Shown here: in pieces, positions 1 through 64,000 of the stretch
Layout of the letters: the number at the start of each line of letters is the position of its first letter
Numbering within the stretch: position 1 is the first letter of the stretch
Assembly (NCBI RefSeq): GCF_902713615.1
Contig: NC_052148.1
Location: 228,431,336 to 228,495,335 of the forward strand
Length of the DNA stretch: 64,000 nucleotides
Source: Scyliorhinus canicula
Lineage: Eukaryota
Direction of reading: 5' to 3'
Notes under the pieces: generated by a model
Databases searched by the model: none
The model's input: the letters and a program-made list of their open reading frames with translations, nothing else
Told to the model about the DNA's origin: nothing
Translations under genes and position numbers: made by a program

Positions 1-915
1 TTTAAATCCCACCTTCAAGATCGCCACCCTGAAAGTAAGAGTGGGCGGGGTGATGCATCGGAAACTTGAGAAAGTGAATTAAAATGCCACAAGCAATTTA
101 GGGCCTCCCGTGTTATGGTGGGTTGCTGTGCCCTGCACAACCTTCAGAAAGAAGTGGAATTTGTGGTGGAGGCTAATGGGGAACATGCAGCATCCTTGGA
201 GCAGACGGAGGAGGATGGTGAGAACCCAAGGGAACAGAGTACAGAGGTTCTGATGATGTCTTGCCCCATGGACCTGTATGGCAGAGAGACCTTTGATACT
301 CTCCAGGCAACAGCTCACCCAGGTTTAGCTAGATTTGAGGGACTTTACAATGGGATGGGAAGCGCTATATTAGGAGTGAATGTAAGTGCTGTCAACTGTT
401 AGAACAGAGCTTTGGGAGACTTCCATCTCTGTGACAGCTAATATTGTGCCTGACAAAATGTCTGTGCAGAGGAGTGCTAAAGGGTTGAGAGCATGATGGC
501 GGCCAGCTGAGAGTCCCTGGACACTCAGGTCGCCAGTCCTCGAGAGGCAATTGAAGCGTTTCCTGTACTGGATCCATATCCTCTGTTCTACAGACTGCTT
601 ACTTCCTCTGCTACACTGTCATATTGCCTGGTCAGGCTGCCTGGCCTCCTCCTGTCATTTATGGGGAACAACACCTGCCTCTGTGTCCTAACTGCTTCCG
701 GGGATACGTCCAAGTGCAGAACTTCCCTGTCTCTATTTACATCCGAATTATCACATTAACATTAGCACTGCCCACCTCTTTGTGCTACTTACCTGAAGAC
801 TTTTAAATCAGACTTTTAAATGTCTTTTTAAATCAGACTCACTTACTCAAGCACCCGGAGCATCATCCCACCCACTATCCCTAATTGAGCGGCGATCCTG
901 AAGGTGGGTTTTTTA
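1..915. mobile_element. PIF/Harbinger remnant with inverted arms
   Basis: ORF 115-402 begins VGCCALHNL plus an acidic tail, the C-terminal motif of HARBI1-type nucleases. Positions 1-25 (TTTAAATCCCACCTTCAAGATCGCC) are the near reverse complement of 891-915. Confidence 0.6.
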
Positions 916-1937
916 ATCAGGTATCTTACAAAAAGCACACAGGGAAAATCCACCATCATGTTCTGGGATCTGAAAATGGACCCAATTCACCATCAAAAAC
1001 AAAGGTGGCAGATGCAACCCGTTAGCCCTGTTTCTCCCACCCCAGATGCTGCCAGACATTCTGAGCTCTTCCAGCATTTTCCTTTTTTTATTTTTCACTT
1101 CCTCTGTGTCTTCTTCTGGAAAAACCACTCCTCCAAGTCACTTCCAAATATGCTTTCGAATTCCCAACTGTCTAGTTTTAAGTCTGTCATTCACCATTTC
1201 ATTTCTACACCCACTGATCTGCCAAATCACAATCTTTTTGTTTCCAGTCATACTTTGAGGTTGTGATTTTATGGTCCACAGTGCCCCTTAGTTTCACTGC
1301 TATGGGTGTCTTTTTGGTACATGTTCACGCTCAGTGCGATCCACGTTGGATGCCATCTTGATGATGTCAGCCAGCATGCAATGCTGACTTAATACCAGAG
1401 CTGTCATTTTCAACCGCACTGCTCCAGTTAACGCCCTATCTTTAACAGTCAGAGCTGATCATGCATTCTGCGGCAGGAAGGAGCACACCCGCTCCCTCCC
1501 CCACATCCCCACCAGCCCTGTATATGTCAGTTGCTGATTAGTTTGTACTGGATCTCTCGGAGTTTGTAGAAATGCTTGGTGGTTTACAGGGTTGGCTAAG
1601 TTGACACAAAGTGGTGCTACACATGGAGACCTCCTTGCTTCTGACTGCAAGGGTTCGAAGAATGATGTTTTCTCCCAGTTAGTGCTAACATGGTTAACAT
1701 TTCTCTTGGTCTGCAGCATCAGAAGGAGATGGAGTGGAGACAGCACAGAAGAATACAGCTGCTTGAAGGAGGAAAGGGGTGGACAGAACGAAATAGGACT
1801 CCCTCCATGTAGGGCCCATTCCAGGACTAATTCTCTTTACTCAACGGAAATCGGGAGCAGTGTGAGTATCGTTTGCACTTTGCAAAGTTGGTGCTCACAG
1901 AACTTTGCAATCCTCTTCATTAGAATACCGGACCAGA

Positions 1938-2167
1938 GGACGGCGCAGTGTTGCAGTGGTAAGCACTGCTGCCTCACGGCGCCAAGTTCCCAGGTTCGAT
2001 CCCGGTCCTGGGTAACTGTCCGTGTGGAGTTTACACATTTTCCCAGTGTTTGCGTGGGGTCTCACCCCCACAACCCAAAGATGTGCAGGCTAGGTGGACT
2101 GGCCACACTGAATTTCCCTTTAATTGTATAAAAAAGAACTGGATACTTTAAATTATTTTTTAAAAGG
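1938..2167 (+). mobile_element. tRNA-derived SINE (HE1-related, short subfamily) with 13-bp TSD
   Basis: A/B-box-like head (GCAGTGGTAAGCA...GGTTCGATCCC). TSD ATACCGGACCAGA at 1925-1937 and 2168-2180. Confidence 0.9.
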
Positions 2168-3999
2168 ATACCGGACCAGACCCCAATTTTTGTTAGGATC
2201 CCAGGCGAGAAACCCCAAACAATTTGGAAAGGATACTTCACCGCAAGAGTGATGACTCTGACCAATAGGTATCTTTTATGTTAAAAAAAACTTTAATTTA
2301 AACACAGGATTAACCACATTAACATCAAAGAAAATAGCTTTACAATTGTTAATTAAACAGATCTTAACTAAAAGGAAAAACTTAACTCGCTATTTACACC
2401 CACCACTACATATTTTCTAATTAAGCAACCTGATACAGTTCAAAGTCCACTCATAAATGAAGTTGGAAATCAGGGTTACTTGTTGTTACCTGTGCAGACC
2501 TTTGGAGAGAGACCCTTTCAGGGACAATCTAAAATTCCTTCTGTCTTGTCAGACTCAAATCCTATAGCCAAACTGCCAAAATTTATGACAGGCCTGGCTC
2601 CTCCCATTAATTACATCATATGTAGCCCACTAAGATGTCCCATGACCTGCTTGGTTAGGACTAAACAGAATCCCTTAAATTATCCACACCCCAGGGAACC
2701 TCTAGCAATCAAAACAACGTTATATTAGCCATTTATATGTAAACAGCAAATGGTTGGAATCAATGATTTTTAAACCAGGGTTTTTAAGAACATTTCTGCT
2801 ACAAATATAAAATATAATATATAACAATTTTGCACATCTTGCAGAAAGATGTGCAAGCTCAAAGCAGGAGGAGGATGTGAATGGCTGTGAAGGAGATTGT
2901 GATTGTGACCCTCAATTCTTTGCATCTGGCTTCTTCCAGGTTGGAGCAGGCGACAGTGGTAAAATCTCTCAGCTTGCCATCCAGTCGTGCACCAGACATT
3001 TGACAGATGTGTTTTATGTCAGGAAGGAGAGTTCTTTGTTTTCTATGACCAGAGAGAAGCAGAGTGAGGGTATGCATGTCTTTGCCAGGATAGTTGTCTG
3101 TCCCATGGTGCCATTGATTGCCTACAAATGCCATTTCAATGCTGAGATGTGCAGTGACAAAAAGATCACCACTTAGTGGGCCTGCAGTTGGTGTGTGAAC
3201 ATGCTCAACACATCATGCTGGTGAATGCTCACTACCCTAGCAGCAATCATGATGCTCTTATTCTCATCATCCTGCTATTTCCTCAGTATTTGAGCCACCA
3301 CAGCAAACCAGAAGGTGATTGCTATGCATTGAGGGCTATCCACTGACCACTGGCTCAACACTTTGCTCCACAACCCCATCACAACCAACATATGTACAAT
3401 GCACTACCTCACAACATACCACAGTGCAGGCAATTGGGATTCTTAGCCCTGCTGCCTGGATGGCTCTGGGGAGGCACTGTGGAGTGTGTTTCCTGATTTC
3501 TGCTAGTCTGCTGCACTCTCATCGGTCCATCGTGAGGACACCGTTCTGGCCACCAGGGATATGGTGAGTTGTTCAGGAGCAGGAAGAGGAGGAGAAGAAG
3601 AGGAGGAGGACAGGCAGACCGAATGGAGGAGGCAACCAACCCTTTTCCAACCAGGCAGCCAGTGATCGCAGAGTGTTTTCTGAAGACTCGGTTGTTCTGG
3701 GAAAATAACATTCTTTGGCATTAGCATTCCTTGCTGCTGTAAATACTAGATGGAAAATATTCCAATGGATAAGACTGCCAACTATGGTTTTGCTGCAGTA
3801 AACACTCACCTGTTAATATGACAGTACAGCTGAGACTGTAGGCCCCATTGCGACAGTTTACCAGCTAAAATCACAGCTTGCTGCACATGAATAGACAATC
3901 TTTTGTGCCTTTTATTCTCCTGAACCTTTTTTTGTTGTCATCACGACACACATTTTGTTTGAGGGTTTGAGGTACATTTTCTTTTCCTCTCCAAAGAGC

Positions 4000-5250
4000 A
4001 AATACAATTTGATTAGAGGCTCTCTCAAACCTTTTTCTTATTGAAACCATGGACCATGATGGGATTCATGCCGGGGACCCCAGACCATTGCTCGAGGTTT
4101 GTGGTTTACATGTTCAGTGACCTAGATCATTATACCTGACTCAATCAAAGTCAGTAATGTTTGGTTATGGGTTTGGGAGGAAGGGGCCTGAAGTTGCTGA
4201 TATCCCGTCGCCTATGGTTGGGCATCTCTCCCTTTCTCCTACACCTCCTCTTCAGAGGGAGGGGGGGTCTCCAAACCATGGGCGAATGAGGCCCATGGCA
4301 GGTGACATCTTTCATTTGCCAAGGCTTCTTGGAGCAGCATGATGGCACAGTGGTTAGCACTGCTGCCTCACAGCTCCAGGGAACCAGATTCAATACCGGA
4401 CTCGAGATACTGTGTATGGAGTTTGCACCTTCTGCCCGTGTCTACGTGGGTGCTCCGGTTTCCTCCCGCAGTCTAAAGATGTGCAGGTTAGATGGATTGG
4501 CCCTGATAAATTGCCCCTTAATGTCCAAAAAAGTTAGGTGGGGTTACTGGGTTACAGGGATAGAGTGGAGGTGTGGGCTTAAGTAGGCAGCTCTTTCCAA
4601 GGGCCGGTGTAGACTCGATGGGCTGAATGGCCTCCTTCTGCACAGTAAATTCTATGGTTCTTATGTACCCTCTTTCTCTTGCTCAAGTGTCAATCCCCAG
4701 ATCAGACTCTGGATGCACATCCTTGCAGGGCTGGCTTCTTCTGCCCTCTCCTGTCTTTTTCAGTGTCCATCCTGCTCCACCCTCCTTGGCACATCACACT
4801 GGCTCTCACAATGACTGCCAGGTAAAGTTAGCACTGAGCCCCTTGGCGAGGCTCTGAAACCCCAAGGTTGCTGTCCGCCTTTTGAAAAATTCAAAAACCT
4901 TCAAATAATTCCTCTCAATTGGACGACGATTTGCTTTAATTACTTTCCTGCCCTGCCCATGTGCAATATCCTCGCTCCATATCACCACCATCACAAAAAC
5001 CCAGAAACTCTGTCCTGATATTCTGTACTCTCCCATCTCTGAGCCCATTCCCAAAGACCTGGACAATTCCAGCCAATCATTCCGCATATCCACCATTTCC
5101 TTATTATCACTGACAATACCATCATTATAATTTTTCAAGGAGCCAACTTTGCTCCAATCCACCCTCTTTTCCAGCTGTAACCATAAAGGTTTTTTGTTTA
5201 TTTTGCTTCTTTTCCTTCTCTCTTGTTCCTCTTGCTGTCTCCTTTGTCAC
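4000..5250 (-). mobile_element. Possible degenerate L1-type ORF1/5' remnant, interrupted by a SINE
   Basis: Weak - strand similarity (KRR..F, PARM) to the C-terminus of L1 ORF1. Heavily decayed. Confidence 0.25.
4332..4662 (+). mobile_element. HE1-type SINE
   Basis: tRNA-like head, CCAAAGATGTGCAGGTTAG-type core and CR1-like tail GGCCTCCTTCTGCACAGTAAATTCTATG. Confidence 0.9.
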
Positions 5251-5660
5251 TGTAAAGTTCCAGGCGCGTGACCACACGGAAGCGATGACCGTTAGAAAAC
5301 TCAATATTTATTCAACCTACTAGATACAACTTCTCCTTTTTTGTTCCATGGAACCCTTGCTTTAGGGTGTAGCAACGGCCCCTCACCTCGGGTGATCACA
5401 TTGTGGGGAGGCCACGTGAACTCTGATGTTGCAGACTCCAAGCCTCTGGTTGGGTTATACAGTAACACCGCCTGAGTCCAATACGTCATCCATTTCGATG
5501 GCTGGAGGGGAAATATCTTTCTCCCTCATGGCACAGGGCTGTTTCTCAAGTGCCTGCTGTGCTGGGCCCGGTGGGGTGTATTGGGCTGGGGAGCGACAGT
5601 TTAGGCCTGAACACCTGAGTGGGTCCATTGTGTGGGGGTTGGCGGCCCCACTGGATTCGT
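5251..5660 (-). mobile_element. Gypsy 3' end: integrase tail, PPT-like tract and 3' LTR (about 5251-5467)
   Basis: The - strand reads CRSPAQYTP (integrase C-terminal RSPxRYTP-like motif), then GGACTCAGGCGG|TGTTAC...TTTACA with an internal AATAAA. Confidence 0.5.
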
Positions 5661-5719
5661 TATCTTAAAAAGTCTCCCAGCCTGATTCCTAATCCAGTAC
5701 AGAAGCCTGACATTCTGGT

Positions 5720-7070
5720 ATGGCTTTTGAAGGTAACATGCTGAATCTTTATCTTTATGAAGGAATCGAGGCGCAGAGGGACATGATTGAAGCACAGAGG
5801 GACATGATCGAGGCGCAGAGGGACATGATGGACGCGCAGAGGGACATGATTGAGCCACAGAGGGACATGATCGAGGCAAAGAGGGACATGATCGAGGCGC
5901 AGAGGGACATGATCGAGGCGCAGAGGGACATGATCGAGGCACAGAGGGACATGATAGAGGCACAGAGGGACATGATCGAGGCGCAGAGGGACATGATCGA
6001 GGCACAGAGGGACATGATCGAGGCGCAGAGGGACATGATCGAGGCACAGAGGGACATGATCGAGGCGCAGAGGGACATGATCGAGGCGCAGAGGGACATG
6101 ATCGAGACGCAGAGGGACATGATCGAGGCACAGAGGGACATAATCGAAGTGCAGAGGGACATGATCGAGGCGCAGAGGGACATGATCGAGGCACAGAGGG
6201 ACATGATCGAGGCGCAGAGGGACATGATAGAGGCGCAGAGGGACATGATCGACGCACAGAGGGACATGATCGAGGCGCAAAGGGACATGATTGAGCCACA
6301 GAGGGACATGATCGAAGCGCAGAGGGACATGATCGAGGCACAGAGGGACATGATTGAGGCGCAGTGGGACATGATCAAGGCGCAAAGGGACATGATTGAG
6401 GTGCAGAGGGACATGATCGAGGCGCAGAGGGACATGATCGAGGCGCAAAGGGACATGATTGAGCCACAGAGGGACATGATCGAGGTGCAGAGGGACATGA
6501 TTGAGCCACAGAGGGACATGATCGAGGCGCAAAGGAGATGACCAAGGCGCAGAGGGTCATGATCGAGGCGCAGGGGGACATGATCGTGGAGCGGAGGGAT
6601 GTGGCCCAGTGCCTGTGCTCCATGTTTGAGGGCATCAAGACCTTGGTTGTGGCAAGAGTGGGCCTCCAGGGCTGTCAGCCCAAGTGACGGTGGAGCGTCC
6701 GGAGCTCACTCTCGCCTCTCATAAGTCTAGGGAGTCGCCCAGTGCCATTGAGCATCGCGAGGGAGGAGGAAGTGTTGGGGCCTCTGCCAGTGCTTTCCGC
6801 ACGGGAGTCTGGAACACTTCAGCGCTTCTGCATCCCCCCCACCTGACACTGATGTGGGCAGTGAGCAGAACAGGGTGGCACCTAATCACCTGCGATATCC
6901 GAAAGTCAACCGGGCCCATCCACGTCCAGGCCCTCCAGAGGACGGCCGGCAAAGGCACCTCAGATCATAGGACAAAATATGCAGCAGGCTGCCTCCACGT
7001 CCGATGTGTGTCTGAGGCCACACCTAGAAGGAGCAGTAGGTCACAGAAAATAAGGAAGCTGGACACCAGT
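5720..7070 (+). pseudogene. Harbinger Myb/SANT-type accessory gene, C-terminal remnant containing the 21-bp expansion
   Basis: Restoring one base near 6535 continues the frame as ...MIVERRDVAQCLCSMFEGIKTLVVARVGLQGCQ. This resembles the coiled-coil C-terminal regions of the other Harbinger accessory genes in the window (44200-44400, 47760-48000). Confidence 0.55.
5765..6600 (+). repeat. 21-bp tandem repeat (about 37 good and 3 degenerate units) encoding the heptad IEAQRDM
   Basis: Unit ATCGAGGCGCAGAGGGACATG. 37 units fill 5765-6541 inside ORF 5720-6541, and degenerate units continue to about 6600. Confidence 0.95.
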
Positions 7071-7507
7071 TAAGTTTGCACGGGTGCAGCACATAGATTA
7101 GAGGTAGGGGTCAGGGCACAACAATTGTGTGTAGTCACAATTAAACACCCTTTCACCAACATTCCAACCTGCCTCAATCCTCTGTCTGAAGGGTGTGAGG
7201 GATAGGCTGGGCTGAGTTTAGAGAGTATGTTGCGTGGGGGTGTGTGAGGGGTTTGTGGTGTGCGGTGTGGGTGTTGGATGGGACAGGGCCCCCAGGACAA
7301 TTGAATGTTCCACCTGGGGTCACCCTCAATTGTGGCAGAGAACAGGGCCAGAAGTATGAGGCTACCTTGTTGGTTGGCCGGTTAGCTTACCCAGTGAGTA
7401 TCACATCACCGCTCACCATCTCTACAACACCATCCCCAGCCCAAAGAGTATATGGGCCTGTGAAACGGAATAGCCAACTTACATGCAGGGATAACCTGGG
7501 CAAACAG

Positions 7508-7709
7508 TGGAAGGTGAACCTGAATGAATGAAATGAAAATCGCTTATTGTCACAAGTAGGCTTCAAATGAAGTTACTGTGAAAAGCCCCTAGTCGCCACA
7601 TTCCGGCGCCTATTCAGGGAGGCTGGTACGGGAATTGAACCGTGCTGCTGGCCTGTCTTGGTCTGCTTTAAAAGCCAGCTATTTAGCCCAGTGTACTAAA
7701 CCAGCCTCT
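7508..7709 (-). mobile_element. tRNA-derived SINE (GGGGCTGGTTTAGCAC family)
   Basis: Near-identical relatives at 16332-16503 (+) and 45745-45930 (-). Confidence 0.85.
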
Positions 7710-8230
7710 AAAAGGCAGGAGTCAGACTTTGTCAAAGAATAAGAAGCTCATCTCACTGCAAGTCTTTATCAATTCATAAACATAAATCTTTGATTGCCAG
7801 GACCTAGCCCACTTCAAACAGAATTCAGTGCTGTCAATTTCCAGCTGACCACTTCAAAGTCACTCAAGTGTGAAGGTAGGATTGGAAAGCACTTAATTAT
7901 GTTTGAAGTGGTCCAGGAGCTGTCAATCAAATATTGATGTTTCTAAACATTGTTGTTAGAGTATTTCAGAGTTACTCAATCGTAAAGAAAGATGAATGGA
8001 GCAAAACGGACAGCTGTGTGTGTGGAAGCTGTCAATCACAGCACACTGAGGGAAATTAATGAATGGTTTGCAGCTGAAGGATCTGAGGGCGTTTAAGCAC
8101 AGGTCACTGCTTTCTCTTTCCAGGAATTGATACGTACTGCTTCCTCTGCAGGTGTATTTCCCAGGCGAGGTTTACAACTGTATTTTTTTATCACTGCATC
8201 TGTCTGGACTGCTCTCTCGCTTCCAGAAAA

Positions 8231-8326
8231 GGGTCCTCTTTTCTGGGAGGCTTCCTGACAGGGGTCTCTTTTCTGGGGTCACTCTGACAGGGGTCTCTTT
8301 TCTGGGGTCACTCTGACAGGGGTCTC
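8231..8326. repeat. Short 29-bp tandem repeat (about 3.3 copies) in Harbinger-like sequence
   Basis: GGGGTCTCTTTTCTGGGGTCACTCTGACA at 8261-8289 and 8290-8318, with one degenerate copy before and a partial copy after. Confidence 0.8.
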
Positions 8327-9258
8327 TGGAGAAAGGGGTTGGAGGGTGGCCCTCAGATGGATTTTGGGGGCAATTCCCTTAAGTAGCTACCCGCTAGGCC
8401 CACCTCGATATCCACCACATCAGGGCCATGCCTGCTGTAATTCCCGCCCACGTGAATCACGAGGGCCAGGAGAATATGGTGCCCAGCCCGCTCATTGGAT
8501 GCAAATGGGTCTTAGGTTCCTCAATCCCAGCGAGGAGGGCTGGAGAGCCTGCCACTGATCCTATTTTCTCCCCAACGTTGGATTCTCCACCTCACAGGAA
8601 ACTCCACTACCAACAGCACAAGGCAGATAATTTCACCCAGTATATAACAGCAACAGTCAAATTACCAGTACAGGATCTCATACAGGCCAAAGATCAATCC
8701 AAATCAATGCTTTCATACAGTTCAAGCTCAGCAGCAAAGACACAGCGTTCACACAGCAAATTCTTAACTCTCTAAGGAGCCTTCTCTGCATTCACAGTGT
8801 TGGCTTCCATCCTGGCCGGGCTCAATGCTCTACTTATATTGTCCAGCAAGGTTGCACAGCTGATCCTCTTTGCACTGATCCCTGATAGGGGTTTTCAATA
8901 TGACTTCCGAGGTGACTTCCTATGGCCCTCTTAGTAGAGGGAAACTCTGAGAATCTGATGAAGAAAGTATCGCCCTTCCAGCCCTCAGCCCCTGGTGACA
9001 CCACAAGTGCCTGATTGAAAGATGAGATGATGTTCTTCAGGCTTATGTGGAGATTCATTGGAATACTGCCGGAGATTGAGGGCAGAGAGGACAGTATGGG
9101 AGGTGTGTGAAGAATTAAAATAAGATGGACTGGCAGCTCAACGTCACGCTTGGGGACTGAACTGAGGTTTCTACGAAAGCATCACCCAATCTGCATTTGA
9201 TGTCCTTGGTATAGAGCACTGAGACAAGTAAATCACTAATACAGAATTGAAAGAAGTG

Positions 9259-9484
9259 ATTTTTTAAAAATTTAGAGTACCCAATTATTTTTTTTTCAAT
9301 TAAGGGACAATTTAGCGTGGCCAATCCACCTACCCTGCACATCTTTGGGTTGTGGGGGCGAAACCCACGCAGACACGGGGAGAATGTGCAAACTCCAGAC
9401 GGACAGTGACCCAGGGCCGGGATCGAACCTGAGACCTCGGCGCTGTGAGGCAGCAATGCTAACCACTGTGCCACCGTGCTGCCC
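9259..9484 (-). mobile_element. tRNA-derived SINE with 9-bp TSD
   Basis: TSD AAAGAAGTG at 9250-9258 and 9485-9493. Same subfamily as 1938-2167. Confidence 0.92.
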
Positions 9485-9559
9485 AAAGAAGTGCTTTTTA
9501 ACCGAGGATAATTGTTTGGGGCCTTGGACAGTGAGGAGAGAGGAGATAAAAGGGCAGGT

Positions 9560-10010
9560 GTTGTTTCTCCTATGAGGCTTGGAAAGGTGACGTGAGAATG
9601 AGAGGGGGTGTCATTATTTCTTGAGTTCCTGCAACCAATAAGCCTCGCTTCTTTGGGGTGTAATGTAGTGCACACTCCTGGTACTGATCTAGGCTTCATT
9701 ATAACTGTTGAACTTTAAGATGCCTTACTGGAATCATCAGCCATTATTGCATGGATAACCTTGATTATCAACTAAACTTGTGGGAACTCTGCAATGTATG
9801 TCACCAGGAATAGTATTCTGCCTTGTCTCATGGTGGGAGCTTTCTGGATAGCAGGCATTCATCTGCAGGATTCAGTTGACTGGCATTGCATACACATCAG
9901 CTGAGCATTAACATTTTCTTGTTGGAGAAACTGAGGGCATTTCCATTTGGAGTTTTGAGTGCATTTGGGACACACCATCAATCACCCATAACAATTGCAG
10001 GAATCGTGCC
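9560..10010 (-). pseudogene. Degenerate Harbinger (HARBI1-like) nuclease fragment
   Basis: The - strand shows decayed versions of the GVIDG..ALK.P and FSNKK...LS.VC motifs. Confidence 0.45.
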
Positions 10011-10344
10011 ACTGTAGAACTGGATTAGATCCCAATGGGGTTAGATCCCGAAGCCTCGGGTAGATCACACAAGCGCATATTAGAGTGAGACTAGCCGTTC
10101 ACTCTGATATACAGATTAGCCAAATACTGATCTTGCCCGCAATGGCGGAATCCAGGTCTCAATGTTTCGCGATATCCCATTAGATTTCGTGAGGCGTGGC
10201 AAGCCGGGTAAATCCGGGCCGGAAGAGGACTCTATGGGCAGCTACAGGCCGTGTCGCTCCCCAATTCGGGTGACCTGTGGATCGCGTTCATCTTTTCTTG
10301 TGTGCATAGAGTCATCTGTTTTGCATTCTAACATGGAGCCCAAT

Positions 10345-10738
10345 TGGATTGGATTGGGTTTTGTTTATTGTCACTTGTACCAAGGTACAGTGAAAAGTAT
10401 TTTTCTGCGAGCAGCTCAACAGATCATTAAGTACATGAAAAGAAAAGAAAATAAAAGAAAATACATAATAGGGCAACACAAGCTACGCAGTGTAACTACA
10501 TAAACACCGATATCAGGTGAAGCAAAGAGGGGTGTAGTGTTAATGAGGTCAGTCCATAAGAGGGTCGTTTAGGAGTCTGGTAACAGCGGGGAAGAAGCTG
10601 TTTTTGAGTCTGTTTATGCGTGTTCTCAGACTTTTGTATCTCCTGCCCATGGAAGAAGTTGGAAGAGTGAGTAAGCCGGGAGGGAGGGGTCTTTGATTAT
10701 GCTGCCCGCTTTCCCCAGGCAGCGGGAGGTGTAGATGG
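10345..10738 (-). mobile_element. Rex1/Babar-type LINE 3' fragment
   Basis: ORF 10549-10764 ends RRYKSLRTRINRLKNSFFPAVTRLLN, a typical Rex/Babar C-terminus. AATAAAC and a short repeat tail follow on the - strand. Confidence 0.7.
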
Positions 10739-10769
10739 AATTGAAGATATGCTTGGCTTTCCACAGAAT

Positions 10770-11130
10770 AATAGGCTTGTACATTTATAGAATGGCTACA
10801 GCATAGAGGAAGGCCATTTGGCCAATAATCTCTGTGCCAACCCTCTGAAGGAGCAATTCACCTCATGCCACTCCCTGGCCTTTCGTCTGAAGCCCTGCAA
10901 ATCTTCCTTTCCAGATCCAATTCACTTGTGAAAGTCTGAATTGAATTTGCCTCTAGGATACTCTCAGTGCCTTCCGGACCTTAACCACTCGCTGTGAAGA
11001 GATGTTTCCTCATGTCATCATTGATTCTTTTAGCAATTATCTTAGATCTGTGCCCTCTGGTTCTTGACCCTTCCACCAATAGGGACAGTTTACCCCTGTC
11101 TGCTTGGTCCAGACACCTCAGGTTAATATT
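10770..11130 (-). mobile_element. Old CR1 3' remnant
   Basis: Decayed match to the CR1 3' ends at 15135-15500 and 18700-19100. Confidence 0.55.
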
Positions 11131-13830
11131 ATTCCTTGATTTTGTTGGGCAGGTCTGACGCCCGGAAATGGGTGGAGCCCCAACCCCATGCCCCTGTCAT
11201 TCTCTTCCAACGTATAATACGGCAATGATCCAATTAATGGTTGGAGAGCAGGTTGACAGCCCTTGACATTACCTGGAATGTCATTCCTTCACCCAATTGG
11301 AGATGGACTGCGCAATGTCCAGGGGCCAGGAGGCCATGGCCACTAATTCAAAGGGACGGGACAGGGACATTTTCTGCTGCTGGAAGGAGGCAGGGATTTT
11401 TTGAATCATGGAAGATTGACAAGAATTGACTGGAGTAAGTTTTATTAAACTGAATAACATGTGAAATTCCACAGATGGTTATAATTAAGTGCTTTTGGCA
11501 GGGAACATACATAGCGTGTATTGTCAACATCTGCACAGTGTTTAGATGTGAATATTGAGCAGCTGAATCATAACATGTATTCCTCTATAGGGAGCCAAGA
11601 GAAGGAAGTTTGGGGACAGGGGCTGAAGAAGTTGCCAACCACCCTACATTTTGATGATGACTCCCTTCAAGCCCTCCTCCAACCTGCGACTACCAGCATG
11701 AGATTCTAATGGGATGGGAAGAGACGACCTCTCAGGATGACCTGAGCTGCCTGGACGGAGGTCGCTGCAGGGGTCACCAGTGTTGATGTGATGCCTCGAA
11801 GCTGGAGGCAATGATGGAAGAGGCTAAACGACCTTCTGAGATCCGCCAGGGTGAGCAGGTCTGCACTCTGTCTATCAGTGTACACGGAAGGTATAAGGAA
11901 GTCTCGATAAGGGTTGTGCCTAGACACTGAGCCAGCCCTGGGGATCTCACAGGAAGACAGGGAGGTCCAGTCAGTCCTCACCGTGGATTGAACAGCAGCT
12001 GCCGCCATCTGGAAGCACCACTCAGGACACTTCTGATGCCAGCAGCCTCTCCCCCACCCCTCCACCATTGGCACAGTTCAGCTTGGTTGCTGCGGCAACA
12101 GAAGGTCCTCCTGCCACTCTGCAGGAGACTCCTAATGTGGCAGCACCCTCAAGGCCTCAGCCACACAGAGGGTGCCCCCAAAGTCATCCGGGGAAAGGGG
12201 ACAAGCAGATCAGCAACCAGTTGTTAACAAACCATTTATTTATTCGCCTTCATACAGAGTTTGAATTTATCTGTAATTGATTTATGAACTGACGATGGAG
12301 AAATGATTCATGTATTTTCAGTGTTGAACATTGGTCAAAGTCCAACAGTGGCTGTAGTATCGAGACAGTGAGTGAGCACCTGTGAAAGAGACCGCTGTGT
12401 GGGTGACATGATGTTGATACACAGGGTGTACAAAAAAGGGTGAGTGTGGGTGATAAGGGGTCTGAGGGGTGATGGCCAAAGGGTTTTACCGTTTTCATTC
12501 CAACCAGGGCAAAACCCCAGAGCACTGGGATAAGCCTTTTAACCACCAGACCTGTCAGTCAGCAACCGGTGTGGCTTCCTCCGCATTGTTTCCAGAGGCA
12601 GTGGACCCAACTCCAGCATGCTCCTCTCATCCTCCAACCCCCCCCCCCCCCCCCCCCCCCCCAACCACCACTGGAAATCTGCTATTTGGGGACTTTTCTC
12701 ATGAGTCAGCTTTGGAAAGTGGGGAACTTTCCTAACTCTGTGCACCTGATTCAGGAGGGAAAATTCAAAACAAGTTGAAGGAAATCCTACCGATTTTCCC
12801 ACCTGGTAAGATCTTCAGTGATCGTAAGTCAAAGAGAAGCAGAGGAAATTGCATAGCTATCCTAATTTCAGCACAAATTATGTGACATATATAATTCTTT
12901 CCTCTGAAAATCTAATCCTAATGTTCCCCCTATACCTGCTTAACAATATAATGAGCTAAAATTATTGTGACAACCTGGATGAATTAATGATCTAACATGT
13001 GTTCAATAACATGTTCCTGTTACTTAATACATTTAACTAAATACAAAGATGAATCAGATAAATATGAAACAAATGAAACTTTAATTCCAAGCTGTTGATA
13101 TTCAAAAGTAATCTAATCTGTATCGAGAGAGTAAATGATCTCCCATTTAGTTGTTAATACAAACCCAGTAACAGCTGTGCATTATCAACAGATGGAGAGT
13201 TTCCTGTTTGGTGCATGATGGAAATATAAATGAAGAGAGTGCTTATTTCCTGCAGTAAATAGAACACAGCCAACAATGCGCTCCCGCACAGGGCCTTTCA
13301 CCTCCCCGTTCGAATGTTCCCTCACCTCCTCGTCGACCTCATCATCAGAGCAATGGCCATCATCTTGCGGTTCCTTTTCCTCCAGCACATCATCCCCTCT
13401 CTGATTTTGAGGTTGTGCAGAGCGCAGCACACAATGACTATCAGTGAGGCTCTGGATGGAGCATGCTGCAATGTTTCTGATCTAATGAGGCAAAGGAACC
13501 TCTAGCAACCCAATTGTTTGCTCCATTCTGGCCCTTGTGGTGCTGTGGCCATCATTATAGCTCCTCCCTGCGTCTGTTCTAAGAGTCCTCACAGGCGTCA
13601 TGAGGCATCTCTTCAAAGTGTAACCTTTGTCATCTAGAATCTAACCATCCAGGACATCATATCCTTCAAACATGCCTGGCGCCTGCTGCCCGGGTACCTA
13701 GCACAAACCTGCATAATTCTGCGATGGTCGTCACTTACCAACTGGACAGTTGAGTGATAGCCCGTCCTGTGTCTAAATGTGCTGGGCGGCTGGAGCCTTT
13801 ACGTCAATGTGAGTGCAGTCTATTGCTCTA
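11130..13830. mobile_element. Cluster of decayed Harbinger fragments (Myb-like about 11700-12240 +; nuclease C-terminus about 13250-13830 -)
   Basis: WKRLNDLLRSAR (Myb/SANT motif) near 11815-11850. RARMEQTIGLLE and an acidic tail DDVLEEKE on the - strand near 13330-13540. Confidence 0.55.
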
Positions 13831-13932
13831 GAACCCTGGAGAAACCTGCACTCACTTCAAAGTCTCTGGCTTGTTCAAGTTGACTGTGACAGTCCATGGA
13901 AAATGCACTGTACTAACCTGCCCTTCAAAACA

Positions 13933-14291
13933 TTCATAGATTATCATAGAATTTACAGTGCAGAAGGAGGCCACTCGGCCCATCGAGTCTGCACTGGCTC
14001 TTGGAAAGAGCACCCTACCTGAGGTCAACACCACCACCCTATCTCCATAACCCAGTAACCCCACCCAACACTAAGGGCAATTTTGGACACTAAGGGCAAT
14101 TTATCATGGCCAATCCACCTAACCTGCACATCTTTGGACTGTGGGAGGAAACCGGAGCACCCGGAGGAAACCCACGCAGACACGGGGAGGATGTGCAGAC
14201 TCCACACAGACAGTGACCCAAGCCGGAATCGAACCTGGGACCCTGGAGCTGTGAAGCAATTATGCTATCCACAATGCTACCGTGCTTCCCT
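13933..14291 (-). mobile_element. Young HE1-type SINE
   Basis: Full length. Nearly identical to the copies at 24296-24652 and 35657-36005. Confidence 0.93.
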
Positions 14292-14429
14292 CAGTAAAGA
14301 CCTCAAGCAGTGGGTCAGCAGGCTGTGTAAAGCCACTGATGTCTTCAAAGGCTGCATGAAACTTTGGGAAAGAAACCCAGTGCCAAAGCCACCTTGAAAG
14401 CTACTGGTATTGGGTGACCATCCATATAG

Positions 14430-14740
14430 TTGGATGGTAGCACAGTGGTTAGCATTGTTGCTTCACAGCACCAGGGTCCGAGGTTTGATTCCGAATTGGG
14501 TCACTGTCTGTGCAGAGTCTGCGCGTTCTCGCTGTGTCTGCGTGGGTTTCCTCCGGGTTCTCCGGTTTTCTCCCACAAGTCCCGAAAGACGTGCTTGTTA
14601 GGTGAATTGGACATTCTGAATTCTCCCTCAGTTTACCCGAACAGGCACTGGAGTGTGGCAACTAGGGGATTTTCACAGTACCTTCATTGCGGTGTTAATG
14701 TAAGCCTACTTGTGACAATAATAAAGATTATTATTATTTA
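14430..14740 (+). mobile_element. tRNA-derived SINE with (ATT)n tail
   Basis: tRNA-like head and tail TAAGCCTACTTGTGACAATAATAAAGATTATTATT. Relative at 23261-23585 (-). Confidence 0.85.
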
Positions 14741-14794
14741 CCTCCCCTGCCAGCATCCCCCAGCAAGAGGTGACTGTGACTCTAGAGAGACTCT

Positions 14795-15078
14795 AGAGGG
14801 ACCCGGGTTCAATTCTGGCCTTGGGTGACTGGCAGTGTGGAGTTTGCACATTCTCCCGTGTCTGCGTAGATTTCCTCCGGGGGCTCCGGTTTCCTCCCAC
14901 TGTCCAAAGATGTGCAAGTTAGATGGATTGGCCATATTAAAATTGACCTGTAGGTTAGATGGATTACGGGGATACTGTGGGTAGTGAGTTGAGGTTAGGG
15001 TGCTCTTTCAGAGGGTCGGTGCAGATTCAATGGGCCGAATGGCCTCCTTCTGCACTGTAGAGATTCTATGGTTCTATG
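14795..15078 (+). mobile_element. 5'-truncated HE1-type SINE
   Basis: Core and CR1-like tail are present; the head is incomplete. Confidence 0.8.
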
Positions 15079-15134
15079 GGAATAAATGCTGGCCCAGCCA
15101 ACCCATGTCCCATGGACGAATAAGAAAATTCCTT

Positions 15135-16165
15135 TTCACAGAATCACAGAATATTACAGTGCAGAAAAGGCCATTCGGCCCATCGAGTCTGCACGGCCCC
15201 TTGAAAGGCGTCGGTTCTGTCAATCCTAATCCCATTTGCCAGCAGTTGGCCCATAGCCTTGAATGTTAAGATGTACCAAGTGCTCATCCAGGTTCTTTTT
15301 AAATGAAATGAGGCAAACCACTTCTACTACCCTCCCAGGCAGTGCGTTGCAGACTATCACCACCCTCTGGGTAAAAATGTTTTTCCTCAAATCCCCCCTG
15401 AACCTCCCACCCCTCACCTTGAACTTGTGTCCCCTCGTAACCGACCCTTCAACTAAGGGGAACAGCTGTTCCATATGCACCCTGTCCATGTCCCTCATTA
15501 TCTTGTAACATCTCAGTCAGATCGCCCATCAGTCTTCTCTGCTCCACCGCAAACAACCCAAGCCTATCCAACTTCTCTTCATAGCTAAAATGTTCCATCC
15601 CAGGATACATCCTGGTGAAATGCCTCTGCACCCGCTCCAGTGCAATCACATCCTTCCTATACTGTGGCAACCGGAACAGCACACGGTACTCCAGCTGTGG
15701 CCACATCAATGTTCTATATAACTCTAACATGACTTCCTTGCTTTTGTAATCTAAGCCTCGATTGATAAAGGCAAGTGTGCCATATGCACTTTCCACTATC
15801 CTATTAGCCTCCACTTCTGCCTTCAGAGATCTATTTACAAACACACCAAGGGCTCCTTGTTCCTCAGGACGTCCCATTATGGTGCCATTCATTGAATATT
15901 TCCTTGGCAAATTGCCCCTTCCAAAGTGAAACACCTCACACTTTTCAGGATTAAATTCCACCTGCCACTTTTATGCCCATTTGACCATCCCGTCTATATC
16001 TTCCTGTAACCCAAGACTCTCAGCCTCACTGTTAACCTCCCGGCCCATCTTTGTGTCATCCGCAAATTTTCTGATCCTATCCCCCACATAGTCATCGAAG
16101 TCATTTATATAAATGACAAATAATAGGTGACTCAGCGCAGATCCCTGTGGTATGCCACTGGGTAT
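15135..16165 (-). mobile_element. CR1 (HER1-like) LINE 3' fragment
   Basis: RT motifs GIPQGSAL, LFVIYIND and KFADDTK, then FNPEKCEV and TRGHKFKVRGG; frameshifted. Confidence 0.92.
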
Positions 16166-16331
16166 TAGTGAACAATTGTGGTATCCTTGAACTCCTGGTT
16201 TGTTGATCCCACATTCTGTGAGGTAACTAATAAATGGAGTTTGAAGGCTAGCAGGGGTCTCCCAGGTGTCTCTTGGGATCATACCTGAATCTGGAGATAT
16301 CCTTGAGGGTAGGAGGCTAATAATTTTGTTA

Positions 16332-16503
16332 AGGGGCTGGTTTAGCACAGTGGGCTAAACAGCTGGCTTGTCAGGCAGAACAAGGCCAGCAGCGCGGTTT
16401 CAATTCCCACACCAGCCTCCCCGAACAGGCGCCGGAATGTGGCGACTAGGAGCTTTTCACAGCAACTCCATTGAAGCCTACTTGTGACATTAAGCAATTA
16501 TTA
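16332..16503 (+). mobile_element. tRNA-derived SINE (GGGGCTGGTTTAGCAC family)
   Basis: Reverse complement of the family at 7508-7709. Confidence 0.85.
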
Positions 16504-16599
16504 ATGTCAATAACAGAGGTTTTCGCATCAGTCTGCAAGTTTGCCTATTGCTGCCCCATTTACAGTGAATGAGCGGCTAAGCACACCACCAAAGTGACA

Positions 16600-17580
16600 C
16601 TTTGATAATGGTCCTGTCCACCAACAGAGATTCCCTGTCTGTGCTGAGGACAGCTGAGCAGCTGTGTGAGTGAGGACTACATTCACTCTTCAGGGCTTTA
16701 TAGAAAGTCCTCATGTCGTGCTGATCAGCGTAGGCCTGAAGCTCTCTGACTTGTTTGACAATGTTTCTTACCCAGCTTCAGGTACAGGTTTCTTCTGTTC
16801 CCTTGAAGTGGTTCCTTAGCAGTGGATGTACCTTTGCTTCCTGTGTTGCTTGTGCCACAGCTTTCTCCTGTTGCAGTTCCTTAGCTTGATTGTTCTTTTT
16901 GTCGATATACTGTAGTGTGTGCGTTAATGCTAAAGGAGTCCATTTCAGGGTACAACCAGATCTGTGTGAAGGCGTCGATAAGGTGAACGGAACACCAGGG
17001 TGTGAGATAATTACAGTGGAGGTGGATTGAGCTTGGCACCGCCCCACTCTCTCACTCTTGCACATCTGTACCCGGTGGTTTGACAAGTCAAGACAACTGG
17101 AAGTGTGGTTGGCTGCAGTGGACAATCTTCGGCACTTTCTTTGCCCGCACCAATGAACCTTACAGCTGTCCACACAGCTGTGCTGTAGTGCTTTCAGTAC
17201 CAATGAGGGAATACCATTTCTTCTGCTACATCTGTCAAAGCAGCTATTTTGTGTACTTGACAAATGGTGGTTGGAGAAAAGCATTCTCCTGACATGTGGA
17301 TGTCAGCCCACAGGCTACCCCCACTTGGTTAGGCCTGAAATTCATTGCAGTTACTGGGGTGTGGTCACTGCCGTCCACAAGTAGCAAAATGGAGCCACAG
17401 GTGAGAGGTAGGTGAGAGTCACGGATCACTGCGCCCAGAGCGAACCACCTCATACTCCGTCTGCCACCCTGTTGCCCACTCACTTCACCTACTTTTATTT
17501 CTTTACAGACTCTTTTTTTTGTCAAAGTCATTAATCTCGATTGTACATAGTTGAGGTCCAACATCGATCCTTGTCACACT
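16600..17580 (-). pseudogene. Decayed Harbinger nuclease remnant
   Basis: Weak - strand similarity to the N-terminal and central region of HARBI1-type nucleases. Confidence 0.35.
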
Positions 17581-17586
17581 CCACTG

Positions 17587-17931
17587 GTTCATAGAATCAT
17601 AGAATCCCTACAGTGCAGAAGGAGCCATTCGGCCCATTGAGTCTGCACTGACCCTCCGAATGAGCTCCCTATCTGTGCCCATGTTCTCACCCTATCCCCG
17701 TAACCCTGTAACCCCTCTTAACATTTTGGACACTAAGGAGGAATTTAGCATGACCAAACCACCTAACCTGCACATCTTTGGATGGTGGGAAGAAACTGGA
17801 GCACATGGAGGAAACCCACGCAGACACGGGGAGAATTTGGAAACTCCACACAGTCACCCAAGGCCCGAATTGAATCTGGGTTCCCCGACTGTGAGGCAGC
17901 AGTGCTAACCACTGTGCCACTATGCCGCCCA
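17587..17931 (-). mobile_element. HE1-type SINE
   Basis: Head, core and (ATAGAATC)n tail on the - strand. Confidence 0.88.
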
Positions 17932-18049
17932 GAGGTTACAGCCTTCAAACTTGAAAATGCCCTGTTTATTTTTACTCTCTGCCTACTGCCATTAACAAAT
18001 CCTCCATCCATAATACATTATCTCACAACTCCATGAGCTCTTAACTTAT

Positions 18050-18440
18050 GACTTTTGTCTGGCATCTTATCAAATGTCTTTTGGAACGTATTCTACATCT
18101 TCTACCTCCCCTTTATCTACCCAACTGGTTAGATCCTGAAAAAATCTCTAATGAATTGTCAAATATGATTTACCTTTCATAAAACCGCGGTGCCATTATC
18201 CGATCATGCTATAATTTTCTAAGTGCATTGTTAAGACTTCCTTAATAATGGTTTTTCCCAATGACTGATGCCAGGCTAACTGACCTGGAGTTCCCTGTTA
18301 CGTTCTCCCTCCTTTCTCAAATGGAAGAGTTACATTTGTTAACTTCAAATCTGCTGGAACCTTTCGAGGAAATCTGGAGAATTTTGGCAAATCATTACCA
18401 GCGCGTCCATTATTTCTGCAGCTATCTCTTTTAGAAATTT
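18050..18440 (-). mobile_element. Old CR1 RT fragment
   Basis: The reverse complement contains the NYRPVSL and GFMKGKS-like region. Confidence 0.6.
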
Positions 18441-18682
18441 GTGTCTTTAGAATCTTGAGTTCTCTTTGGAAGCTGTATAAACCTTTCTGAAGATAGAGGT
18501 TAGTCATTGCTAATTTTCTAAATTGGAAAGTACAAGTTCTGGATCAGCCCTGCCCTGCTCCCATTTCCACGTCTCAACTAGACCTCCAGCATCATCAGGA
18601 TATATAATATATGTTCTCAAGCAATAAAGAACCCATTTCCTTTCATGGAATTACACCAAGCTGTTCTTTAATAAATTTGTAA

Positions 18683-20725
18683 CAAAGAAAAGAACAAAGA
18701 ACAAAGAAAATTACAGCACAGGAACAGGCCCTTCGGCCCTCCCAGCCTGTGGCGATCCAGATCCTTTATCTAAACCTGTCTCCTATTTTCCAAGGTCTAC
18801 TTCCCTCTGTTCCCGGCCGTTCATATACCCGTCTAGATGCCTCTTAAATGATGCTATCGTGCCCGCCTCTACCACCTCCACTGATAAAGCGTTCCAGGCA
18901 CCCACCACCCTCTGCGTAAAAAACTTTCCACGCACATCTCCCTTAAACTTTCCCCCTCTCACTTTGAAATCGTGACCCCTTGTAACTGACACCCCCACTC
19001 TTGGAAAAAGCTTGTTGCTATCCACCCTGTCCATACCTCTCATAATTTTGTAGACCTCAATCAGGTCCCCCCTCAACCTCCGTCTTTCCAATGAAAACAA
19101 TCCTAATCTACTCAACCTTTCTTCATAGCTAGCACCCTCCATACCAGGCAACATCCTGGTGAACCTCCTCTGCACCCTCTCCAAAGCATCCACATCCTTC
19201 TGGTGATGTGGCGACCAGAACTGCACGCAGTATTCCAAATGTGGCCTAACCAAAGTCCTATACAACTGTAACATGACCTGCCTACTCTTGTACTCAATAC
19301 CCCATCCGATGAAGGCAAGCATGCTGTATGCCTTCTTGACCACTCTATCAACCTGCGTTGCCACCTTCAGGGTACAATGGACCTGAACTCCCAGATCTCT
19401 CTGTACATCAATTTTCCCCAGGACCCTTCCATTGACCATATAGTCCGCTCTTGAATTTGATCTTCCAAAAAATGCATCACCTCGCATTTGCCTGGATTGA
19501 ACTCCATCTGCCATTTCTCTGCCCAACTCTCCAATCTATCTATATTTTGTTGTATTCTCTGACAGTCCTCCTCGCTATCTGCAACTCCACCAATCTTTGT
19601 ATCATCTGCAAACTTGCTCATCAGACCACCTATACCTTCCTCCAGGTCATTTATGTAGATCACAAACAACAGTGGTCCGAACACGGATCCCTGTGGAACA
19701 CCACTAGTCACACTTCTCCATTTTGAGACACTCCCTTCCACCACTACTCTCTGTCTCCTGTTACCCAGCCAGTTCTTTATCCATCTAGCTAGTACACCCT
19801 GAACCCAATACGACTTCACTTTTTCCATCAGCCTGCCATGGGAAACCTTATCAAACGCCTTACTAAAGTCCATGTATATGACATCTACAGCCCTTCCTCA
19901 TCAATTAACTTGGCACTTCCTCAAAGAATTCTATTAGGTTTGTAAGGCATGACCTTCCCTGCACAAAACCATGCTGCCTATCACTGATAAGTCTATTTTC
20001 TTCCATATGTGAATAGATCCTATCCCTCAGTATCTTCTCCAACAGTTTGCATACCACTGACGTCAAGCTCACAGGTCTATAATTCCCTGGATTTTCCCTG
20101 CTACCCTTCTTAAACAAAGGGACAACATTAGCAATTCTCCAGTCCTCCGGACCTCTCCATGCTCAAGGATGCTGGTAAAGATATCTGTTAAGGCCCCAGC
20201 TATTTCGACCCTCGCTTCCCGCAGTAACCTGGGATAGATCCCATCTGGTCCTAGGGACTTGTCCACCTTAATGTCTTTTAGAATATCCAAAATTTCCCCC
20301 TTCCGTATGACAACTTGGCCTAGAGTATTTAAACATCCATCCCTAGCCTCAACATCCGTCTTGTCCCTCTCCTTTGTGAATACCGATGCAAAGTACTCAT
20401 TAAGAATCTCACCCATTTCCTCTGAGTCCAAGCATAAATTCCCTCTTTTGTCTTTGAATGGGCCAATCCTTTCTCTAGTTACCCTCTTGCTCCTTACATA
20501 CGAATGAAAGGCTTTGGGATTTTCCTGAACCCTGTTAGCCAAAGATATTTCATGACCCCTTTTAGCCCTTTTTATTGCGCGTTTGAGATTCGTCCTACTT
20601 TCCCGATATTCCTCCAAAGCTTCATCAGTTTTGAGTTGCCTCGATTTTATGAATGCTTCCTTTTTCATCTTAGCTAGTCTCACAATTTCACCCGTCATCC
20701 ATGGTTCCTAATCTTGCCATTTCTA
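18683..20725 (-). mobile_element. 5'-truncated CR1 LINE, ORF2 with frameshifts
   Basis: Overlapping ORFs carry PGNYRPVSLTS, MDFSKAFDKV, GVPQGSVFGP, KFADDTK and HLEYCVQFWSP. (TTCTTTG)n 3' tail at 18683-18708. Confidence 0.96.
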
Positions 20726-20979
20726 TCTCTCGTTCAAGATTTTTTGCTCTTTGTAATGTTTCAGAAAAAGATTCAATTTGGAGGCCATCCTGAAGAGAAT
20801 AATGAAGCATCAGAAAAATATGGACTAATAAGAGCAAATTATCATCTGTTTAATAGAGGAAGATAATATCTGGCAAACCTATTGAATTTAACTGAGGAGA
20901 TAATTGACCAAATAACTATTCTGCCTGTGGGTTATTCTGGATGTTTGGGGTGTTTTCTGAAGTATTTATCAGGAGAAAC

Positions 20980-21790
20980 CTTGGGCACGATTTACCGGCC
21001 GTGTCCCATGGAATCGGGACAGACGCAGTCAATAGATTCCGGGAGAGGCCTCTCCCAGGATTCCCAACGTTCGTTATGCCTTGCTAGATCTATTGAGATC
21101 TCACAAGACATTGTGATCTAGATGCCACCCACAATGGACGGGATTCAGACTCGCATAGTTAAAAGAGCTTAACAACTCACTTAGCTATGCTGCCACCATA
21201 TCGAACGGCTACCTAGCATCTTGGCCTCGCCGAGGAGACTCCAGCCAGGCGCCGAGTAGCACTGTTCCCCACAAACGGGGACAAGACAGAATGGCACTTG
21301 AGGGGGTCTTGCAGGTGATCAGAGGCTCCTGGGTGGAAGGCCTCTGCCAGGTTAGCACCATGGCACTGTTGATACCACCCAGGCACCTTGCCACTGCCAA
21401 CCTGGCACTGCCACCCTGATCAACCTGACAGTGCCATCTGGGTGCCACCCTGGCACTGCCAGGTTGCCCAGGTGATGTTGCCCGGCTGGCAGAAGCATTG
21501 TCAGGGTGCCACTGGCATTTTGTCCATGCAGGGGTTTGGGCCTGGGTCGCCCTGCCGGTATATGGTGGGGTGCAGCTGCCCGAGGATCCCCTTATAGGTG
21601 AGTTGGGGTGTTGGGGGCGTCTGGAGGTCGCATTGGGGGGTCGGGAGATTGCCAATCTCTTCCTGTGTTGAGGATCACCACTGGCCTGAACTCTTCAGTG
21701 CAGAATATATGGCTAAGTGCAGCCTCGACAGGGCATTGCCCACTAAAAGCCAACAAAACCAGAGTGCTTTTAGAAACAGGATTGTTTCCA
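20980..21790. mobile_element. Non-autonomous Harbinger-type element
   Basis: GC-rich body with repeated CCTGGCACTGCC motifs, related to 31570-32430. Confidence 0.6.
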
Positions 21791-22059
21791 GCGCTCCAAG
21801 CACCGAGAACAAGCCCTCAATTCCCACCCAGAATGCACTCTGTTTTCTTTAGTGAATTCACGCCCCTTATCCTAATATTTCCATCTATGTCATCCATGCT
21901 AATTCCTGCCCTCACAGTGACCTTGTCAATGGAACTATTGCACTAGTTCAGCAACTGAAAGACAATTCAGTACAATGAGCATCTTTCTGAGCAACTGATT
22001 TCTCACTGTTTGTGCGCAGGAATTGACTTTTCCAAAGAATTATCCACTTTAAGAGGAGT

Positions 22060-22760
22060 AGGTGAAGTGGGATTGTCATTGGACTAGCAATCCAGGTGTC
22101 GTGTTAGGTACACTGGTATAACACTGGCTGCAATTGGCTGCAGCATAGATCAAAAAAATACTCTAGACCTTGAAGTTAGTTCAATCAGGTATATTGAACT
22201 AATAGCACAATTAACACAGTTCTCTTTGAGTTCAACTCTCTGCTAACTTAAGTATGGTTACTCTGTCTGACTGAACCAGACTAGCTCTTAGCCACATGGT
22301 GGGGGTGTGAGATTGTAACAACACCCTTGACTGACTCTCTAGATGTTCATCAGTGGAAAGAGGCGGAGTGTAAGTGCCTCATGTCTTTTCTAGTCAGATC
22401 CCACCCCTGAGTATCCTGCCTGCTTATTGGTCATGTCCTGTTCTCTGTGTTCATTAGCTGCTTGTCTGTATATCATTATGTGTGTGTCCGCATATCATGA
22501 CACCAGGGACCCAGGCTAATGCTCACAACTCCCGGGTTCAATACTCATCAATGCAGATCATGGAATTTAAACTCAATAAAACATCTGGAATGAAAAGTCT
22601 AATGACCATGGGACAGAAATCTGGGCTGGCCTACATGTGACTCTGTGTGACTCCAAAACCAGAGAAATGTGGTTGACTCTTACAAGCCACTCAGTTGTAT
22701 TCAATGGCTACAAACAGAAACACAAAAGAATGAAATCTGATAGACCACCCGATATCGACC
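22060..22760 (+). mobile_element. tRNA-derived SINE with L2-type tail, split by the solo LTR
   Basis: The flanks rejoin as GGACTAGCAATCCAGG|GACCCAGG. Relative at 52222-52460. Confidence 0.6.
22097..22502 (-). mobile_element. Solo LTR (406 bp), 5-bp TSD CCAGG, inserted in a SINE
   Basis: TGTCGTG...CATGACA termini. CCAGG at 22092-22096 and 22503-22507. Confidence 0.9.
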
Positions 22761-23260
22761 TAGGTACCGGAAACGATAATAGCAAACCCAGTTCTGCAAA
22801 ATTTTACTTATTAATATCTGGGGGCTTGTGCCAAAATTCAGAGAGATGTCTCACAGTCTGGTCAAGCCTGACATAGTAATACCCACAGAATGATACCTGA
22901 CCGCTCCTGGGTATGCCCAGTCACACCGGCAAGACAGCCCCAGCAGACTGGTAAACAGCACTGGGAATCCTGAACATCAACTCTGGATCCCTTGAAATCT
23001 CATGGCACCAAGTCAAACATGGGCAAGGAAAGTTCCTGCTGATTACCGTCCTCCCTCAGCTCATTAATCACTACTTGGAGGAAGCACTAAGGGTGGCAAG
23101 GGTGTAGAATGTACTCTGGGTGGGATGCTACAATGTCCATCACCAAGAGTGGCTCAGTAGTACCATGGATCGAGCTGGCTGGGTTCCAATGGATATAGCT
23201 GCTAGACTGGGACTACGGCAAGTGGTGAGGGAACCGACCAACTTGCATGCCAAACAGCAT

Positions 23261-23585
23261 AATAATAAAAATAATAATAATCATTTTTAGTATCACAAGT
23301 AGGCTTACTTTAACACTGCAATGAAGTTACAGTGAAAATCCCCTAGTCACCACACTTCAGCGCATGGTCGGGTACACTGAAGGAGAATTCAGAATGTCCA
23401 ATTCACCTAACAAGTATATCTTTTGGGACTTTTATGAGAGGAAACCGGAGCACCAGGAGGAAACCCACTCAGACACGGGAAGAACATGCAGACTCTGCAC
23501 AGACAGCGACCAGAGCAGGGAATCAAACCAGCACCCCTGGCTCTGTGAAGCAACATTGCTAACCACTGTGCTACTGTGCCACCCA
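23261..23585 (-). mobile_element. tRNA-derived SINE inserted in the LINE
   Basis: Reverse-complement relative of 14430-14740. Confidence 0.82.
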
Positions 23586-24295
23586 CGCAAGTAATAGACA
23601 GAGCCAACCAATCAATAACACAACCAACGGATCAGATCAAAGCTCTGCAGTTTTGTCACATCCAGTCATGAATGGTGGTGGACAATTAAGCAACTCACTG
23701 GAGATGGAAGCTCCACAAATATCACCATCCTCAATGATCGAGGAGCCCAGCACATCAGTGCAAATGGCTGAAGCACTCGCAACAATCTTCAGCCAAAATG
23801 CTGAGTGGGTGTTTCATCTACGTCTCCTCTGGAGGTCCTCAGCATCACAGATGTCAGTCTTCAGCCAATTTGATTCACTCCATGTAATATCAAGAAACAG
23901 CTGAAGGCACTGTATACTGCCAAGGCTCTGAGCCCTGACAATAATCGGGCAATTGTACTGACGACTTGTGCCCTAGAACTTGCCGCGAACCCCTAGCCAA
24001 GCTGTTTCCGTACAGCTACAATAGCAGCATCTCCCCTACAATGGGGAAAAGTGCTCTTGCATATCCTGTACGCAAGAAATAGGACAAATCCAGCGCAACA
24101 AATTACCGCTCCATCAGTCTACTCTCGATTATCATTAAAGCGATGGAAGGGGTCATCAACAGTGCTATCAAGCGGCATTACTTAGCAACAACCTGCTCAC
24201 TCATGCTCACTTTGGGTTCCGCCAGGGTCACTCAGCTCCTGACTTCATACAGCCTTGGTTCAAACATGGACAAAAGAGCTGAATGCCAGAGATGA

Positions 24296-24652
24296 GGGGC
24301 AGCACGGTAGCATTGTGGATAGCACAATCGCTTCACAGCTCCAGGGTCCCAGGTTCGATTCCGGCTTGGGTCACTGTCTGTGCGGAGTCTGCACATCCTC
24401 CCCGTGTGTGCGTGGGTTTCCTCCGGGTGCTCCGGTTTCCTCCCACAGTCCAAAGATGTGCAGGTTAGGTGGATTGGCCATGATAAATTGCCCTTAGTGT
24501 CCAAAATTGCCCTTAGTGTTGGGTGGGGTTACTGGGTTATGGGGCTAGGGTGGAGGTGTTAACCTTGGGTAGGGTGCTCTTTCTAGGAGCTGGTGCAGAC
24601 TCGATGGGCCGAATGGCCTTCTTCTGCACTGCAAATTCTATGTAAATCTATG
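24296..24652 (+). mobile_element. Young HE1-type SINE
   Basis: GGGCAGCACGGTAGCATTGTGGATAGC head; full length. Confidence 0.93.
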
Positions 24653-25011
24653 TGAGGTGAGAATGGCTGCCCTTGACAATAAGACAGCATTTGACCGAGT
24701 ACGGCATCAAGGAGCCTAGCTAAACTGGAGTCAGTGGGAATCAGGGGGAAAACTCTCCGCTGGTTGAAGTCATACCTGCCACAAAGGAAGATGGTTGTGG
24801 TAGTTGGAGGTGAATCAACTCAGCTGCAGGACATCACTGCAGGAGTTCCTCAGGGTCATCTCCAAGGCCCAACCATCTTCAGCTGCTTCATCAATAACCT
24901 CCCTTCCATCATAAGTTCAGAAGTGGGAATAATTACCAATAGCTACACAACGTTCAGCACCATTCACGACTCCTCAGATACAGAATCACTCCGTGTGAAA
25001 ATGCAGCAAGA

Positions 25012-25240
25012 GGGCAGCACGGTGGCGCAGTGGGTTAGCCCTGCTGCCTCACGGAGCTGAGGTCCCAGGTTCGATCCCGGCTCTGGGTCATTGTCCGTGT
25101 GGAGTTTGCACATTCTTCCCGTGTTTGCGTGGGTTTCGCCCCCACTACCCAAAGATGTGCAGGCTAGATTGATTGAACATGCTAAATTGGTCCTTAGTTG
25201 GAAAAAAACGAATTGGGTACACTAAATTTAAAAAAAAAGA
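25012..25240 (+). mobile_element. tRNA-derived SINE (short subfamily)
   Basis: Same family as 9259-9484; A-rich end. Confidence 0.88.
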
Positions 25241-26211
25241 AAATGCAGCAAGACCTGCACAATATTCAGGCTTGCGGTAGGTGACAAGTGCCTGGCAATG
25301 ACCATCTCCAACAAGAGAGAATCTAACCATTGCCCCATGACATTCAATGGCATTAACATCGTTAAATTCCCCATAATCAACATCCTGTGGGTTACCATTG
25401 ATCAGAAACTGAACTGGATTAGCCATATTAATACTGTGGCTACCAGAGCTGATGCAAGACGAGGAATCCTGCAGCAAGTAAGTCATCTCCTGACTGCCTA
25501 AAGCCTGTGCACCATCTGTAAGGCACAATCAGAAGTGTAATGGAATACTCTCCACTTGCCTGGTTGCGTGCAGCACTCAAGAAGCTCGACACAACCCAGG
25601 ACAAAGCAGCCCGCTTGATTGCTACCCTTTCCACAAACATTCAAACCCTCCACCACCGATGAACAGTTTCAGCCATGTGTACCTTCTACAAGATGCACTG
25701 CAGGAACTCATCAAAGCTCCTTAGGCAGCACCATCCAAACCCACGGCCACTACCATCTAGCAGGTCAAGAGCAGCAGATACCTGGGAATACCACCATATG
25801 GCGGTTCTCTTCCAAGTCGCTCACCAACCTGACTTGGAAATATATTGTTGTTCCTTCACTGTGGCTGGGTCAAAATCCTGGAATTCCTTCCCTAACAGCC
25901 CTGTAGGTGTACCTACACCACAGGGACTGCAGCGGTTCAAGAAGGAATCTCACCACCACCTTCGGAAGGGCAACTAGGGATGGGTAATAAATGCTGGCCA
26001 ACCAGCAAAGCCCACACAGGTGAAATAATTTTTTAAATACTAATCTTTCCTTTCTTAGATATCAATATTGAACTCCATTTGCCAGATTTTTATCCATTAC
26101 TTAATTTATCATTATCCCTTTGCACCTTTTTGCTCCTAGGTGCACTATTGACTGTGCGGTGTAATTTAGTGTCTTTGATAAACTTTGATGCACAAGTACC
26201 TATTCCTTCAG

Positions 26212-26560
26212 GGGCAGCACGGTAGCATGGTGGTTAGCATAAATGCTTCACAGCTCCAGGGTCCCAGGTTCGATTCCCGGCTGGGTCACTGCCTGTGCGG
26301 AGTCTGTACGTCCTCCCCGTGTGTGCGTGGGTTTCCTCCGGGTGCTCCGGTTTCCTCCCACAGTCCAAAGATGTGCGGGTTAGGTGGATTGGCCATGCTA
26401 AATTGCCCGTAGTGTCCTAAAAAGTAAGGTTAAGGGGGGGGTTGTTGGGTTACGGGTATAGGGTGGATACGTGGGTTTGAGTAGGGTGATCATGGCTCGG
26501 CACAACATCGAGGGCCGAAGGGCCTGTTCTGTGCTGTACTGTTCTATGTTCTATGTTCTT
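26212..26560 (+). mobile_element. Young HE1-type SINE with (GTTCTAT)n tail
   Basis: Nearly identical to 55322-55667. Confidence 0.93.
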
Positions 26561-26639
26561 TTGAAAAGAACTGAGAAACTAAGGCCCCAGGGCAGATCTT
26601 TTGGGGACAGCATTGAACACGTTACGGAGAAAGCAAGAA

Positions 26640-27125
26640 AGAATAGACTTCCATTTATCCAGCACCTTTAGTGAACTTCGAACAGTCCAAAGAACATTAC
26701 AGCCAATTAAGTACTTTTTGAAGTGTAGTCACTGTTGTAATGTAGGAAACACAGCAGCCAATTTGAGCACAGTAAGGACCCACAAATAGCAATACGATAA
26801 TGACCAGATAATCTGTCTCTCAGTTGAGCAATAAATAGTGGCCAAGACATAGGGGAAACCCTAAGGCTTTTTTTCAACATAATGAACAGTTTCAGCCATG
26901 TGTACCATCTGCAAGATGCACTGCAGGAACTCACCAAGATTCCTTTGGCAGTGCCACCAGCCAGGGCCTCTGTTCAGCATCTAGCATGATAGATGATGCC
27001 TCCCACCGTGCAGCGCACCCTTAGTACTGCATTGGAGTAGCAGTTGGATTATTTGCTCAAGTGAGTCTTGAGCCCAGGACCTGCTGACATAGTGATAGGA
27101 GAACTACCCTTGAGCCATGGCTGAC
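26640..27125 (-). mobile_element. Deu-domain SINE (SacSINE1/AmnSINE1 superfamily) about 0.6 kb upstream of the JCHAIN ATG
   Basis: The reverse complement of 26700-26815 reads TTTGTGGGTCCTTACTGTGCTCAAATTGGCTGCTGTGTTTCCTACATTACAACAGTGACTACACTTCAAAAAGTAC, which I recognise as the Deu domain. tRNA-like head at 27060-27125. Confidence 0.75.
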
Positions 27126-27579
27126 ATCCTATTGGGAGCCGACCCAATATTCCAAAGCCTCTGACTCCTAGCTACTAACTGCTTCCCTACCTACATCAAT
27201 AGGTTGTCTGCATTCTTGGTTTTTGTTAGTAGTCCTTTACACAGTGCCTGAATGAAGCCTGCTGGAGGCCCATGGAGTTTCTCTTGTCTACCACATTAGT
27301 TATCTCCTCAAAAAGTTCAACTAATTTCATTCAGCATGCTTTACAAACCTTTCTAATCACATCATATTTTCAGGGTCAGAATTGAAAGGTGGAGAAGCTA
27401 TATTAAACATCCATGAAACCTTGTTCAGAACCCACTTAAATGAGTACTGTACACAATTCTGGCCTCCATGTTATACAATAGATATGGAGAGTGAAGGTAC
27501 AAATTATAAGGATGATTTTTGTTTTCTAAGATGTCCATAATCAAAGGCAGGATAACTAGCATCTTATTTCTACACTGTA

Positions 27580-27733
27580 GCAACTTCTTAAAATGGAACA
27601 GAAACTAACGTGGAGTTATTAAAAGAACCAAACCCATAAGACAGGCAAAACAGGTTGCTGTTTCATTTTGTTGAAGCTACAGTTGTGGCTGGGTGAAAAG
27701 CTGCCACACTAAAGGAGGATCACAGACGGAGAC
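27580..27733 (+). promoter_or_regulatory. Putative JCHAIN proximal promoter and 5' UTR
   Basis: Apparently non-repetitive sequence directly 5' of the ATG. Contains TAACGTGG (27606-27613), GTTATTAAAAGAA (27615-27627; TATA/MEF2-like) and an IRF-like GTTTCATTTT near 27659. The TSS cannot be determined from sequence. Confidence 0.45.
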
Positions 27734-27800
27734 ATGATGAAGACTAAACACGTGCTCGAGGTACTTGCAGCAATTCTACTTTACACAGCGCTTGCACCAG
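27734..27800 (+). CDS. JCHAIN: Immunoglobulin J chain, coding exon 1 (signal peptide MMKTKHVLEVLAAILLYTALAP)
   Basis: ATG at 27734, then 22 codons plus 1 nt, followed by donor G|GTAAAT (phase 1). Basic N-terminus and hydrophobic core typical of a signal peptide. Joins exon 2 in frame. Confidence 0.85.
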
Positions 27801-29199
27801 GTAAATTTTAATTATTATTATATTTTGCATTATGGCATATGATGAATAAATTCATGTGTGGTTAGCCCAGAAATATAGGATGAGTAGCGTCTTCGCCATA
27901 ATAATTAGACAGCATATCAGTGAACTTAGGTTAAGTGAGGATAATGATATGAGCATTTGCCGCAGATCATTACCATGGATTGAACTTTCAATGCTCATTT
28001 GTGATAGTTGTTAACTTACCCGACAATTCTTCCTTCTACATCTGAACAAGCATGCCAAAAGTACCCATCAATCCTAATGTTGAAGTATTTTTAGTTCTTA
28101 CAGCAAATATAGCTGTAGATTAAGCACTGACTATCTGTTTCTGTGTATTACAAAATGGACAACTTGCGCTTTTAATGAACTGAGCTGTTTTCATGATGTT
28201 GGTTGAGGGATGAATGGTAATCTGCAGATTGGGAGAATTCCCCTTGTTTTCATGAGAACTTTTATGTATGCTTGAGTGGGCAGGTCATTGCTCTGGTTCA
28301 ATGCCTTGTTCTGAAGAAAGTGACAGTGCTAGATTCTACAATCTTCTAAGTCATTCCAAAAGGCATGTTTTTAAAAAAAAGAATTTACTTGTTTTCTCCA
28401 TGAAGAAATTTAACAGTGAATGTTGCATTAGAGCCATGATATGTCAACGTTTACCATCGAAACTAGAGATAGTCCACTGTTGCACCTGAACAGTTTTGTC
28501 CCTGGTTTTCTCTCTCCTATGTTCAGTGTTTCCTAACAATAATTTTTGATGTTAAAACCTGCAATGTGAGGACACAGATTTCCCCAACGCATGCACAAAT
28601 TAGTAATTTCATCTATTAACTTTTATACTTCATAAGTCAGATTGTGTCTTTCAGAACCTTCTTATTACAGGCTTTCCAGCTTTCTATTTTTTCTTGACAG
28701 GAAGTGACCTGGCTCTGCTCGATACTTTAATGTGGACAGACCAGCTTCTAAAAGAATTTTCAATTTAAGAAATTGTTGAACATACATCTAACCTTTCTCG
28801 GTGGAGCAACGAGTTAGTATATTAATATGCCAATGCGTTAACTGCCAGGTTACGTCCACTGGATTATCAGCCACAAATAACAGCAAAATTGCTAGCTCAG
28901 GTTCTGCAATTAGCTGAATAGTCTATTCTTGTTTTAGGTCAATCTTTGATTAAAGTTTAAAGCTGGAAAAGATGCAGTTACCAATGAACTGTTGTAGTTA
29001 ATGATAAATTGCAGAATATGTCACAAGTGTTTGCGTTCAAATTAACTCATCTCTTTTGTAAACTAAAACGGGTCATGATACGTGCAGGATATGCATTTTT
29101 GCCTGTTTTAACTTTAACCAATAGCCTTGTCACTCTCCTGTAGTTGAATGTGATAAATATGTATTGTATTTGACTCAAAGCAAGCGAGGATTACAATGC

Positions 29200-30070
29200 A
29201 TTGGCTGAGGCTGTAAAGAGATATCAAAAGCTGTAAAAAGACATGGACAGGTTAAATGAGTGGGAAACAAGGTGGCAGATGGAGTATAATGTGAGAAGGT
29301 GTGAGGTTATCCACTTTGGTGATAAGAATAGAAAAGAAGATCTTTTTTTGAAAGTGAGAAACTTTGAGATGTTGATGTTCAGAGAGACTCGATGTACTTG
29401 TACATAAAAAACAAAAGTTAGCATGCGGGTACTGCAAGCAATTAGGAAAGGAAATAGCATGTTGGCCTTTATTGAAAGGTGATTGGCATGCAAGAATAAG
29501 AAACTTCTTACAGGACTTTGAAGAGACCACATGGAGTGCGGTGCACGGTTTTTGCTCTCCTTATCTCAAGAAGGATATACTTGCCTTGGAGGTAGTACAG
29601 TGAAGGTTCACTAGATTGGTCCCTAGGATGAGAGGGTTTCTAATGACGAGCGACTGAGTAAATTGAGCTTGTATTCTCTTGGGTTTAGAAGACTGAGAGG
29701 GGGATCTTGTTGACGCATAATTCTGAAGAGGCTTAACTGAGAGGATGTTTCCCTTGGCTGGGTAATGTAGAACACAGGAACGCCATTTCAGGAAAAGGGG
29801 TCAATCATCGTGGACTGAGATGAGGAGAAAATCTTTGACTCAGAGGTTTGTCAGTCTTAGGAATTCTCTACTCCAGACTGTTGTCAATGCTTCACCACTT
29901 CATTATTGAGTATATTCGAGGCTGGGATAAATAGATTTTCGAACTCTCAGGAATCCATGTGGTTTGGTGGTACATGGAAAAACGGAATTAAGGCAGAAGC
30001 TCACCCTCATTATGTCAAATGGCGGTGCAGCCTCGAGGGGCCACATGGTAGACTCAGCTCCAATTTTTAA
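29200..30070 (+). mobile_element. Old CR1 3' fragment in JCHAIN intron 1
   Basis: Decayed WQMEYNVRRCEVIHFG and LERLSKLSLYSL motifs. Confidence 0.85.
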
Positions 30071-30544
30071 GGTCTTATGTTTTTATAAGTGTGGCAGTAT
30101 GACTGATATTCTTTTTTACATCCCAAAACAGTATCAGCTCTGAGCTCACTCTGTACACAGATGCTAAATGGAACATTTTAGTTATAAAATATATAACTAT
30201 TATCGTGACAAGGCTATTCAAATTCAAAATTTATAACTTGCCACAATTAAAGTGATTGCAATAAAATGAAAGATTAGTACAAATGTGGCTAAATGAAGAC
30301 ATTTAAAAAAGGCTTTCAACAAAACATAAAAGTTTGTCAAGGATTATAAAATGACGGCATAATAATGAAAACAATTTCAAAAAACAGGAATATAAATAAA
30401 AACCTTTAATAAAATGCACAAAATTAAACAATAAAATTGTCATATCACATATAAACCGATTTTAAAAACTAAATTCTGCCTCTCAGCTTTAAAAAACATG
30501 CAGTTCAGTAAGTCCAAATCATAAGAAAGTATAAGAAAGTTCTA

Positions 30545-30635
30545 GAGTATTATTCGACTCGAAACGTTAACTCTTTCTCTCTCCACAGATGTTGCCAAAC
30601 CTGCTGAGCATTTCCAGCACTTTCTGTTTTTAGTT
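30545..30635. mobile_element. Short Penelope-like terminal fragment
   Basis: TCGAAACGTTAACTC...CACAGATGTTGCCAAACCTGCTGAG...CCAGCACTTTCTG. Decayed relative at 1040-1090. Confidence 0.45.
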
Positions 30636-30729
30636 TGCTTTAATAAAAAAGTATGCATGTTTCATGAAAATAAATTCAGGTCATGTTGTTCTTTTTTTAA
30701 GAAAAATTCTACATTGCTTTTTGAATGCT

Positions 30730-32430
30730 GTGCTCACTGGGGAACGGCTTCCCATTGACGCGTCCCTTGATGGGGCACTGAGTGCCATTGAACAAGGGAC
30801 CACTCTTGGAGCCCACAAGGAAGCCTACACAGGTTCGCTTTTCATGCTCTCCACATGCCTGGGTGGCATTGCCAAGCTGGCAGGAGCTGCCAAGATGCCA
30901 GGGTGGATGTGCATGGGTGCCAGGGTGGCCTGAAAGGAGGGTAGAGGGGGTATGAAGGGGGGGGGGGTGAAGGGTAAATAAGTAGGGGCCGCAGGGGGGT
31001 GGAGGGGGTGACCGCCACTGTCTTAATAACAGTAGCGGAAGGGTGCAGCCTGTAGTCAGCATTAATTGCCTTGAGGGCCTCCATTGGCAGAAGGGCACGA
31101 AGGCCGTCCATGGGACTTGCCACCACAGACTTAATTGAGGTGGAGGAGGGAAGGTAATGTCACCCTCCTGCCTGATTAAACACTCCCCCACATCACCAAA
31201 CCTGACACAGGGACAGGCATTAAATGCTTCCCTAGGTCAAAGGTAATGTTATAACATGGGTTGTTTTGGATTTAACAAATCGTGTTGTCAGGGATGGGAA
31301 CTGTTAGTTTTTCCATATCTAATCAATGACTTAGACGAGTTACAAAACAGGTTTACAGATGGCACTAAGTTAGAAGACACCGTAAATTACCAAAATGAGA
31401 ATAGGACATTAGAACAAGACATAGATCGACTAAATGACTGAGCAAAGCTGATGGAGCTCAATGTGGGGAAGTGTGATATCATCTACTTCAAATTGAAGGA
31501 AGACAAATCACAGCATTTTCCAGATGATGGGCAGAATTTAACAGAAACATTTTGAAGTTCATTTGTTTTGTAGAGTTTCCCGCTGGCTCTGCTGGCTAGT
31601 TCCCCACAACTATCCAACCACATTTGATTTTTTTGGGGGCCATGGGGAGTTTCTCACCGGTTTAGCCCACAATTAGAATTTTTTTCAGCGCTTGGGAGCT
31701 GAACTCAGAGATCAGACCGCCATTTTGAAACAGTGCCCCGATCTTTAAGTAGGCTTGTGGGTCCCCAGCAACCCACATCCATGGGCAATGACACTCCCCA
31801 CACACATGGACACTACCTCACACCCCTCCAAGCGAGGACACCCTGCTATGGGGTCCCTGGGGGTCTTCAGGCCCCCTCACACCCTCTGACAGGTCTCCCT
31901 CCTTCCTGAACCCCCACCTGTCACCCCCTCCACCCCCCTGCGGCCCCTACTTATTTACCCTTCACCCCCCCTTCATACCCCCTCTACCCTCCTTTCAGGC
32001 CACCCTGGCACCCATGCACATCCACCCTGGCATCTTGGCAGCTCCTGCCAGCTTGGCAATGCCACCCAGGCACCTTGGCAGTGCAAGATGCCAGCTGGGC
32101 AGTGCCAAGGTGCCTGTATTCCAGGGAGACGACCATGGGACCACCGTGCACTATCCCTGGGCACCCAGGGGCCGCCAATGGACCACATTTGTGCCCAGCT
32201 GCAGCCTCGCTGGGGTGGCTAGTAGATCCCGGGAGGCAGGGTAAGCTCATGTTAGTAGGTTTAAAACCTACATAAACCTACGGCCGAATGCTGTTTGTTC
32301 ACGCCCCTTTTGGGCGGGATTTTGATTCCAACGTCTCATGGGACTTGGGTATATCCCGCGAGGCGTAAAGGCTGCCGGGAGGCCCGCGGGAGGCCTCTGC
32401 CAGGATCTACCGCTCGCATTGTGTCCTCGT
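30730..32430. mobile_element. Two oppositely oriented Harbinger-type non-autonomous fragments in intron 1, sharing a near-perfect inverted segment
   Basis: 30856-31012 is the reverse complement of 31920-32072 except for G-tract length. Confidence 0.75.
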
Positions 32431-33083
32431 TGGAGCAAAACACAGCCTGTAGACCGCGTCCGACATTTGTATTTCCTCATACCAGGCAGTGTCTTCGTAA
32501 AATTACTCTATTCCACTTTCTGAAGCCTCAATATGCTTCCTATAATATGGAGCCCAATACTGCACATTAATCTAGCCGAGTCCTTCTGTTCAACATCACT
32601 GCAGTTTCCACTGTTGCGAAGGATACAATAATTGAATAATTAGTCGATTAGTTACAAGTTTATAATTTCAATCCCAATCTAGAATGTACCTTGGTGTATA
32701 TTTTGTTCACTCTGGGCACATGATAATGATGCAAATTCTGTGAAAGCAGATCCTGTCAATCTCTTGGCATTCACAAGTGGCACTTGGAGTCATCTAGAAT
32801 CTGGGTCAGCAGCTTTTCTTTTAAACTCTTTTGTTTGTGGCCCGATGCTGTCATTTCCAGTCCAATTTACTTCTGTTAACTAGCACTGGTCCTTGGTGAC
32901 TCACTTTGACAACAAGAGGTTCAGTGTGTGCATTTGATAAGAGCTCACACACAAAAACCATACCCATACCACTTAATTAATATCTAGCTGAAGTTACACC
33001 TGGGCTTCCAGTAAAGGAAGTATTAGTTCCTCATTTTAATGATAGTTGCTTCAGTGACTGAGTAACCATGTCTATCTTTACAG

Positions 33084-33204
33084 CTGACAGCCAACTTCTA
33101 GTTTCATCGAAATGTAAGCTTTTGGAGGTGAAAACCCGAATTGTTGTGACTGAATTACCTACTGGTGCAAGAGTGGAACATATCGCCAGAGATATAAAAA
33201 TCAC
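33084..33204 (+). CDS. JCHAIN: Immunoglobulin J chain, exon 2 (ADSQLLVSSKCKLLEVKTRIVVTELPTGARVEHIARDIKIT)
   Basis: Acceptor tctttacag and donor C|GTAAGT; 121 nt, phase 1 to 2. Aligns by eye with human LVDNKCKCARITSRII...IVERNIRIIV. Confidence 0.93.
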
Positions 33205-34334
33205 GTAAGTTGATGCATCGTTGATTCCCGATCATATTCACCATATGGTAAAATTAAATGGAAAGGAATATTGCTACAAACTGATGAGAGACAGTTCTGC
33301 ACTGTGAACACGAGAAAATAAATGGAAAGGCACATAACAGAGTGGAGACAATCATTTCATCATTCAGACTAAGGCAGGTAGAGCATAGTTCTCCTGTCGG
33401 GAATGCAGGAATTCTGTCACGCCAACCATCCCACCACCACTGTCCTACAAAACAATTTCATTCCCATGATGAGCATGTAGGCTAGCGAATCTGTCAAATT
33501 TCTCCTCCATTTCTACTTCGACATTTAAAAATATCAGAATTGTAAGGAATTCTATTACCGGGTCAAAAGATTCCGGTGGTAGGATAAGCAATGTGCACAG
33601 TTTTGGTGCTATTATTCCTGTAGGATGTTTCCAAAAGCAATGACAAACTGTTGCTGTAATGAACCAAAAATGGAAAACAGCAGCACGGCAATTTGGATTG
33701 CTGCACGTTGTTGAACTCACCTTGACTGGATGGACTTGTCCAGCTGGCTGGGTACGGTGCTGCATGAGATGTAGCGACAGGATGGAATACCAGACCATGG
33801 AAATCAAGCTGATTCCAGTTAATCACAAGATGAGGAAGCCATCTCTGCTTTATCCATCCCAAAAGCCCATTGTGGCACAGAATCATTTCTTAATTAATTC
33901 AAGAACTCTTTCCCCCAATATTCTCTTCAAAGTGCAATTTTACAATATTTGTTCTAATCAGTCATTGGATTACTCAGTCAATCGGTTTCAATTGCACAAT
34001 GTGTCATTAAGTTGGTTCGAAACTACCTTTATCAGTCAGATCAGAGAGAAAAACTAAAGCGGACTTGGGTTCGGTTTGAGTCATGCTACAAACATGACGA
34101 AGTTTAAAGTTACTTGAAAGGGGCAACCTTTTATTCTATTGATAATCCAGCTTGCCCTCAATTTCAGCATTGCTATTCAGCTATGTGTAAAGGACTTTAA
34201 ATGATTGATTTTATTTAACAGCATTATAAAATTTCACCTGTAATGAAACATATCCACACACAATATGATTTAGGGGCATATGTTGAGCATCCCTGGTAAT
34301 CTCGAGATGACTGTTAATTGCTCTTTCATTACAG

Positions 34335-34415
34335 AGTTCCAATGCGAACCAGAGTGAACATTTCAGATCCAACCTCCCCAATTCAGACCAAGTTTGTCTA
34401 CAAGATTTCAGATTT
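34335..34415 (+). CDS. JCHAIN: Immunoglobulin J chain, exon 3 (VPMRTRVNISDPTSPIQTKFVYKISD)
   Basis: Acceptor ctttcattacag and donor TT|GTATGA; 81 nt, phase 2 to 2. Near-diagnostic match to human VPLNNRENISDPTSPLRTRFVYHLSD, including the NIS glycosylation sequon. Confidence 0.97.
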
Positions 34416-35656
34416 GTATGATTGCTATTTTTTTTTATTACTTTCACGATGTATAATTTCAGTGTTCAAACCATCATTTCAATTCAGATTTTACAATGTG
34501 TCATGCATGTGGTGTACAAAGCAGAAACTAGTTACTTTAAATAATTTTGCCTCTTTCGAATGGATCAGATTATTCAGAAGCGACTGTATGATAGCTTTAG
34601 TGGGCCATTTTTGTGGAAGAAGAGGAGATGAAATGGAAGCAATCAAAATTAGAAATGCAAAGGATGGGGAAACATCTTTGTCTGGAAGGTGGATCAGTAA
34701 CCGAAAGGGAGGTGAATTGTGGTTGGAGCAGGTGCTGCCAACCATGCAGGAAATGACTCCAAGCTGAGAAACATTGAAGAATGACACAACATGGGGGGAG
34801 CATGGGCTCCAAGCTTTTTTGTGCGCTGCACTTTAAACCTTGGAGGATGTGACGAAAAGGAAGAAATATTGCTGTATCCACAGGATCCGGACACATACTC
34901 GGAAGGAGGTCTGAAAGGCAGTAGCAGTCAAGTAGTACTTGGTTCCCAGTATCCCTGTGATAGCGGATTGCCCCAGTGCCATGGGGGGGGTGGGGGTGCA
35001 TTTTTTAAAGCGCAAATCCGGGCACCCTTTAAAAAAGTGCCCCGATCTCTTGCCAGCTCTATCAGGCACTGCCCCACCACCGTGATGGCATGGACAACCC
35101 CTCCAACTGCAAGTCTGTTTTATCGCCAGCACTCTGTGCACAGAATGGAAAGTACCAGTCAATGAATGCATCTTCAAATGACATATCCTGCCAACTGCAC
35201 CACTAGCCTCAGACACGGTTCAATTTTCCACGCCCCCAAGACTAACCGACCAAAAATCTTTATCATTGAGGTCTCACACCTGGCATTCATATGCTCCACC
35301 TTACCCTCATACGCTTCACACTGCTGCCAGCCTCACACATGCATCTCACAGCTTGAGCACACTGCCAGCCATTCAACCATGGCAGAAACATCAACTAAAC
35401 AAATTGCACCACATTCACCGACCCACTTCCCTCTCTCTCTCTCCATAGCAGGACAAGTGGTGCAGAACTGGAGGCAACAGGAGCTAACTGGTTGGAAACA
35501 AGCCAATGGCAGAGTGCAAACCATTGAAGAAGAGTCTATCCTTATCAATAATCCTTCTCCTCAGATCCCCCCAACTCCTCATCCCACAATCTCTTCTGTT
35601 TTACAGGTTGCAGAAGCATGTACTTCTTGCTTTTCCCACATCATAACCTTAACTCT

Positions 35657-36005
35657 GGGCAGCACGGTAGCATTATGGATAGCACAATCGCTTCACAGCT
35701 CCAGGGTCCCAGGTTCGATTCCGGCTTGGGCCACTGTCTGTGTGGAGTCTGCACATCCTCCCCGTCTGTGCGTGGGTTTCCTCCGGGTGCTCCGGTTTCC
35801 TCCCACAGTTCAAAGATGTGCAGGTTAGGTGGATTGGCCATGATAAATTGCCCTTAATGTCCAAAATTGCCCTTAGTGTTGGGTGGGGTTACTGGGTTAT
35901 GGGGATAGGGTGGAGGTGTTAACCTTGGGTAGGGTGCTCTTTCCAGGAGCCGGTGCAGACTCGATGGGCCAAATGGCCTCCTTTGGCACTGTAAATTCTA
36001 TGATT
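35657..36005 (+). mobile_element. Young HE1-type SINE (intron 3)
   Basis: Same subfamily as 24296-24652. Confidence 0.93.
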
Positions 36006-36404
36006 ATCCTTCTGCCTTCCTCCTATCAAAGACCTATAAAGTGCAACCGAACCAGACAGTGGAGGATCAGCAAAACGACAATGACAATGAAGGCACATTG
36101 AGCTCACTTTCACACTCAGCCACCAGCTCAGACTCTGCTGTGTTTAAGGATAGCACAGAGGCAGTAGGAAGTCATGTGCTGCAGTGGATAGTGTCCCAGC
36201 CTCTGAACCAGAAGCTCTGGGTTCAAGTCACCCTATGGCCACGGAAGGAGCATTCTTAACGTGGCCAAACAGGTTAATTATCAACCTGCAAGCCCTTCCA
36301 AAGTGCCTACAGGGGGAGTCTCCTAGCCAGCCATGCTTGCTGCAGATTCCTTAGCTATAGCTTCTGGTGACAGGCTAGAGACCTGGACCAGGGTTCTCCG
36401 AGCC

Positions 36405-36920
36405 CGCAGTGGGTCAGAGAATCGCCGGGGTGGGCATGTAAATCCCGCCACGCCGCTCCGACACCGGGCCGCCGATTCTCCGGCGACCAGAGAATCGGCG
36501 GCAATCGTGCCAGCGCAGTCACCGCGGTGCCGGTCGGAGGCCGTTGAAAGCTGCAGCGATTCTGCGCGCTCGACGGGCCGATGCCCGCCAAGTCCCGTCG
36601 GCGTTGTTTGTGTATGGTCCTACCCGGCGGGACCTCGGCGTTCTGGCTGCGGGGGCCGTCCTGGTGGGGTAGGGGGGGCAAGTGGAACCAGCTCTGGGGA
36701 GGTTTCTCAGCTGCTCAGTTGGTAGCAAGGTCTGTCCCTTCCTGATGGTGAGGTAGTACAACACACACTGGCCAGAATTCTCCCACCATCGGGATTCTCT
36801 TTTCCCACCGGCAGCGCACCCTGCCCACGGGTTTCCCGGCCGTGTGGGGTGACTTCAATGGGAAATTCCATTGATAAGCTGCGGGGAGACAGAATCCCGC
36901 CACCAGCGAATGGTGCGCCG
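36405..36920. mobile_element. Harbinger-type MITE fragments immediately 5' of the 46-bp array
   Basis: GAGAATCGCC, GATTCTCC and CAGAATCCCGCC motifs shared with the MITE at 56558-57252. Confidence 0.7.
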
Positions 36921-39900
36921 CCCAGCAATACACTGCGCGGGAACCGGAGATTCCCGTCAAGCAGATCCCAGCAACACGCGGCGAGGGAACCGGAGATTCC
37001 CGTCCAGCAGATCCCAGCAACACGCGGCTAGGGAACCGGAGATTCCCATCCAGCAGATCCCAGCAACACGCGGCGAGGGAACCGGAGATTCCCGTCCAGC
37101 AGATCCCAGCAACACACGGCTAGGGAACCGGAGATTCCCGTCCAGCAGATCCCAGCAACACGCGGCTAGGGAACCGGAGATTCCCGTCCAGCAGATCCCA
37201 GCAACACACGGCTAGGGAACCGGAGATTCCCGTCCAGCAGATCCCAGCAACACGCGGCGAGGGAACCGGAGATTCCCGTCCAGCAGATCCCAGCAACACG
37301 CGGCTAGGGAACCGGAGATTCCCGTCCAGCAGATCCCAGCAACACGCGGCTAGGGAACCGGAGATTCCCGTCCAGCAGATCCCAGCAACACGCGGCGAGG
37401 GAACCGGAGATTCCCATCCAGCAGATCCCAGCAACACACTGCGAGGGAACCGGAGATTCCCGTCCAGCAGATCCCAGCAACACGCGGCTAGGGAACCACA
37501 GATTCCCGTCCAGCAGATCCCAGCAACACGCGGCGAGGGAACCGGAGATTCCCGTCCAGCAGATCCCAGCAACACACTGCGAGGGAACCGGAGATTCCCG
37601 TCCAGCAGATCCCAGCAACACGCGGCTAGGGAACCTGAGATTCCCGTCCAGCAGATCCCAGCAACACGCGGCTAGGGAACCGGAGATTCCCGTCCAGCAG
37701 ATCCCAGCAACACGCGGCTAGGGAACCTGAGATTCCCGTCCAGCAGATCCCAGCAACACGCGGCGAGGGAACCGGAGATTCCCATCCAGCAGATCCCAGC
37801 AACACGCGGCTAGAGAACCGGAGATTCCCGTCCAGCAGATCCCAGCAACACGCGGCTAGGGAACCGGAGATTCCCATCCAGCAGATCCCAGCAACACACT
37901 GCGAGGGAACCTGAGATTCCCGTCCAGCAGATCCCAGCAACACGCGGTGAGGGAACCGGAGATTCCCGTCCAGCAGATCCCAGCAACACGCGGCGAGGGG
38001 ACCGGAGATTCCCGTCCAGCAGATCCCAGCAACACGCGGCGAGGGAACCGGAGATTCCCATCCAGCAGATCCCAGCAACACGCGGCTAGGGAACCGGAGA
38101 TTCCCGTCCAGCAGATCCCAGCAACACACTGCGAGGGAACCGGAGATTCCCGTCCAGCAGATCCCAGCAACACACTGCGAGGGAACCGGAGATTCCCGTC
38201 CAGCAGATCCCAGCAACACGCGGCGAGGGAACCGGAGATTCCCGTCCAGCAGATCCCAGCAACACGCGGCTAGGGAACCTGAGATTCCCGTCCAGCAGAT
38301 CCCAGCAACACACGGCTAGGGAACCGGAGATTCCCGTCCAGCAGATCCCAGCAACACGCGGCTAGGGAACCGGAGATTCCCATCCAGCAGATCCCAGCAA
38401 CACACCGCTAGGGAACCGGAGATTCCCGTCCAGCAGATCCCAGCAACACGCGGCGAGGGAACCGGAGATTCCCGTCCAGCAGATCCCAGCAACACGCGGC
38501 GAGGGAACCGGAGATTCCCGTCCAGCAGATCCCAGCAACACACGGCTAGGGAACCGGAGATTCCCGTCCAGCAGATCCCAGCAACACGCGGCTAGGGAAC
38601 CGGAGATTCCCGTCCAGCAGATCCCAGCAACACGCGGCGAGGGAACCGGAGATTCCCGTCCAGCAGATCCCAGCAACACGCGGCGAGGGAACCGGAGATT
38701 CCCGTCCAGCAGATCCCAGCAACACACGGCTAGGGAACCGGAGATTCCCGTCCAGCAGATCCCAGCAACACGCGGCTAGGGAACCTGAGATTCCCGTCCA
38801 GCAGATCCCAGCAACACACTGCGAGGGAACCGGAGATTCACGTCCAGCAGATCCCAGCAACACGCGGCTAGGGAACCGGAGATTCCCGTCCAGCAGATCC
38901 CAGCAACACGCGGCTAGGGAACCGGAGATTCCCATCCAGCAGATCCCAGCAACACACTGCGAGGGAACCTGAGATTCCCGTCCAGCAGATCCCAGCAACA
39001 CGCGGCGAGGGAACCGGAGATTCCCGTCCAGCAGATCCCAGCAACACGCGGCGAGGGGACCGGAGATTCCCGTCCAGCAGATCCCAGCAACACGCGGCGA
39101 GGGAACCGGAGATTCCCATCCAGCAGATCCCAGCAACACACTGCGAGGGAACCGGAGATTCCCGTCCAGCAGATCCCAGCAACACACTGCGAGGGAACCG
39201 GAGATTCCCGTCCAGCAGATCCCAGCAACACACGGCTAGAGAACCGGAGATTCCCGTCCAGCAGATCCCAGCAACACGCGGCGAGGGAACCGGAGATTCC
39301 CGTCCAGCAGATCCCAGCAACACGCGGCGAGGGAACCGGAGATTCCCGTCCAGCAGATCCCAGCAACACACTGCGAGGGAACCGGAGATTACTGTCCGGC
39401 AGATCCCAGCAACACGCGGCTAGGGAACCGGAGATTCCCGTCCAGCAGATCCCAGCAACACGCGGCTAGGGAACCGGAGATTCCCGTCCAGCAGATCCCA
39501 GCAACACACTGCGAGGGAACCGGAGATTCCCGTCCAGCAGATCCCAGCAACACGCGGCGAGGGAACCGGAGATTCCCGTCCAGCAGATCCCAGCAACACA
39601 CGGCTAGGGAACCGGAGATTCCCGTCCAGCAGATCCCAGCAACACGCGGCTAGGGAACCGGAGATTCCCATCCAGCAGATCCCAGCAACACACCGCTAGG
39701 GAACCGGAGATTCCCGTCCAGCAGATCCCAGCAACACGCGGCGAGGGAACCGGAGATTCCCGTCCAGCAGATCCCAGCAACACGCGGCGAGGGAACCGGA
39801 GATTCCCGTCCAGCAGATCCCAGCAACACACGGCTAGGGAACCGGAGATTCCCGTCCAGCAGATCCCAGCAACACACGGCTAGGGAACCGGAGATTCTCG

Positions 39901-40048
39901 TCCAGCAGATCCCAGCAACACGCGGCTAGGGAACCGGAGATTCCCGTCCAGCAGATCCCAGCAACACGCGGCTAGGGAACCGGAGATTCCCGTCCAGCAG
40001 ATCCCAGCAACACGCGGCGAGGGAACCGGAGATTCCCGTCCAGCAGAT
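36921..40048. repeat. 46-bp minisatellite, 68 units, in JCHAIN intron 3
   Basis: Consensus CCCAGCAACACGCGGCGAGGGAACCGGAGATTCCCGTCCAGCAGAT. The span is 3128 bp, exactly 68 x 46, so there is no net indel. Confidence 0.97.
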
Positions 40049-40409
40049 CACCAGGAATCCTGACATCTACTTCGCTCAGCCGTCCAAGCATTCTTTTAAC
40101 ATCCCAATGTTCTGCTCTGTCATTCTGTGTGGCATTATGGCTTTCCGTGTCCCAGAAGGAGTTATGAACAAGGAAATGGAAATGAGGGAGGAACTCGGGA
40201 ACATTACAGCCACCAGAGAAGTGGTACTGAGCAAATTGTTGGAACTGGGGGAGTTGTTACACACCACAGTGATCAGCCAGATGGTAATTGGATCACCCTT
40301 GGTCATCCTTTGGTTTCTCATGGCAACTCGAGCGCAACTGGTACAGTGAGCTGCCATGGAGTGAAGGAATCACAAACTGCACCACGCCTCATCTCCTCCA
40401 ATCTTCAAT

Positions 40410-40742
40410 AGGGCAGCACGATAGCACAGTAGTTAGAACTGTTGCTTCACAGCTCCAGGGTCCCAGGTTCGATTCCCGGCTTGGACCACTGTCTGTGCGG
40501 AGTCTGTGTGTTTTCCCCGTGTGTGCGTGGGTTTCCTCCGGGTGCTCCGATTTCCTCCCACAGTCCAAAGATGTGCGGGTTAGGTAGATTGGCCATGCTA
40601 AATTTCCCCTTAGTGTCCAAAAAGGTTAGGCGGGGTTATGGGGTAGGGTGGAGGTGTGGGCTTAAGTAGGGTGCTCTTTCTAAGGGCTGGTGCAGATTCG
40701 ATGGGCCGAAGGGCCTCCTTCTGGACTGTAAATTCTATGGTG
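40410..40742 (+). mobile_element. HE1-type SINE
   Basis: Full head, core and tail. Confidence 0.9.
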
Positions 40743-40759
40743 TGAAAATCGCATGGACT

Positions 40760-41245
40760 TCTCTGTCAGTAAGATTGAGACTACCGTTACCATATCCCAC
40801 CCTTCCACTGATCCATCAGACTAAATTTCCTCTAAAGGTTCCCCCCTACCCAAGACTTGAACTCACATCTTTCTCAAGTTTCTATCCACTGTCCCCCCTC
40901 ATGCCCTCTCCAAGCTCGTCTTGTCCATTAGATTTACCTCCTGTCCTGTTCCTATTCTCACTAAACTGCTAACCACTGAACTTTGTCTCTTCATCCTCAT
41001 ATTAGCTGATATTACTAACTCTCTTCAGGTACTGTTGCCTCATCACCGCACACGCCAATAAAAGCCGACCCCTTTACTCCTCCACCATTCCAAACTACCG
41101 CCCTATCTCTCGTTCCTCTCCAAAGCCCCTGAACATGTTGCCATCTCCCAAATCCATTCCCATCTTTCCTGGAACTGCATGTTGAATCCCTCCAACCAGG
41201 TTTCCAGCCCTGTCACATCAATGGTGCTGACCAAAGTCACAAATG
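40760..41245 (+). mobile_element. L2 LINE RT fragment
   Basis: NYRPIS-like region; related to 63400-64000. Confidence 0.7.
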
Positions 41246-41247
41246 AG

Positions 41248-41545
41248 GACGGCACGGTGGCACAGTGGTTAGCACTGTTGCCTCACACTCCATTCCGAAC
41301 TCAGGTCACTGTCTGTGCCGATTTTGGACTTTCTCCCCGTGTCTGCGTGGGTTTCCTCCGGGTACTCCGGTTTCTTCTCATCGTCCAAAGATGTGCAGGT
41401 TAGGTGGATTGGCCATGCTAAATTGGCCCTAGGTGGAATAACAGGGATGGTGTGGATATTGGGCCTAGGTAGGGTGCTCTTTCAGAGGGTTGGTGCAGGC
41501 TCGATGGGCCGAATGGCCTCCTGCACTGTAGGGATTCTATGACAT
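41248..41545 (+). mobile_element. HE1-type SINE (older)
   Basis: Head, core and tail are recognisable, with an internal deletion. Confidence 0.85.
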
Positions 41546-41989
41546 CCTATGTGACTGCGATAAAGGCAAACATTGATTCATAAATTCATAGACCTTTACA
41601 GCATAGAAGGAGGCCATTCAGCCCATCATGTTTTTGACACGGTTGACTACACCATCCTCCTCAAATGCCTCTCCACTGTGAGGCAGCTGGGTGGAACTCT
41701 GAAGGGATGAGGTATTGACCGGGGCCAGCCAAGCGATGAAGCTTAAAGGGTATCAGATATGTGAGTGAATGCTGGCCACCGGAGAAGGTGAAGAAATGAC
41801 AGACTCCAGGGCCAGGAGCAAACGTTGTGCCAGGAAGGCCTGAAGGCAACTGGTGAGAACACCAGCCTGACTGTCTCTCTCTTTCTCTCTCTCTCACACA
41901 TCCCTCGCAGAATTCCAAGAGATTTTAGTATGGAGCCAGTGGAGCTGTCAATTCTACTCATCACAGACTCCAGCAACTAAGAGAGGCCA

Positions 41990-42800
41990 CAGCCAGGGAA
42001 AACCCAGCACCAGGAGGCCAGGGCAAGCTCAAGGGTCAGCCACGGTTCAAGGCAGATATGGGCTTGAAGTTGAAGAAGAAGGAGGGTTTTCATGGAGCTG
42101 TCGGACATGTGCCGCAGGAGACTCCGCCACACAAGGGGGACTGTGCAACACATGTGCCATCTTTTTTCAAACCTGGCATCTGATGGAGGAGGAGGAGGAC
42201 ACCAGTTTTCTGTGACTGTGAAAGTCATGGTCGCCCTCAGCTATTACACCACTGGATCATTCTAGGATTCAACGGGAATCTTTGTGGCATCTCACAGACA
42301 TCATCCCACAAATAAATCCGTGACGTGATGGATGCACTCTATGTCATGGCCTCGGTCTGCATTAATCTTGACCAGGCCCATCAGGATGAGAGGGCTGTGG
42401 TTTCTGTTACCATCGTTGGTATGCACTGGTGCAAAGGGGCCATTGATGGCATTCATGTGACACTACACACCCCCGTGGCATCAGGGAATCCCATACATTA
42501 AAAGAAAGGGGTTCCACTCCCTTAACATGCAGCTGGTGTGTGACCACCAGATGAAGATCATGTACATGTGAGCACATTTTCCAGGGAGCATGCATGATAG
42601 CTCCCTCTTTGTGCAGTCTCAAATCCCTGGAATATTCAAGGGTCATCCCAAGCTGCAGGGATGCCTAATTGTGGACGAGCAATACCCGCTGTGGCCTTGG
42701 CTGATGATGTCTGTGCGGAGGACTGAGACCGGAGCACAGTCCCATTACAACAAGGCTCACAGTGCCATCTGGTCTGTGACTGTGCAGTCTGCTGAAGATG
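41990..42800 (+). pseudogene. Harbinger DDE nuclease (HARBI1-like) pseudogene
   Basis: Motifs DMCRRRLR, LCGISQTSSH, GAIDGIHV, KGFHSLNMQLVCDHQ, FPGSMHDS and YPLWPWLM, with stops and frameshifts. Confidence 0.88.
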
Positions 42801-43479
42801 TGCTTCCACTGCCTTGAGTAGTCCAGTCGGGCCCTTCAATACAGTCCACCGAGAGTCTCCCACACATTTGTGGTACGCTGTGTCCACCATAACGTAGCGC
42901 AACAGTGGGGCAACATTCTCAATGAAGAAGACCAGACCAGGAACGTTTCCTCTAATGAGAAGGACGTCTAGGTGGGGGTGAAAGAAGAGGTCAAAGATCA
43001 GCCGGAGGTTGGAGGCCAGGCAAGGGACAAGGGTTCGCGTGGTCAGGTGCACCAGGGATGCCCTCATCACGTTCCAGTTTGCACAATAACACCATCATGT
43101 TGTCCATCAGCTCTACGACCCCCCCAACACCCCCAAGACCTTTAGGACCCCCTTCAGGACTGAGGGTGGAGGTCCATTACAAAACTATCTCATGGGGGTG
43201 CTGGGCCTGGTGCATGCTTAGCAGGAGGGTGATGACCACTCGCAGTGAGGAAAGTTCTGATACTCCTCAGCTTTTGGGTATGGCTGACTCCAGTCTGTCT
43301 GCTGCGAGCAGACTGACTCTCCGACTTATTGCCACTGAGAGTCGGGGCCACATCCCTTTGGCCTGCTGCTCTAGAGGAGGTTAGGGGGTTATGGTTCACT
43401 GCTTAATGGCAGAGTCCTTCCAGAATCTAATTGATTTTCTGTTTGAGTGGCATAACCTTTAACCTTACATTGAGGGAAA

Positions 43480-43935
43480 GTGGGAAAAGCTGTGTCCAGA
43501 TGGAGTGAGGACCTGTTCAAGTGGGGAGAGGCTCAAAGAGGGTGAGGCCTTCAGGTTGTGAATAAGGGAGGCTGAGGGGCAACCTGATAGAAGTTCATAA
43601 AATTATGAAGGGTATAGTTAGGGTGAACAGTTGGAGGTTTTTTCCCAGTGCGAAAATGACAATTACAAGGGGTCACAAGTTCAAGGTGAGGGGGTAAAGG
43701 TTCAGTTCAGTGGGGATGTGCGGGGTAAGTTTTTTTACACAGAGGGTGGTGGTGGCCTGGAATGCACTGCCAAGTGACGTGGTTGAGGCAGATACATTAG
43801 CGACCTTTAAGACTTACCTGGATAGGCACATGAACAGACGGGATATAGAAGGATACAGACGGTTAGTCTAGATAAGATACGTGATTGGTGGGGCTTGGAG
43901 GGCCGAAGGGCCTGTTCCTGTGCTGCACTGTTCTT
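43480..43935 (+). mobile_element. CR1 3' fragment inserted in the Harbinger element
   Basis: TRGHKFKVRG region and tail GGGCCGAAGGGCCTGTTCCTGTGCTG. Confidence 0.88.
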
Positions 43936-43939
43936 TCTT

Positions 43940-45620
43940 CATTGTACCTCTGGGTGTATTCCCAGGCTGCACATCAGAAGTGGAGGCGGCCTGCTCCTTT
44001 TCATACCTGTTGCCTGAAATGTTCTTGGTGGCTGTCCTGTGGAGGGCCTGGAGCTGGAGGGACCCAGCCCACTTTCGGGTGACACTGATGTTTCCGCGTC
44101 ACCCTGTTCTGCCTGCTTCCCCCCGAGAAGCACAGGTATCAGGAAAGGGGGGGGGGGGGGATCAGAAGGCATGGTCACTCCCTGGGTCTCTTGGGCGGAA
44201 GGTCCAGCACATCCTCCTCCCTCTGGGTGCTCGCGGGCCACTAGGTAACTCTACTGGATGGAGGGGCAGCTGGAGTGAGCTCCAGAGCCTCAACGCCAGT
44301 CCTGGAGGCCCCCAGTGTCTGAACAATACGATTGAAGCCCTCAACCAAGGTCCTCGGGAACTGGGGCACGCATTGCCCCAGGCTTTCCACTGCAGATGCC
44401 ACCCTTGCCATGTTGACCTGGGTGCCAAGCATTGCCGGCAACATTCCTATGACTGAAAGCTTTGGGACTCCTCCATTCCTCCTTGTAGTTGGAGGAATGT
44501 CGCTGACAAACCCTTCCTGGTATTCCTGGCTCTGTCTTTGCATCTATAACAGCTGAGGGATGAACGTGTCCACAGCACAGCACCTGGCTGGGGCTCGGCT
44601 GAGTCCTGGGATCCAGCAGACCTCCGACTGCCTGATCTCTGGGACGTTCCTGTCTCCAGCTGATCTGCATCAGAGGCTGTGTGGTGCTCACCAGAAAGTG
44701 ACCCAGAAGCCTGTCTGCTACGTTCTCCCACCAAGGTGTGTGTCTGCACTGGTGAATGGTGAAGGTGATAGCTGTGACATATCATCCACCTCCTCCTCAG
44801 ACATCTCCAAGATGCTGTCAAGGGTAGAAGGGGGCACTGTTATTGACAACAGCGGCTCATTGGTTGATGTTCCTGCAAGGCAGGGGACATAGTTTTAATA
44901 CATGGCCTTGTCAAAGTTTTGGACAACAAATACCTCACTTGAGACTGGTCAATGAATGAGGGTGCAATGGCTCCTCACCTTCCTGTCACAGGCCAACCTT
45001 GTTCTCTGTGCACGCCCACTCCTAGTTCTGCACTGTGAGTTCCATGGCCCTCTCTTCAAAAGGGGTTATGATCCTTAGTTTGGGCATTTCACCGCCTGTC
45101 AACTCTCTCCCTCTCTCTCTCTGGTTGTGGATAATCTCCTCCTGCGGGAACAGAAAAGGGGATAATGTGAGCAGAATGCCTGGCGGATCAGAGGTCGTGA
45201 ATAACTAGCATATGTGGGCACTGTGCTTAAGTAAGGGAGGGCTCTTATGAGAAGTGCCAGGTGGTTTGAGGATGATACTGGGAGATCGGGTGCTGAGGAC
45301 CTGCAAGGTGGTATCACGTGGGTTCAAGGGGACATTTTGGGGATGATGGAAGGATTGAATGCCACAGACAGACAGGGAGCACTTACCCTTACAGATCGCA
45401 GTAGGTCATTCATTTTTTTCCTACGTTAAATCCTTTTCCTCTTGGTCATACCACTGGCACTAACCAGTGCTGCCACTGTCTCCCAGGTGGGATTGGTGCC
45501 CTTGCTGGAGGGCCTCATGCCAACACGCGGGAAGATTGTGAACCGCCTCTCCTCCCCAGCATCCAGCAATCGAGTCAGAACCTCTTCCAAGAACCTGGGA
45601 GCTGGTCTTCTATCTGCCAT
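43940..45620 (-). pseudogene. Harbinger Myb/SANT-like DNA-binding protein pseudogene with spliceosomal introns
   Basis: MADRRPAPRFLEEVLTRLLD...WETVAALVSA...(stop)RRKKMNDLLRSVR, then donor GTAAGT at 45386-45381. Acceptor near 45145; second donor GTGAGG near 44980. Confidence 0.85.
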
Positions 45621-45744
45621 CCTCCTCGGTTAAATGGGAGTGAGTGCTGTGGAGTCGGTTAAATACAGCGCCCCCTTGATTAAATTGCTCAGATGACCCC
45701 CACGCCGAGGAGGGCGAATCAGACACTTCACGCCTCATGTGAAA

Positions 45745-45930
45745 AAAAATTAAAATGAAAATCGTTTATTGTCACAAGTAGGCTTCAAATGAAGTTACTG
45801 TGAAAAGCCCCTAGTCGCCACATTCCGGCGCCTGTTTGGGGAGGCTGGTACGGGAATTGAACCGTGCTGCTGGCCTGCCTTGGCCTGCTTTCACAGCCAG
45901 CGATTTAGCCCTGTGTGCTAAACCAGCCCC
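45745..45930 (-). mobile_element. tRNA-derived SINE (GGGGCTGGTTTAGCAC family)
   Basis: Near-identical to 7508-7709. Confidence 0.88.
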
Positions 45931-46520
45931 TGGAGGGTGGAGGAACGTAATCTCACAAACTGCCTAAAGGTGGCGCTCTGGACCACCCCACTGGTGCTGG
46001 TGGAATTCGCCCCCTGTTTTCAGTGCCAAAAATGACACTTTGGCATATTTCGGAAATTTACGGCCATTAACTTTGTCGTTCAGAATTTCACCAGAGTCAG
46101 AAGTGCTGTGAATAGGATTTTCAGCCACGCTTATCCCAGCGTTGACCCATATCCTCTATTAGCTGAAGAGCTACATTTCGTGAGAATATCTTGGTAGATT
46201 CTCTGGAACCACTTTCCTACCAGCACTGTGATTGACTGTCTTTAGGATGTTAGTATTAATCCCCCACCTCTTAGCTTGTACCATTAGTTTGACTGCATCA
46301 CAGATTGTCCTCTTGAATTCACTGTGAATGGATATTAGTTACATGCAAAAGAGTTCCTTGTCAATTTGAACATGCTAAATGAGTTGAAAAAATTTATTCT
46401 AAAGTCATTCAACTGCATGTTAGATAAAGCTGTTTGTTGAACATCTAATGACTTTCAGATATCAGTGTTATGTATTCAATGGTAATTATATCTTTGATAA
46501 TCTTTGACATCTTTCTACAG

Positions 46521-46722
46521 CTGCAAGAATTGCACCCCAAAGTCATCTCCACTCGTACCTCAGTGCAACCCCAAACCTCCACCCATTGATGAATGTTACG
46601 CCCATGAAAACAAAACATGCGGGCACACCCAAAGACGTGAAGTTAGTTTATGGCATCAAACCCCTACAGTGGCACCTGTTGAAACGACAGTAGATTTGTC
46701 ATCGATATCAGATGCTCCATAG
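46521..46722 (+). CDS. JCHAIN: Immunoglobulin J chain, exon 4 (CKNCTPKSSPLVPQCNPKPPPIDECYAHENKTCGHTQRREVSLWHQTPTVAPVETTVDLSSISDAP*)
   Basis: Acceptor ctttctacag; TT|C gives Phe, then CKNC (human LCKKC). CY-x6-C spacing matches human CYTYDRNKC, and a VET motif lies near the C-terminus. TAG at 46720-46722. Total CDS is 471 nt, or 156 aa. Confidence 0.92.
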
Positions 46723-46820
46723 ATTGTTCTAAAGATTATACAGATAATTGCCCCTGTTTCTTTACGGCATTTTAGCTTTGTCTTTTAGCCATACTGGCCT
46801 TTTACCTTCTTGGAACAGAT

Positions 46821-46853
46821 AATAAAATTCTTTGCTGCTTGCTTCATAATAAA
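46821..46853 (+). terminator. Candidate JCHAIN polyadenylation signals (two AATAAA)
   Basis: AATAAA at 46821-46826 and 46848-46853, 100-130 nt after the stop codon, followed by GT/T-rich sequence. Confidence 0.65.
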
Positions 46854-46989
46854 CACTGCTCTCCATATTATGCATCATTTGTAAATGTGTCATGTTTTGC
46901 GGCAAAATTGAGACAATGGGAAAACACGGCATGCTGGCACTCAATACCCATTTTCTAAAAGTGAACACTGGAACAGTTGAAATATTTAA

Positions 46990-47042
46990 GAGTAAGAAGT
47001 CTCACACCAGGTTAAAGTCCAACTGGTTTATTTGAAATCACA
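46990..47042. mobile_element. Truncated Penelope-like terminal repeat fragment just 3' of JCHAIN
   Basis: AGTAAGAAGTCTCACACCAGGTTAAAGTCCAAC matches 57475-57510; the hammerhead part is absent. Confidence 0.55.
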
Positions 47043-48735
47043 AGGGGATCCACCGGCCCTGTCGACCCTCACTGTGGCAGAGCAGAGGGCCCTGGACGTG
47101 GTCGGTGGCCTGGAGGAAAGGGAGGCCGCAGGTGTAGAGTTCAGCCACGGGCGAGGAAGTGAGATCCTGTGGAGCTGTAGTGCCCCATGCCATGTGTGTC
47201 AACCCCAACCCCAACATCACCCTTGCCCTTTCCCCACACCACCCCATCCCACCCTCACCTTCAGCATTACCCTCACCCCCACACCACCCTCACCCCATAC
47301 CACCTTCAGCCTCACCCCCACCCCATACCACCCTCACCCCGACCCCCACACCACCCTCACCCCCACCATCCCCCCACCCTGCGGTCTAGTCATGCATCGT
47401 GTCTTGTGTCTGCTGGTGATGGGGCGGGTCCATCCGTTGTTCCCCCGTCCCCAGCCAGTGCCACAGCTGGAGCACCCCCACCCCACCGTGAGCGAAGCAC
47501 TGACGAGGAGAGCAGCTCCGTCAGCAGCCCTCGACCCGAGACTCAGAGACACCTCGGTTGGGCATTTTAGTGGAGGCTCCTGGGACACCACCTGGTGCTC
47601 ACCACCCAGCTCCACATCAGGTGGAGGTAGGAACGGCCAAGGGGGCGGACTGTCAGAGGGCAGGCCGAATCCAGGGACTAGCAGCCGTCCAGATGGCTTT
47701 TGGGCTTCTGGAACGGACAGTCCCATCGACTGCGGAGATGCAGTCGCAGAGCCAAGGACTGCATGAGGGGTTGTCAGTGAGCAGCCAGTACCCGCCAACG
47801 CAGGTTCAGGAGTCCAATCACATGCAGGGGCAGGAGATGGTGCCAACCATGGGAGCCACCCAGGACAACATAGCACAGGTGGCAAGGATTTTGGCTATGG
47901 ATCGGCATTACCAAGGCCTGGGGCATTCAGTGCAGGCGCTGGTCAAGGCCCAAGATGCGGTGTCCGTGCCCCTGGCCAGTTTCCCTGTGAACCTGGAGAC
48001 AATCAGAGCGTCACGTGCACGTTGGCCCTCCAGCATACACGTCGTGGGGCCTCACGGGCATACCTGAGCCCCATGTCCTGCCCTCCCTCATCCTCCTTGT
48101 CGGATGAGGCCTGCCGTTCATCCTCCTCCTCCTCCAGCACGTCGCCCCTCTGCCGTGATGTTGTGGAGGACACAGCAGGCCACCACGATGCAGGCGACCC
48201 TCTCAGCATCACACTGGAGGATCCCTCCAGAGTGGTCCAAGCACCTGAACCACATCTTCAGGACCCCGAAGCACCGCTCGATCATGCCCCTGGTTGCTGC
48301 ATGGGCGTCATTCTGGCGGGCATGTTGGCAATGGCGGCGAACCTCGATGCCCATGCAGCATCCTGGTGGGCTCGGTCCACCGTGAAATGGAGGTACCGAG
48401 CTGACTGGACATATAGGGTCTCCATGACGGAGCGGATACAACTGTGAGACCCCGGACAGGTTGCCAATCGGTGCCTGGACGTGCCCCGTCGCGTAAAACC
48501 CACCGGAACCAAGTGCTCTCCCCCAGACACCCGCTATGCCAAGTGTGCCATGATCTGGCTGATATGTCGCACTGTCTCCCTGCTCAGCCGGAGTCTTCAT
48601 CGTCATGCCCGGTCCAGCAGGCGCTGCCGGCACACACGAGGCCTCATGCGGCACTCCTTTGCACCTCCTCCTCTTCGGCCTGTTGGGTGGCCAGCTCTCC
48701 TTCCTGGGTGGCTGCCTTCTGTTGCTCTGGGGCTC

Positions 48736-50349
48736 GCTCTACTGCTCCACGCTCCGCTGCTCCACGCTCCGCTGCTGCACGCTCCGCTGCTGCATGCTCC
48801 GCTGCTGCATGCTCCGCTGCTGCATGCTCCGCTGCTGCATGCTCCGCTGCTGCATGCTCCGCTGCTGCATGCTCCGCTGCTCCACGCTCCGCTGCTGCAT
48901 GCTCCGCCGCTGCACTCTCCACTGCTGCCCTATCCGCTGCTGCATGCTCCACTGCTGCACACTCCACTGCTGCCCTATCCGCTGCTGCCCTATCCGCTGC
49001 TGCATGCTCCACTGCTGCACTCTCCACTGCTGCCCTATCCGCTGCTGCCCACTCCGCTGCTGCCCACTCCGCTGCTGCCCACTCCGCTGCTGCCCTATCC
49101 GCTGCTGCCCACTCCGCTGCTGCCCTATCCGCTGCTGCATGCTCCACTGCTGCCCTATCCGCTGCTGCCCACTCCGCTGCTGCACTCTCCACTGCTGCCC
49201 ACTCCACTGCTGCCCTATCCGCTGCTGCCCACTCCGCTGCTGCCCTATCCGCTGCTGCCCACTCCGCTGCTGCCCTATCCGCTGCTGCCCTATCCGCTGC
49301 TGCCCACTCCGCTGCTGCCCTATCCGCTGCTGCATGCTCCACTGCTGCCCTATCCGCTGCTGCCCACTCCGCTGCTGCACTCTCCACTGCTGCCCTATCC
49401 GCTGCTGCCCTATCCGCTGCTGCCCACTCCGCTGCTGCATGCTCCACTGCTGCCCTATCCGCTGCTGCCCACTCCGCTGCTGCACTCTCCACTGCTGCGC
49501 TATCCGCTGCTGCATGCTCCACTGCTGCATGCTCCACTGCTGCACACTCCGCTGCTGCACACTCCGCTGCTGCATGCTCCACTGCTGCATGCTCCACTGC
49601 TGCATGCTCCACTGCTGCCCACTCCGCTGCTGCACTCTCCACTGCTGCACAGTCCGCTGCTGCCCACTCCGCTGCTGCACTCTCCGCTGCTGCCCACTCC
49701 GCTGCTGCAGCTTCACTGCTGCCCTATCCGCTGCTGCCCACTCCGCTGCTGCTCACTCAGCTGCTGCCCTATCCGCTGCTGCATGCTCCACTGCTGCCCA
49801 CTCAGCTGCTGCACTCTCCGCTGCTGCCCTATCCGCTGCTGCCCACTCAGCTGCTGCCCTATCCGCTGCTGCATGCTCCACTGCTGCACACTCCGCTGCT
49901 GCAGCTTCACTGCTGCCCTATCCGCTGCTGCACACTCTGCTGCTGCACTCTCCGCTGCTGCCCACTCCGCTGCTGCAGCTTCACTGCTGCCCTATCCGCT
50001 GCTGGATGCTCCACTGCTGCACTCTCCACTGCTGCACACTCCACTGCTGCCCACTCCCCTGCTGCACTCTCCACTGCTGCATGCTCCACTGCTGAACGCT
50101 CTGGTGCTGCACACTCCGCTGCTTCCCGCTCCGCTGCTCACTCTCCACTACTGCACTCTCCACTGCTGCCCGCTTCACTGCTGCACTCTCCGCTGCTTCC
50201 CGCTCCGCTGCTCACTCTCCGCTGCTGCCCTATCCGCTGCTGCATGCTCAACTGCTGCACGTTCCGCTGCTGCATGTTCCGCTGCTGCCCACTCCGCTGC
50301 TGCACAGTCCACTGCTGCCCACTCAGCTCCTGCACTCTCTGCTGCTGCA
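48736..50349 (-). repeat. 15-bp tandem repeat (about 105 units) encoding AAAEH/AAAEW/AAADR/AAVES on the - strand
   Basis: Units such as CCGCTGCTGCATGCT, CCGCTGCTGCCCTAT and CCGCTGCTGCCCACT. Occasional 11-14 nt units (for example GCTTCACTGCT near 49710) shift the frame. Confidence 0.95.
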
Positions 50350-50735
50350 ACTTCCTCTTCCTCCTCGAGCAGCTCCAGGGGCGGGGGTATGGCGGTGGGT
50401 GGGGTGCGGGGCTCGGGGCACCTGTACGACCGGTGTCACTCTGCAGAATCATAGGCCAAGATGGGTGGTCAGTGGGGTGCGCAGCAAGATGGCTGCCTTG
50501 CAGGCCATGGCAATGGCGGTCCGTGCCTGGACACCACCCCAATCTCGTGGGGGAGGGGCTGGTTCATCCTGGCCCATGGCCAGTCCCGTGGTAATCCCTC
50601 CCCTCCCCTTGGCCCTGGCAGGGCCCTCCCAACCCCAGCCAGCCTGGCCAGTGTTTGGTCTGACAGCCCACAGTCACCCTCTCCATGTCCTACCTCCTCT
50701 CTCTTCCTCATCCGCCACGTTGCTGGTTTCACGAC

Positions 50736-51009
50736 TGTGGTGAATGTGTAACTGGTAATTCACACTGTACCTTACTGTTGTCCCTGTGGGCCCCATCTGT
50801 GAGCCCCTGTTGCGGCTCTGCCCACAGGTGGAGATGAGGAGCTTGTACAGGGCTCTGCTCTAAGCTCCGCCCCCTTTAGGGAGTATAAGTGCTGCGGTCC
50901 TGCGAGTCCGCCCTCAGTATCGTGCAGTAGCAGGCAGGCTCAGTTGTAAGCCGATTAAAGCCACAGTTTACTCCAACTCATGTCTCAGAGTGAATTAATG
51001 GTCGCAACA
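50736..51009 (+). mobile_element. Solo LTR (274 bp), 5-bp TSD ACGAC
   Basis: TGTGG...CAACA termini. ACGAC at 50731-50735 and 51010-51014. Internal TATAAG and ATTAAA. Confidence 0.92.
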
Positions 51010-52221
51010 ACGACTTTTAAAAGCACAAGTGAACCGCACCATCGGGAACTCTGCCCATCGGAGGAGGAGAACACAGAGGCCCCGGAGAATACTGCGTCAG
51101 GCCCGCTAATGATATGCAAATGGTGTTTACTGTACGTGCATTCGGTACACATTGACGCCGCTGTCGAGGTGACGGAGAATCACAATTTGGCATTAAATCG
51201 GCACCCGCCGTGATTTCCACGTCAAACCAATTCTCCGCCCAATCGCATTCCCCGATTTCAGCGTCAGCCAATGGAGTCTTCACCCAAGAACTTTAAGATA
51301 TAGACACTGCTTATCCGGAAACCAATGTAAATCAGTGAACATTGCAGGCAGAAAGGGACACCCCCCCCAAGATTACTGGGAAGGGGCCCAGCCTTTACTG
51401 ATGCAGCCAACCTTTACTATTACTTTCCTCATTTCCTGTCAGTTCTTAAGGCTGAAAAACTGCAGTTTGAGAAATACACAACAGATAAAACTCAAAAGCA
51501 AAATTTATTAAAAAACCAACAGGAAAGGGTAAAATATCCCTACAAACAAAACCATCTACTCACCACAGTAGACTTATCAGCTTTGCTGCACAGTATCGTT
51601 CAAGTAGCACTTATTACTGACAGAACCCAAGTCTGAGAATCATTTTCCAACAATGGCGCCATCTAGTGCTGTGTTTGATAAAATCCTTCCTCTAATAGAG
51701 CTTGCTTGAGCAAGGTTTTGCAGCACCCACCACTTTTACTGCCCTGCTTAACACATACAGCATCATATATCGGGCAAATGAAACACTAATGATTTCCCAT
51801 TACCTTGGGCGTCATTTGCAAAGACGCCATTTGAATTTTATTAAACAGCGCCTCATTAAAGTGCAAATTCTGTTATTAAACGCTGTGGTGGTTGTACTGT
51901 AACATTCACTTGCTTCGATTTGACCTATTCCCTAAATCTAAAACATTGCAAGAGAAATCAATGTAACCCTTTATTAGGTTGGATAAAGACTCTGGCAGAC
52001 GAGCCTAGGCTGTGGATTTCATAACACCATAAGTTCTTAATGATATCAACATTTTGTATCTTTTCCCTCTATTGGTCATGGGGAAAGCTGCAAAGAATTC
52101 ACTGTGGCTCTCATTCAAGCTTTGTCAGTTTCACAGTCAGCTCTATTTCACCACCCTCTGGTTTGGCCCCTCTAATGCCTCTGATTGGTCAGACTATTTG
52201 CCCAACTATTAAGGGGAGGTG

Positions 52222-52460
52222 ATAGCAGAGTGGTATTGTCACTGAGGACCAGGGTTCGAATCCCCCAACAGCAGCTAGTGAAATTTGAATTCAGTTATCT
52301 AGAATTAAAAGTCTAATGACCCATCTGGTTCACTTTAGGGAGGGAAATCTGGCATATATGTGACTCCAGATCCCCAGCAATGTGGTTGACTCTGAGGTGC
52401 GGCAAATCACCCAGTTCAAGGGCAATAAATGCTGGCCCAGCCAACGATGCCCACATCCAA
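52222..52460 (+). mobile_element. tRNA-derived SINE with L2-type tail
   Basis: GGTTCGAATCCC B-box-like motif and tail AATAAATGCTGGCCCAGCC. Confidence 0.65.
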
Positions 52461-52789
52461 CAAACTAAAACTAATAGATTAGATTTAAAAATTAGACAAA
52501 CACCACATCCCCTCATTGGTCGGAGGGTGGGTACTGGGGCCTCGATTATTTTTTCATTGTAGAACTTCCTAGACACATGCTCTGGACATAGCCTCAAAAT
52601 TGGAGAATCCAGCCCTTAATCTCAGAAATGGAGAATCCCGCACACAGTGTTCGACAATTTATCTACGCCTTGCTATGTAGGTTGCAATGGTCTCCCCTGA
52701 CGCTCTCCCCATGGAACTGAAATTGAATTGGTGCAAGGTCAGGGAGAGCTTTGGGTGGTAGTGCCCTCTTACTAAATTCACAATTTCTA

Positions 52790-54372
52790 TAAATGAGTTT
52801 ACACCGGGCAAGTTTGGGGATGTAAGGCTATGGATTAAATTATTAATTTAGGCCTTGCACGCATTAACAATATTGCCTTTTCCTTCCCCTCCTCCTTAAC
52901 TCTCTTTGCTCTGAAGAAAAATTCTAGTCGCTCAACATTTCGTAACCGATGTTCAGCAGAGGGGTTGAAGGGATTCACTCGACCCACTATAGGCATGTCT
53001 GCACCTCGCTTCTCCTCCGCAAATGTGACTTCGATTTGACCAGGTTCTGAGTTGATGATCTTGCAAGTGTATTTGCTGCTTTCTTTTACCTCATTGCCAA
53101 ATAACTTAGCTCCACAAGTGAGGTACAAACAATAATTCCCTTCACGGGTTGAAATGCACCAATAAATGCGATGAATGTAACAATTGCTTGACTCTTTTAA
53201 AAGCTTCTCTCTGGGCGTCTTCCAAACCCAACACTTGTTTTTCTTTAGTAGCATTTGCAAAGGGACCAATAATGTGGAGAAACCTGGCAGAAAAAACCCA
53301 TAGTGATTTACCATTCCTAAGGATTGTCATAATATACACATCAATACATTATGGTGCAGACACACACTGATTGACACACTACAAGACCAATCAACACACA
53401 CAACACCGCAGCCAATCACCAGTTAGAGCACACTCACTATAAAGCCAGAGGGCATCAGTTTTCCCGCTCATGCGGGATGCAGCCTCTGAGAAGGACAGAG
53501 CTCACAGCTTGTAGCACAGATCTTTGCCATGTGCTGAGAGTATAGACTGGTTAGGATAGGCATAGGTCTTCAGTTTAATCTAACACAGTGTCGACCCACA
53601 TTGAAAGTATGTTCAACAGTTTATAGCTTAATAAAATAGTGTTGTACTATTTCAAGTGTTGGTAGCCTGTATGTGTTACTGCTAAGGTAAACACAGTCTC
53701 CACAAATCCAGAGTACCCACCACATCAGGGATGACTTGAGCTCAGATGTGTTTCTGGGAGCTGGTTCCTTCTTTATTGCTCTGACATTGTCTTTCCTGGG
53801 GTTTAATCCTTGTGCATCCACAAGATTCCCCAGATAGGCAACATCAGTGGCTTGAAAAGTACATTTTTCCTTCTTGAGTCATATTCCGGCCTCTTGAAAT
53901 GTCTTTAGCACCTCCTCTAAGTTAGCGAGGTGATCAGCTTCTGATGGTACAGTTATCAAAACATCATCCAGATATACTATGACTCATAGCAGACGCAGAC
54001 CTTATAATAAACTTTCCATTGTTCTCTGGAAAAGAGCACATGCCAATGACACATCCAAGGATAGGCATGAAACAAACCTTTGTGTGTGTTTATCTTTGCA
54101 TAACCTTGGCAAGCCTTGTTTAACTCAGGTTGCTGATATGTTTGGCTCATGTCTAGTTTTCTATAAGACTGACCTCCAGCCAACTTTGCACACAAGCCTT
54201 CAACCTTGGCAGGCTGATTAACTGTTAATTTGTAGTCTCCACAGATGAGGATGGATTTGTCAAGCTTTAGTAGGGGACTATGGGTATTGTCCACTCCGTG
54301 AAATGAACTGGCTGGATAATACCCAGTTCTTCCAATCTCTTCAATTCCGTGTCCAACTTTTCTCGCAAGGCA
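52790..54372 (-). mobile_element. Gypsy pol remnant (RT and start of RNase H), followed by a gag-like N-terminus
   Basis: ICGDYKLTVNQ, INTHKGLF, YLDDVLIT, PAPRNTSELKS and EAFKRVKQLL motifs; then MPIVGRVNPFNP...VERLEFFFRA near 52860-52997. Confidence 0.85.
53325..53727 (+). mobile_element. Solo LTR (403 bp) inserted in Gypsy pol, 5-bp TSD AGGAT/GGGAT
   Basis: TGTCAT...ACATCA termini, internal TATAAA and AATAAA. Splits the pol motif ELKS|LGMVN. Confidence 0.88.
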
Positions 54373-54379
54373 TATGGTA

Positions 54380-54790
54380 CATAAGAACATAAGAAGAAGG
54401 TGCAGGAGAAGGCAATTCAGCTCCTGGAACCCACTCCACCATTCAATACGATCATGGCTGATCTCCTTCAGCCTCAACTCCATTTTTCTGCTTGTTCTCC
54501 ATTACCCTTCAATCATTACTAATTAAAAATCTATCTATCTCCTCCTTAAATTTACTTAATGTTCCGGCATCCACCGCACTCTGGAGTAGTGAATTCCACA
54601 ACAGATTCGCAACCATTTGAGAGAAGTAATTTCTCTTCATCTCTGTTTTAAATCTGCTGCACCTTATTCTAAAACTATGACCTCTCATTCTAGATTTCCC
54701 CACAAGAGGAAGAATCCACGATACGTCTACTTTATCCATACCTTTTATCATCTTATATACCTCAATTAGATCTTCTCTCAGTCTTCTAAA
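54380..54790 (-). mobile_element. CR1 3' fragment
   Basis: RGHSFRIR..FKTEMKRNYFSQ motif; (TTATGTTC)n-type tail. Confidence 0.88.
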
Positions 54791-55321
54791 CTCTAGGGTG
54801 GAAAGGCCTAACAGCTGGATGAAGTCCTACGTGCTGAATTTAGGGAGTTTGGAGCTAAACTAAAAAGTAGGACCTCAAAGGTGGTAATCTCAGGATTGCT
54901 ACCAGTGCCGTGTACTAGTCAGAGTAGGAATGACAGGATAGACAGGATGAATGTGTGGCTTGAGAGATGGTGCAGGATGGGGGTATTCAGATTTTTGGGA
55001 CATTGGAACCGGTTCTGGGAGAGGTAGGACTAATACAAATCAAACAGTCAAGACACGGGCAGGACTGGAAACAATGTCCCAGGGTGCTTGTTTGCTGGCG
55101 CTGTTGGGGAGGGTTTAAACTAATGTAGCAGGGGGGTGAGAACAAACGCAGGAAGTTAGAGGCTAAAAAAGAGGGGATAGAAACAAAAGTCAGTAAGGGG
55201 AAAAGTGGAAGGCAGAGAAACAGATTGAACTGAATTTATTCAATGCAAGAGGCCTAACAGATGAACTCAGGGCATGGATAGGTACATGGGACTGGGATAA
55301 TATAGCTCTACTGAAACATGG

Positions 55322-55667
55322 CAGGGCAGCACGGTAGCATGGTGGTTAGCATAAATGCTTCACAGCTCCAGGGTCCCAGGTTCGATTCCCGGCTGGGTCA
55401 CTGTCTGTGTGGAGTCTGCACGCCCTCCCCGTGTGTGCGTGGGTTTCCTCTGGGTGCTCCGGTTTCCTCCCACAGTCCAAAGATGTGCGGGTTAGGTGGA
55501 TTGGCCATGCTAAATTGCCCGTAGTGTCCTAATAGTAAGGTTAAGGGGGGGGAGTTGTTGGGTTACGGGTATAGGGTGGATACATGGGTTTGAGTAGGGT
55601 GATCATTGCTCGGCACAACATCGAGGGCCGAAGGGCCTGTTCTGTGCTGTACTGTTCTATGTTCTAT
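55322..55667 (+). mobile_element. Young HE1-type SINE inserted in CR1
   Basis: Near-identical to 26212-26560; ATGGC on both sides. Confidence 0.92.
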
Positions 55668-56557
55668 GGCTGAAGGAGGGGCAGGACTGGCAGCTCAATG
55701 TTCCGGGGTACAGATGCTATAGGAAACATATAGCAGGAGGTAAGAGAGGAGGGAGAGTTGTGTTTTTGATTAGAGACAGTATCACGGCAGGAGAGAAGAG
55801 GATATAGCCAAGGGTTCGCCCACTGAGTGTATATGGGTAGAACTGAAAAATAAGAAGGGTGAGATCACTTTGATAGGACTGTACTATATGCCCCCAAATA
55901 GTCAGAGGGAAATTGAGAAGCAAATATGTAAGGAGATTGCAGATAGCTGCTGGAAAAATAGGATGGTAATAGTAGGGAACTTCAACTTTCCCAACATTAA
56001 CTGGGACAGCCATAGCACTAGGGGTTTGGATAGAGAGAAATTTGTCAAATATTCAGGAAGAATTCCTCATTCAATATGTGGATGGCCTGACTAGAGAGGA
56101 GGCAAAACTTGACCTCCGCTTGGGGAATAAGGAAGGGCAGGTGATGGAAGTGTTCATGAAGGATCACTTTGGGACCAGTGACCATTATTCCATTAGTTTT
56201 AAGATAGCTATGGAGAATGATAGTTCTGGCGCAAAAGTTAAAATTCTAAATTGGGACAAGGCCAATTTCGATGGTGTTAGGCTGGAACTTTCAAAAGTTG
56301 TTTGGGGCAGCCTGTTTACAGGCAAGGGGACAGCTGATAAGTGGGAGTCTTTCAAAAGGGTGTTAACTAGGGTTCAGGATGAGCACATTCCTCTTACAGT
56401 AAAGGATAAGGCTGGTAGAAGTAGGGAACCCTGGATGACTCGGGATATTGAGGCCATGGTCAAAAGGATGAAGAGGCATATGACATAGACAGCTGGGATC
56501 AAGTGGAGCCCTAGAAGAGTATAGGGCTTGTCGGAGTAGAGTTAAGAGAGAAATCAT

Positions 56558-57252
56558 GGACGGTATTCTCCCCCGCCACACCGGCTGGGTGAATCACCGG
56601 GGCGCCGCGCGAATCGCGCCACGCTGCCCCGACCCAGCACACGATTCTCCCACCCCACCGAAACGAGCGCCACGAGAATCGCGCCAGGCCGCTCGGAGAA
56701 TCGCCGCAAATGGCGAGCAGCAATTCTCCGGCCCGGATGGGCCGAGCGGCCGCTCCGACCCGACAGGTTCCCACCGGCGCCGTCCACCCCTAGTCACTGC
56801 CGGCAGGAACTGTGCGGGAACGCTGGGAGGGTGGCCTGTGAGGGGGGGAGGGGGGCTCCTTCACCGGGTTGGGGGGGGGGGGGGGGGGGGGGGCTCCGAT
56901 GGGGTCTGGCCCGCGATGGCGACCCACCGATCGGCGGGCTGGCCTCTCCCCCCGCGGGCCTACATCCTTCGGCGGCCGGCCCCAGAACACCGGCGCCATG
57001 TTGGTGAGGGGCCGGCGCGCTTAAGAAGTTTCCTGCGCATGCGTAGGATGGCACGGCCCAACTGCCCATGCGCACCAATATGCGAATAAGCCGCGTAAGG
57101 ATGCTGGAGTGGCGTGAACCACTCCAGCGCCGTGCTGGCCCCCTGTGGGAACCAGAATAGGTTGTGTCCAGGCGCCTGTTCGTGCCGTCGTGAAACACAA
57201 CGGCGTTCACGACGGCACGGGCACTTAGTCCCGGAAGCGGAGAATCCCGCAC
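56558..57252. mobile_element. Harbinger-type MITE (695 bp) inserted in CR1
   Basis: Imperfect TIRs GGACGGTATTCTCC and (rc) GTGCGGGATTCTCC. 3-bp target CAT/CAG, consistent with a CWG target. CR1 rejoins as GAAATCAGGAGGGC. Confidence 0.88.
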
Positions 57253-57525
57253 CAGGAGGGCAAAAAAGGGGGCATGAGATTGTCTTGGCCGATAAGGCAA
57301 AGGAAAATCCAAAGAGCTTTTGCAGATATATAAAGGGCAAATAAGTGACTAGGGGGAAGGTAGGGCCTCCTAAGGATAAACAAGGTCATCTATGTGCAGA
57401 TCCACAAGAGATGGGAGAGATCCTAAATTAATATTTCTCATCAGTATTTACTGTTGAGAAAGGCACGAATGTTAGTAAGAAGTCTTACACCAGGATAAAA
57501 TCCAACAAGTTTGTTTCAAACACTA

Positions 57526-57557
57526 GCTTTCGGAGCACTGCTCCTTCCTCTGGTGAA
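57526..57557 (-). ncRNA. Degenerate hammerhead-ribozyme core in a Penelope-like terminal fragment (about 57475-57557)
   Basis: The - strand reads C-CAGAGGA-A-GGAGC-AGT-GCTCC-GAAA-GC: a perfect stem II between CUGAnGA-like and GAAA boxes. The core U is replaced by A. Confidence 0.55.
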
Positions 57558-58419
57558 TGTTCGGGAAATTGGGGAAATAAAACATGAGGAGTGCACATAT
57601 TACAGAAAAGGAGGTGCTGGAGGTATTAAGGTGCATCAAGATAGAATAATCCCCGGGACCTGATGAAATGTATCCCAGGACGTTGTGGGAGGCTAGGGAG
57701 GAAATTGCTGGCCCCCTAGCTGAGATACTTGAATCACTGACAGCCACAGGAGAGGTGCCTGAAGATTGAAGGGTAGCAAATATTGTGCCCTTGTTTAAGA
57801 ATAAGCCTAGGGATAAGCCTGGGAACTACAATCCGGTGAGCCTTACTTCTGTAGTGGGTAAGTTGTTAGAAGGTATTCAGAGGGACAGGATCTACAAGTA
57901 TTTAGACAGGGAAGGGCAAATTAGGCTTGGCTTTGTAAGGGGAAAGTCATGTCTCATGAATTTGATTGAGTTTTTGAAGGGGTAACCAAGAAGGTAGATG
58001 AGGGCAATGTGGTCAACGTTGTCTGCATAGACTTTAGCAAGGCCTTTGACAAGGTACCGCATGGTAGGTTGCAAAAGGTTATGTCTCACGGAATCCAGGA
58101 TGAGGTAGCCAATTGGATACAAAATTGGCTTCCCGATCGAAGCCAAAGGGTGGTTGTGGGTTGTTTTTCAAACTGGAGGCCTGCGACCAGTGGTGTGCCT
58201 CAGGAATCGGTGCTGGGTCCACTGTTATTTGTTATATATATAAATGATTTGGATGAGAACGTAGGAGGTACGGTTAATAAGTTTGCAGATGACGTCAAGA
58301 TTGGTGGCATAGTGGATAGTGAAGAAGGTTATATAAGATTGAAACCGGATCGTGACCAATTGGGCCATTGGCTGATGAATAGCAGATGGAGTTTAATTTG
58401 GACAAATGTGAGGTGATGC

Positions 58420-59209
58420 TGTAGCCATCTAAGATGGCCATCTGCAAAGGACCATGGGAATTATGGCCAACCCAGGACTCAGACAGATACACAGCCTATG
58501 TGTATCTAAAACACAGGTAACCAGACCTGATCGAAACCTCTGTCGTTTGCATTTTAATGGCCCATTTCTCAGGACAATAGAACTCCAATCAAGCAACCGA
58601 TACAGCCACAGACTGATCGACGCCACTCCCCTTACTCAGAAAGCATAATTGCCAAGGTCAATGACCGCTAAGGACCTGCCCAGCCACCAAGGCACCTGCC
58701 CCTTTATTGGCCGAAATAGAAGACAGTGATCAGAGCCCTGTTGAACTATTGGGTCCAAGGTTAAGGACCGCCCCAAAGAGTGCGAAATCCCAGAGGGATA
58801 AAAGAGGACACAGCCATGTGTTCTGTCTCTTTTGGATCCGGTCTGTGCCAACCCAATTGCAGCAGGAACAGCTAGCTAAGTTCAAGACCAACGATCGCTA
58901 CCTGACGGATGAGCCCAGCAGAGACAGAGCCACTTTATTCGAACCAGCCAAGTGAAATCCAGATAAAGGCCTTATCCATTTGCACAGTGCCGGTTGCCCT
59001 GAAGTTAAGTATAGGTTATTGTAGCTAATAGGTGTAGTTTAACTTGTAGTAGATATTGTGTTTGCATGTTGAGATAACTTTTGAGTATGCAAATAAACCA
59101 TCTTTTGAACTAACTAACTGGTTGTGTGGTCATTTGATCGATATAAGGGGAGGCGTGAGGTTCATAGGCAGTATTGGCGACGCTGTTGGGTGGGAAAAAC
59201 AGAGCAACA
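58420..59209 (+). mobile_element. ERV-like solo LTR (790 bp), 4-bp TSD ATGC, inserted in CR1
   Basis: TGTAG...CAACA termini. ATGC at 58416-58419 and 59210-59213. CR1 rejoins as TGTGAGGTGATGCATTTTGG. AATAAA near 59093. Confidence 0.92.
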
Positions 59210-59747
59210 ATGCATTTTGGTAGATAAAATCAGGGCAGAACCTACTCAGTTAATGGTAGGGACTTGGGGAGAGTTACAGAACAAAGAGATCTAGGAGTAC
59301 AGGTTCATAGCTTCTTGGAGGTGGACAGGGTGGTGAAGAAGGCATTCAGCATGCTCGGTTTTATTGGTCAGATTATTGAATACAGGAGTTGGGACGTCTT
59401 GTTGAAGTTGAACATGACATTTGTAAGACGACACATGGAATCCTTTGTTCAGTTCTGGTCACCTATTATAGGAAGGATATTGTGAAACTAGAAAGAGGAT
59501 GCTGCCAAGACTTGATATTCTGAGTTATGAGGAGAGGCTGGATAGGCTGGGACTTATTTCTTTAGAGTGTAGGGGGCTTAGGGGTGATCTTATAGACGTC
59601 TATAAAATAATGAGGGGCTTAGATAAGGTAGATCGTCAACATCTTTTCCCAAAGGTAGAGGAGTCAAGAACTATAGGGCATAGGTTTAAGATGAGAGGGG
59701 AGAGATACAAAAAAAGGCTAGAGGGGAAATTTCTTCACACGGAAGGT

Positions 59748-60201
59748 ACATAGATACATACAAGATAGGAGCAGGTGGCGACCTTTTGGCCCTTCGAGCC
59801 TGCTCCGCCATTCATCACGATCATGGCTGATCATCCAACTCAATAGCCTAATCCTCCTTTCTCCCCATAGCCTTTGATCCCATTCTCCCCAGGTGCTATA
59901 TCCAGCCACCTCTTGCATATATTCAAAGTTTTAGCATCAACTACTCCCTGTGGTAATGAATTCCACAGGCTCACCACTCTTTGTGTGAAGAAATGTCTCC
60001 TTATCTCTGTCCGAAATAGTTTACCCTGAATCCTCAGGCTGTGACCCCTGGTTCTTGACACACCCATCACCTGCATCTACCCTGTCTAGTCCTGTTAAAA
60101 TGTTATAAGTCTCTATGAGATCCCCCCTCATTCTTCTGAACTCCAGCGAGAACAATCCCAACCTAGTCAATCTCTCCTCATATGACAGTCCCGCCATCCC
60201 T
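59748..60201 (-). mobile_element. 5'-truncated CR1 inserted in the host CR1, 7-bp TSD GGAAGGT
   Basis: GGAAGGT at 59741-59747 and 60202-60208. Confidence 0.92.
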
Positions 60202-60429
60202 GGAAGGTGGTGAGCATCTGGAACAGGCTGCCAGAGGCCGTGGTAGAGGCGGGTACAATCTTTTCCTTTAAAAAGCAGTTAGACAGTTACATGGGCAGGG
60301 TGGGTATAGAGGGATATGGGCCAAATGCAGTCAAGTGGGACTAGCTTAATGACAGAAACTGGGCTGCATGGACAAGCCGGGCCGAAGGGTCTGTTTCCAT
60401 GCTGTAAACATCTATGACTCAATGCCAAG

Positions 60430-62945
60430 TATGTGAGTAGTAACCAGAACGGGGAGGTCTCTCCCTCCACTTTCTAGGAGGCGCTGAAGGCAGTGGCCAG
60501 GGGAGAGATAATAACATACAAGACACATAGGGATAGGAGGGGAGAGGGCAGCTAGACAACGGTTAATCAACTCCATACGGGAGGTGGATTGGCAGTACTC
60601 CACGGTCCTGACCACAGACCTGCTAGCGGAGAGAAAACATTACAAATGGAGTTTGAGCTAATCTCAAACGGAAAAGCAGTGAGCCAGCTCTGCCGGACAC
60701 AGGGGACCTTCTACAAATATAGTGACAAGGCCTGCTGGCACACCAGTTGAGGAAGCAGGTGGCCGCACAAGAGATCACACAAATCAGGGATGAAGAGGGA
60801 CAGGTGGTCACGGCTCCAGAGGAGATCAATAGAGCCTTTGCAGTCTTCTACCGCTGACTGTACACATCCGAACCCCCAAAGGGGGACTTGAAGATGAAGC
60901 AATTCCTGGATGGGGAGGTCTTCCCAGCTATGGGGGAGGAAAAGAGGCAGGGACTGGATCACCTCTGGGTCTAGAGGAAGTCATGGAGTGCATCAACTCC
61001 ATGCAATCCAGAAGGTGTCAGGACCAAATGGGTTCCCGGTGGACTTCTACAAAAGGTTCACGGCAGTATTCATCCTGCACCTGTTCTATAACTCGCTGTC
61101 AAAGGGGTCCTGTCGCCTATGTTGGCACAGGCTTTGATCTCACTGATTCCAAAAAAAGGCAAAGACGCAGCGGAGTGTGGGCCAGACAGAACCATCTCAC
61201 TCCTGAACACAAACGCAAAAGGCCTAGTGAAAGTTCTGGCAAGACGACCGGAGAGTTGCTTGCCAAAAGTGTTCATGGAAGATCAAACCAGGTTTGTAAA
61301 GGCAGACAGCTGACAGTGAACATCAGATACCTTCTCAACATGGTCATGCCCCACCCAGGGAGGAGACACCAGAAGTGATCATCTCCTTGGCTGCAGAGAG
61401 GGCCTGTGACCGGGTGGAATGGAAGAACCTCATTGAGGCACTGGAGCAGTTTGTGCCAGTGTTCACTTTATGGGTGAATCTTCTGCACACTGCTCCCATG
61501 GCAAGCATCCAGACAAATGCCAACAGCTCAAATTACTTCTGGCTGCACAGAGGCATGAGGCAGGGATTCCCACTGTCCCCGCTGCTGTTTGCTCTGGCAT
61601 TTGTGTCACTGACTATCGTGCTCAGATCAATGAAGGGGTGGGGAGTCACTCAGGAAGGAGACAGGGAGCACAGAGTCTCTCTCTATGCGAATGACCTGCT
61701 CCTCTGCGTCTCAAACCCCCTAGCCAGGGTAAGATAATGGAACTCCTGAGGGAGTTCAGAGTCTTCTCGGGATATAAACTAAACCTGAGCAAGAGCAAAA
61801 TCTTCGGGGGGGGGGGGGGGGGGGGGGGGGGCGAGAAAAGCAGAGCTGGGATCACTGCCGTTCAAACAGGCCCAAACCAAGTTCAGGTACCTGGGGATCC
61901 AGATAGCCCACAACTCGGTCCAGCTCCACAAGTGAACCTGTCTAGCCTGATGGAGTAGGTAAATGGGAACCTGCGGAGGTGAGATTCACTCCCATCTCCC
62001 TGGAGGGGAGGGTACAGACAGTAAAGATAAACCTCCTGCCAAGGTTTCTATTCATATACAGTTCGCTTTCTCCCCAAAGTATTTTTGCCGGGGCAGACAA
62101 ACTGATCTAAGCCTTGGTGTGGGCGGGGAAGAACCCCAGGATCTGTAGAACTGTCCTGCAGACGGGCGACACTCGGATGGTCTGCTACTGCCAAACCTCC
62201 TGAACTAGTATTGGGCAGCAATATTGAAAGGTTGCAGGGTTGGCTGGGGGAGCTGGGTGTTTTGGTACCTGTCGAGATGGTAACTCAGTTACAGTTGACG
62301 CTCTGGAAAGAATGCTAGAAGTCGTCCAGTAGTTGAAGGAAGGTTTATTGTGCTACACAACTTAAATGATTGTGTGAGCTCTTACTTACAGAACTGCACT
62401 TGTAAAATGAGGTTACACTTTTCTATGCTCTGCAACTAGGCCTGACCACACTAGCAGCCCTGAGCTCAATTTCCGTCCCTGTTCTCCTCACAGTCTGTTC
62501 AGCCAAAGTGAGGGGGAGGGCCTTCGCCGTCACTCTTATACATGCCCGTGCTGCCCCCTGGTGGTCTTTCCATTACCCATCAGCCCCTTCTGTACACACT
62601 CAAGTAAGGATCACTACACTGGGAACGGAGTGGATACAGGTTGAAGAAGTTTCATGAGTCGGGACGTCCCTGAGGACACTGATCACTGCCCACTTCCATT
62701 CTCCTCAGCCAAACACTCAGCAACACCCAGTTGTTGTAGCATTGCTGAAAGTCTGGGGCCAACTAAGGCACCATTTCAAACTGAGAGACATATCTGTCTT
62801 GTAATAATAATAGATTCATCCTAGACAGAATGGACGCCAACATACAAGACTTGCAGAAGGGAAAAAGTGGTGCTGAGGTCCAGGGACATTTACGTGGAGG
62901 GCAACATGGCAACTTTGGTGGGACTAACAGAGAAGATCTCGGTGC
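60430..62945 (+). mobile_element. L1-clade LINE ORF2 (RT) fragment, decayed
   Basis: GPNGFPVDFYK, ISLIPKKGKD, ISLLNTNAK, RQGFPLSPLLF and SLYANDLLL motifs. Confidence 0.9.
62258..62618 (-). mobile_element. Solo LTR (361 bp), 5-bp TSD CTGGG, inserted in L1
   Basis: TGTTT...CTACA termini. CTGGG at 62253-62257 and 62619-62623. AATAAA and TATAAG on the - strand. Confidence 0.9.
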
Positions 62946-63399
62946 TACACACGCTCGCTATGGGACTTTGTTCCCATTTAGTTAAATCCCGCCTACAGTC
63001 TCGAAGAAAGATTCCCAAAACTTCCTTAATTCAGAGCAGGACCAAAGCATGTGCGAGTGGTTCACTGGCCCCCTTGAACAGCGCTCGCATCTGTCCTCCA
63101 CCCCCGGAAAAAAATAACATTCACCCGTGTTTTAATCACGTTATTCAGCCAGGGTTTTGAGTTCATTTCCCTGATGGCCCAATCCTTTTCTCAGCTGGAT
63201 TATTTTTTTAAGTTGCCACTAGATGGCAACAAGCATTGACAAAACGTTCTATAAAAATATCAGTTGTCCATATTTTAATGCCAGCTCAAATATTACAGTG
63301 AATAATGGTTTTAAATTTCTGAGTAATGACTTTATATTGGCTAAGGCTTGCAGTAAAGCATAGTCATACTCAACTTGCCTTCTGGGTCCCTGGTGTTTG

Positions 63400-64000
63400 C
63401 TATCTTCACCCCCGCCTAAACAAAAGTCCTTAAACACTACCATCCTTACTGCCCAATCTCCAAAATTACTTTCTTCTCCGAAGTACTTAAACATGTTGTC
63501 ACCTTCTAAATCCATTCCCTGAGAACTCCATGTTATGTTTGAATCCCTCCAATCAGTTTTCAACCTTTGAAACAGCTCTCATCAAACACAAAATGGCATC
63601 ATCCCATGCAACTATGATAAAGATAAACCATCCCTCCTCCTTCTTCTTGTCCTCCACCTCCACCTTCTGCAGCCTTTGACATGGTTGACCACACCATCTT
63701 CCTCCAATGCCTTTCTAATCTCATCCATAACTCCCTGGACTCCATTCTTATCTATCTAAGCATATCCAGAGTATCACTTGCAATGACCTCTCTTTCTGTT
63801 CCCATATGCCATTATCTCTGGGATCCTCTAAGGATTCACCTCATCTACATACTGCCCCTCAGTGACATCTGAAAGTGTTCGGTTTTACTGTACACCGACA
63901 ACAAGCAGCTCAACCTCACCGTTCAATATCTCGACCCCTTCACTGCTGTTAAATTATCAAATGTTTCTCTGACATCCAGTCCTGGGTGAGCAGGAATTTC
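63400..64000 (+). mobile_element. L2 LINE RT fragment
   Basis: Decayed NYRPIS, SAAFDMVDHTI and LYTDNKQL (YADD-like) motifs. Confidence 0.8.

Follow-up and report, generated by a model that had tools for sequence, protein, structure and literature searches.

All JCHAIN genes share four exons, introns in phases 1-2-2 and a boundary between signal peptide and mature chain at the junction of exons 1 and 2 (PMC10801876). An origin of JCHAIN from a CXCL chemokine gene has been proposed, with cartilaginous fish as the oldest lineage that has the gene (Kawasaki et al. 2024, PMC10801876). JCHAIN is also described there as linked to a group of CXCL chemokine genes. The charge of the J chain in cartilaginous fish, nine of which that study analysed, is neutral or basic; elasmobranchs carry one or more jchain genes, and expression outside plasma cells is mentioned (Kawasaki et al., PMC10801876). 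A J chain is on record from the nurse shark (Hohman et al. 2003, through PMC10801876, PMC4279169 and PMC3743840), a galeomorph like the catshark. A review states that nurse sharks need J chain to produce pentameric IgM and that the poorly conserved C-terminus of the protein argues against a role in mucosal transport (PMC4279169). In the description given in PMC3743840, missing cysteines are already reported for this J chain.

The window, a 64,000-nucleotide stretch of the Scyliorhinus canicula genome, contains a JCHAIN gene on the forward strand, 19 kb in all (Table 1). The spliced coding sequence is 471 nt long and encodes 156 aa, and the introns have the 1-2-2 phases of the family. The initial annotation had read four exons with GT-AG junctions in phases 1, 2, 2, the three intron sizes and a 156-aa ORF directly from the letters, and every coordinate was reproduced. 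It also held that the gene was not recovered by the ORF track. This is literally true, as the ORF list contains fragments only (exon 4 is covered by 46504-46722, and 34318-34767 takes in exon 3 and continues into the intron), but it points to no gap in knowledge, the gene having already been annotated. JCHAIN was missed because a prokaryote-style ORF finder is blind to spliced genes, and fragmentary calls are expected for any spliced eukaryotic gene. The NCBI annotation (GCA_902713615.2) gives the same gene range of 18,989 bp, on a chromosome of 277 Mb, and an identical CDS range. The gene is thus real, correctly read and already present in the public genome; it is not new.

Table 1. Features of the JCHAIN gene, numbered from the first letter of the window
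Feature	Position	Strand	Remarks
5' UTR, minimal extent	27693..27733	+	105 letters (X3 contig) and 104 letters (X2 contig) stand ahead of 33081
Exon 1, coding part, 67 nt: start codon (ATG at 27734) and predicted signal peptide	27734..27800	+	Phase-1 donor G/GTAAAT
Intron 1, 5283 bp, GT..AG	27801..33083	+	RNA contig depth 0-36 vs about 8000 on exons in X1
Exon 2, 121 nt: predicted start of the mature protein, CXC remnant C-K-L, first beta strands	33084..33204	+	
Intron 2, 1130 bp, GT..AG	33205..34334	+	Direct RNA joint 33204/34335
Exon 3, 81 nt: best-conserved block, sequon N71-I-S in NISDPTSP	34335..34415	+	
Intron 3, 12105 bp, GT..AG	34416..46520	+	RNA loose end past 34415 equals 46521-46550
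Exon 4, coding part, 202 nt: divergent Cys-/Pro-rich C-terminal half, shark-specific ...SDAP, stop codon (TAG at 46720-46722)	46521..46722	+	
3' UTR, about 144 nt	46723..46866	+	AATAAA at 46821 and 46848

All three junctions are backed by RNA-derived contigs from three separate studies (X1, X2 and X3), a support that consists of assembled Logan contigs and not of counted reads; one raw-read run (X22) gave two partial reads on the window. The 33204/34335 junction was read from a direct joint skipping 1130 nt, which is present in two contigs of X1 (depth about 6050), in a 656-nt contig of X3 and, with one base changed, in X2. The two outer junctions were read from loose ends, with 30 letters of each displayed. 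In all three studies the letters ahead of exon 2 match positions 27768-27797 of the window and are followed by CAG, shared by the exon 1 end and the acceptor, and those past 34415 match positions 46521-46550. Both strings occur once each in the window. The junctions that the initial annotation had put up for checking, 27800/33084, 33204/34335 and 34415/46521, therefore all have RNA support.

Contig depth was about 20-8000 over exons vs 0-36, mostly below 6, over introns, and exon 2 reached 7971 in X1, 1010 in X2 and 29 in X3. Exon 4 and the 3' UTR were found in 14 RNA-type runs from five studies, with 0.73-0.87 of the sampled words of exon 4 present. The catshark JCHAIN is intact and strongly transcribed. 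At the 5' side, the X3 and X2 contigs begin at 27693 and 27694 once the three shared CAG letters are added and colinearity with the genome is assumed. If so, transcription starts at or upstream of about 27693; the last 30 of these letters are the ones verified. The 346 letters that the 656-nt X3 contig carries past 34415 suggest a poly(A) site near 46866. In X1, one contig has a 1-nt deletion at 33162, within exon 2, at a depth of 2228 vs 4617 for the intact path, about a third of the local depth; it is not listed for X2 or X3.

The translation is identical at 156 of 156 residues to the NCBI protein 'immunoglobulin J chain-like [Scyliorhinus canicula]'. Compared with Pfam, the whole protein matched Ig_J_chain (PF15097) with 70.3 bits (E 2e-19, residues 24-125), well above the gathering cut-off of 27 bits, and profile positions 109-134 were left unmatched. 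Exon 3 by itself also exceeded the cut-off (35.8 bits) and matched J chains in the PDB at E about 1e-7, whereas exon 2 (39 aa) and exon 4 (66 aa), searched singly, gave no Pfam match. The complete protein matched J chains from IgM and IgA structures in the PDB at E values from 9e-17 to 3e-13, exon 2 aligning with the N-terminus of the solved chains. The J-chain domain foreseen in the initial annotation is thus present, and so is its NISDPTSP block, which lies in exon 3. The best 15 PDB matches of the predicted structure in Foldseek were all J chains, at TM scores of 0.3-0.4, a ranking that would lend weak corroboration only.

Among other sharks, the protein of S. torazame, whose gene spans 20.6 kb, is 89% identical; identity to the J chains of Rhincodon and Hemiscyllium, close relatives of the nurse shark, was 61-63%. 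Other shark J chains also matched the exon 1 region (27734-27805) by tblastn, and both termini of the protein align with them end to end. The exon 4 product is 71% identical to the C-terminus of the basking shark J chain, which was the one true relative among seven matches when exon 4 was searched against representative proteins. The six other matches were to long proteins, with up to 44 short stretches at 28-38% identity, and were discounted as probably repetitive or of low complexity. Conservation extends over roughly 13 chondrichthyan species, and in an alignment of 12 elasmobranch sequences 39 columns are invariant. The IQ-TREE phylogeny, with one J chain sequence per species, agrees with the species tree; support is 100/100 for the chondrichthyans, 100/99 for the galeomorphs and 100/98 for the two Scyliorhinus species, and at least 95/80 for the key clades. 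Protein database searches returned a single S. canicula J chain protein, and the 64-kb window held no second copy of JCHAIN. Single copies and a congruent tree are what orthology calls for, and the identification as JCHAIN made in the initial annotation is borne out. No other gene was called within 10 kb to either side, and intron 3 contains a tandem array of 68 copies of a 46-bp unit (36921-40054) and three copies of a dispersed repeat of about 350 bp.

A signal peptide of about 23 residues is predicted for exon 1, leaving a mature chain of about 133 residues. This was judged from a hydrophobic stretch (LAAILLYTALAPA) with A-P-A at -3 to -1, and the mature chain would begin at the exon 1/2 boundary, as in the family. 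The Pfam and PDB alignments start at residues 21-24, which is consistent with the signal peptide proposed in the initial annotation, and the AlphaFold2 model is helical from residue 5 to residue 19. With a pI of 8.58, the mature chain is basic. The sequon N71-I-S aligns with the human NISDPTSP block, so that the conserved glycosylation sequon of the family is present. In the AlphaFold2 monomer (mean pLDDT 57.8) the usable part is a three-strand beta core at residues 25-62, and the C-terminal 50 residues, with pLDDT below 50, lie outside the Pfam profile match.

The catshark protein has six cysteines (C33, C91, C94, C105, C115 and C123), that is six of the eight of the mammalian set, which includes the tailpiece-linking Cys15 and Cys69. 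The position of Cys15 is occupied by Leu, the CXC motif having decayed to C-K-L, and the equivalent of Cys134 is missing. Both are missing, with the same six-cysteine pattern, in all six galeomorph sharks aligned, whereas squalomorph sharks, rays and tetrapods keep C-K-C and the C-terminal cysteine (...NPEC or ...PE-SC). Since the galeomorphs share this pattern and cysteines are also missing from the nurse shark J chain, the eight-cysteine set is a mark of tetrapod J chains and not of the whole family. With the equivalents of Cys15 and Cys134 absent, covalent attachment cannot be exactly that of mammals. If the Cys13-Cys101 and Cys72-Cys92 pairs are kept, C91 (Cys69) and C123 (Cys109) would be left unpaired. 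A doubtful though possible reading of the alignment is that galeomorphs lost Cys15 and Cys134 together and that the orphaned C123 became a second tailpiece-linking cysteine, which would give an attachment geometry unlike that of squalomorphs, rays and tetrapods. The losses in the nurse shark are known, and their clade-wide pairing is absent from the literature examined. The two-cysteine loss in galeomorphs could serve as a natural experiment on the tethering of J chain to IgM.

By analogy with the nurse shark, the catshark J chain would presumably be made by plasma cells and built into polymeric (19S) IgM; expression in plasma cells or spleen is assumed here. Its beta-strand core would pack on the heavy-chain tailpieces, and a disulfide from C91, the equivalent of Cys69, would close the IgM pentamer. 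We infer this joining function from orthology and from published work on the nurse shark. Involvement in mucosal transport is unlikely, because the C-terminal half is devoid of the features by which tetrapod J chains bind secretory component and pIgR.

Taken as a whole, the locus is very probably the ordinary, intact JCHAIN of S. canicula, encoding a 156-aa precursor. One might instead suppose that it is a J-chain-like paralogue that has drifted from joining IgM to a chemokine-like or otherwise Ig-independent secreted role, the true JCHAIN lying elsewhere. The NCBI name 'J chain-like', the loss of the Cys15 equivalent, a basic charge like that of a chemokine, and the mention of one or more jchain genes in elasmobranchs and of expression outside plasma cells (Kawasaki et al., PMC10801876) would all fit such a history. 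However, the database searches turned up a single J chain protein of S. canicula, the gene tree with one sequence per species follows the species tree, and the six-cysteine pattern belongs to all six galeomorph J chains. The nurse shark, itself a galeomorph, needs J chain expression for pentameric IgM, according to a review (PMC4279169). Moreover, the protein has no IL8/chemokine Pfam match at E <= 1. We consider a drifted paralogue improbable.

It is more improbable still that the gene is a pseudogene, decaying or polymorphic, and that the reference happens to show an unrepresentative open frame. The 1-nt deletion contig of X1 (33162; 2228 vs 4617) is what such decay might look like, but the intact path dominates even in X1, the deletion is not listed for the other two studies, the reference frame is intact and matches the annotated protein at 156/156 residues, and expression is very high in a gene conserved over roughly 13 chondrichthyan species. 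As for the gene model, additional exons or other 5' or 3' ends could make the product other than the 156-aa ORF, given that the base-by-base comparison covered 30 letters of each loose end, out of outer contig parts that include the 5' UTR. Against this, the 656 nt of the X3 contig equal the sum of 41, 471 and 144 nt, AATAAA stands at 46848, both protein termini align fully with other shark J chains, and the CDS range of NCBI is identical, so that the chance of an incomplete model is close to negligible.

The locus is of little importance by itself. Its practical value lies in RNA-backed exon coordinates and in a reliable anchor for judging the tandem array of intron 3 and the cysteine pattern. 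How JCHAIN is built in cartilaginous fish, the basic nature of its product and its descent from a chemokine gene were published in 2024 (PMC10801876). The background given in the initial annotation (a four-exon gene, a proposed descent from CXCL, cartilaginous fish as its oldest bearers) agrees with that study (Kawasaki et al. 2024). The S. canicula J chain-like protein of NCBI is the same gene product, without difference, to which the window adds independent RNA confirmation of the junctions. Compared with the nurse shark through published descriptions, the two J chains are alike in being non-acidic, in conserving the block with the N-glycosylation site, in a poorly conserved C-terminal half and in the absence of several of the eight mammalian cysteines. 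A further deletion sets the Scyliorhinus J chains apart from those of other sharks: about 18-20 residues are missing from exon 4.

CXCL genes and the catshark JCHAIN are alike in having four exons and introns in phases 1-2-2, the first of which marks the signal/mature boundary, and both encode small, basic, secreted products with a three-strand beta core. However, the marks of CXCL membership, a CXC motif and a chemokine profile, are both wanting: the motif reads C-K-L, and Ig_J_chain was the sole Pfam family at E <= 1, with no match to IL8 (PF00048). Because of this decay of CXC to C-K-L, one feature used to tie JCHAIN to the CXCL genes is missing in this species. A regular-expression search (C-x-C...C, six frames) of the 64-kb window yielded no recognisable CXCL exon, but repeat-derived ORFs only. 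The resemblance to CXCL is limited to gene structure, as Kawasaki et al. argue.

Human and other tetrapod J chains (PDB 6kxs_J, 8bpe_J and 9ec7_J; PF15097) are about 31-38% identical to that of the catshark. Common to both are the four exons and 1-2-2 phases, the exon 1 signal peptide (predicted in the catshark), the beta core at the N-terminus, the sequon block NISDPTSP and counterparts of Cys13, 69, 72, 92, 101 and 109. They differ in charge, the catshark protein being basic (pI 8.6) whereas tetrapod J chains are acidic, and at the C-terminus, where the catshark has a Pro-rich extension ending in SDAP in place of the ...CYPD hairpin of tetrapods.

The JCHAIN gene comprises four exons on the forward strand (see table). 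Splicing them by script reproduced every figure of the initial annotation: introns of 5283, 1130 and 12105 bp in phases 1, 2 and 2, each beginning with GT and ending in a pyrimidine-rich tract followed by AG, and a CDS of 471 nt that translates into an uninterrupted 156 aa. The window contains no N runs, and 2.5% of the gene span is coding.

Features located in the window
Feature	Position	Strand	Details
JCHAIN exon 1, coding part	27734-27800	+	67 nt
JCHAIN exon 2	33084-33204	+	121 nt
JCHAIN exon 3	34335-34415	+	81 nt
JCHAIN exon 4, coding part	46521-46722	+	202 nt, TAG at 46720-46722
~350-bp repeat (example)	13935-14299		
~350-bp repeat (example)	24296-24655		
~350-bp repeat (example)	26200-26562		
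~350-bp repeat (example)	35648-36008		
~350-bp repeat (example)	40406-40741		
~350-bp repeat (example)	41247-41554		
~350-bp repeat (example)	55323-55668		
Minisatellite	5765-6599		21-bp unit x 39.8, 87% matches
Minisatellite	48742-50349		15-bp unit x 107.5, 81% matches

The product is a J chain, as had been proposed. Exon 3 alone (26 aa) scores 35.8 bits on the Pfam profile Ig_J_chain, against a gathering score of 27, and also matches the J chains of solved IgM and IgA structures. The whole protein reaches 70.3 bits (E 2e-19; residues 24-125 on profile positions 3-108 of 134), and its hits to J chains in the PDB have E values of 9e-17 to 3e-13. When the exon 4 translation was compared with protein representatives, a basking shark protein 71% identical was retrieved, which as a query in turn retrieved 14 elasmobranch proteins named 'immunoglobulin J chain(-like)'. 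One NCBI entry, P0011 ('immunoglobulin J chain-like [Scyliorhinus canicula]', 156 aa), is identical to the spliced translation at 156/156 positions; the gene for this entry, on a 277-Mb chromosome of GCA_902713615.2, occupies an 18,989-bp range corresponding to 27734-46722. No further gene is called in the annotation within 10 kb on either side of it. A tblastn search of the window with shark J chains detected nothing beyond the four exons, and a six-frame motif scan of the 64 kb found no chemokine exon. Maximum-likelihood analysis of 20 J chains gave a tree congruent with the species tree, with support of 100/100 for chondrichthyans, 100/99 for galeomorphs, 98/95 for Mustelus plus Scyliorhinus and 100/98 for the two Scyliorhinus.

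All three predicted junctions (27800/33084, 33204/34335 and 34415/46521) are supported in contigs assembled from RNA runs of three studies (X1, X2 and X3), placed on 28460-34459 together with raw reads of a further run, X22, which were uninformative. The 33204 to 34335 joint, with GT..AG borders and 1130 bases skipped, occurs in X1 (two contigs, depth ~6050), in a 656-nt contig of X3 and in X2. Contigs of all three runs carry a 30-mer from 27768-27797 on the 5' side of exon 2, followed by a CAG common to the exon 1 end and the intron 1 acceptor, and a 30-mer from 46521-46550 after 34415; both are unique in the window and thus support the outer junctions. Exon depth is ~7500-8000 in X1, 660-1010 in X2 and 19-29 in X3, against 0-36 in introns, a pattern of spliced RNA that genomic DNA does not give. 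The X3 contig, whose length fits 41 nt of 5' UTR, 471 nt of CDS and 144 nt of 3' UTR, ends ~18 nt 3' of the AATAAA at 46848. In a survey of sequencing runs, a 1.5-kb stretch around exons 2-3 had 6-18% of its sampled words present in ~19 small RNA-type runs, as expected from exon-only transcripts; a single run with 72% is probably genomic. For exon 4 and the 3' UTR, the word share was 0.73-0.87 in 14 RNA-type runs from five studies. JCHAIN is shown here to be intact, spliced as modelled and very highly transcribed in some samples.

Two variants were seen in exon 2. At 33162, a 59-nt contig of X1 lacks one base, at a depth of 2228 versus 4617 on the intact 60-nt path; the frameshifting deletion thus represents about one third of transcript depth, in this one run. 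Possible sources are a null allele in the heterozygous state, its transcript perhaps lowered by nonsense-mediated decay, sample pooling, another nearly identical locus and an artefact of assembly. At 33204, the last base of exon 2, X2 carries A instead of C, a substitution that would turn the Thr codon 63 (ACA) into one for Lys (AAA). In most other sharks this residue is Ile; the site is likely a variable one and the change a polymorphism.

The signal sequence specified by exon 1 is hydrophobic and ends in A-P-A. The mature protein begins near D24, at the exon 1/2 boundary, where signal and mature parts are divided in all JCHAIN and CXCL genes (PMC10801876). The mature chain of ~133 residues has a pI of 8.58, sequons at N71-I-S (conserved), N93 and N120, and cysteines at 33, 91, 94, 105, 115 and 123. 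In an AlphaFold2 model based on an alignment of 43 sequences, only three beta strands (residues 25-62) are confident and the C-terminal third has pLDDT < 50, which is to be expected of a chain folding onto Ig tailpieces. A Foldseek search with this model ranked 15 J chains first.

In alignments to tetrapod J chains and to those of solved structures, C33, C91, C94, C115 and C123 correspond to human Cys13, Cys69, Cys72, Cys101 and Cys109, and C105 approximately to Cys92; L35 occupies the Cys15 position, and human Cys134 has no catshark counterpart. This six-cysteine pattern was found in all six galeomorphs sampled (two Scyliorhinus, Mustelus, Cetorhinus, Rhincodon and Hemiscyllium). Both C-K-C and a cysteine in a C-terminal ...NPEC, plausibly the counterpart of the tetrapod ...PE-SC cysteine, are retained in the full-length sequences of Heptranchias, Pristiophorus and four batoids. 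The chimaera Callorhinchus keeps C-K-C but lacks a cysteine aligning with that of ...NPEC. Across the cartilaginous-fish J chains P0002, P0008-P0018 and P0021 and the tetrapods, the second CXC cysteine, equivalent to Cys15, and the ...NPEC cysteine are lost in 6/6 galeomorphs, 0/2 squalomorph sharks and 0/4 batoids, a distribution by which their joint loss looks like a galeomorph synapomorphy. If both N-terminal intrachain pairs persist, C91 and C123 would be left free. The Scyliorhinus proteins are further shortened by a deletion of ~18-20 residues within exon 4.

Intron 3 contains a tandem array at 36921-40054 (46-bp unit x 68.1, 95% matches). In 58 units the minus strand carries GGGAATCTCC, which fits the NF-kB consensus GGGRNNYYCC. 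Since they arose by amplification of a single unit, these sites count statistically as one event, not 58 independent ones; for this motif alone, we estimate the chance of a GGGRNNYYCC-type match at ~1% per 46-bp unit. A SINE-like repeat of ~350 bp is dispersed over the window in ~15 copies, including three within intron 3. Its spurious ORFs all give a similar ...SQLQGPRFDSGLGHCLCGVC... peptide and would clutter any ORF track. The 15-bp minisatellite likewise yields a spurious 725-aa open frame (48417-50591).

From orthology and the nurse shark literature (PMC4279169, PMC10801876), plasma cells are predicted to secrete the catshark J chain, which would be built into pentameric 19S IgM and be required for polymer formation. 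It probably has no role in mucosal transport, given its divergent C-terminus.

Catshark JCHAIN is already annotated in RefSeq and represents a further example of a known gene, not a new kind; our literature search found no paper specific to it. The four-exon 1-2-2 structure, basic charge and CXCL ancestry of JCHAIN were published by Kawasaki et al. 2024 (PMC10801876). Work on the nurse shark J chain from 2003, as cited in PMC10801876, PMC4279169 and PMC3743840, reported missing cysteines and a divergent C-terminus. The orthologue in S. torazame shares 89% identity with the catshark protein, and its gene spans 20.6 kb. In its basic charge the catshark J chain resembles those of other cartilaginous fish (PMC10801876). 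The CXC motif, for Kawasaki et al. a feature shared by JCHAIN and CXCL genes (PMC10801876), has decayed to C-K-L in galeomorph sharks.

Follow-up and report, generated by a model that had tools for sequence, protein, structure and literature searches.

The J chain is the closer of IgM antibody pentamers. In the human protein, three intrachain disulfides (C13-C101, C72-C92 and C109-C134) are combined with two bonds to Ig tailpieces (C15 and C69) (PMC8657937, PMC11729874); a sequence-only reading of a catshark (Scyliorhinus canicula) locus had quoted this map in agreement with both publications, and had pointed to a J chain gene in which the equivalents of C15 and C134 are lost and that of C109 is left without its partner. 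The locus raises the question of how a J chain deprived of two cysteines that are not bonded to each other is wired covalently into IgM. The window (the whole stretch of DNA analysed, 64,000 nucleotides) was examined for gene structure, expression, cysteine homology and the distribution of the pattern among J chains.

Gene structure and expression

The window carries a four-exon JCHAIN gene (coding span 27734-46722; Table 1) in which the signal peptide ends where exon 1 meets exon 2 and the intron phases are 1-2-2, as reported for all JCHAIN genes (PMC10801876); the boundaries read from the sequence are GT/AG in all introns. Intron 3 measures 12 kb and contains a 3.1-kb tandem array. The spliced coding sequence of 471 nt specifies a product of 156 amino acids that equals the RefSeq protein (mature chain 100% identical to the NCBI entry "immunoglobulin J chain-like [Scyliorhinus canicula]"), and NCBI gives the gene the same span of 18,989 bp. 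As a small correction to the first reading, the exon 3 donor follows position 34415 and a Phe (TT/C) precedes the CKNC motif.

Exon 3 alone matched Pfam family PF15097 (Ig_J_chain; 35.8 bits at a cut-off of 27, E 8.8e-09), whereas the products of exon 2 and exon 4 singly gave no Pfam match, being too divergent or too short. The full protein carries PF15097 and matched eight PDB J chain sequences with E 1e-13 to 1e-16. A phmmer search of exon 4 against 1.84 billion representatives returned one true homologue (basking shark); the remaining six matches were proline-rich, low-complexity proteins and were rejected as homologues.

Table 1. Features of the catshark JCHAIN gene (positions in the window; cysteines named by their human equivalents)
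Feature	Positions	Strand	Evidence
Exon 1, coding part: signal peptide, 22 codons + 1 base; donor G/gtaaat, phase 1	27734..27800	+	tblastn of RefSeq residues 1-22 identical; sequence
Exon 2: start of mature chain; SKCKL motif with C13 (33113-33115) and Leu for C15 (CTT, 33119-33121)	33084..33204	+	tblastn, RNA 31-mers, HMMER against human J chain
Exon 3: N-glycosylation block VNISDPTSP and FVY docking motif; donor TT/gtatga, phase 2	34335..34415	+	Pfam PF15097; RNA contigs in which its final 30 bases run into 46521
Exon 4, coding part: CKNC (C69, 46522-46524; C72, 46531-46533), PQC (C92, 46564-46566), ECY (C101, 46594-46596), KTC (C109)	46521..46722	+	sequence, alignment, tblastn; RNA contigs match from exactly 46521
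Exon 4, further: 13-residue remnant replacing hairpin 3; conserved tail ...SSISDAP; TAG stop (46720-46722)	46521..46722	+	sequence, alignment
TGC codon of the "orphan" Cys: C109 equivalent, catshark mature residue 101	46618..46620	+	invariant in 12/12 galeomorph sequences
3' UTR: AATAAA at 46821-46826 and 46848-46853; poly(A) after ~46870-46872	46723..46872	+	sequence; A-run loose ends behind 46870 and 46872 (one RNA run)

RNA contigs from four runs of four studies joined the end of exon 3 exactly at position 46521, continued to poly(A) tails after 46870/46872 and contained no splice leaving exon 4; the depth of exon 4 was 1,000-19,000 in two RNA runs, and all eight sampled exon 2 31-mers were present in 20 runs of 8 studies. 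According to tblastn with eight-Cys J chains, the window holds no second copy and no NPEC-encoding exon, nor was an alternative terminal exon found in it; database searches turned up a single S. canicula J chain. The catshark locus is a single, expressed JCHAIN gene. The exon 3/4 junction, the poly(A) tails and the exon 2 31-mers in RNA leave no room for misassembly or for an overlooked C-terminal exon: the alternative exon or splice form and the exon 4 misassembly that the sequence-only reading had itself named as threats to its proposal did not appear in the RNA contigs or the tblastn matches. An artefactual explanation of the missing cysteines, through misassembly, a wrongly placed splice site or an overlooked isoform or paralogue that carries them, is practically untenable, since, even though the array-bearing intron 3 could hide exons, RNA and RefSeq protein agree with the gene and ten other galeomorph species match it in cysteine pattern and in the terminal ...SDAP.

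The cysteine set and its distribution

The mature chain contains six cysteines and ends in ...SSISDAP without any further one; this count, the KCKL motif and the Cys-free end, all described in the first reading, were recovered in the sequence and the RefSeq protein. For assignment of homology the N-terminal half was aligned to human J chains in the PDB by HMMER and the C-terminal half by MAFFT, in an alignment of 31 sequences with eight-Cys rays and cow and saw sharks as bridges. Together they place the six cysteines on human C13, C69, C72, C92, C101 and C109, as had been proposed, with C15 replaced by Leu and with C134 and most of the C-terminal hairpin 3 absent; in the MAFFT alignment C101 and C109 stand equally far apart (C-x7-C), and the NPEC motif of elasmobranchs falls on the tetrapod TP(D/E)SC motif. 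The catshark chain therefore lacks the C13-x-C15 motif and the C109-C134 pair of eight-Cys J chains. Eight cysteines mark the tetrapod type and not the family, because the nurse shark J chain, an accepted member, deviates likewise.

The chondrichthyan alignment recommended by the sequence-only reading revealed C-K-L, the same six cysteines and no C134 in 12/12 galeomorph sequences from 11 species (Lamniformes, Orectolobiformes, Carcharhiniformes), whereas all eight cysteines were present in seven batoid or hexanchiform sequences (rays, sawfish, cow shark). The nurse shark J chain described by Hohman and colleagues in 2003 reportedly lacks three cysteines, and the first reading had on this basis supposed that retention of C109 might be lineage-specific. 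This supposition does not hold: the nurse shark sequence AAO14897.1 retains the six cysteines of the catshark, and C109 is present in all 11 galeomorph species sampled. Elsewhere the nurse shark chain was credited with "only 2 conserved" cysteines (PMC3743840). These divergent counts look like artefacts of alignments lacking bridging sequences, and the present comparison corrects them.

In the tree the galeomorph J chains formed one clade (support 100/99) with one change, and the catshark chain displays all features of this type: C-K-L, six Cys, no hairpin-3 Cys, the ...S(I/F)SDAP end and a pI of 8.58. The six-Cys pattern is a real, lineage-wide variant; as judged from these sequences, galeomorph sharks normally carry it (nurse-shark type), and it is no peculiarity of the catshark. 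In this respect the window result is ordinary, namely an annotated orthologue with the pattern expected for its lineage. The pattern would have arisen once, from an eight-Cys ancestor, through loss of C15 (to Leu) and C134 and subsequent erosion of hairpin 3. Since both losses fall on one branch, they constitute a single event whose coupling is beyond statistical test; the node is bracketed by Galeomorphii versus Hexanchiformes, Pristiophoriformes and Batoidea only, as database searches yielded no J chain from chimaeras, the coelacanth, bullhead sharks or dogfish.

Docking residues

Across 61 J chains, with the catshark as reference, N49, D52, P53, F61 and Y63 were invariant and I40 nearly so, the N-I-S-D-P block being retained in the catshark, and C69/C72 were likewise invariant or nearly so. 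The role of I40, F61 and Y63 as hydrophobic docking residues has been described (PMC11729874); their strands would dock into the beta-sandwich of tailpieces in nascent IgM and close the pentamer. On the strength of this conservation, the catshark J chain most likely still performs the canonical job. An AlphaFold2 model of the mature chain, based on the 61-sequence alignment, reached a mean pLDDT of only 58.4 and a pTM of 0.44 (residues 96-117 below 50), contained strands 4-9, 14-24 and 30-40 only and gives no Cys geometry; it was too poor for a fold search or a Cys-proximity argument and was dropped, in line with reports that the free J chain is intrinsically disordered.

Putative disulfide wiring

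All disulfide assignments for the catshark chain are putative; neither the PDB nor the searched literature contained a shark IgM-J structure. J chain cysteines are normally lost as bonded pairs, as indicated by the joint losses of C109 and C134 in skates and of C72 and C92 in a lungfish (alignment; also PMC3743840); if real, the seven-Cys chain of Pristiophorus (C69 substituted by Leu in the alignment) may mean that an odd cysteine is tolerated. Among the groups compared, only galeomorphs have lost two non-partner cysteines, from which we infer a local re-pairing of the remaining ones. Moreover, every galeomorph sequence has C109, while the adjoining segment of 13-26 residues varies in sequence and length, which argues that C109 is bonded. 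Re-pairing would take place among C13, C101, C109 and one tailpiece Cys with no thiol left free, and two covalent links to the IgM tailpieces would be kept: C69 and one from the C13/C101/C109 cluster.

Mouse work has shown the C13-x-C15 couple to be pivotal in starting covalent insertion. Pentamers are still secreted with the C15S J chain, whereas the C13S-C15S double mutant is not incorporated (PMC11729874), so that C13 can substitute for C15; the CxC and the CxxC motif must each contribute at least one Cys, and pentamers can do without hairpin 3 and its C110-C135 bond (PMC11729874). This mutagenesis makes it plausible that C13 takes over the tailpiece link and C101 pairs with C109, closing a nine-residue loop; this isomer is our tentative preference. 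It was missing from the list of alternatives in the first reading, in which a bond of C109 to the tailpiece came first; with C13-C101 retained, that isomer is only slightly less probable, both standing well below even odds. No more probable than the latter is the wider claim that galeomorph IgM pentamers might be closed by a covalent topology unlike that of all other J-chain-bearing vertebrates, with C109 replacing C15 as second mu-tailpiece link. If C109 does serve in this way, the attachment point of a roughly 450-million-year-old assembly module would have shifted from strand beta-1 to the foot of what was once the receptor-binding hairpin.

An unlikely, yet still serious, competitor is a loosely held J chain: only C69, or C69 and C72 in exchange, would bond the tailpiece, C109 would be capped, buried or paired with C69, and the chain would be held mainly by the non-covalent beta-sandwich. 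The conserved docking residues are compatible with this, as is the entry of mouse C15S and even C15S-C69S chains into pentamers (PMC11729874); the latter mutant still binds IgM covalently (PMC11729874), which implies that two defined links may not be required. However, secreted subunits bearing a free thiol are normally held back in the ER, C109 persists over 11 species while its surroundings decay, and six cysteines, an even number, fit full pairing with two external links or none, but not with one. It is quite improbable that C109 bonds another J chain, a shark-specific mu Cys elsewhere or the tail of IgNAR or IgW multimers: multimeric IgNAR is present in catshark serum, and some IgW-expressing cells express J chain (PMC4279169), but no direct support was found and in the nurse shark the six-Cys chain occurs where pentameric IgM is the documented partner. 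Considered as a whole, a single expressed JCHAIN with the galeomorph six-Cys set of one origin, canonical docking and pentamer closure, locally re-paired cysteines and two links would seem to have slightly better than even prospects.

Comparison with known J chains and chemokines

Neither C15 nor the partner of C109 is present in an entire superorder of sharks, and pentameric IgM containing J chain is still produced, in the nurse shark at any rate. The J chain of the nurse shark (Ginglymostoma cirratum, AAO14897.1; Hohman et al. 2003), which has been described as part of this pentamer, is ~64% identical to that of the catshark and shares with it the six Cys positions, C-K-L, the C-x7-C spacing at C101/C109, the absence of C134, the ...SDAP tail and a neutral to basic pI (7.6 versus 8.6); the remnant from C109 to the conserved xPT comprises 22 residues in the nurse shark and 13 in the catshark. 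With the human and mouse J chains (PDB 6KXS, 8BPE, 6UE7 and others) the catshark has in common four exons with phases 1-2-2, PF15097, the NISDPTSP block, I40, F61, Y63, the C69-x2-C72 motif and the positions of C13, C92, C101 and C109. It differs by Leu in place of C15, the absence of C134 and the pIgR-binding hairpin 3, a hairpin 2 shorter by ~8 residues, an extra conserved tail ending in SDAP and a pI of 8.6 instead of ~4.6.

The eight-Cys elasmobranch orthologues (Heptranchias, Pristis, Mobula, Hypanus, Hemitrygon, Narcine), 52-62% identical to the catshark chain and with the same tail and exon 2-3 core, possess in contrast K-C-K-C and a complete hairpin 3, which the NPEC Cys closes; the catshark type derives from this ancestral condition. 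Skates (Amblyraja, Leucoraja, Rhinoraja, Raja eglanteria; 122 aa) also have six cysteines in total, but have kept C15 and lost the C109/C134 pair by truncation just after C101, with no orphan Cys. Galeomorphs, eight-Cys rays and truncated skates thus form a natural mutant series for the question of which disulfides are needed.

CXCL chemokines, proposed as JCHAIN ancestors (PMC10801876), share with the catshark gene four exons, 1-2-2 phases, the signal/mature boundary at the exon 1/2 junction and a basic pI, whereas the defining CXC motif is absent from the latter (C-K-L) and the disulfide set is different. A chemokine identity was rejected because of the C-K-L motif and because the Pfam scan of the exon products contained no chemokine family. 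For the proposed chemokine origin this adds a caveat: the CXC motif is ancestral, yet the sharks that most often serve as models lack it.

Gene structure and transcripts

According to direct sequence reading, JCHAIN consists of four exons on the + strand with GT/AG introns throughout, whose phases (1-2-2) are those reported for every JCHAIN gene (PMC10801876); the spliced coding sequence of 471 nt encodes 156 amino acids. The span 33084-46722 proposed by the sequence-only reading does cover exons 2-4, but its exon 3 donor required correction: it lies after 34415 within the split codon TT/C, and Phe precedes CKNC. The gene is already annotated in RefSeq and its cysteine pattern matches the nurse shark protein, which was cloned in 2003. 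The mature part of the window product shows 100% identity with the NCBI protein P0011 (“immunoglobulin J chain-like [Scyliorhinus canicula]”), and the corresponding gene (18,989 bp in GCA_902713615.2) has the same span as in the window; no other called gene is present within 10 kb of JCHAIN in that assembly. The exon 3 product passes the Pfam Ig_J_chain threshold on its own, and the whole catshark protein matches J chains from solved structures of IgM and IgA complexes (E ~1e-16). The pI of the mature chain (8.6) agrees with the neutral or basic character reported for cartilaginous-fish J chains.

Features of the JCHAIN locus (window coordinates)
Feature	Position	Strand	Remarks
Exon 1, coding part	27734-27800	+	signal peptide; donor G/gtaaat
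Exon 2	33084-33204	+	holds KCKL codons
Exon 3	34335-34415	+	81 bases
Tandem array, intron 3	36921-40054		68.1 copies of 46-bp unit, 95% matching; G+C >60% region
Putative repeated element, intron 3	45750-45930		summed RNA-contig depth 80,000-350,000 in all four runs
Unspliced RNA contigs across exon 4 acceptor	45971-46550		5-13x, two runs
Exon 4, coding part	46521-46722	+	TAG stop at end
C-terminal tail	46660-46719		...xPTxxPvETTxDxxSxSDAP

RNA contigs of four runs from four studies were mapped to 44500-49499. Contig matches start exactly at 46521, and the unmatched bases ahead read as the 30 terminal bases of exon 3; in a 377-nt contig, 81 unmatched bases precede exon 4, just as many as exon 3 contains. 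A-runs terminate two contigs behind 46870 and 46872, some 18 bases past an AATAAA, and no splicing out of exon 4 was seen in this contig set, whose summed depth across the exon reaches 1,000-19,000 in two runs. All eight 31-mers sampled from exon 2 were found in 20 runs of 8 studies, and tblastn with eight-Cys J chains detected in the 64 kb neither a second JCHAIN copy nor an exon for the absent C-terminal Cys motif. These contigs, 31-mers and searches rule out the three sources of error named in the sequence-only reading: a different terminal exon, another splice form and a fault in the assembly.

The low-depth contigs that cross the exon 4 acceptor unspliced fit pre-mRNA or DNA carry-over; they differ from the window at three intronic sites (A>G at 46035, G>A at 46103, a 1-base deletion at 46327). 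The hundreds of contigs with many loose ends that match the intron 3 stretch at 45750-45930 at 95-99% are typical of a transcribed interspersed element of high copy number rather than of JCHAIN.

Cysteine homology and distribution

The mature catshark chain contains the six Cys noticed initially (SKC, two in CKNC, PQC, ECY, KTC). In the N-terminal half, HMMER alignment with the human J chain equated SKC with C13, a Leu with C15 and CKNC with C69 and C72. The C-terminal half was too divergent for pairwise alignment, and relatives were therefore gathered: an exon 4 search led to a basking shark protein, which together with a profile led to further sequences (14 elasmobranch and approximately 90 tetrapod and lungfish J chains), and a cluster look-up added, among others, the nurse shark cDNA protein AAO14897.1. 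In the resulting 31-sequence alignment, the bridging rays, sawfish, cow shark and sawshark have eight Cys in tetrapod order, bar one sawshark substitution; the C101-C109 spacing (C-x7-C) is common to mammals, rays and catshark, and the end of the bridges' hairpin-3 segment, ...L-N-P-E-C, aligns with tetrapod ...L-T-P-(D/E)-S-C. PQC, ECY and KTC thus correspond to C92, C101 and C109, and C15 and C134 are genuinely absent from the catshark chain.

The pattern C-K-L, with C109 kept and C134 missing, occurred in all 12 galeomorph sequences (11 species: basking, white, whale, zebra, nurse, epaulette and two bamboo sharks, smooth-hound and two catsharks), whereas seven sequences of ray, sawfish, electric ray and cow shark possess eight Cys. 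The galeomorph J chains form one clade (support 100/99) with internal branching in agreement with the accepted orders, and a single change on the tree accounts for the Cys label; the C15 and C134 losses share one branch, and their coupling is one event, not a replicated correlation. These results are consistent with orthologous genes and a single origin in the galeomorph stem lineage. The suggestion that C109 retention sets this lineage apart from nurse shark does not hold, as AAO14897.1 has the same six Cys. Hohman in 2003 reportedly found the nurse shark J chain to lack three of the eight, and PMC3743840 counts only 2 as conserved; we regard the differing published counts as alignment artefacts, since the published alignments were made without bridging sequences.

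The sawshark sequence P0015 (Pristiophorus japonicus) reads F-L-K-N-C for F-C-K-N-C at C69, so that seven Cys remain and the canonical C69 link is missing; either the annotation or the sequencing is at fault here, or this is another natural test of the linking Cys. In skates, a single chromosome bears two or three almost identical copies of JCHAIN (P0019, P0118, P0120 of Amblyraja; P0119, P0121 of Rhinoraja); their J chains of 122 amino acids end four residues past C101 and have neither hairpin 3 nor the SDAP tail. Sharks and rays of either Cys type share this conserved tail, which is situated past the C134 position and absent from tetrapod J chains; no described function was found.

Disulfide wiring

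In the human J chain, C13-C101, C72-C92 and C109-C134 are intrachain bonds, and C15 and C69 bind tailpiece Cys (PMC8657937, PMC11729874), as the sequence-only reading had quoted. Galeomorphs lost one inter-chain Cys and half of one intrachain pair, the Cys count staying even; on the human map, C109 is consequently left without partner and C69 as sole link. C109 is invariant in all galeomorphs. The segment behind it, the former hairpin 3, is shrunken and diverged: the eight-Cys species have 31 residues here, the two catsharks 13 and the other galeomorphs 19-26. As an unpaired thiol is unlikely to be retained so long in a secreted protein, C109 has probably gained a new partner. The hydrophobic residues docking the mouse J chain onto tailpieces (I40, F61, Y63; PMC11729874) are conserved, as is C69-x2-C72, and the remaining assembly interface is intact.

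Re-pairing within the four-Cys cluster is, on balance, slightly favored. In mouse, the C15S J chain still permits secretion of pentamers and the C13S-C15S double mutant fails to be incorporated; the CxC and the CxxC motif must each retain one Cys or more, and pentamers form without hairpin 3 and its disulfide (PMC11729874). C13 is therefore able to replace C15. We tentatively propose that C13 takes over the tailpiece link in galeomorphs; C101, freed from C13, would then bond C109, eight residues off and freed by the C134 loss. The chain would be fully paired with two links: C13 and C69 to tailpieces, C72-C92 and C101-C109 internally. The other isomer of the cluster, the first option of the sequence-only reading, would keep C13-C101 and bond C109 to a tailpiece, and is only slightly less probable. 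A J chain with a single link or largely non-covalent hold seems unlikely, although the still covalent binding of mouse C15S-C69S speaks in its favor; bonding of C109 to another J chain, a different mu Cys or IgNAR/IgW multimers is improbable. An AlphaFold2 monomer model of the catshark chain is of poor quality, with a pLDDT of 58 (<50 in the C-terminal third); free J chain is reportedly intrinsically disordered (PMC11729874). No shark IgM-J structure was present in the PDB or the literature searched.

Comparison with other J chains

The alignment points to an eight-Cys ancestor, a double loss of non-partner Cys confined to Galeomorphii, and a progressive hairpin 3 decay, most extreme in Scyliorhinus; none of these was found stated in the literature searched. 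The locus is ordinary in itself, but a superorder-wide rewiring would pose a clean testable question on the covalent closure of IgM pentamers. Outside galeomorphs, by comparison, Cys vanish as bonded pairs: seven skate sequences end just past C101, having lost C109 together with C134, and the lungfish is without both C72 and C92.

What the first reader, a model, noticed from the sequence alone, without database searches (positions are those of the whole stretch)
36921..40048. About 58 tandem consensus NF-kB sites in a 68 x 46-bp array inside JCHAIN intron 3
Seen: each intact unit contains GGAGATTCCC, whose reverse complement GGGAATCTCC fits the kB consensus GGGRNWYYCC exactly (first site 36946-36955). 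By my reading about 10 of the 68 units carry variants that break it. Spacing is a fixed 46 bp, and each unit has up to five CpGs. Established: NF-kB drives B-cell activation and plasmablast differentiation, when JCHAIN is switched on. Inference: this could be a transposon-derived, copy-number-variable, methylation-gated kB enhancer or sink in a plasma-cell gene. It could equally be an incidental motif inherited from the MITE.
Basis: partly seen in the sequence, partly recalled or inferred. Interest (0 to 1): 0.7.

Follow-up and report, generated by a model that had tools for sequence, protein, structure and literature searches.

The report
Transposon-end minisatellite in shark JCHAIN intron
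A real 68-unit, 46-base tandem repeat with 58 perfect NF-kB-type motifs sits in intron 3 of the catshark J-chain gene, but the motif was copied from the end of a very common jumping gene and shows no sign of being preserved, so it is most likely an ordinary passenger.

Summary
A 46-bp x 68.1-copy array without indels lies at 36921-40054. Fifty-eight units carry GGGAATCTCC on the minus strand and 10 units have it broken. The consensus unit has five CpGs. The array lies in intron 3 (34416-46520) of the annotated Scyliorhinus canicula JCHAIN gene.

The enhancer or sink reading is not supported.
- The array abuts the right end of a very abundant MITE-like element (about 36384-36905).
- The whole 46-bp unit aligns to the last ~46 bp of that family (0 of 2000 shuffles reach the score).
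- The family's terminal repeat already reads GGGATTCTCC, itself a strict kB match. It differs from the array's decamer by one base, at the free N position of the consensus.
- Within the array the decamer is not protected: 7 distinct variant states in 10 bp against 12 in the other 36 bp.
- 86% of variant cells lie at the five CpGs, which points to germline methylation.
- About 1.3% of random units of this composition would carry a kB match.

Rel binding, chromatin state, copy-number variation and the orthologous introns of other sharks could not be tested. First readers of this scan noted kB-motif minisatellites at other loci of this genome.

The parts
36921..40054 (.). 46-bp minisatellite, 68.1 units, no indels, GC 0.62, CpG observed/expected 0.85
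36946..36955 (-). first of 58 exact GGGAATCTCC decamers (strict GGGRNWYYCC match), recurring every 46 bp; on the minus strand it reads C-GGGAATCTCC-G, with a CpG at both edges
36384..36905 (+). MITE-like dispersed element abutting the array (boundaries approximate); its left 300 bp are collinear with the full copy at 56556-57255, and its right end reads CAGAATCCCGCC
   Evidence: thousands of contigs at 85-95% likeness in two species; score 51.5 against a null maximum of 26
36865..36906 (+). proto-unit: the element's last ~43-46 bp, which align to the whole array unit
   Evidence: family-majority letters: score 17.5; 0 of 2000 shuffles reach it
56556..57255 (+). fuller copy of the same MITE family with terminal repeats close to GCGGGATTCTCCG; its right end aligns to unit positions 19-44
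27734..27800 (+). JCHAIN exon 1 (start codon, signal peptide), followed by a phase 1 intron
33084..33204 (+). JCHAIN exon 2
   Evidence: 100% identity to P0011 residues 24-62
34335..34415 (+). JCHAIN exon 3 (81 nt); intron 3 follows at 34416-46520
   Evidence: E = 8e-8 to solved J chains
46521..46722 (+). JCHAIN exon 4 with stop codon
   Evidence: 100% identity to P0011 residues 91-156

Best explanation
This is an ordinary, fairly young or homogenised intronic minisatellite. It grew by replication slippage and unequal exchange from the last ~46 bp of an abundant MITE-like transposon that sits directly upstream. The kB-consensus decamer is a passenger. The family's terminal repeat already reads GGGATTCTCC, and the founder unit had GGGAATCTCC, one change at the free N position. 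Array growth then multiplied it to 58 copies at a fixed 46-bp spacing. The array is probably CpG-methylated, like other intronic repeats in cartilaginous fish, is transcribed only as part of the JCHAIN pre-mRNA, and has no dedicated NF-kB function. Shown here: the array, the motif count, the intron placement, the high-copy flank, the homology of the unit to the element's end, the lack of protection of the decamer, and the CpG-centred variation. Inferred: the growth mechanism, the methylation state and the lack of function.
For: Array and counts. The flank 36185-36919 is high-copy in two species: 4500 contigs were laid in X6 and 292 in X10. Left-half homology to the MITE copy at 56556-57255 scores 51.5 against a null maximum of 26. 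The unit against the family-majority end scores 17.5, against a maximum of 14.5 in 2000 shuffles. Three other element ends in the window align to the same part of the unit in the same orientation. Two of the 8 kB-consensus hits outside the array are this terminal repeat. The unit-type string shows multi-unit duplications (CKLMFEGGB/CKBMFGGPB and DCNBBDE/DCNBBDR), the mark of unequal exchange. The decamer has 7 distinct variant states in 10 bp against 12 in 36 bp, so it is not depleted. Eighty-six of 100 variant cells lie at the G of the five CpGs. [quoted passage not shown] The chance that a unit of this composition holds the consensus is 1.3%. There is no special single-strand fold (z = -1.0) and no Rfam family.
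Against: GGGAATCTCC is a genuine kB sequence: it occurs in FLRG (PMC5372544) and is one of the sites in a synthetic NF-kB-inducible promoter (10.1101/2024.08.05.606664). Multimerised kB sites are potent in reporters, so if the array were open in B cells it would probably respond. The array keeps CpG observed/expected at 0.85 against 0.35 in the rest of the intron; this fits youth but also fits germline hypomethylation. In run X1 the unique intron DNA beside the array is covered at depth 24-35, although that run holds only 0.3 Gb of contigs. If that library measures open chromatin rather than RNA, this would count against a silent passenger. No binding, methylation or accessibility data were available.
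Confidence: 0.78

Rival explanations
1. The array is a transposon-derived, NF-kB-responsive intronic enhancer of JCHAIN. Rel dimers would load on up to 58 sites when B cells are activated. CpG methylation at the C directly 5' of each site would gate access, and copy number would tune the output.
For: There are 58 strict consensus sites. The decamer is a genuine kB sequence in FLRG, and methylation of the -1 C inhibits binding (PMC5372544). The same decamer is used in a synthetic NF-kB-inducible promoter. There is a precedent in the 40-bp VNTR of the human IGH hs1.2 enhancer, which binds NF-kB and has copy-number-dependent reporter activity (PMC3068965). The array keeps a CpG-island-like composition. 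The locus is enriched in run X1, whose library type is unknown.
Against: The motif is inherited from a transposon end present in very many copies. There is no within-array protection of the decamer. The CpG-centred decay argues for germline methylation. Sites with a C at -1 are the weaker and rarer class among functional sites (PMC5372544). The J-chain papers read here name IL-2/IL-5 and Blimp-1 and say nothing about NF-kB at this gene. No functional data exist.
Confidence: 0.08
2. The array acts through something other than NF-kB. It could be a CpG-island-like block or a platform for another factor; for example, each unit has two Ikaros-core GGGAA motifs. Such a block could influence chromatin, elongation or splicing across the 12-kb intron 3.
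For: GC is 0.62 and CpG observed/expected is 0.85 over 3.1 kb. GGGAA occurs on both strands of every unit, and RCGTG once per unit. The array makes up 26% of intron 3.
Against: These short motifs are expected by chance. No conservation data exist. High CpG is explained by youth or homogenisation. No structured RNA or DNA signal was found.
Confidence: 0.05
3. The array is an NF-kB sink or decoy that buffers free Rel dimers in the nucleus.
For: Many identical sites lie in one place. A sequestering role has been proposed for Alu-borne kB sites (PMC6032270).
Against: Fifty-eight sites are few beside the kB-consensus decamers in the dispersed family. At 36867 most laid contigs read C, which gives GGGAAATCCC, at a summed depth of about 23,800 of 28,400 in X6. 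The terminal repeat GGGATTCTCC recurs elsewhere in this window alone. A single locus cannot change the genome-wide pool much.
Confidence: 0.01

Closest known systems
Minisatellites (VNTRs) that grow out of transposon ends or interiors
   Same: Head-to-tail units of 46 bp, interspersed unit variants, multi-unit duplications, a start directly at the end of a dispersed element, and a unit homologous to that element's terminal ~46 bp.
   Different: It happens to lie in JCHAIN and to carry a strict kB consensus. Copy-number polymorphism was not tested.
Human IGH 3' regulatory region hs1.2 enhancer 40-bp VNTR (PMC3068965)
   Same: A tandem repeat of about 40 bp in a B-cell/antibody locus whose units carry an NF-kB consensus. 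In hs1.2, copy number changes reporter output and binding was shown by EMSA.
   Different: hs1.2 has 1-12 copies inside a mapped enhancer with a conserved core. Here there are 68 copies with no known enhancer, no binding data, and a clear transposon origin.
Transposon-borne NF-kB sites such as Alu kB elements (reviewed in PMC6032270)
   Same: The kB-type motif is part of a very abundant mobile element and is spread passively.
   Different: The carrier is a DNA-transposon MITE end in a shark, and the site has been amplified locally by tandem duplication rather than by transposition.
Synthetic multimerised kB promoters (for example SFNp, 10.1101/2024.08.05.606664)
   Same: Many kB decamers in a row, including this exact decamer.
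   Different: The synthetic arrays are unmethylated, about 12-bp spaced, placed beside a minimal promoter and made of mixed high-affinity sites. Here there is one site type at 46-bp spacing, deep in an intron.

Membership tests
Minisatellite / VNTR | Head-to-tail repeats with a unit of about 10-100 bp and high identity | tested here: met
   Period 46, 68.1 copies, 95% matches, 0% indels
Minisatellite / VNTR | Interspersed unit variants and multi-unit duplications, as left by unequal exchange | tested here: met
   18 unit types; repeated blocks CKLMFEGGB/CKBMFGGPB and DCNBBDE/DCNBBDR
Minisatellite / VNTR | Copy number varies among individuals | not testable with these tools
   Only short-read contigs were available, and these collapse the array
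MITE-derived sequence | The flanking element is a high-copy, non-coding dispersed repeat | tested here: met
   4500 contigs at 85% likeness or more were laid on 36185-36919 in X6, and the family is also present in a second species, X10
MITE-derived sequence | Terminal inverted repeats and a target-site duplication | tested here: inconclusive
   The copy at 56556-57255 has matching ends close to GCGGGATTCTCC (score 9.5; null 95th percentile 8.0, maximum 11.5). The copy beside the array has degenerate ends, and no target-site duplication was identified
MITE-derived sequence | The array unit is homologous to the element | tested here: met
   The family-majority end aligns to the whole unit with score 17.5; 0 of 2000 shuffles reach it. 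Three further ends align to the same part of the unit
Functional NF-kB enhancer | Match to the kB consensus GGGRNWYYCC | tested here: met
   58 exact GGGAATCTCC
Functional NF-kB enhancer | Sites preserved more than the surrounding sequence | tested here: not met
   7 distinct variant states in the 10-bp decamer against 12 in the other 36 bp. A cross-species comparison was not possible
Functional NF-kB enhancer | Rel protein occupancy and inducible activity | not testable with these tools
   No ChIP, EMSA or reporter data
Functional NF-kB enhancer | Open, hypomethylated chromatin in expressing cells | not testable with these tools
   Indirect evidence only: variants concentrate at CpGs, which suggests germline methylation, while CpG observed/expected is still 0.85
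CpG island | Longer than 500 bp, GC above 0.55, CpG observed/expected above 0.65 | tested here: met
   3128 bp, GC 0.62, observed/expected 0.85; composition only
CpG island | Unmethylated in the germline and in tissues | not testable with these tools
   No bisulfite data
JCHAIN gene (context) | Four exons with intron phases 1-2-2, encoding a J chain | tested here: met
   Exons checked one by one. Phases are as described in PMC10801876. P0011 carries PF15097

The most novel reading that the evidence does not exclude
The array is a lineage-specific, copy-number-variable, methylation-gated NF-kB-responsive element, domesticated from a MITE end, that tunes J-chain output in catshark plasma cells. 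Through J-chain output it would tune the balance of pentameric to monomeric IgM, which in sharks is said to be set by J-chain expression (PMC10801876).
Probability: 0.06. Interest if true: 0.75.

Novelty: new member of a known kind. Interest (0 to 1): 0.25.

Why it matters
If the array were a working kB enhancer, it would be a natural multimerised-site enhancer born from a transposon end in an ancient antibody-assembly gene. It would also offer a handle on how sharks decide between pentameric and monomeric IgM. As it stands, it is mainly a caution. In this minisatellite-rich and MITE-rich genome, a strict transcription-factor consensus repeated dozens of times can arise from a single inherited motif. 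The count of sites therefore adds no evidence of function. The side observation that the terminal repeat of a very abundant MITE family is itself a kB-consensus match may matter more for genome-wide motif scans in sharks than this one array does.

Tried and rejected
- Pfam and PDB sequence searches with the exon 1, 2 and 4 pieces alone gave no J-chain hit. Only exon 3 did. The gene was then confirmed through P0002 and P0011.
- The joined spliced protein was never built or searched.
- The ORF at 48605-50092 was tested as a possible neighbouring gene. It is a 15-bp repeat artefact.
- blastn of the array flanks against the rest of the window found no other copy. A more sensitive local alignment was needed to link the flank to the MITE at 56556-57255.
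- A search for inverted repeats bracketing the array (upstream flank against downstream flank) found nothing convincing. I therefore do not claim that the array is internal to one MITE. It abuts a MITE's right end.
- Fetching the JCHAIN locus of S. torazame, Cetorhinus, Mustelus and Hemiscyllium, and of S. canicula itself, failed because the assembly files are too large. Only gene spans were returned.
- Copy number could not be calibrated from contig depths, and the tool itself warns against doing so.
- The single-strand DNA fold of three units is unremarkable. There is no Rfam family in 33000-47000.
- A look-up of earlier findings by sequence was blank, which means nothing.

Full report
**What is there**

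The stretch 36921-40054 is a single tandem array of period 46 with 68.1 copies, 95% matches and no indels (sequence read). Cutting it into 68 units gives 18 unit types. The commonest unit, seen 16 times, equals the consensus.

The decamer GGAGATTCCC occupies unit positions 26-35. Its reverse complement, GGGAATCTCC, satisfies GGGRNWYYCC. It occurs exactly 58 times, all on the minus strand, all inside the array, and nowhere else in the window. Ten units break it: six read CCTGAG, and one each reads CCACAG, TTCACG, TTACTG and TTCTCG. The consensus unit has five CpGs.

**Gene context**

The window has no N. The exons were checked one at a time by reference.
- Exon 3 (34335-34415, 81 nt) translates to a peptide that hits solved immunoglobulin J chains at E = 8e-8.
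- The exon 4 piece found a 171-aa basking-shark J chain-like protein carrying PF15097.
- Among that protein's relatives is P0011, "immunoglobulin J chain-like [Scyliorhinus canicula]", 156 aa.
- The exon 2 and exon 4 translations are 100% identical to P0011.
- The annotated gene span of 18,989 bp equals 27734-46722.

The exons are 27734-27800, 33084-33204, 34335-34415 and 46521-46722. The intron phases are 1-2-2, as described for all JCHAIN genes (PMC10801876). The array therefore lies in intron 3 (34416-46520). It starts 2.5 kb behind exon 3 and makes up 26% of the intron.

**Is it more than chance?**

The array itself is far beyond chance. The motif is a different matter, because 58 copies are one motif in one founder unit, multiplied by array growth.
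- Shuffling the unit's letters shows that 1.3% of 46-bp units of this composition contain a strict kB match on one strand or the other.
- This 64-kb window alone holds five separate tandem arrays.
- First readers of this scan have noted at least four other kB-motif tandem repeats (three minisatellites and a tandem triplication) at other loci of this genome. These notes are unchecked and serve only as a base-rate hint.
- Outside the array the consensus occurs 8 times in about 61 kb, about what its information content predicts.

**Origin of the unit**

I laid contigs of public runs on 36010-37058 at 85% likeness. The stretches 36185-36300, 36395-36680 and 36745-36919 belong to very high-copy dispersed repeats. 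In a WGS-like run of the source species 4500 contigs were laid, and the family is also present in a second species. Depth drops at 36920, where the array begins.

The left 300 bp of the flanking element (36384-36677) are collinear with the left 300 bp of a fuller copy at 56556-57255 (score 51.5 against a null maximum of 26). That copy ends in inverted repeats close to GCGGGATTCTCCG and carries GCGCATGCG motifs. It looks like the abundant Harbinger-type MITE described in earlier notes of this scan. I confirmed the high copy number and the end structure, but not the superfamily.

Taking the letters that most family contigs show at six variable places, the element's last ~46 bp align to the entire 46-bp unit with score 17.5. 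None of 2000 shuffles reaches that score. Three other element ends in the window align to the same part of the unit in the same orientation.

In those ends the decamer reads GGGATTCTCC, which is itself a strict kB match. Two of the eight non-array kB hits, at 52630 and 57239, are this terminal repeat. The array's decamer differs from it by one base, at the unconstrained N position. About 20 bp further into the family's end, most copies read GGGAAATCCC, another kB match, at a summed depth of about 23,800 of 28,400 in run X6.

The kB consensus is thus a family trait of a very abundant transposon end.

**Signs of selection or of methylation inside the array**

If the decamer were being kept, variants should avoid it. 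They do not.
- There are 7 distinct variant states in the 10 bp of the decamer, against 12 in the other 36 bp.
- By cells, 86 of 100 departures from the consensus lie at unit positions 12, 14, 17, 26 and 36. These are exactly the G of the unit's five CpGs. Concentration of change at CpGs is what germline cytosine methylation produces.
- A cartilaginous-fish methylome shows pervasive methylation that includes transposons and gene bodies (PMC5437953).
- CpG observed/expected is still 0.85, against 0.35 in the rest of the intron. I read this as youth or homogenisation, but germline hypomethylation would give the same figure.
- The order of unit types shows duplicated multi-unit blocks, the usual trace of unequal exchange.

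**What speaks for a function**

- GGGAATCTCC is a genuine kB sequence. It is cited as an NF-kB consensus site in FLRG (PMC5372544).
- With one more G it is the consensus given for NFRKB (PMC3439487).
- It is one of the sites in a synthetic NF-kB-inducible promoter.
- On the minus strand each site reads C-GGGAATCTCC-G. Methylation of the C directly 5' of a kB site inhibits binding, and such sites are the rarer and weaker class (PMC5372544).
- Nine units have lost that C and keep the motif. "Methylation-gated" is therefore a fair mechanistic description of what would happen if the array were ever exposed.
- The closest real precedent is the 40-bp VNTR of the human IGH hs1.2 enhancer (PMC3068965).

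None of this shows that the array is exposed or bound.

**Transcription and other species**

- The array's sampled words occur in 18 runs of 7 studies. Nearly all are from the source species. One run is from a second species, at a share of 0.13.
- One raw oligo-dT RNA run of unknown tissue shows no reads on the array.
- Run X1, whose library type is not on record, holds perfect contigs of the unique intron DNA next to the array at depth 24-35. In that run the array bin 36955-36989 sums to 2337, about 68 times the single-copy depth. This fits even coverage of the whole intron, for example pre-mRNA from a J-chain-rich tissue, but I cannot tell.
- The JCHAIN loci of other sharks could not be fetched; only gene spans came back. 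The key comparative test therefore remains open.

**Verdict**

My best explanation is a passenger minisatellite grown from a MITE end (0.78). An NF-kB enhancer of JCHAIN remains possible (0.08), as does a role through another factor or through CpG density (0.05). A sink is very unlikely (0.01). This is a new member of a known kind, and interest is low to moderate.

Noticed in passing
window 36921-40054 (unit positions 12, 14, 17, 26, 36): Every multi-unit variant position is the G, never the C, of one of the unit's five CpGs. Two are G>A, which fits 5mC deamination on the minus strand. Three are G>T, which does not. The strand bias and the G>T class are unexplained, and few independent events underlie them.
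   Followed up: partly
window 56556-57255; also 52601-52645 and 36384-36905: The terminal repeat of a very abundant MITE family reads GCGGGATTCTCCG, so it contains a strict kB-consensus decamer. Most family copies also read GGGAAATCCC about 40 bp from the right end. Genome-wide kB motif scans in this shark will be dominated by this family.
   Followed up: partly
window 36010-36982, run X1: A run of unknown library type with only 0.3 Gb of contigs covers the unique intron DNA beside the array perfectly at depth 24-35. Transposon bins are only about 100-fold higher in that run, against thousands-fold in a WGS-like run. The locus is therefore enriched there, either as pre-mRNA or as open chromatin; this is undecided.
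   Followed up: no
window 48742-50349: A 15-bp x 107 tandem array (unit CTGCTGCACTCTCCG, GC about 0.65, strongly skewed) lies 2 kb behind the JCHAIN stop codon. It creates long spurious ORFs of up to 716 aa.
   Followed up: partly
window 5765-6599: A 21-bp x 40 tandem array is open in several frames on both strands. Its translation gives weak coiled-coil-type Pfam hits, which are probably artefacts of the repeat.
   Followed up: partly
window 35640-36000, 40410-40750, 41250-41540: Three copies of the typical shark tRNA-derived SINE lie in intron 3, on both sides of the array.
   Followed up: no
P0011 against P0002, P0008, P0009, P0013 (alignment A1): The two Scyliorhinus J chains lack a stretch of about 12 residues in the exon 4 region that basking shark, smooth-hound and whale shark have in full; the epaulette shark has about half of it.
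   Followed up: no
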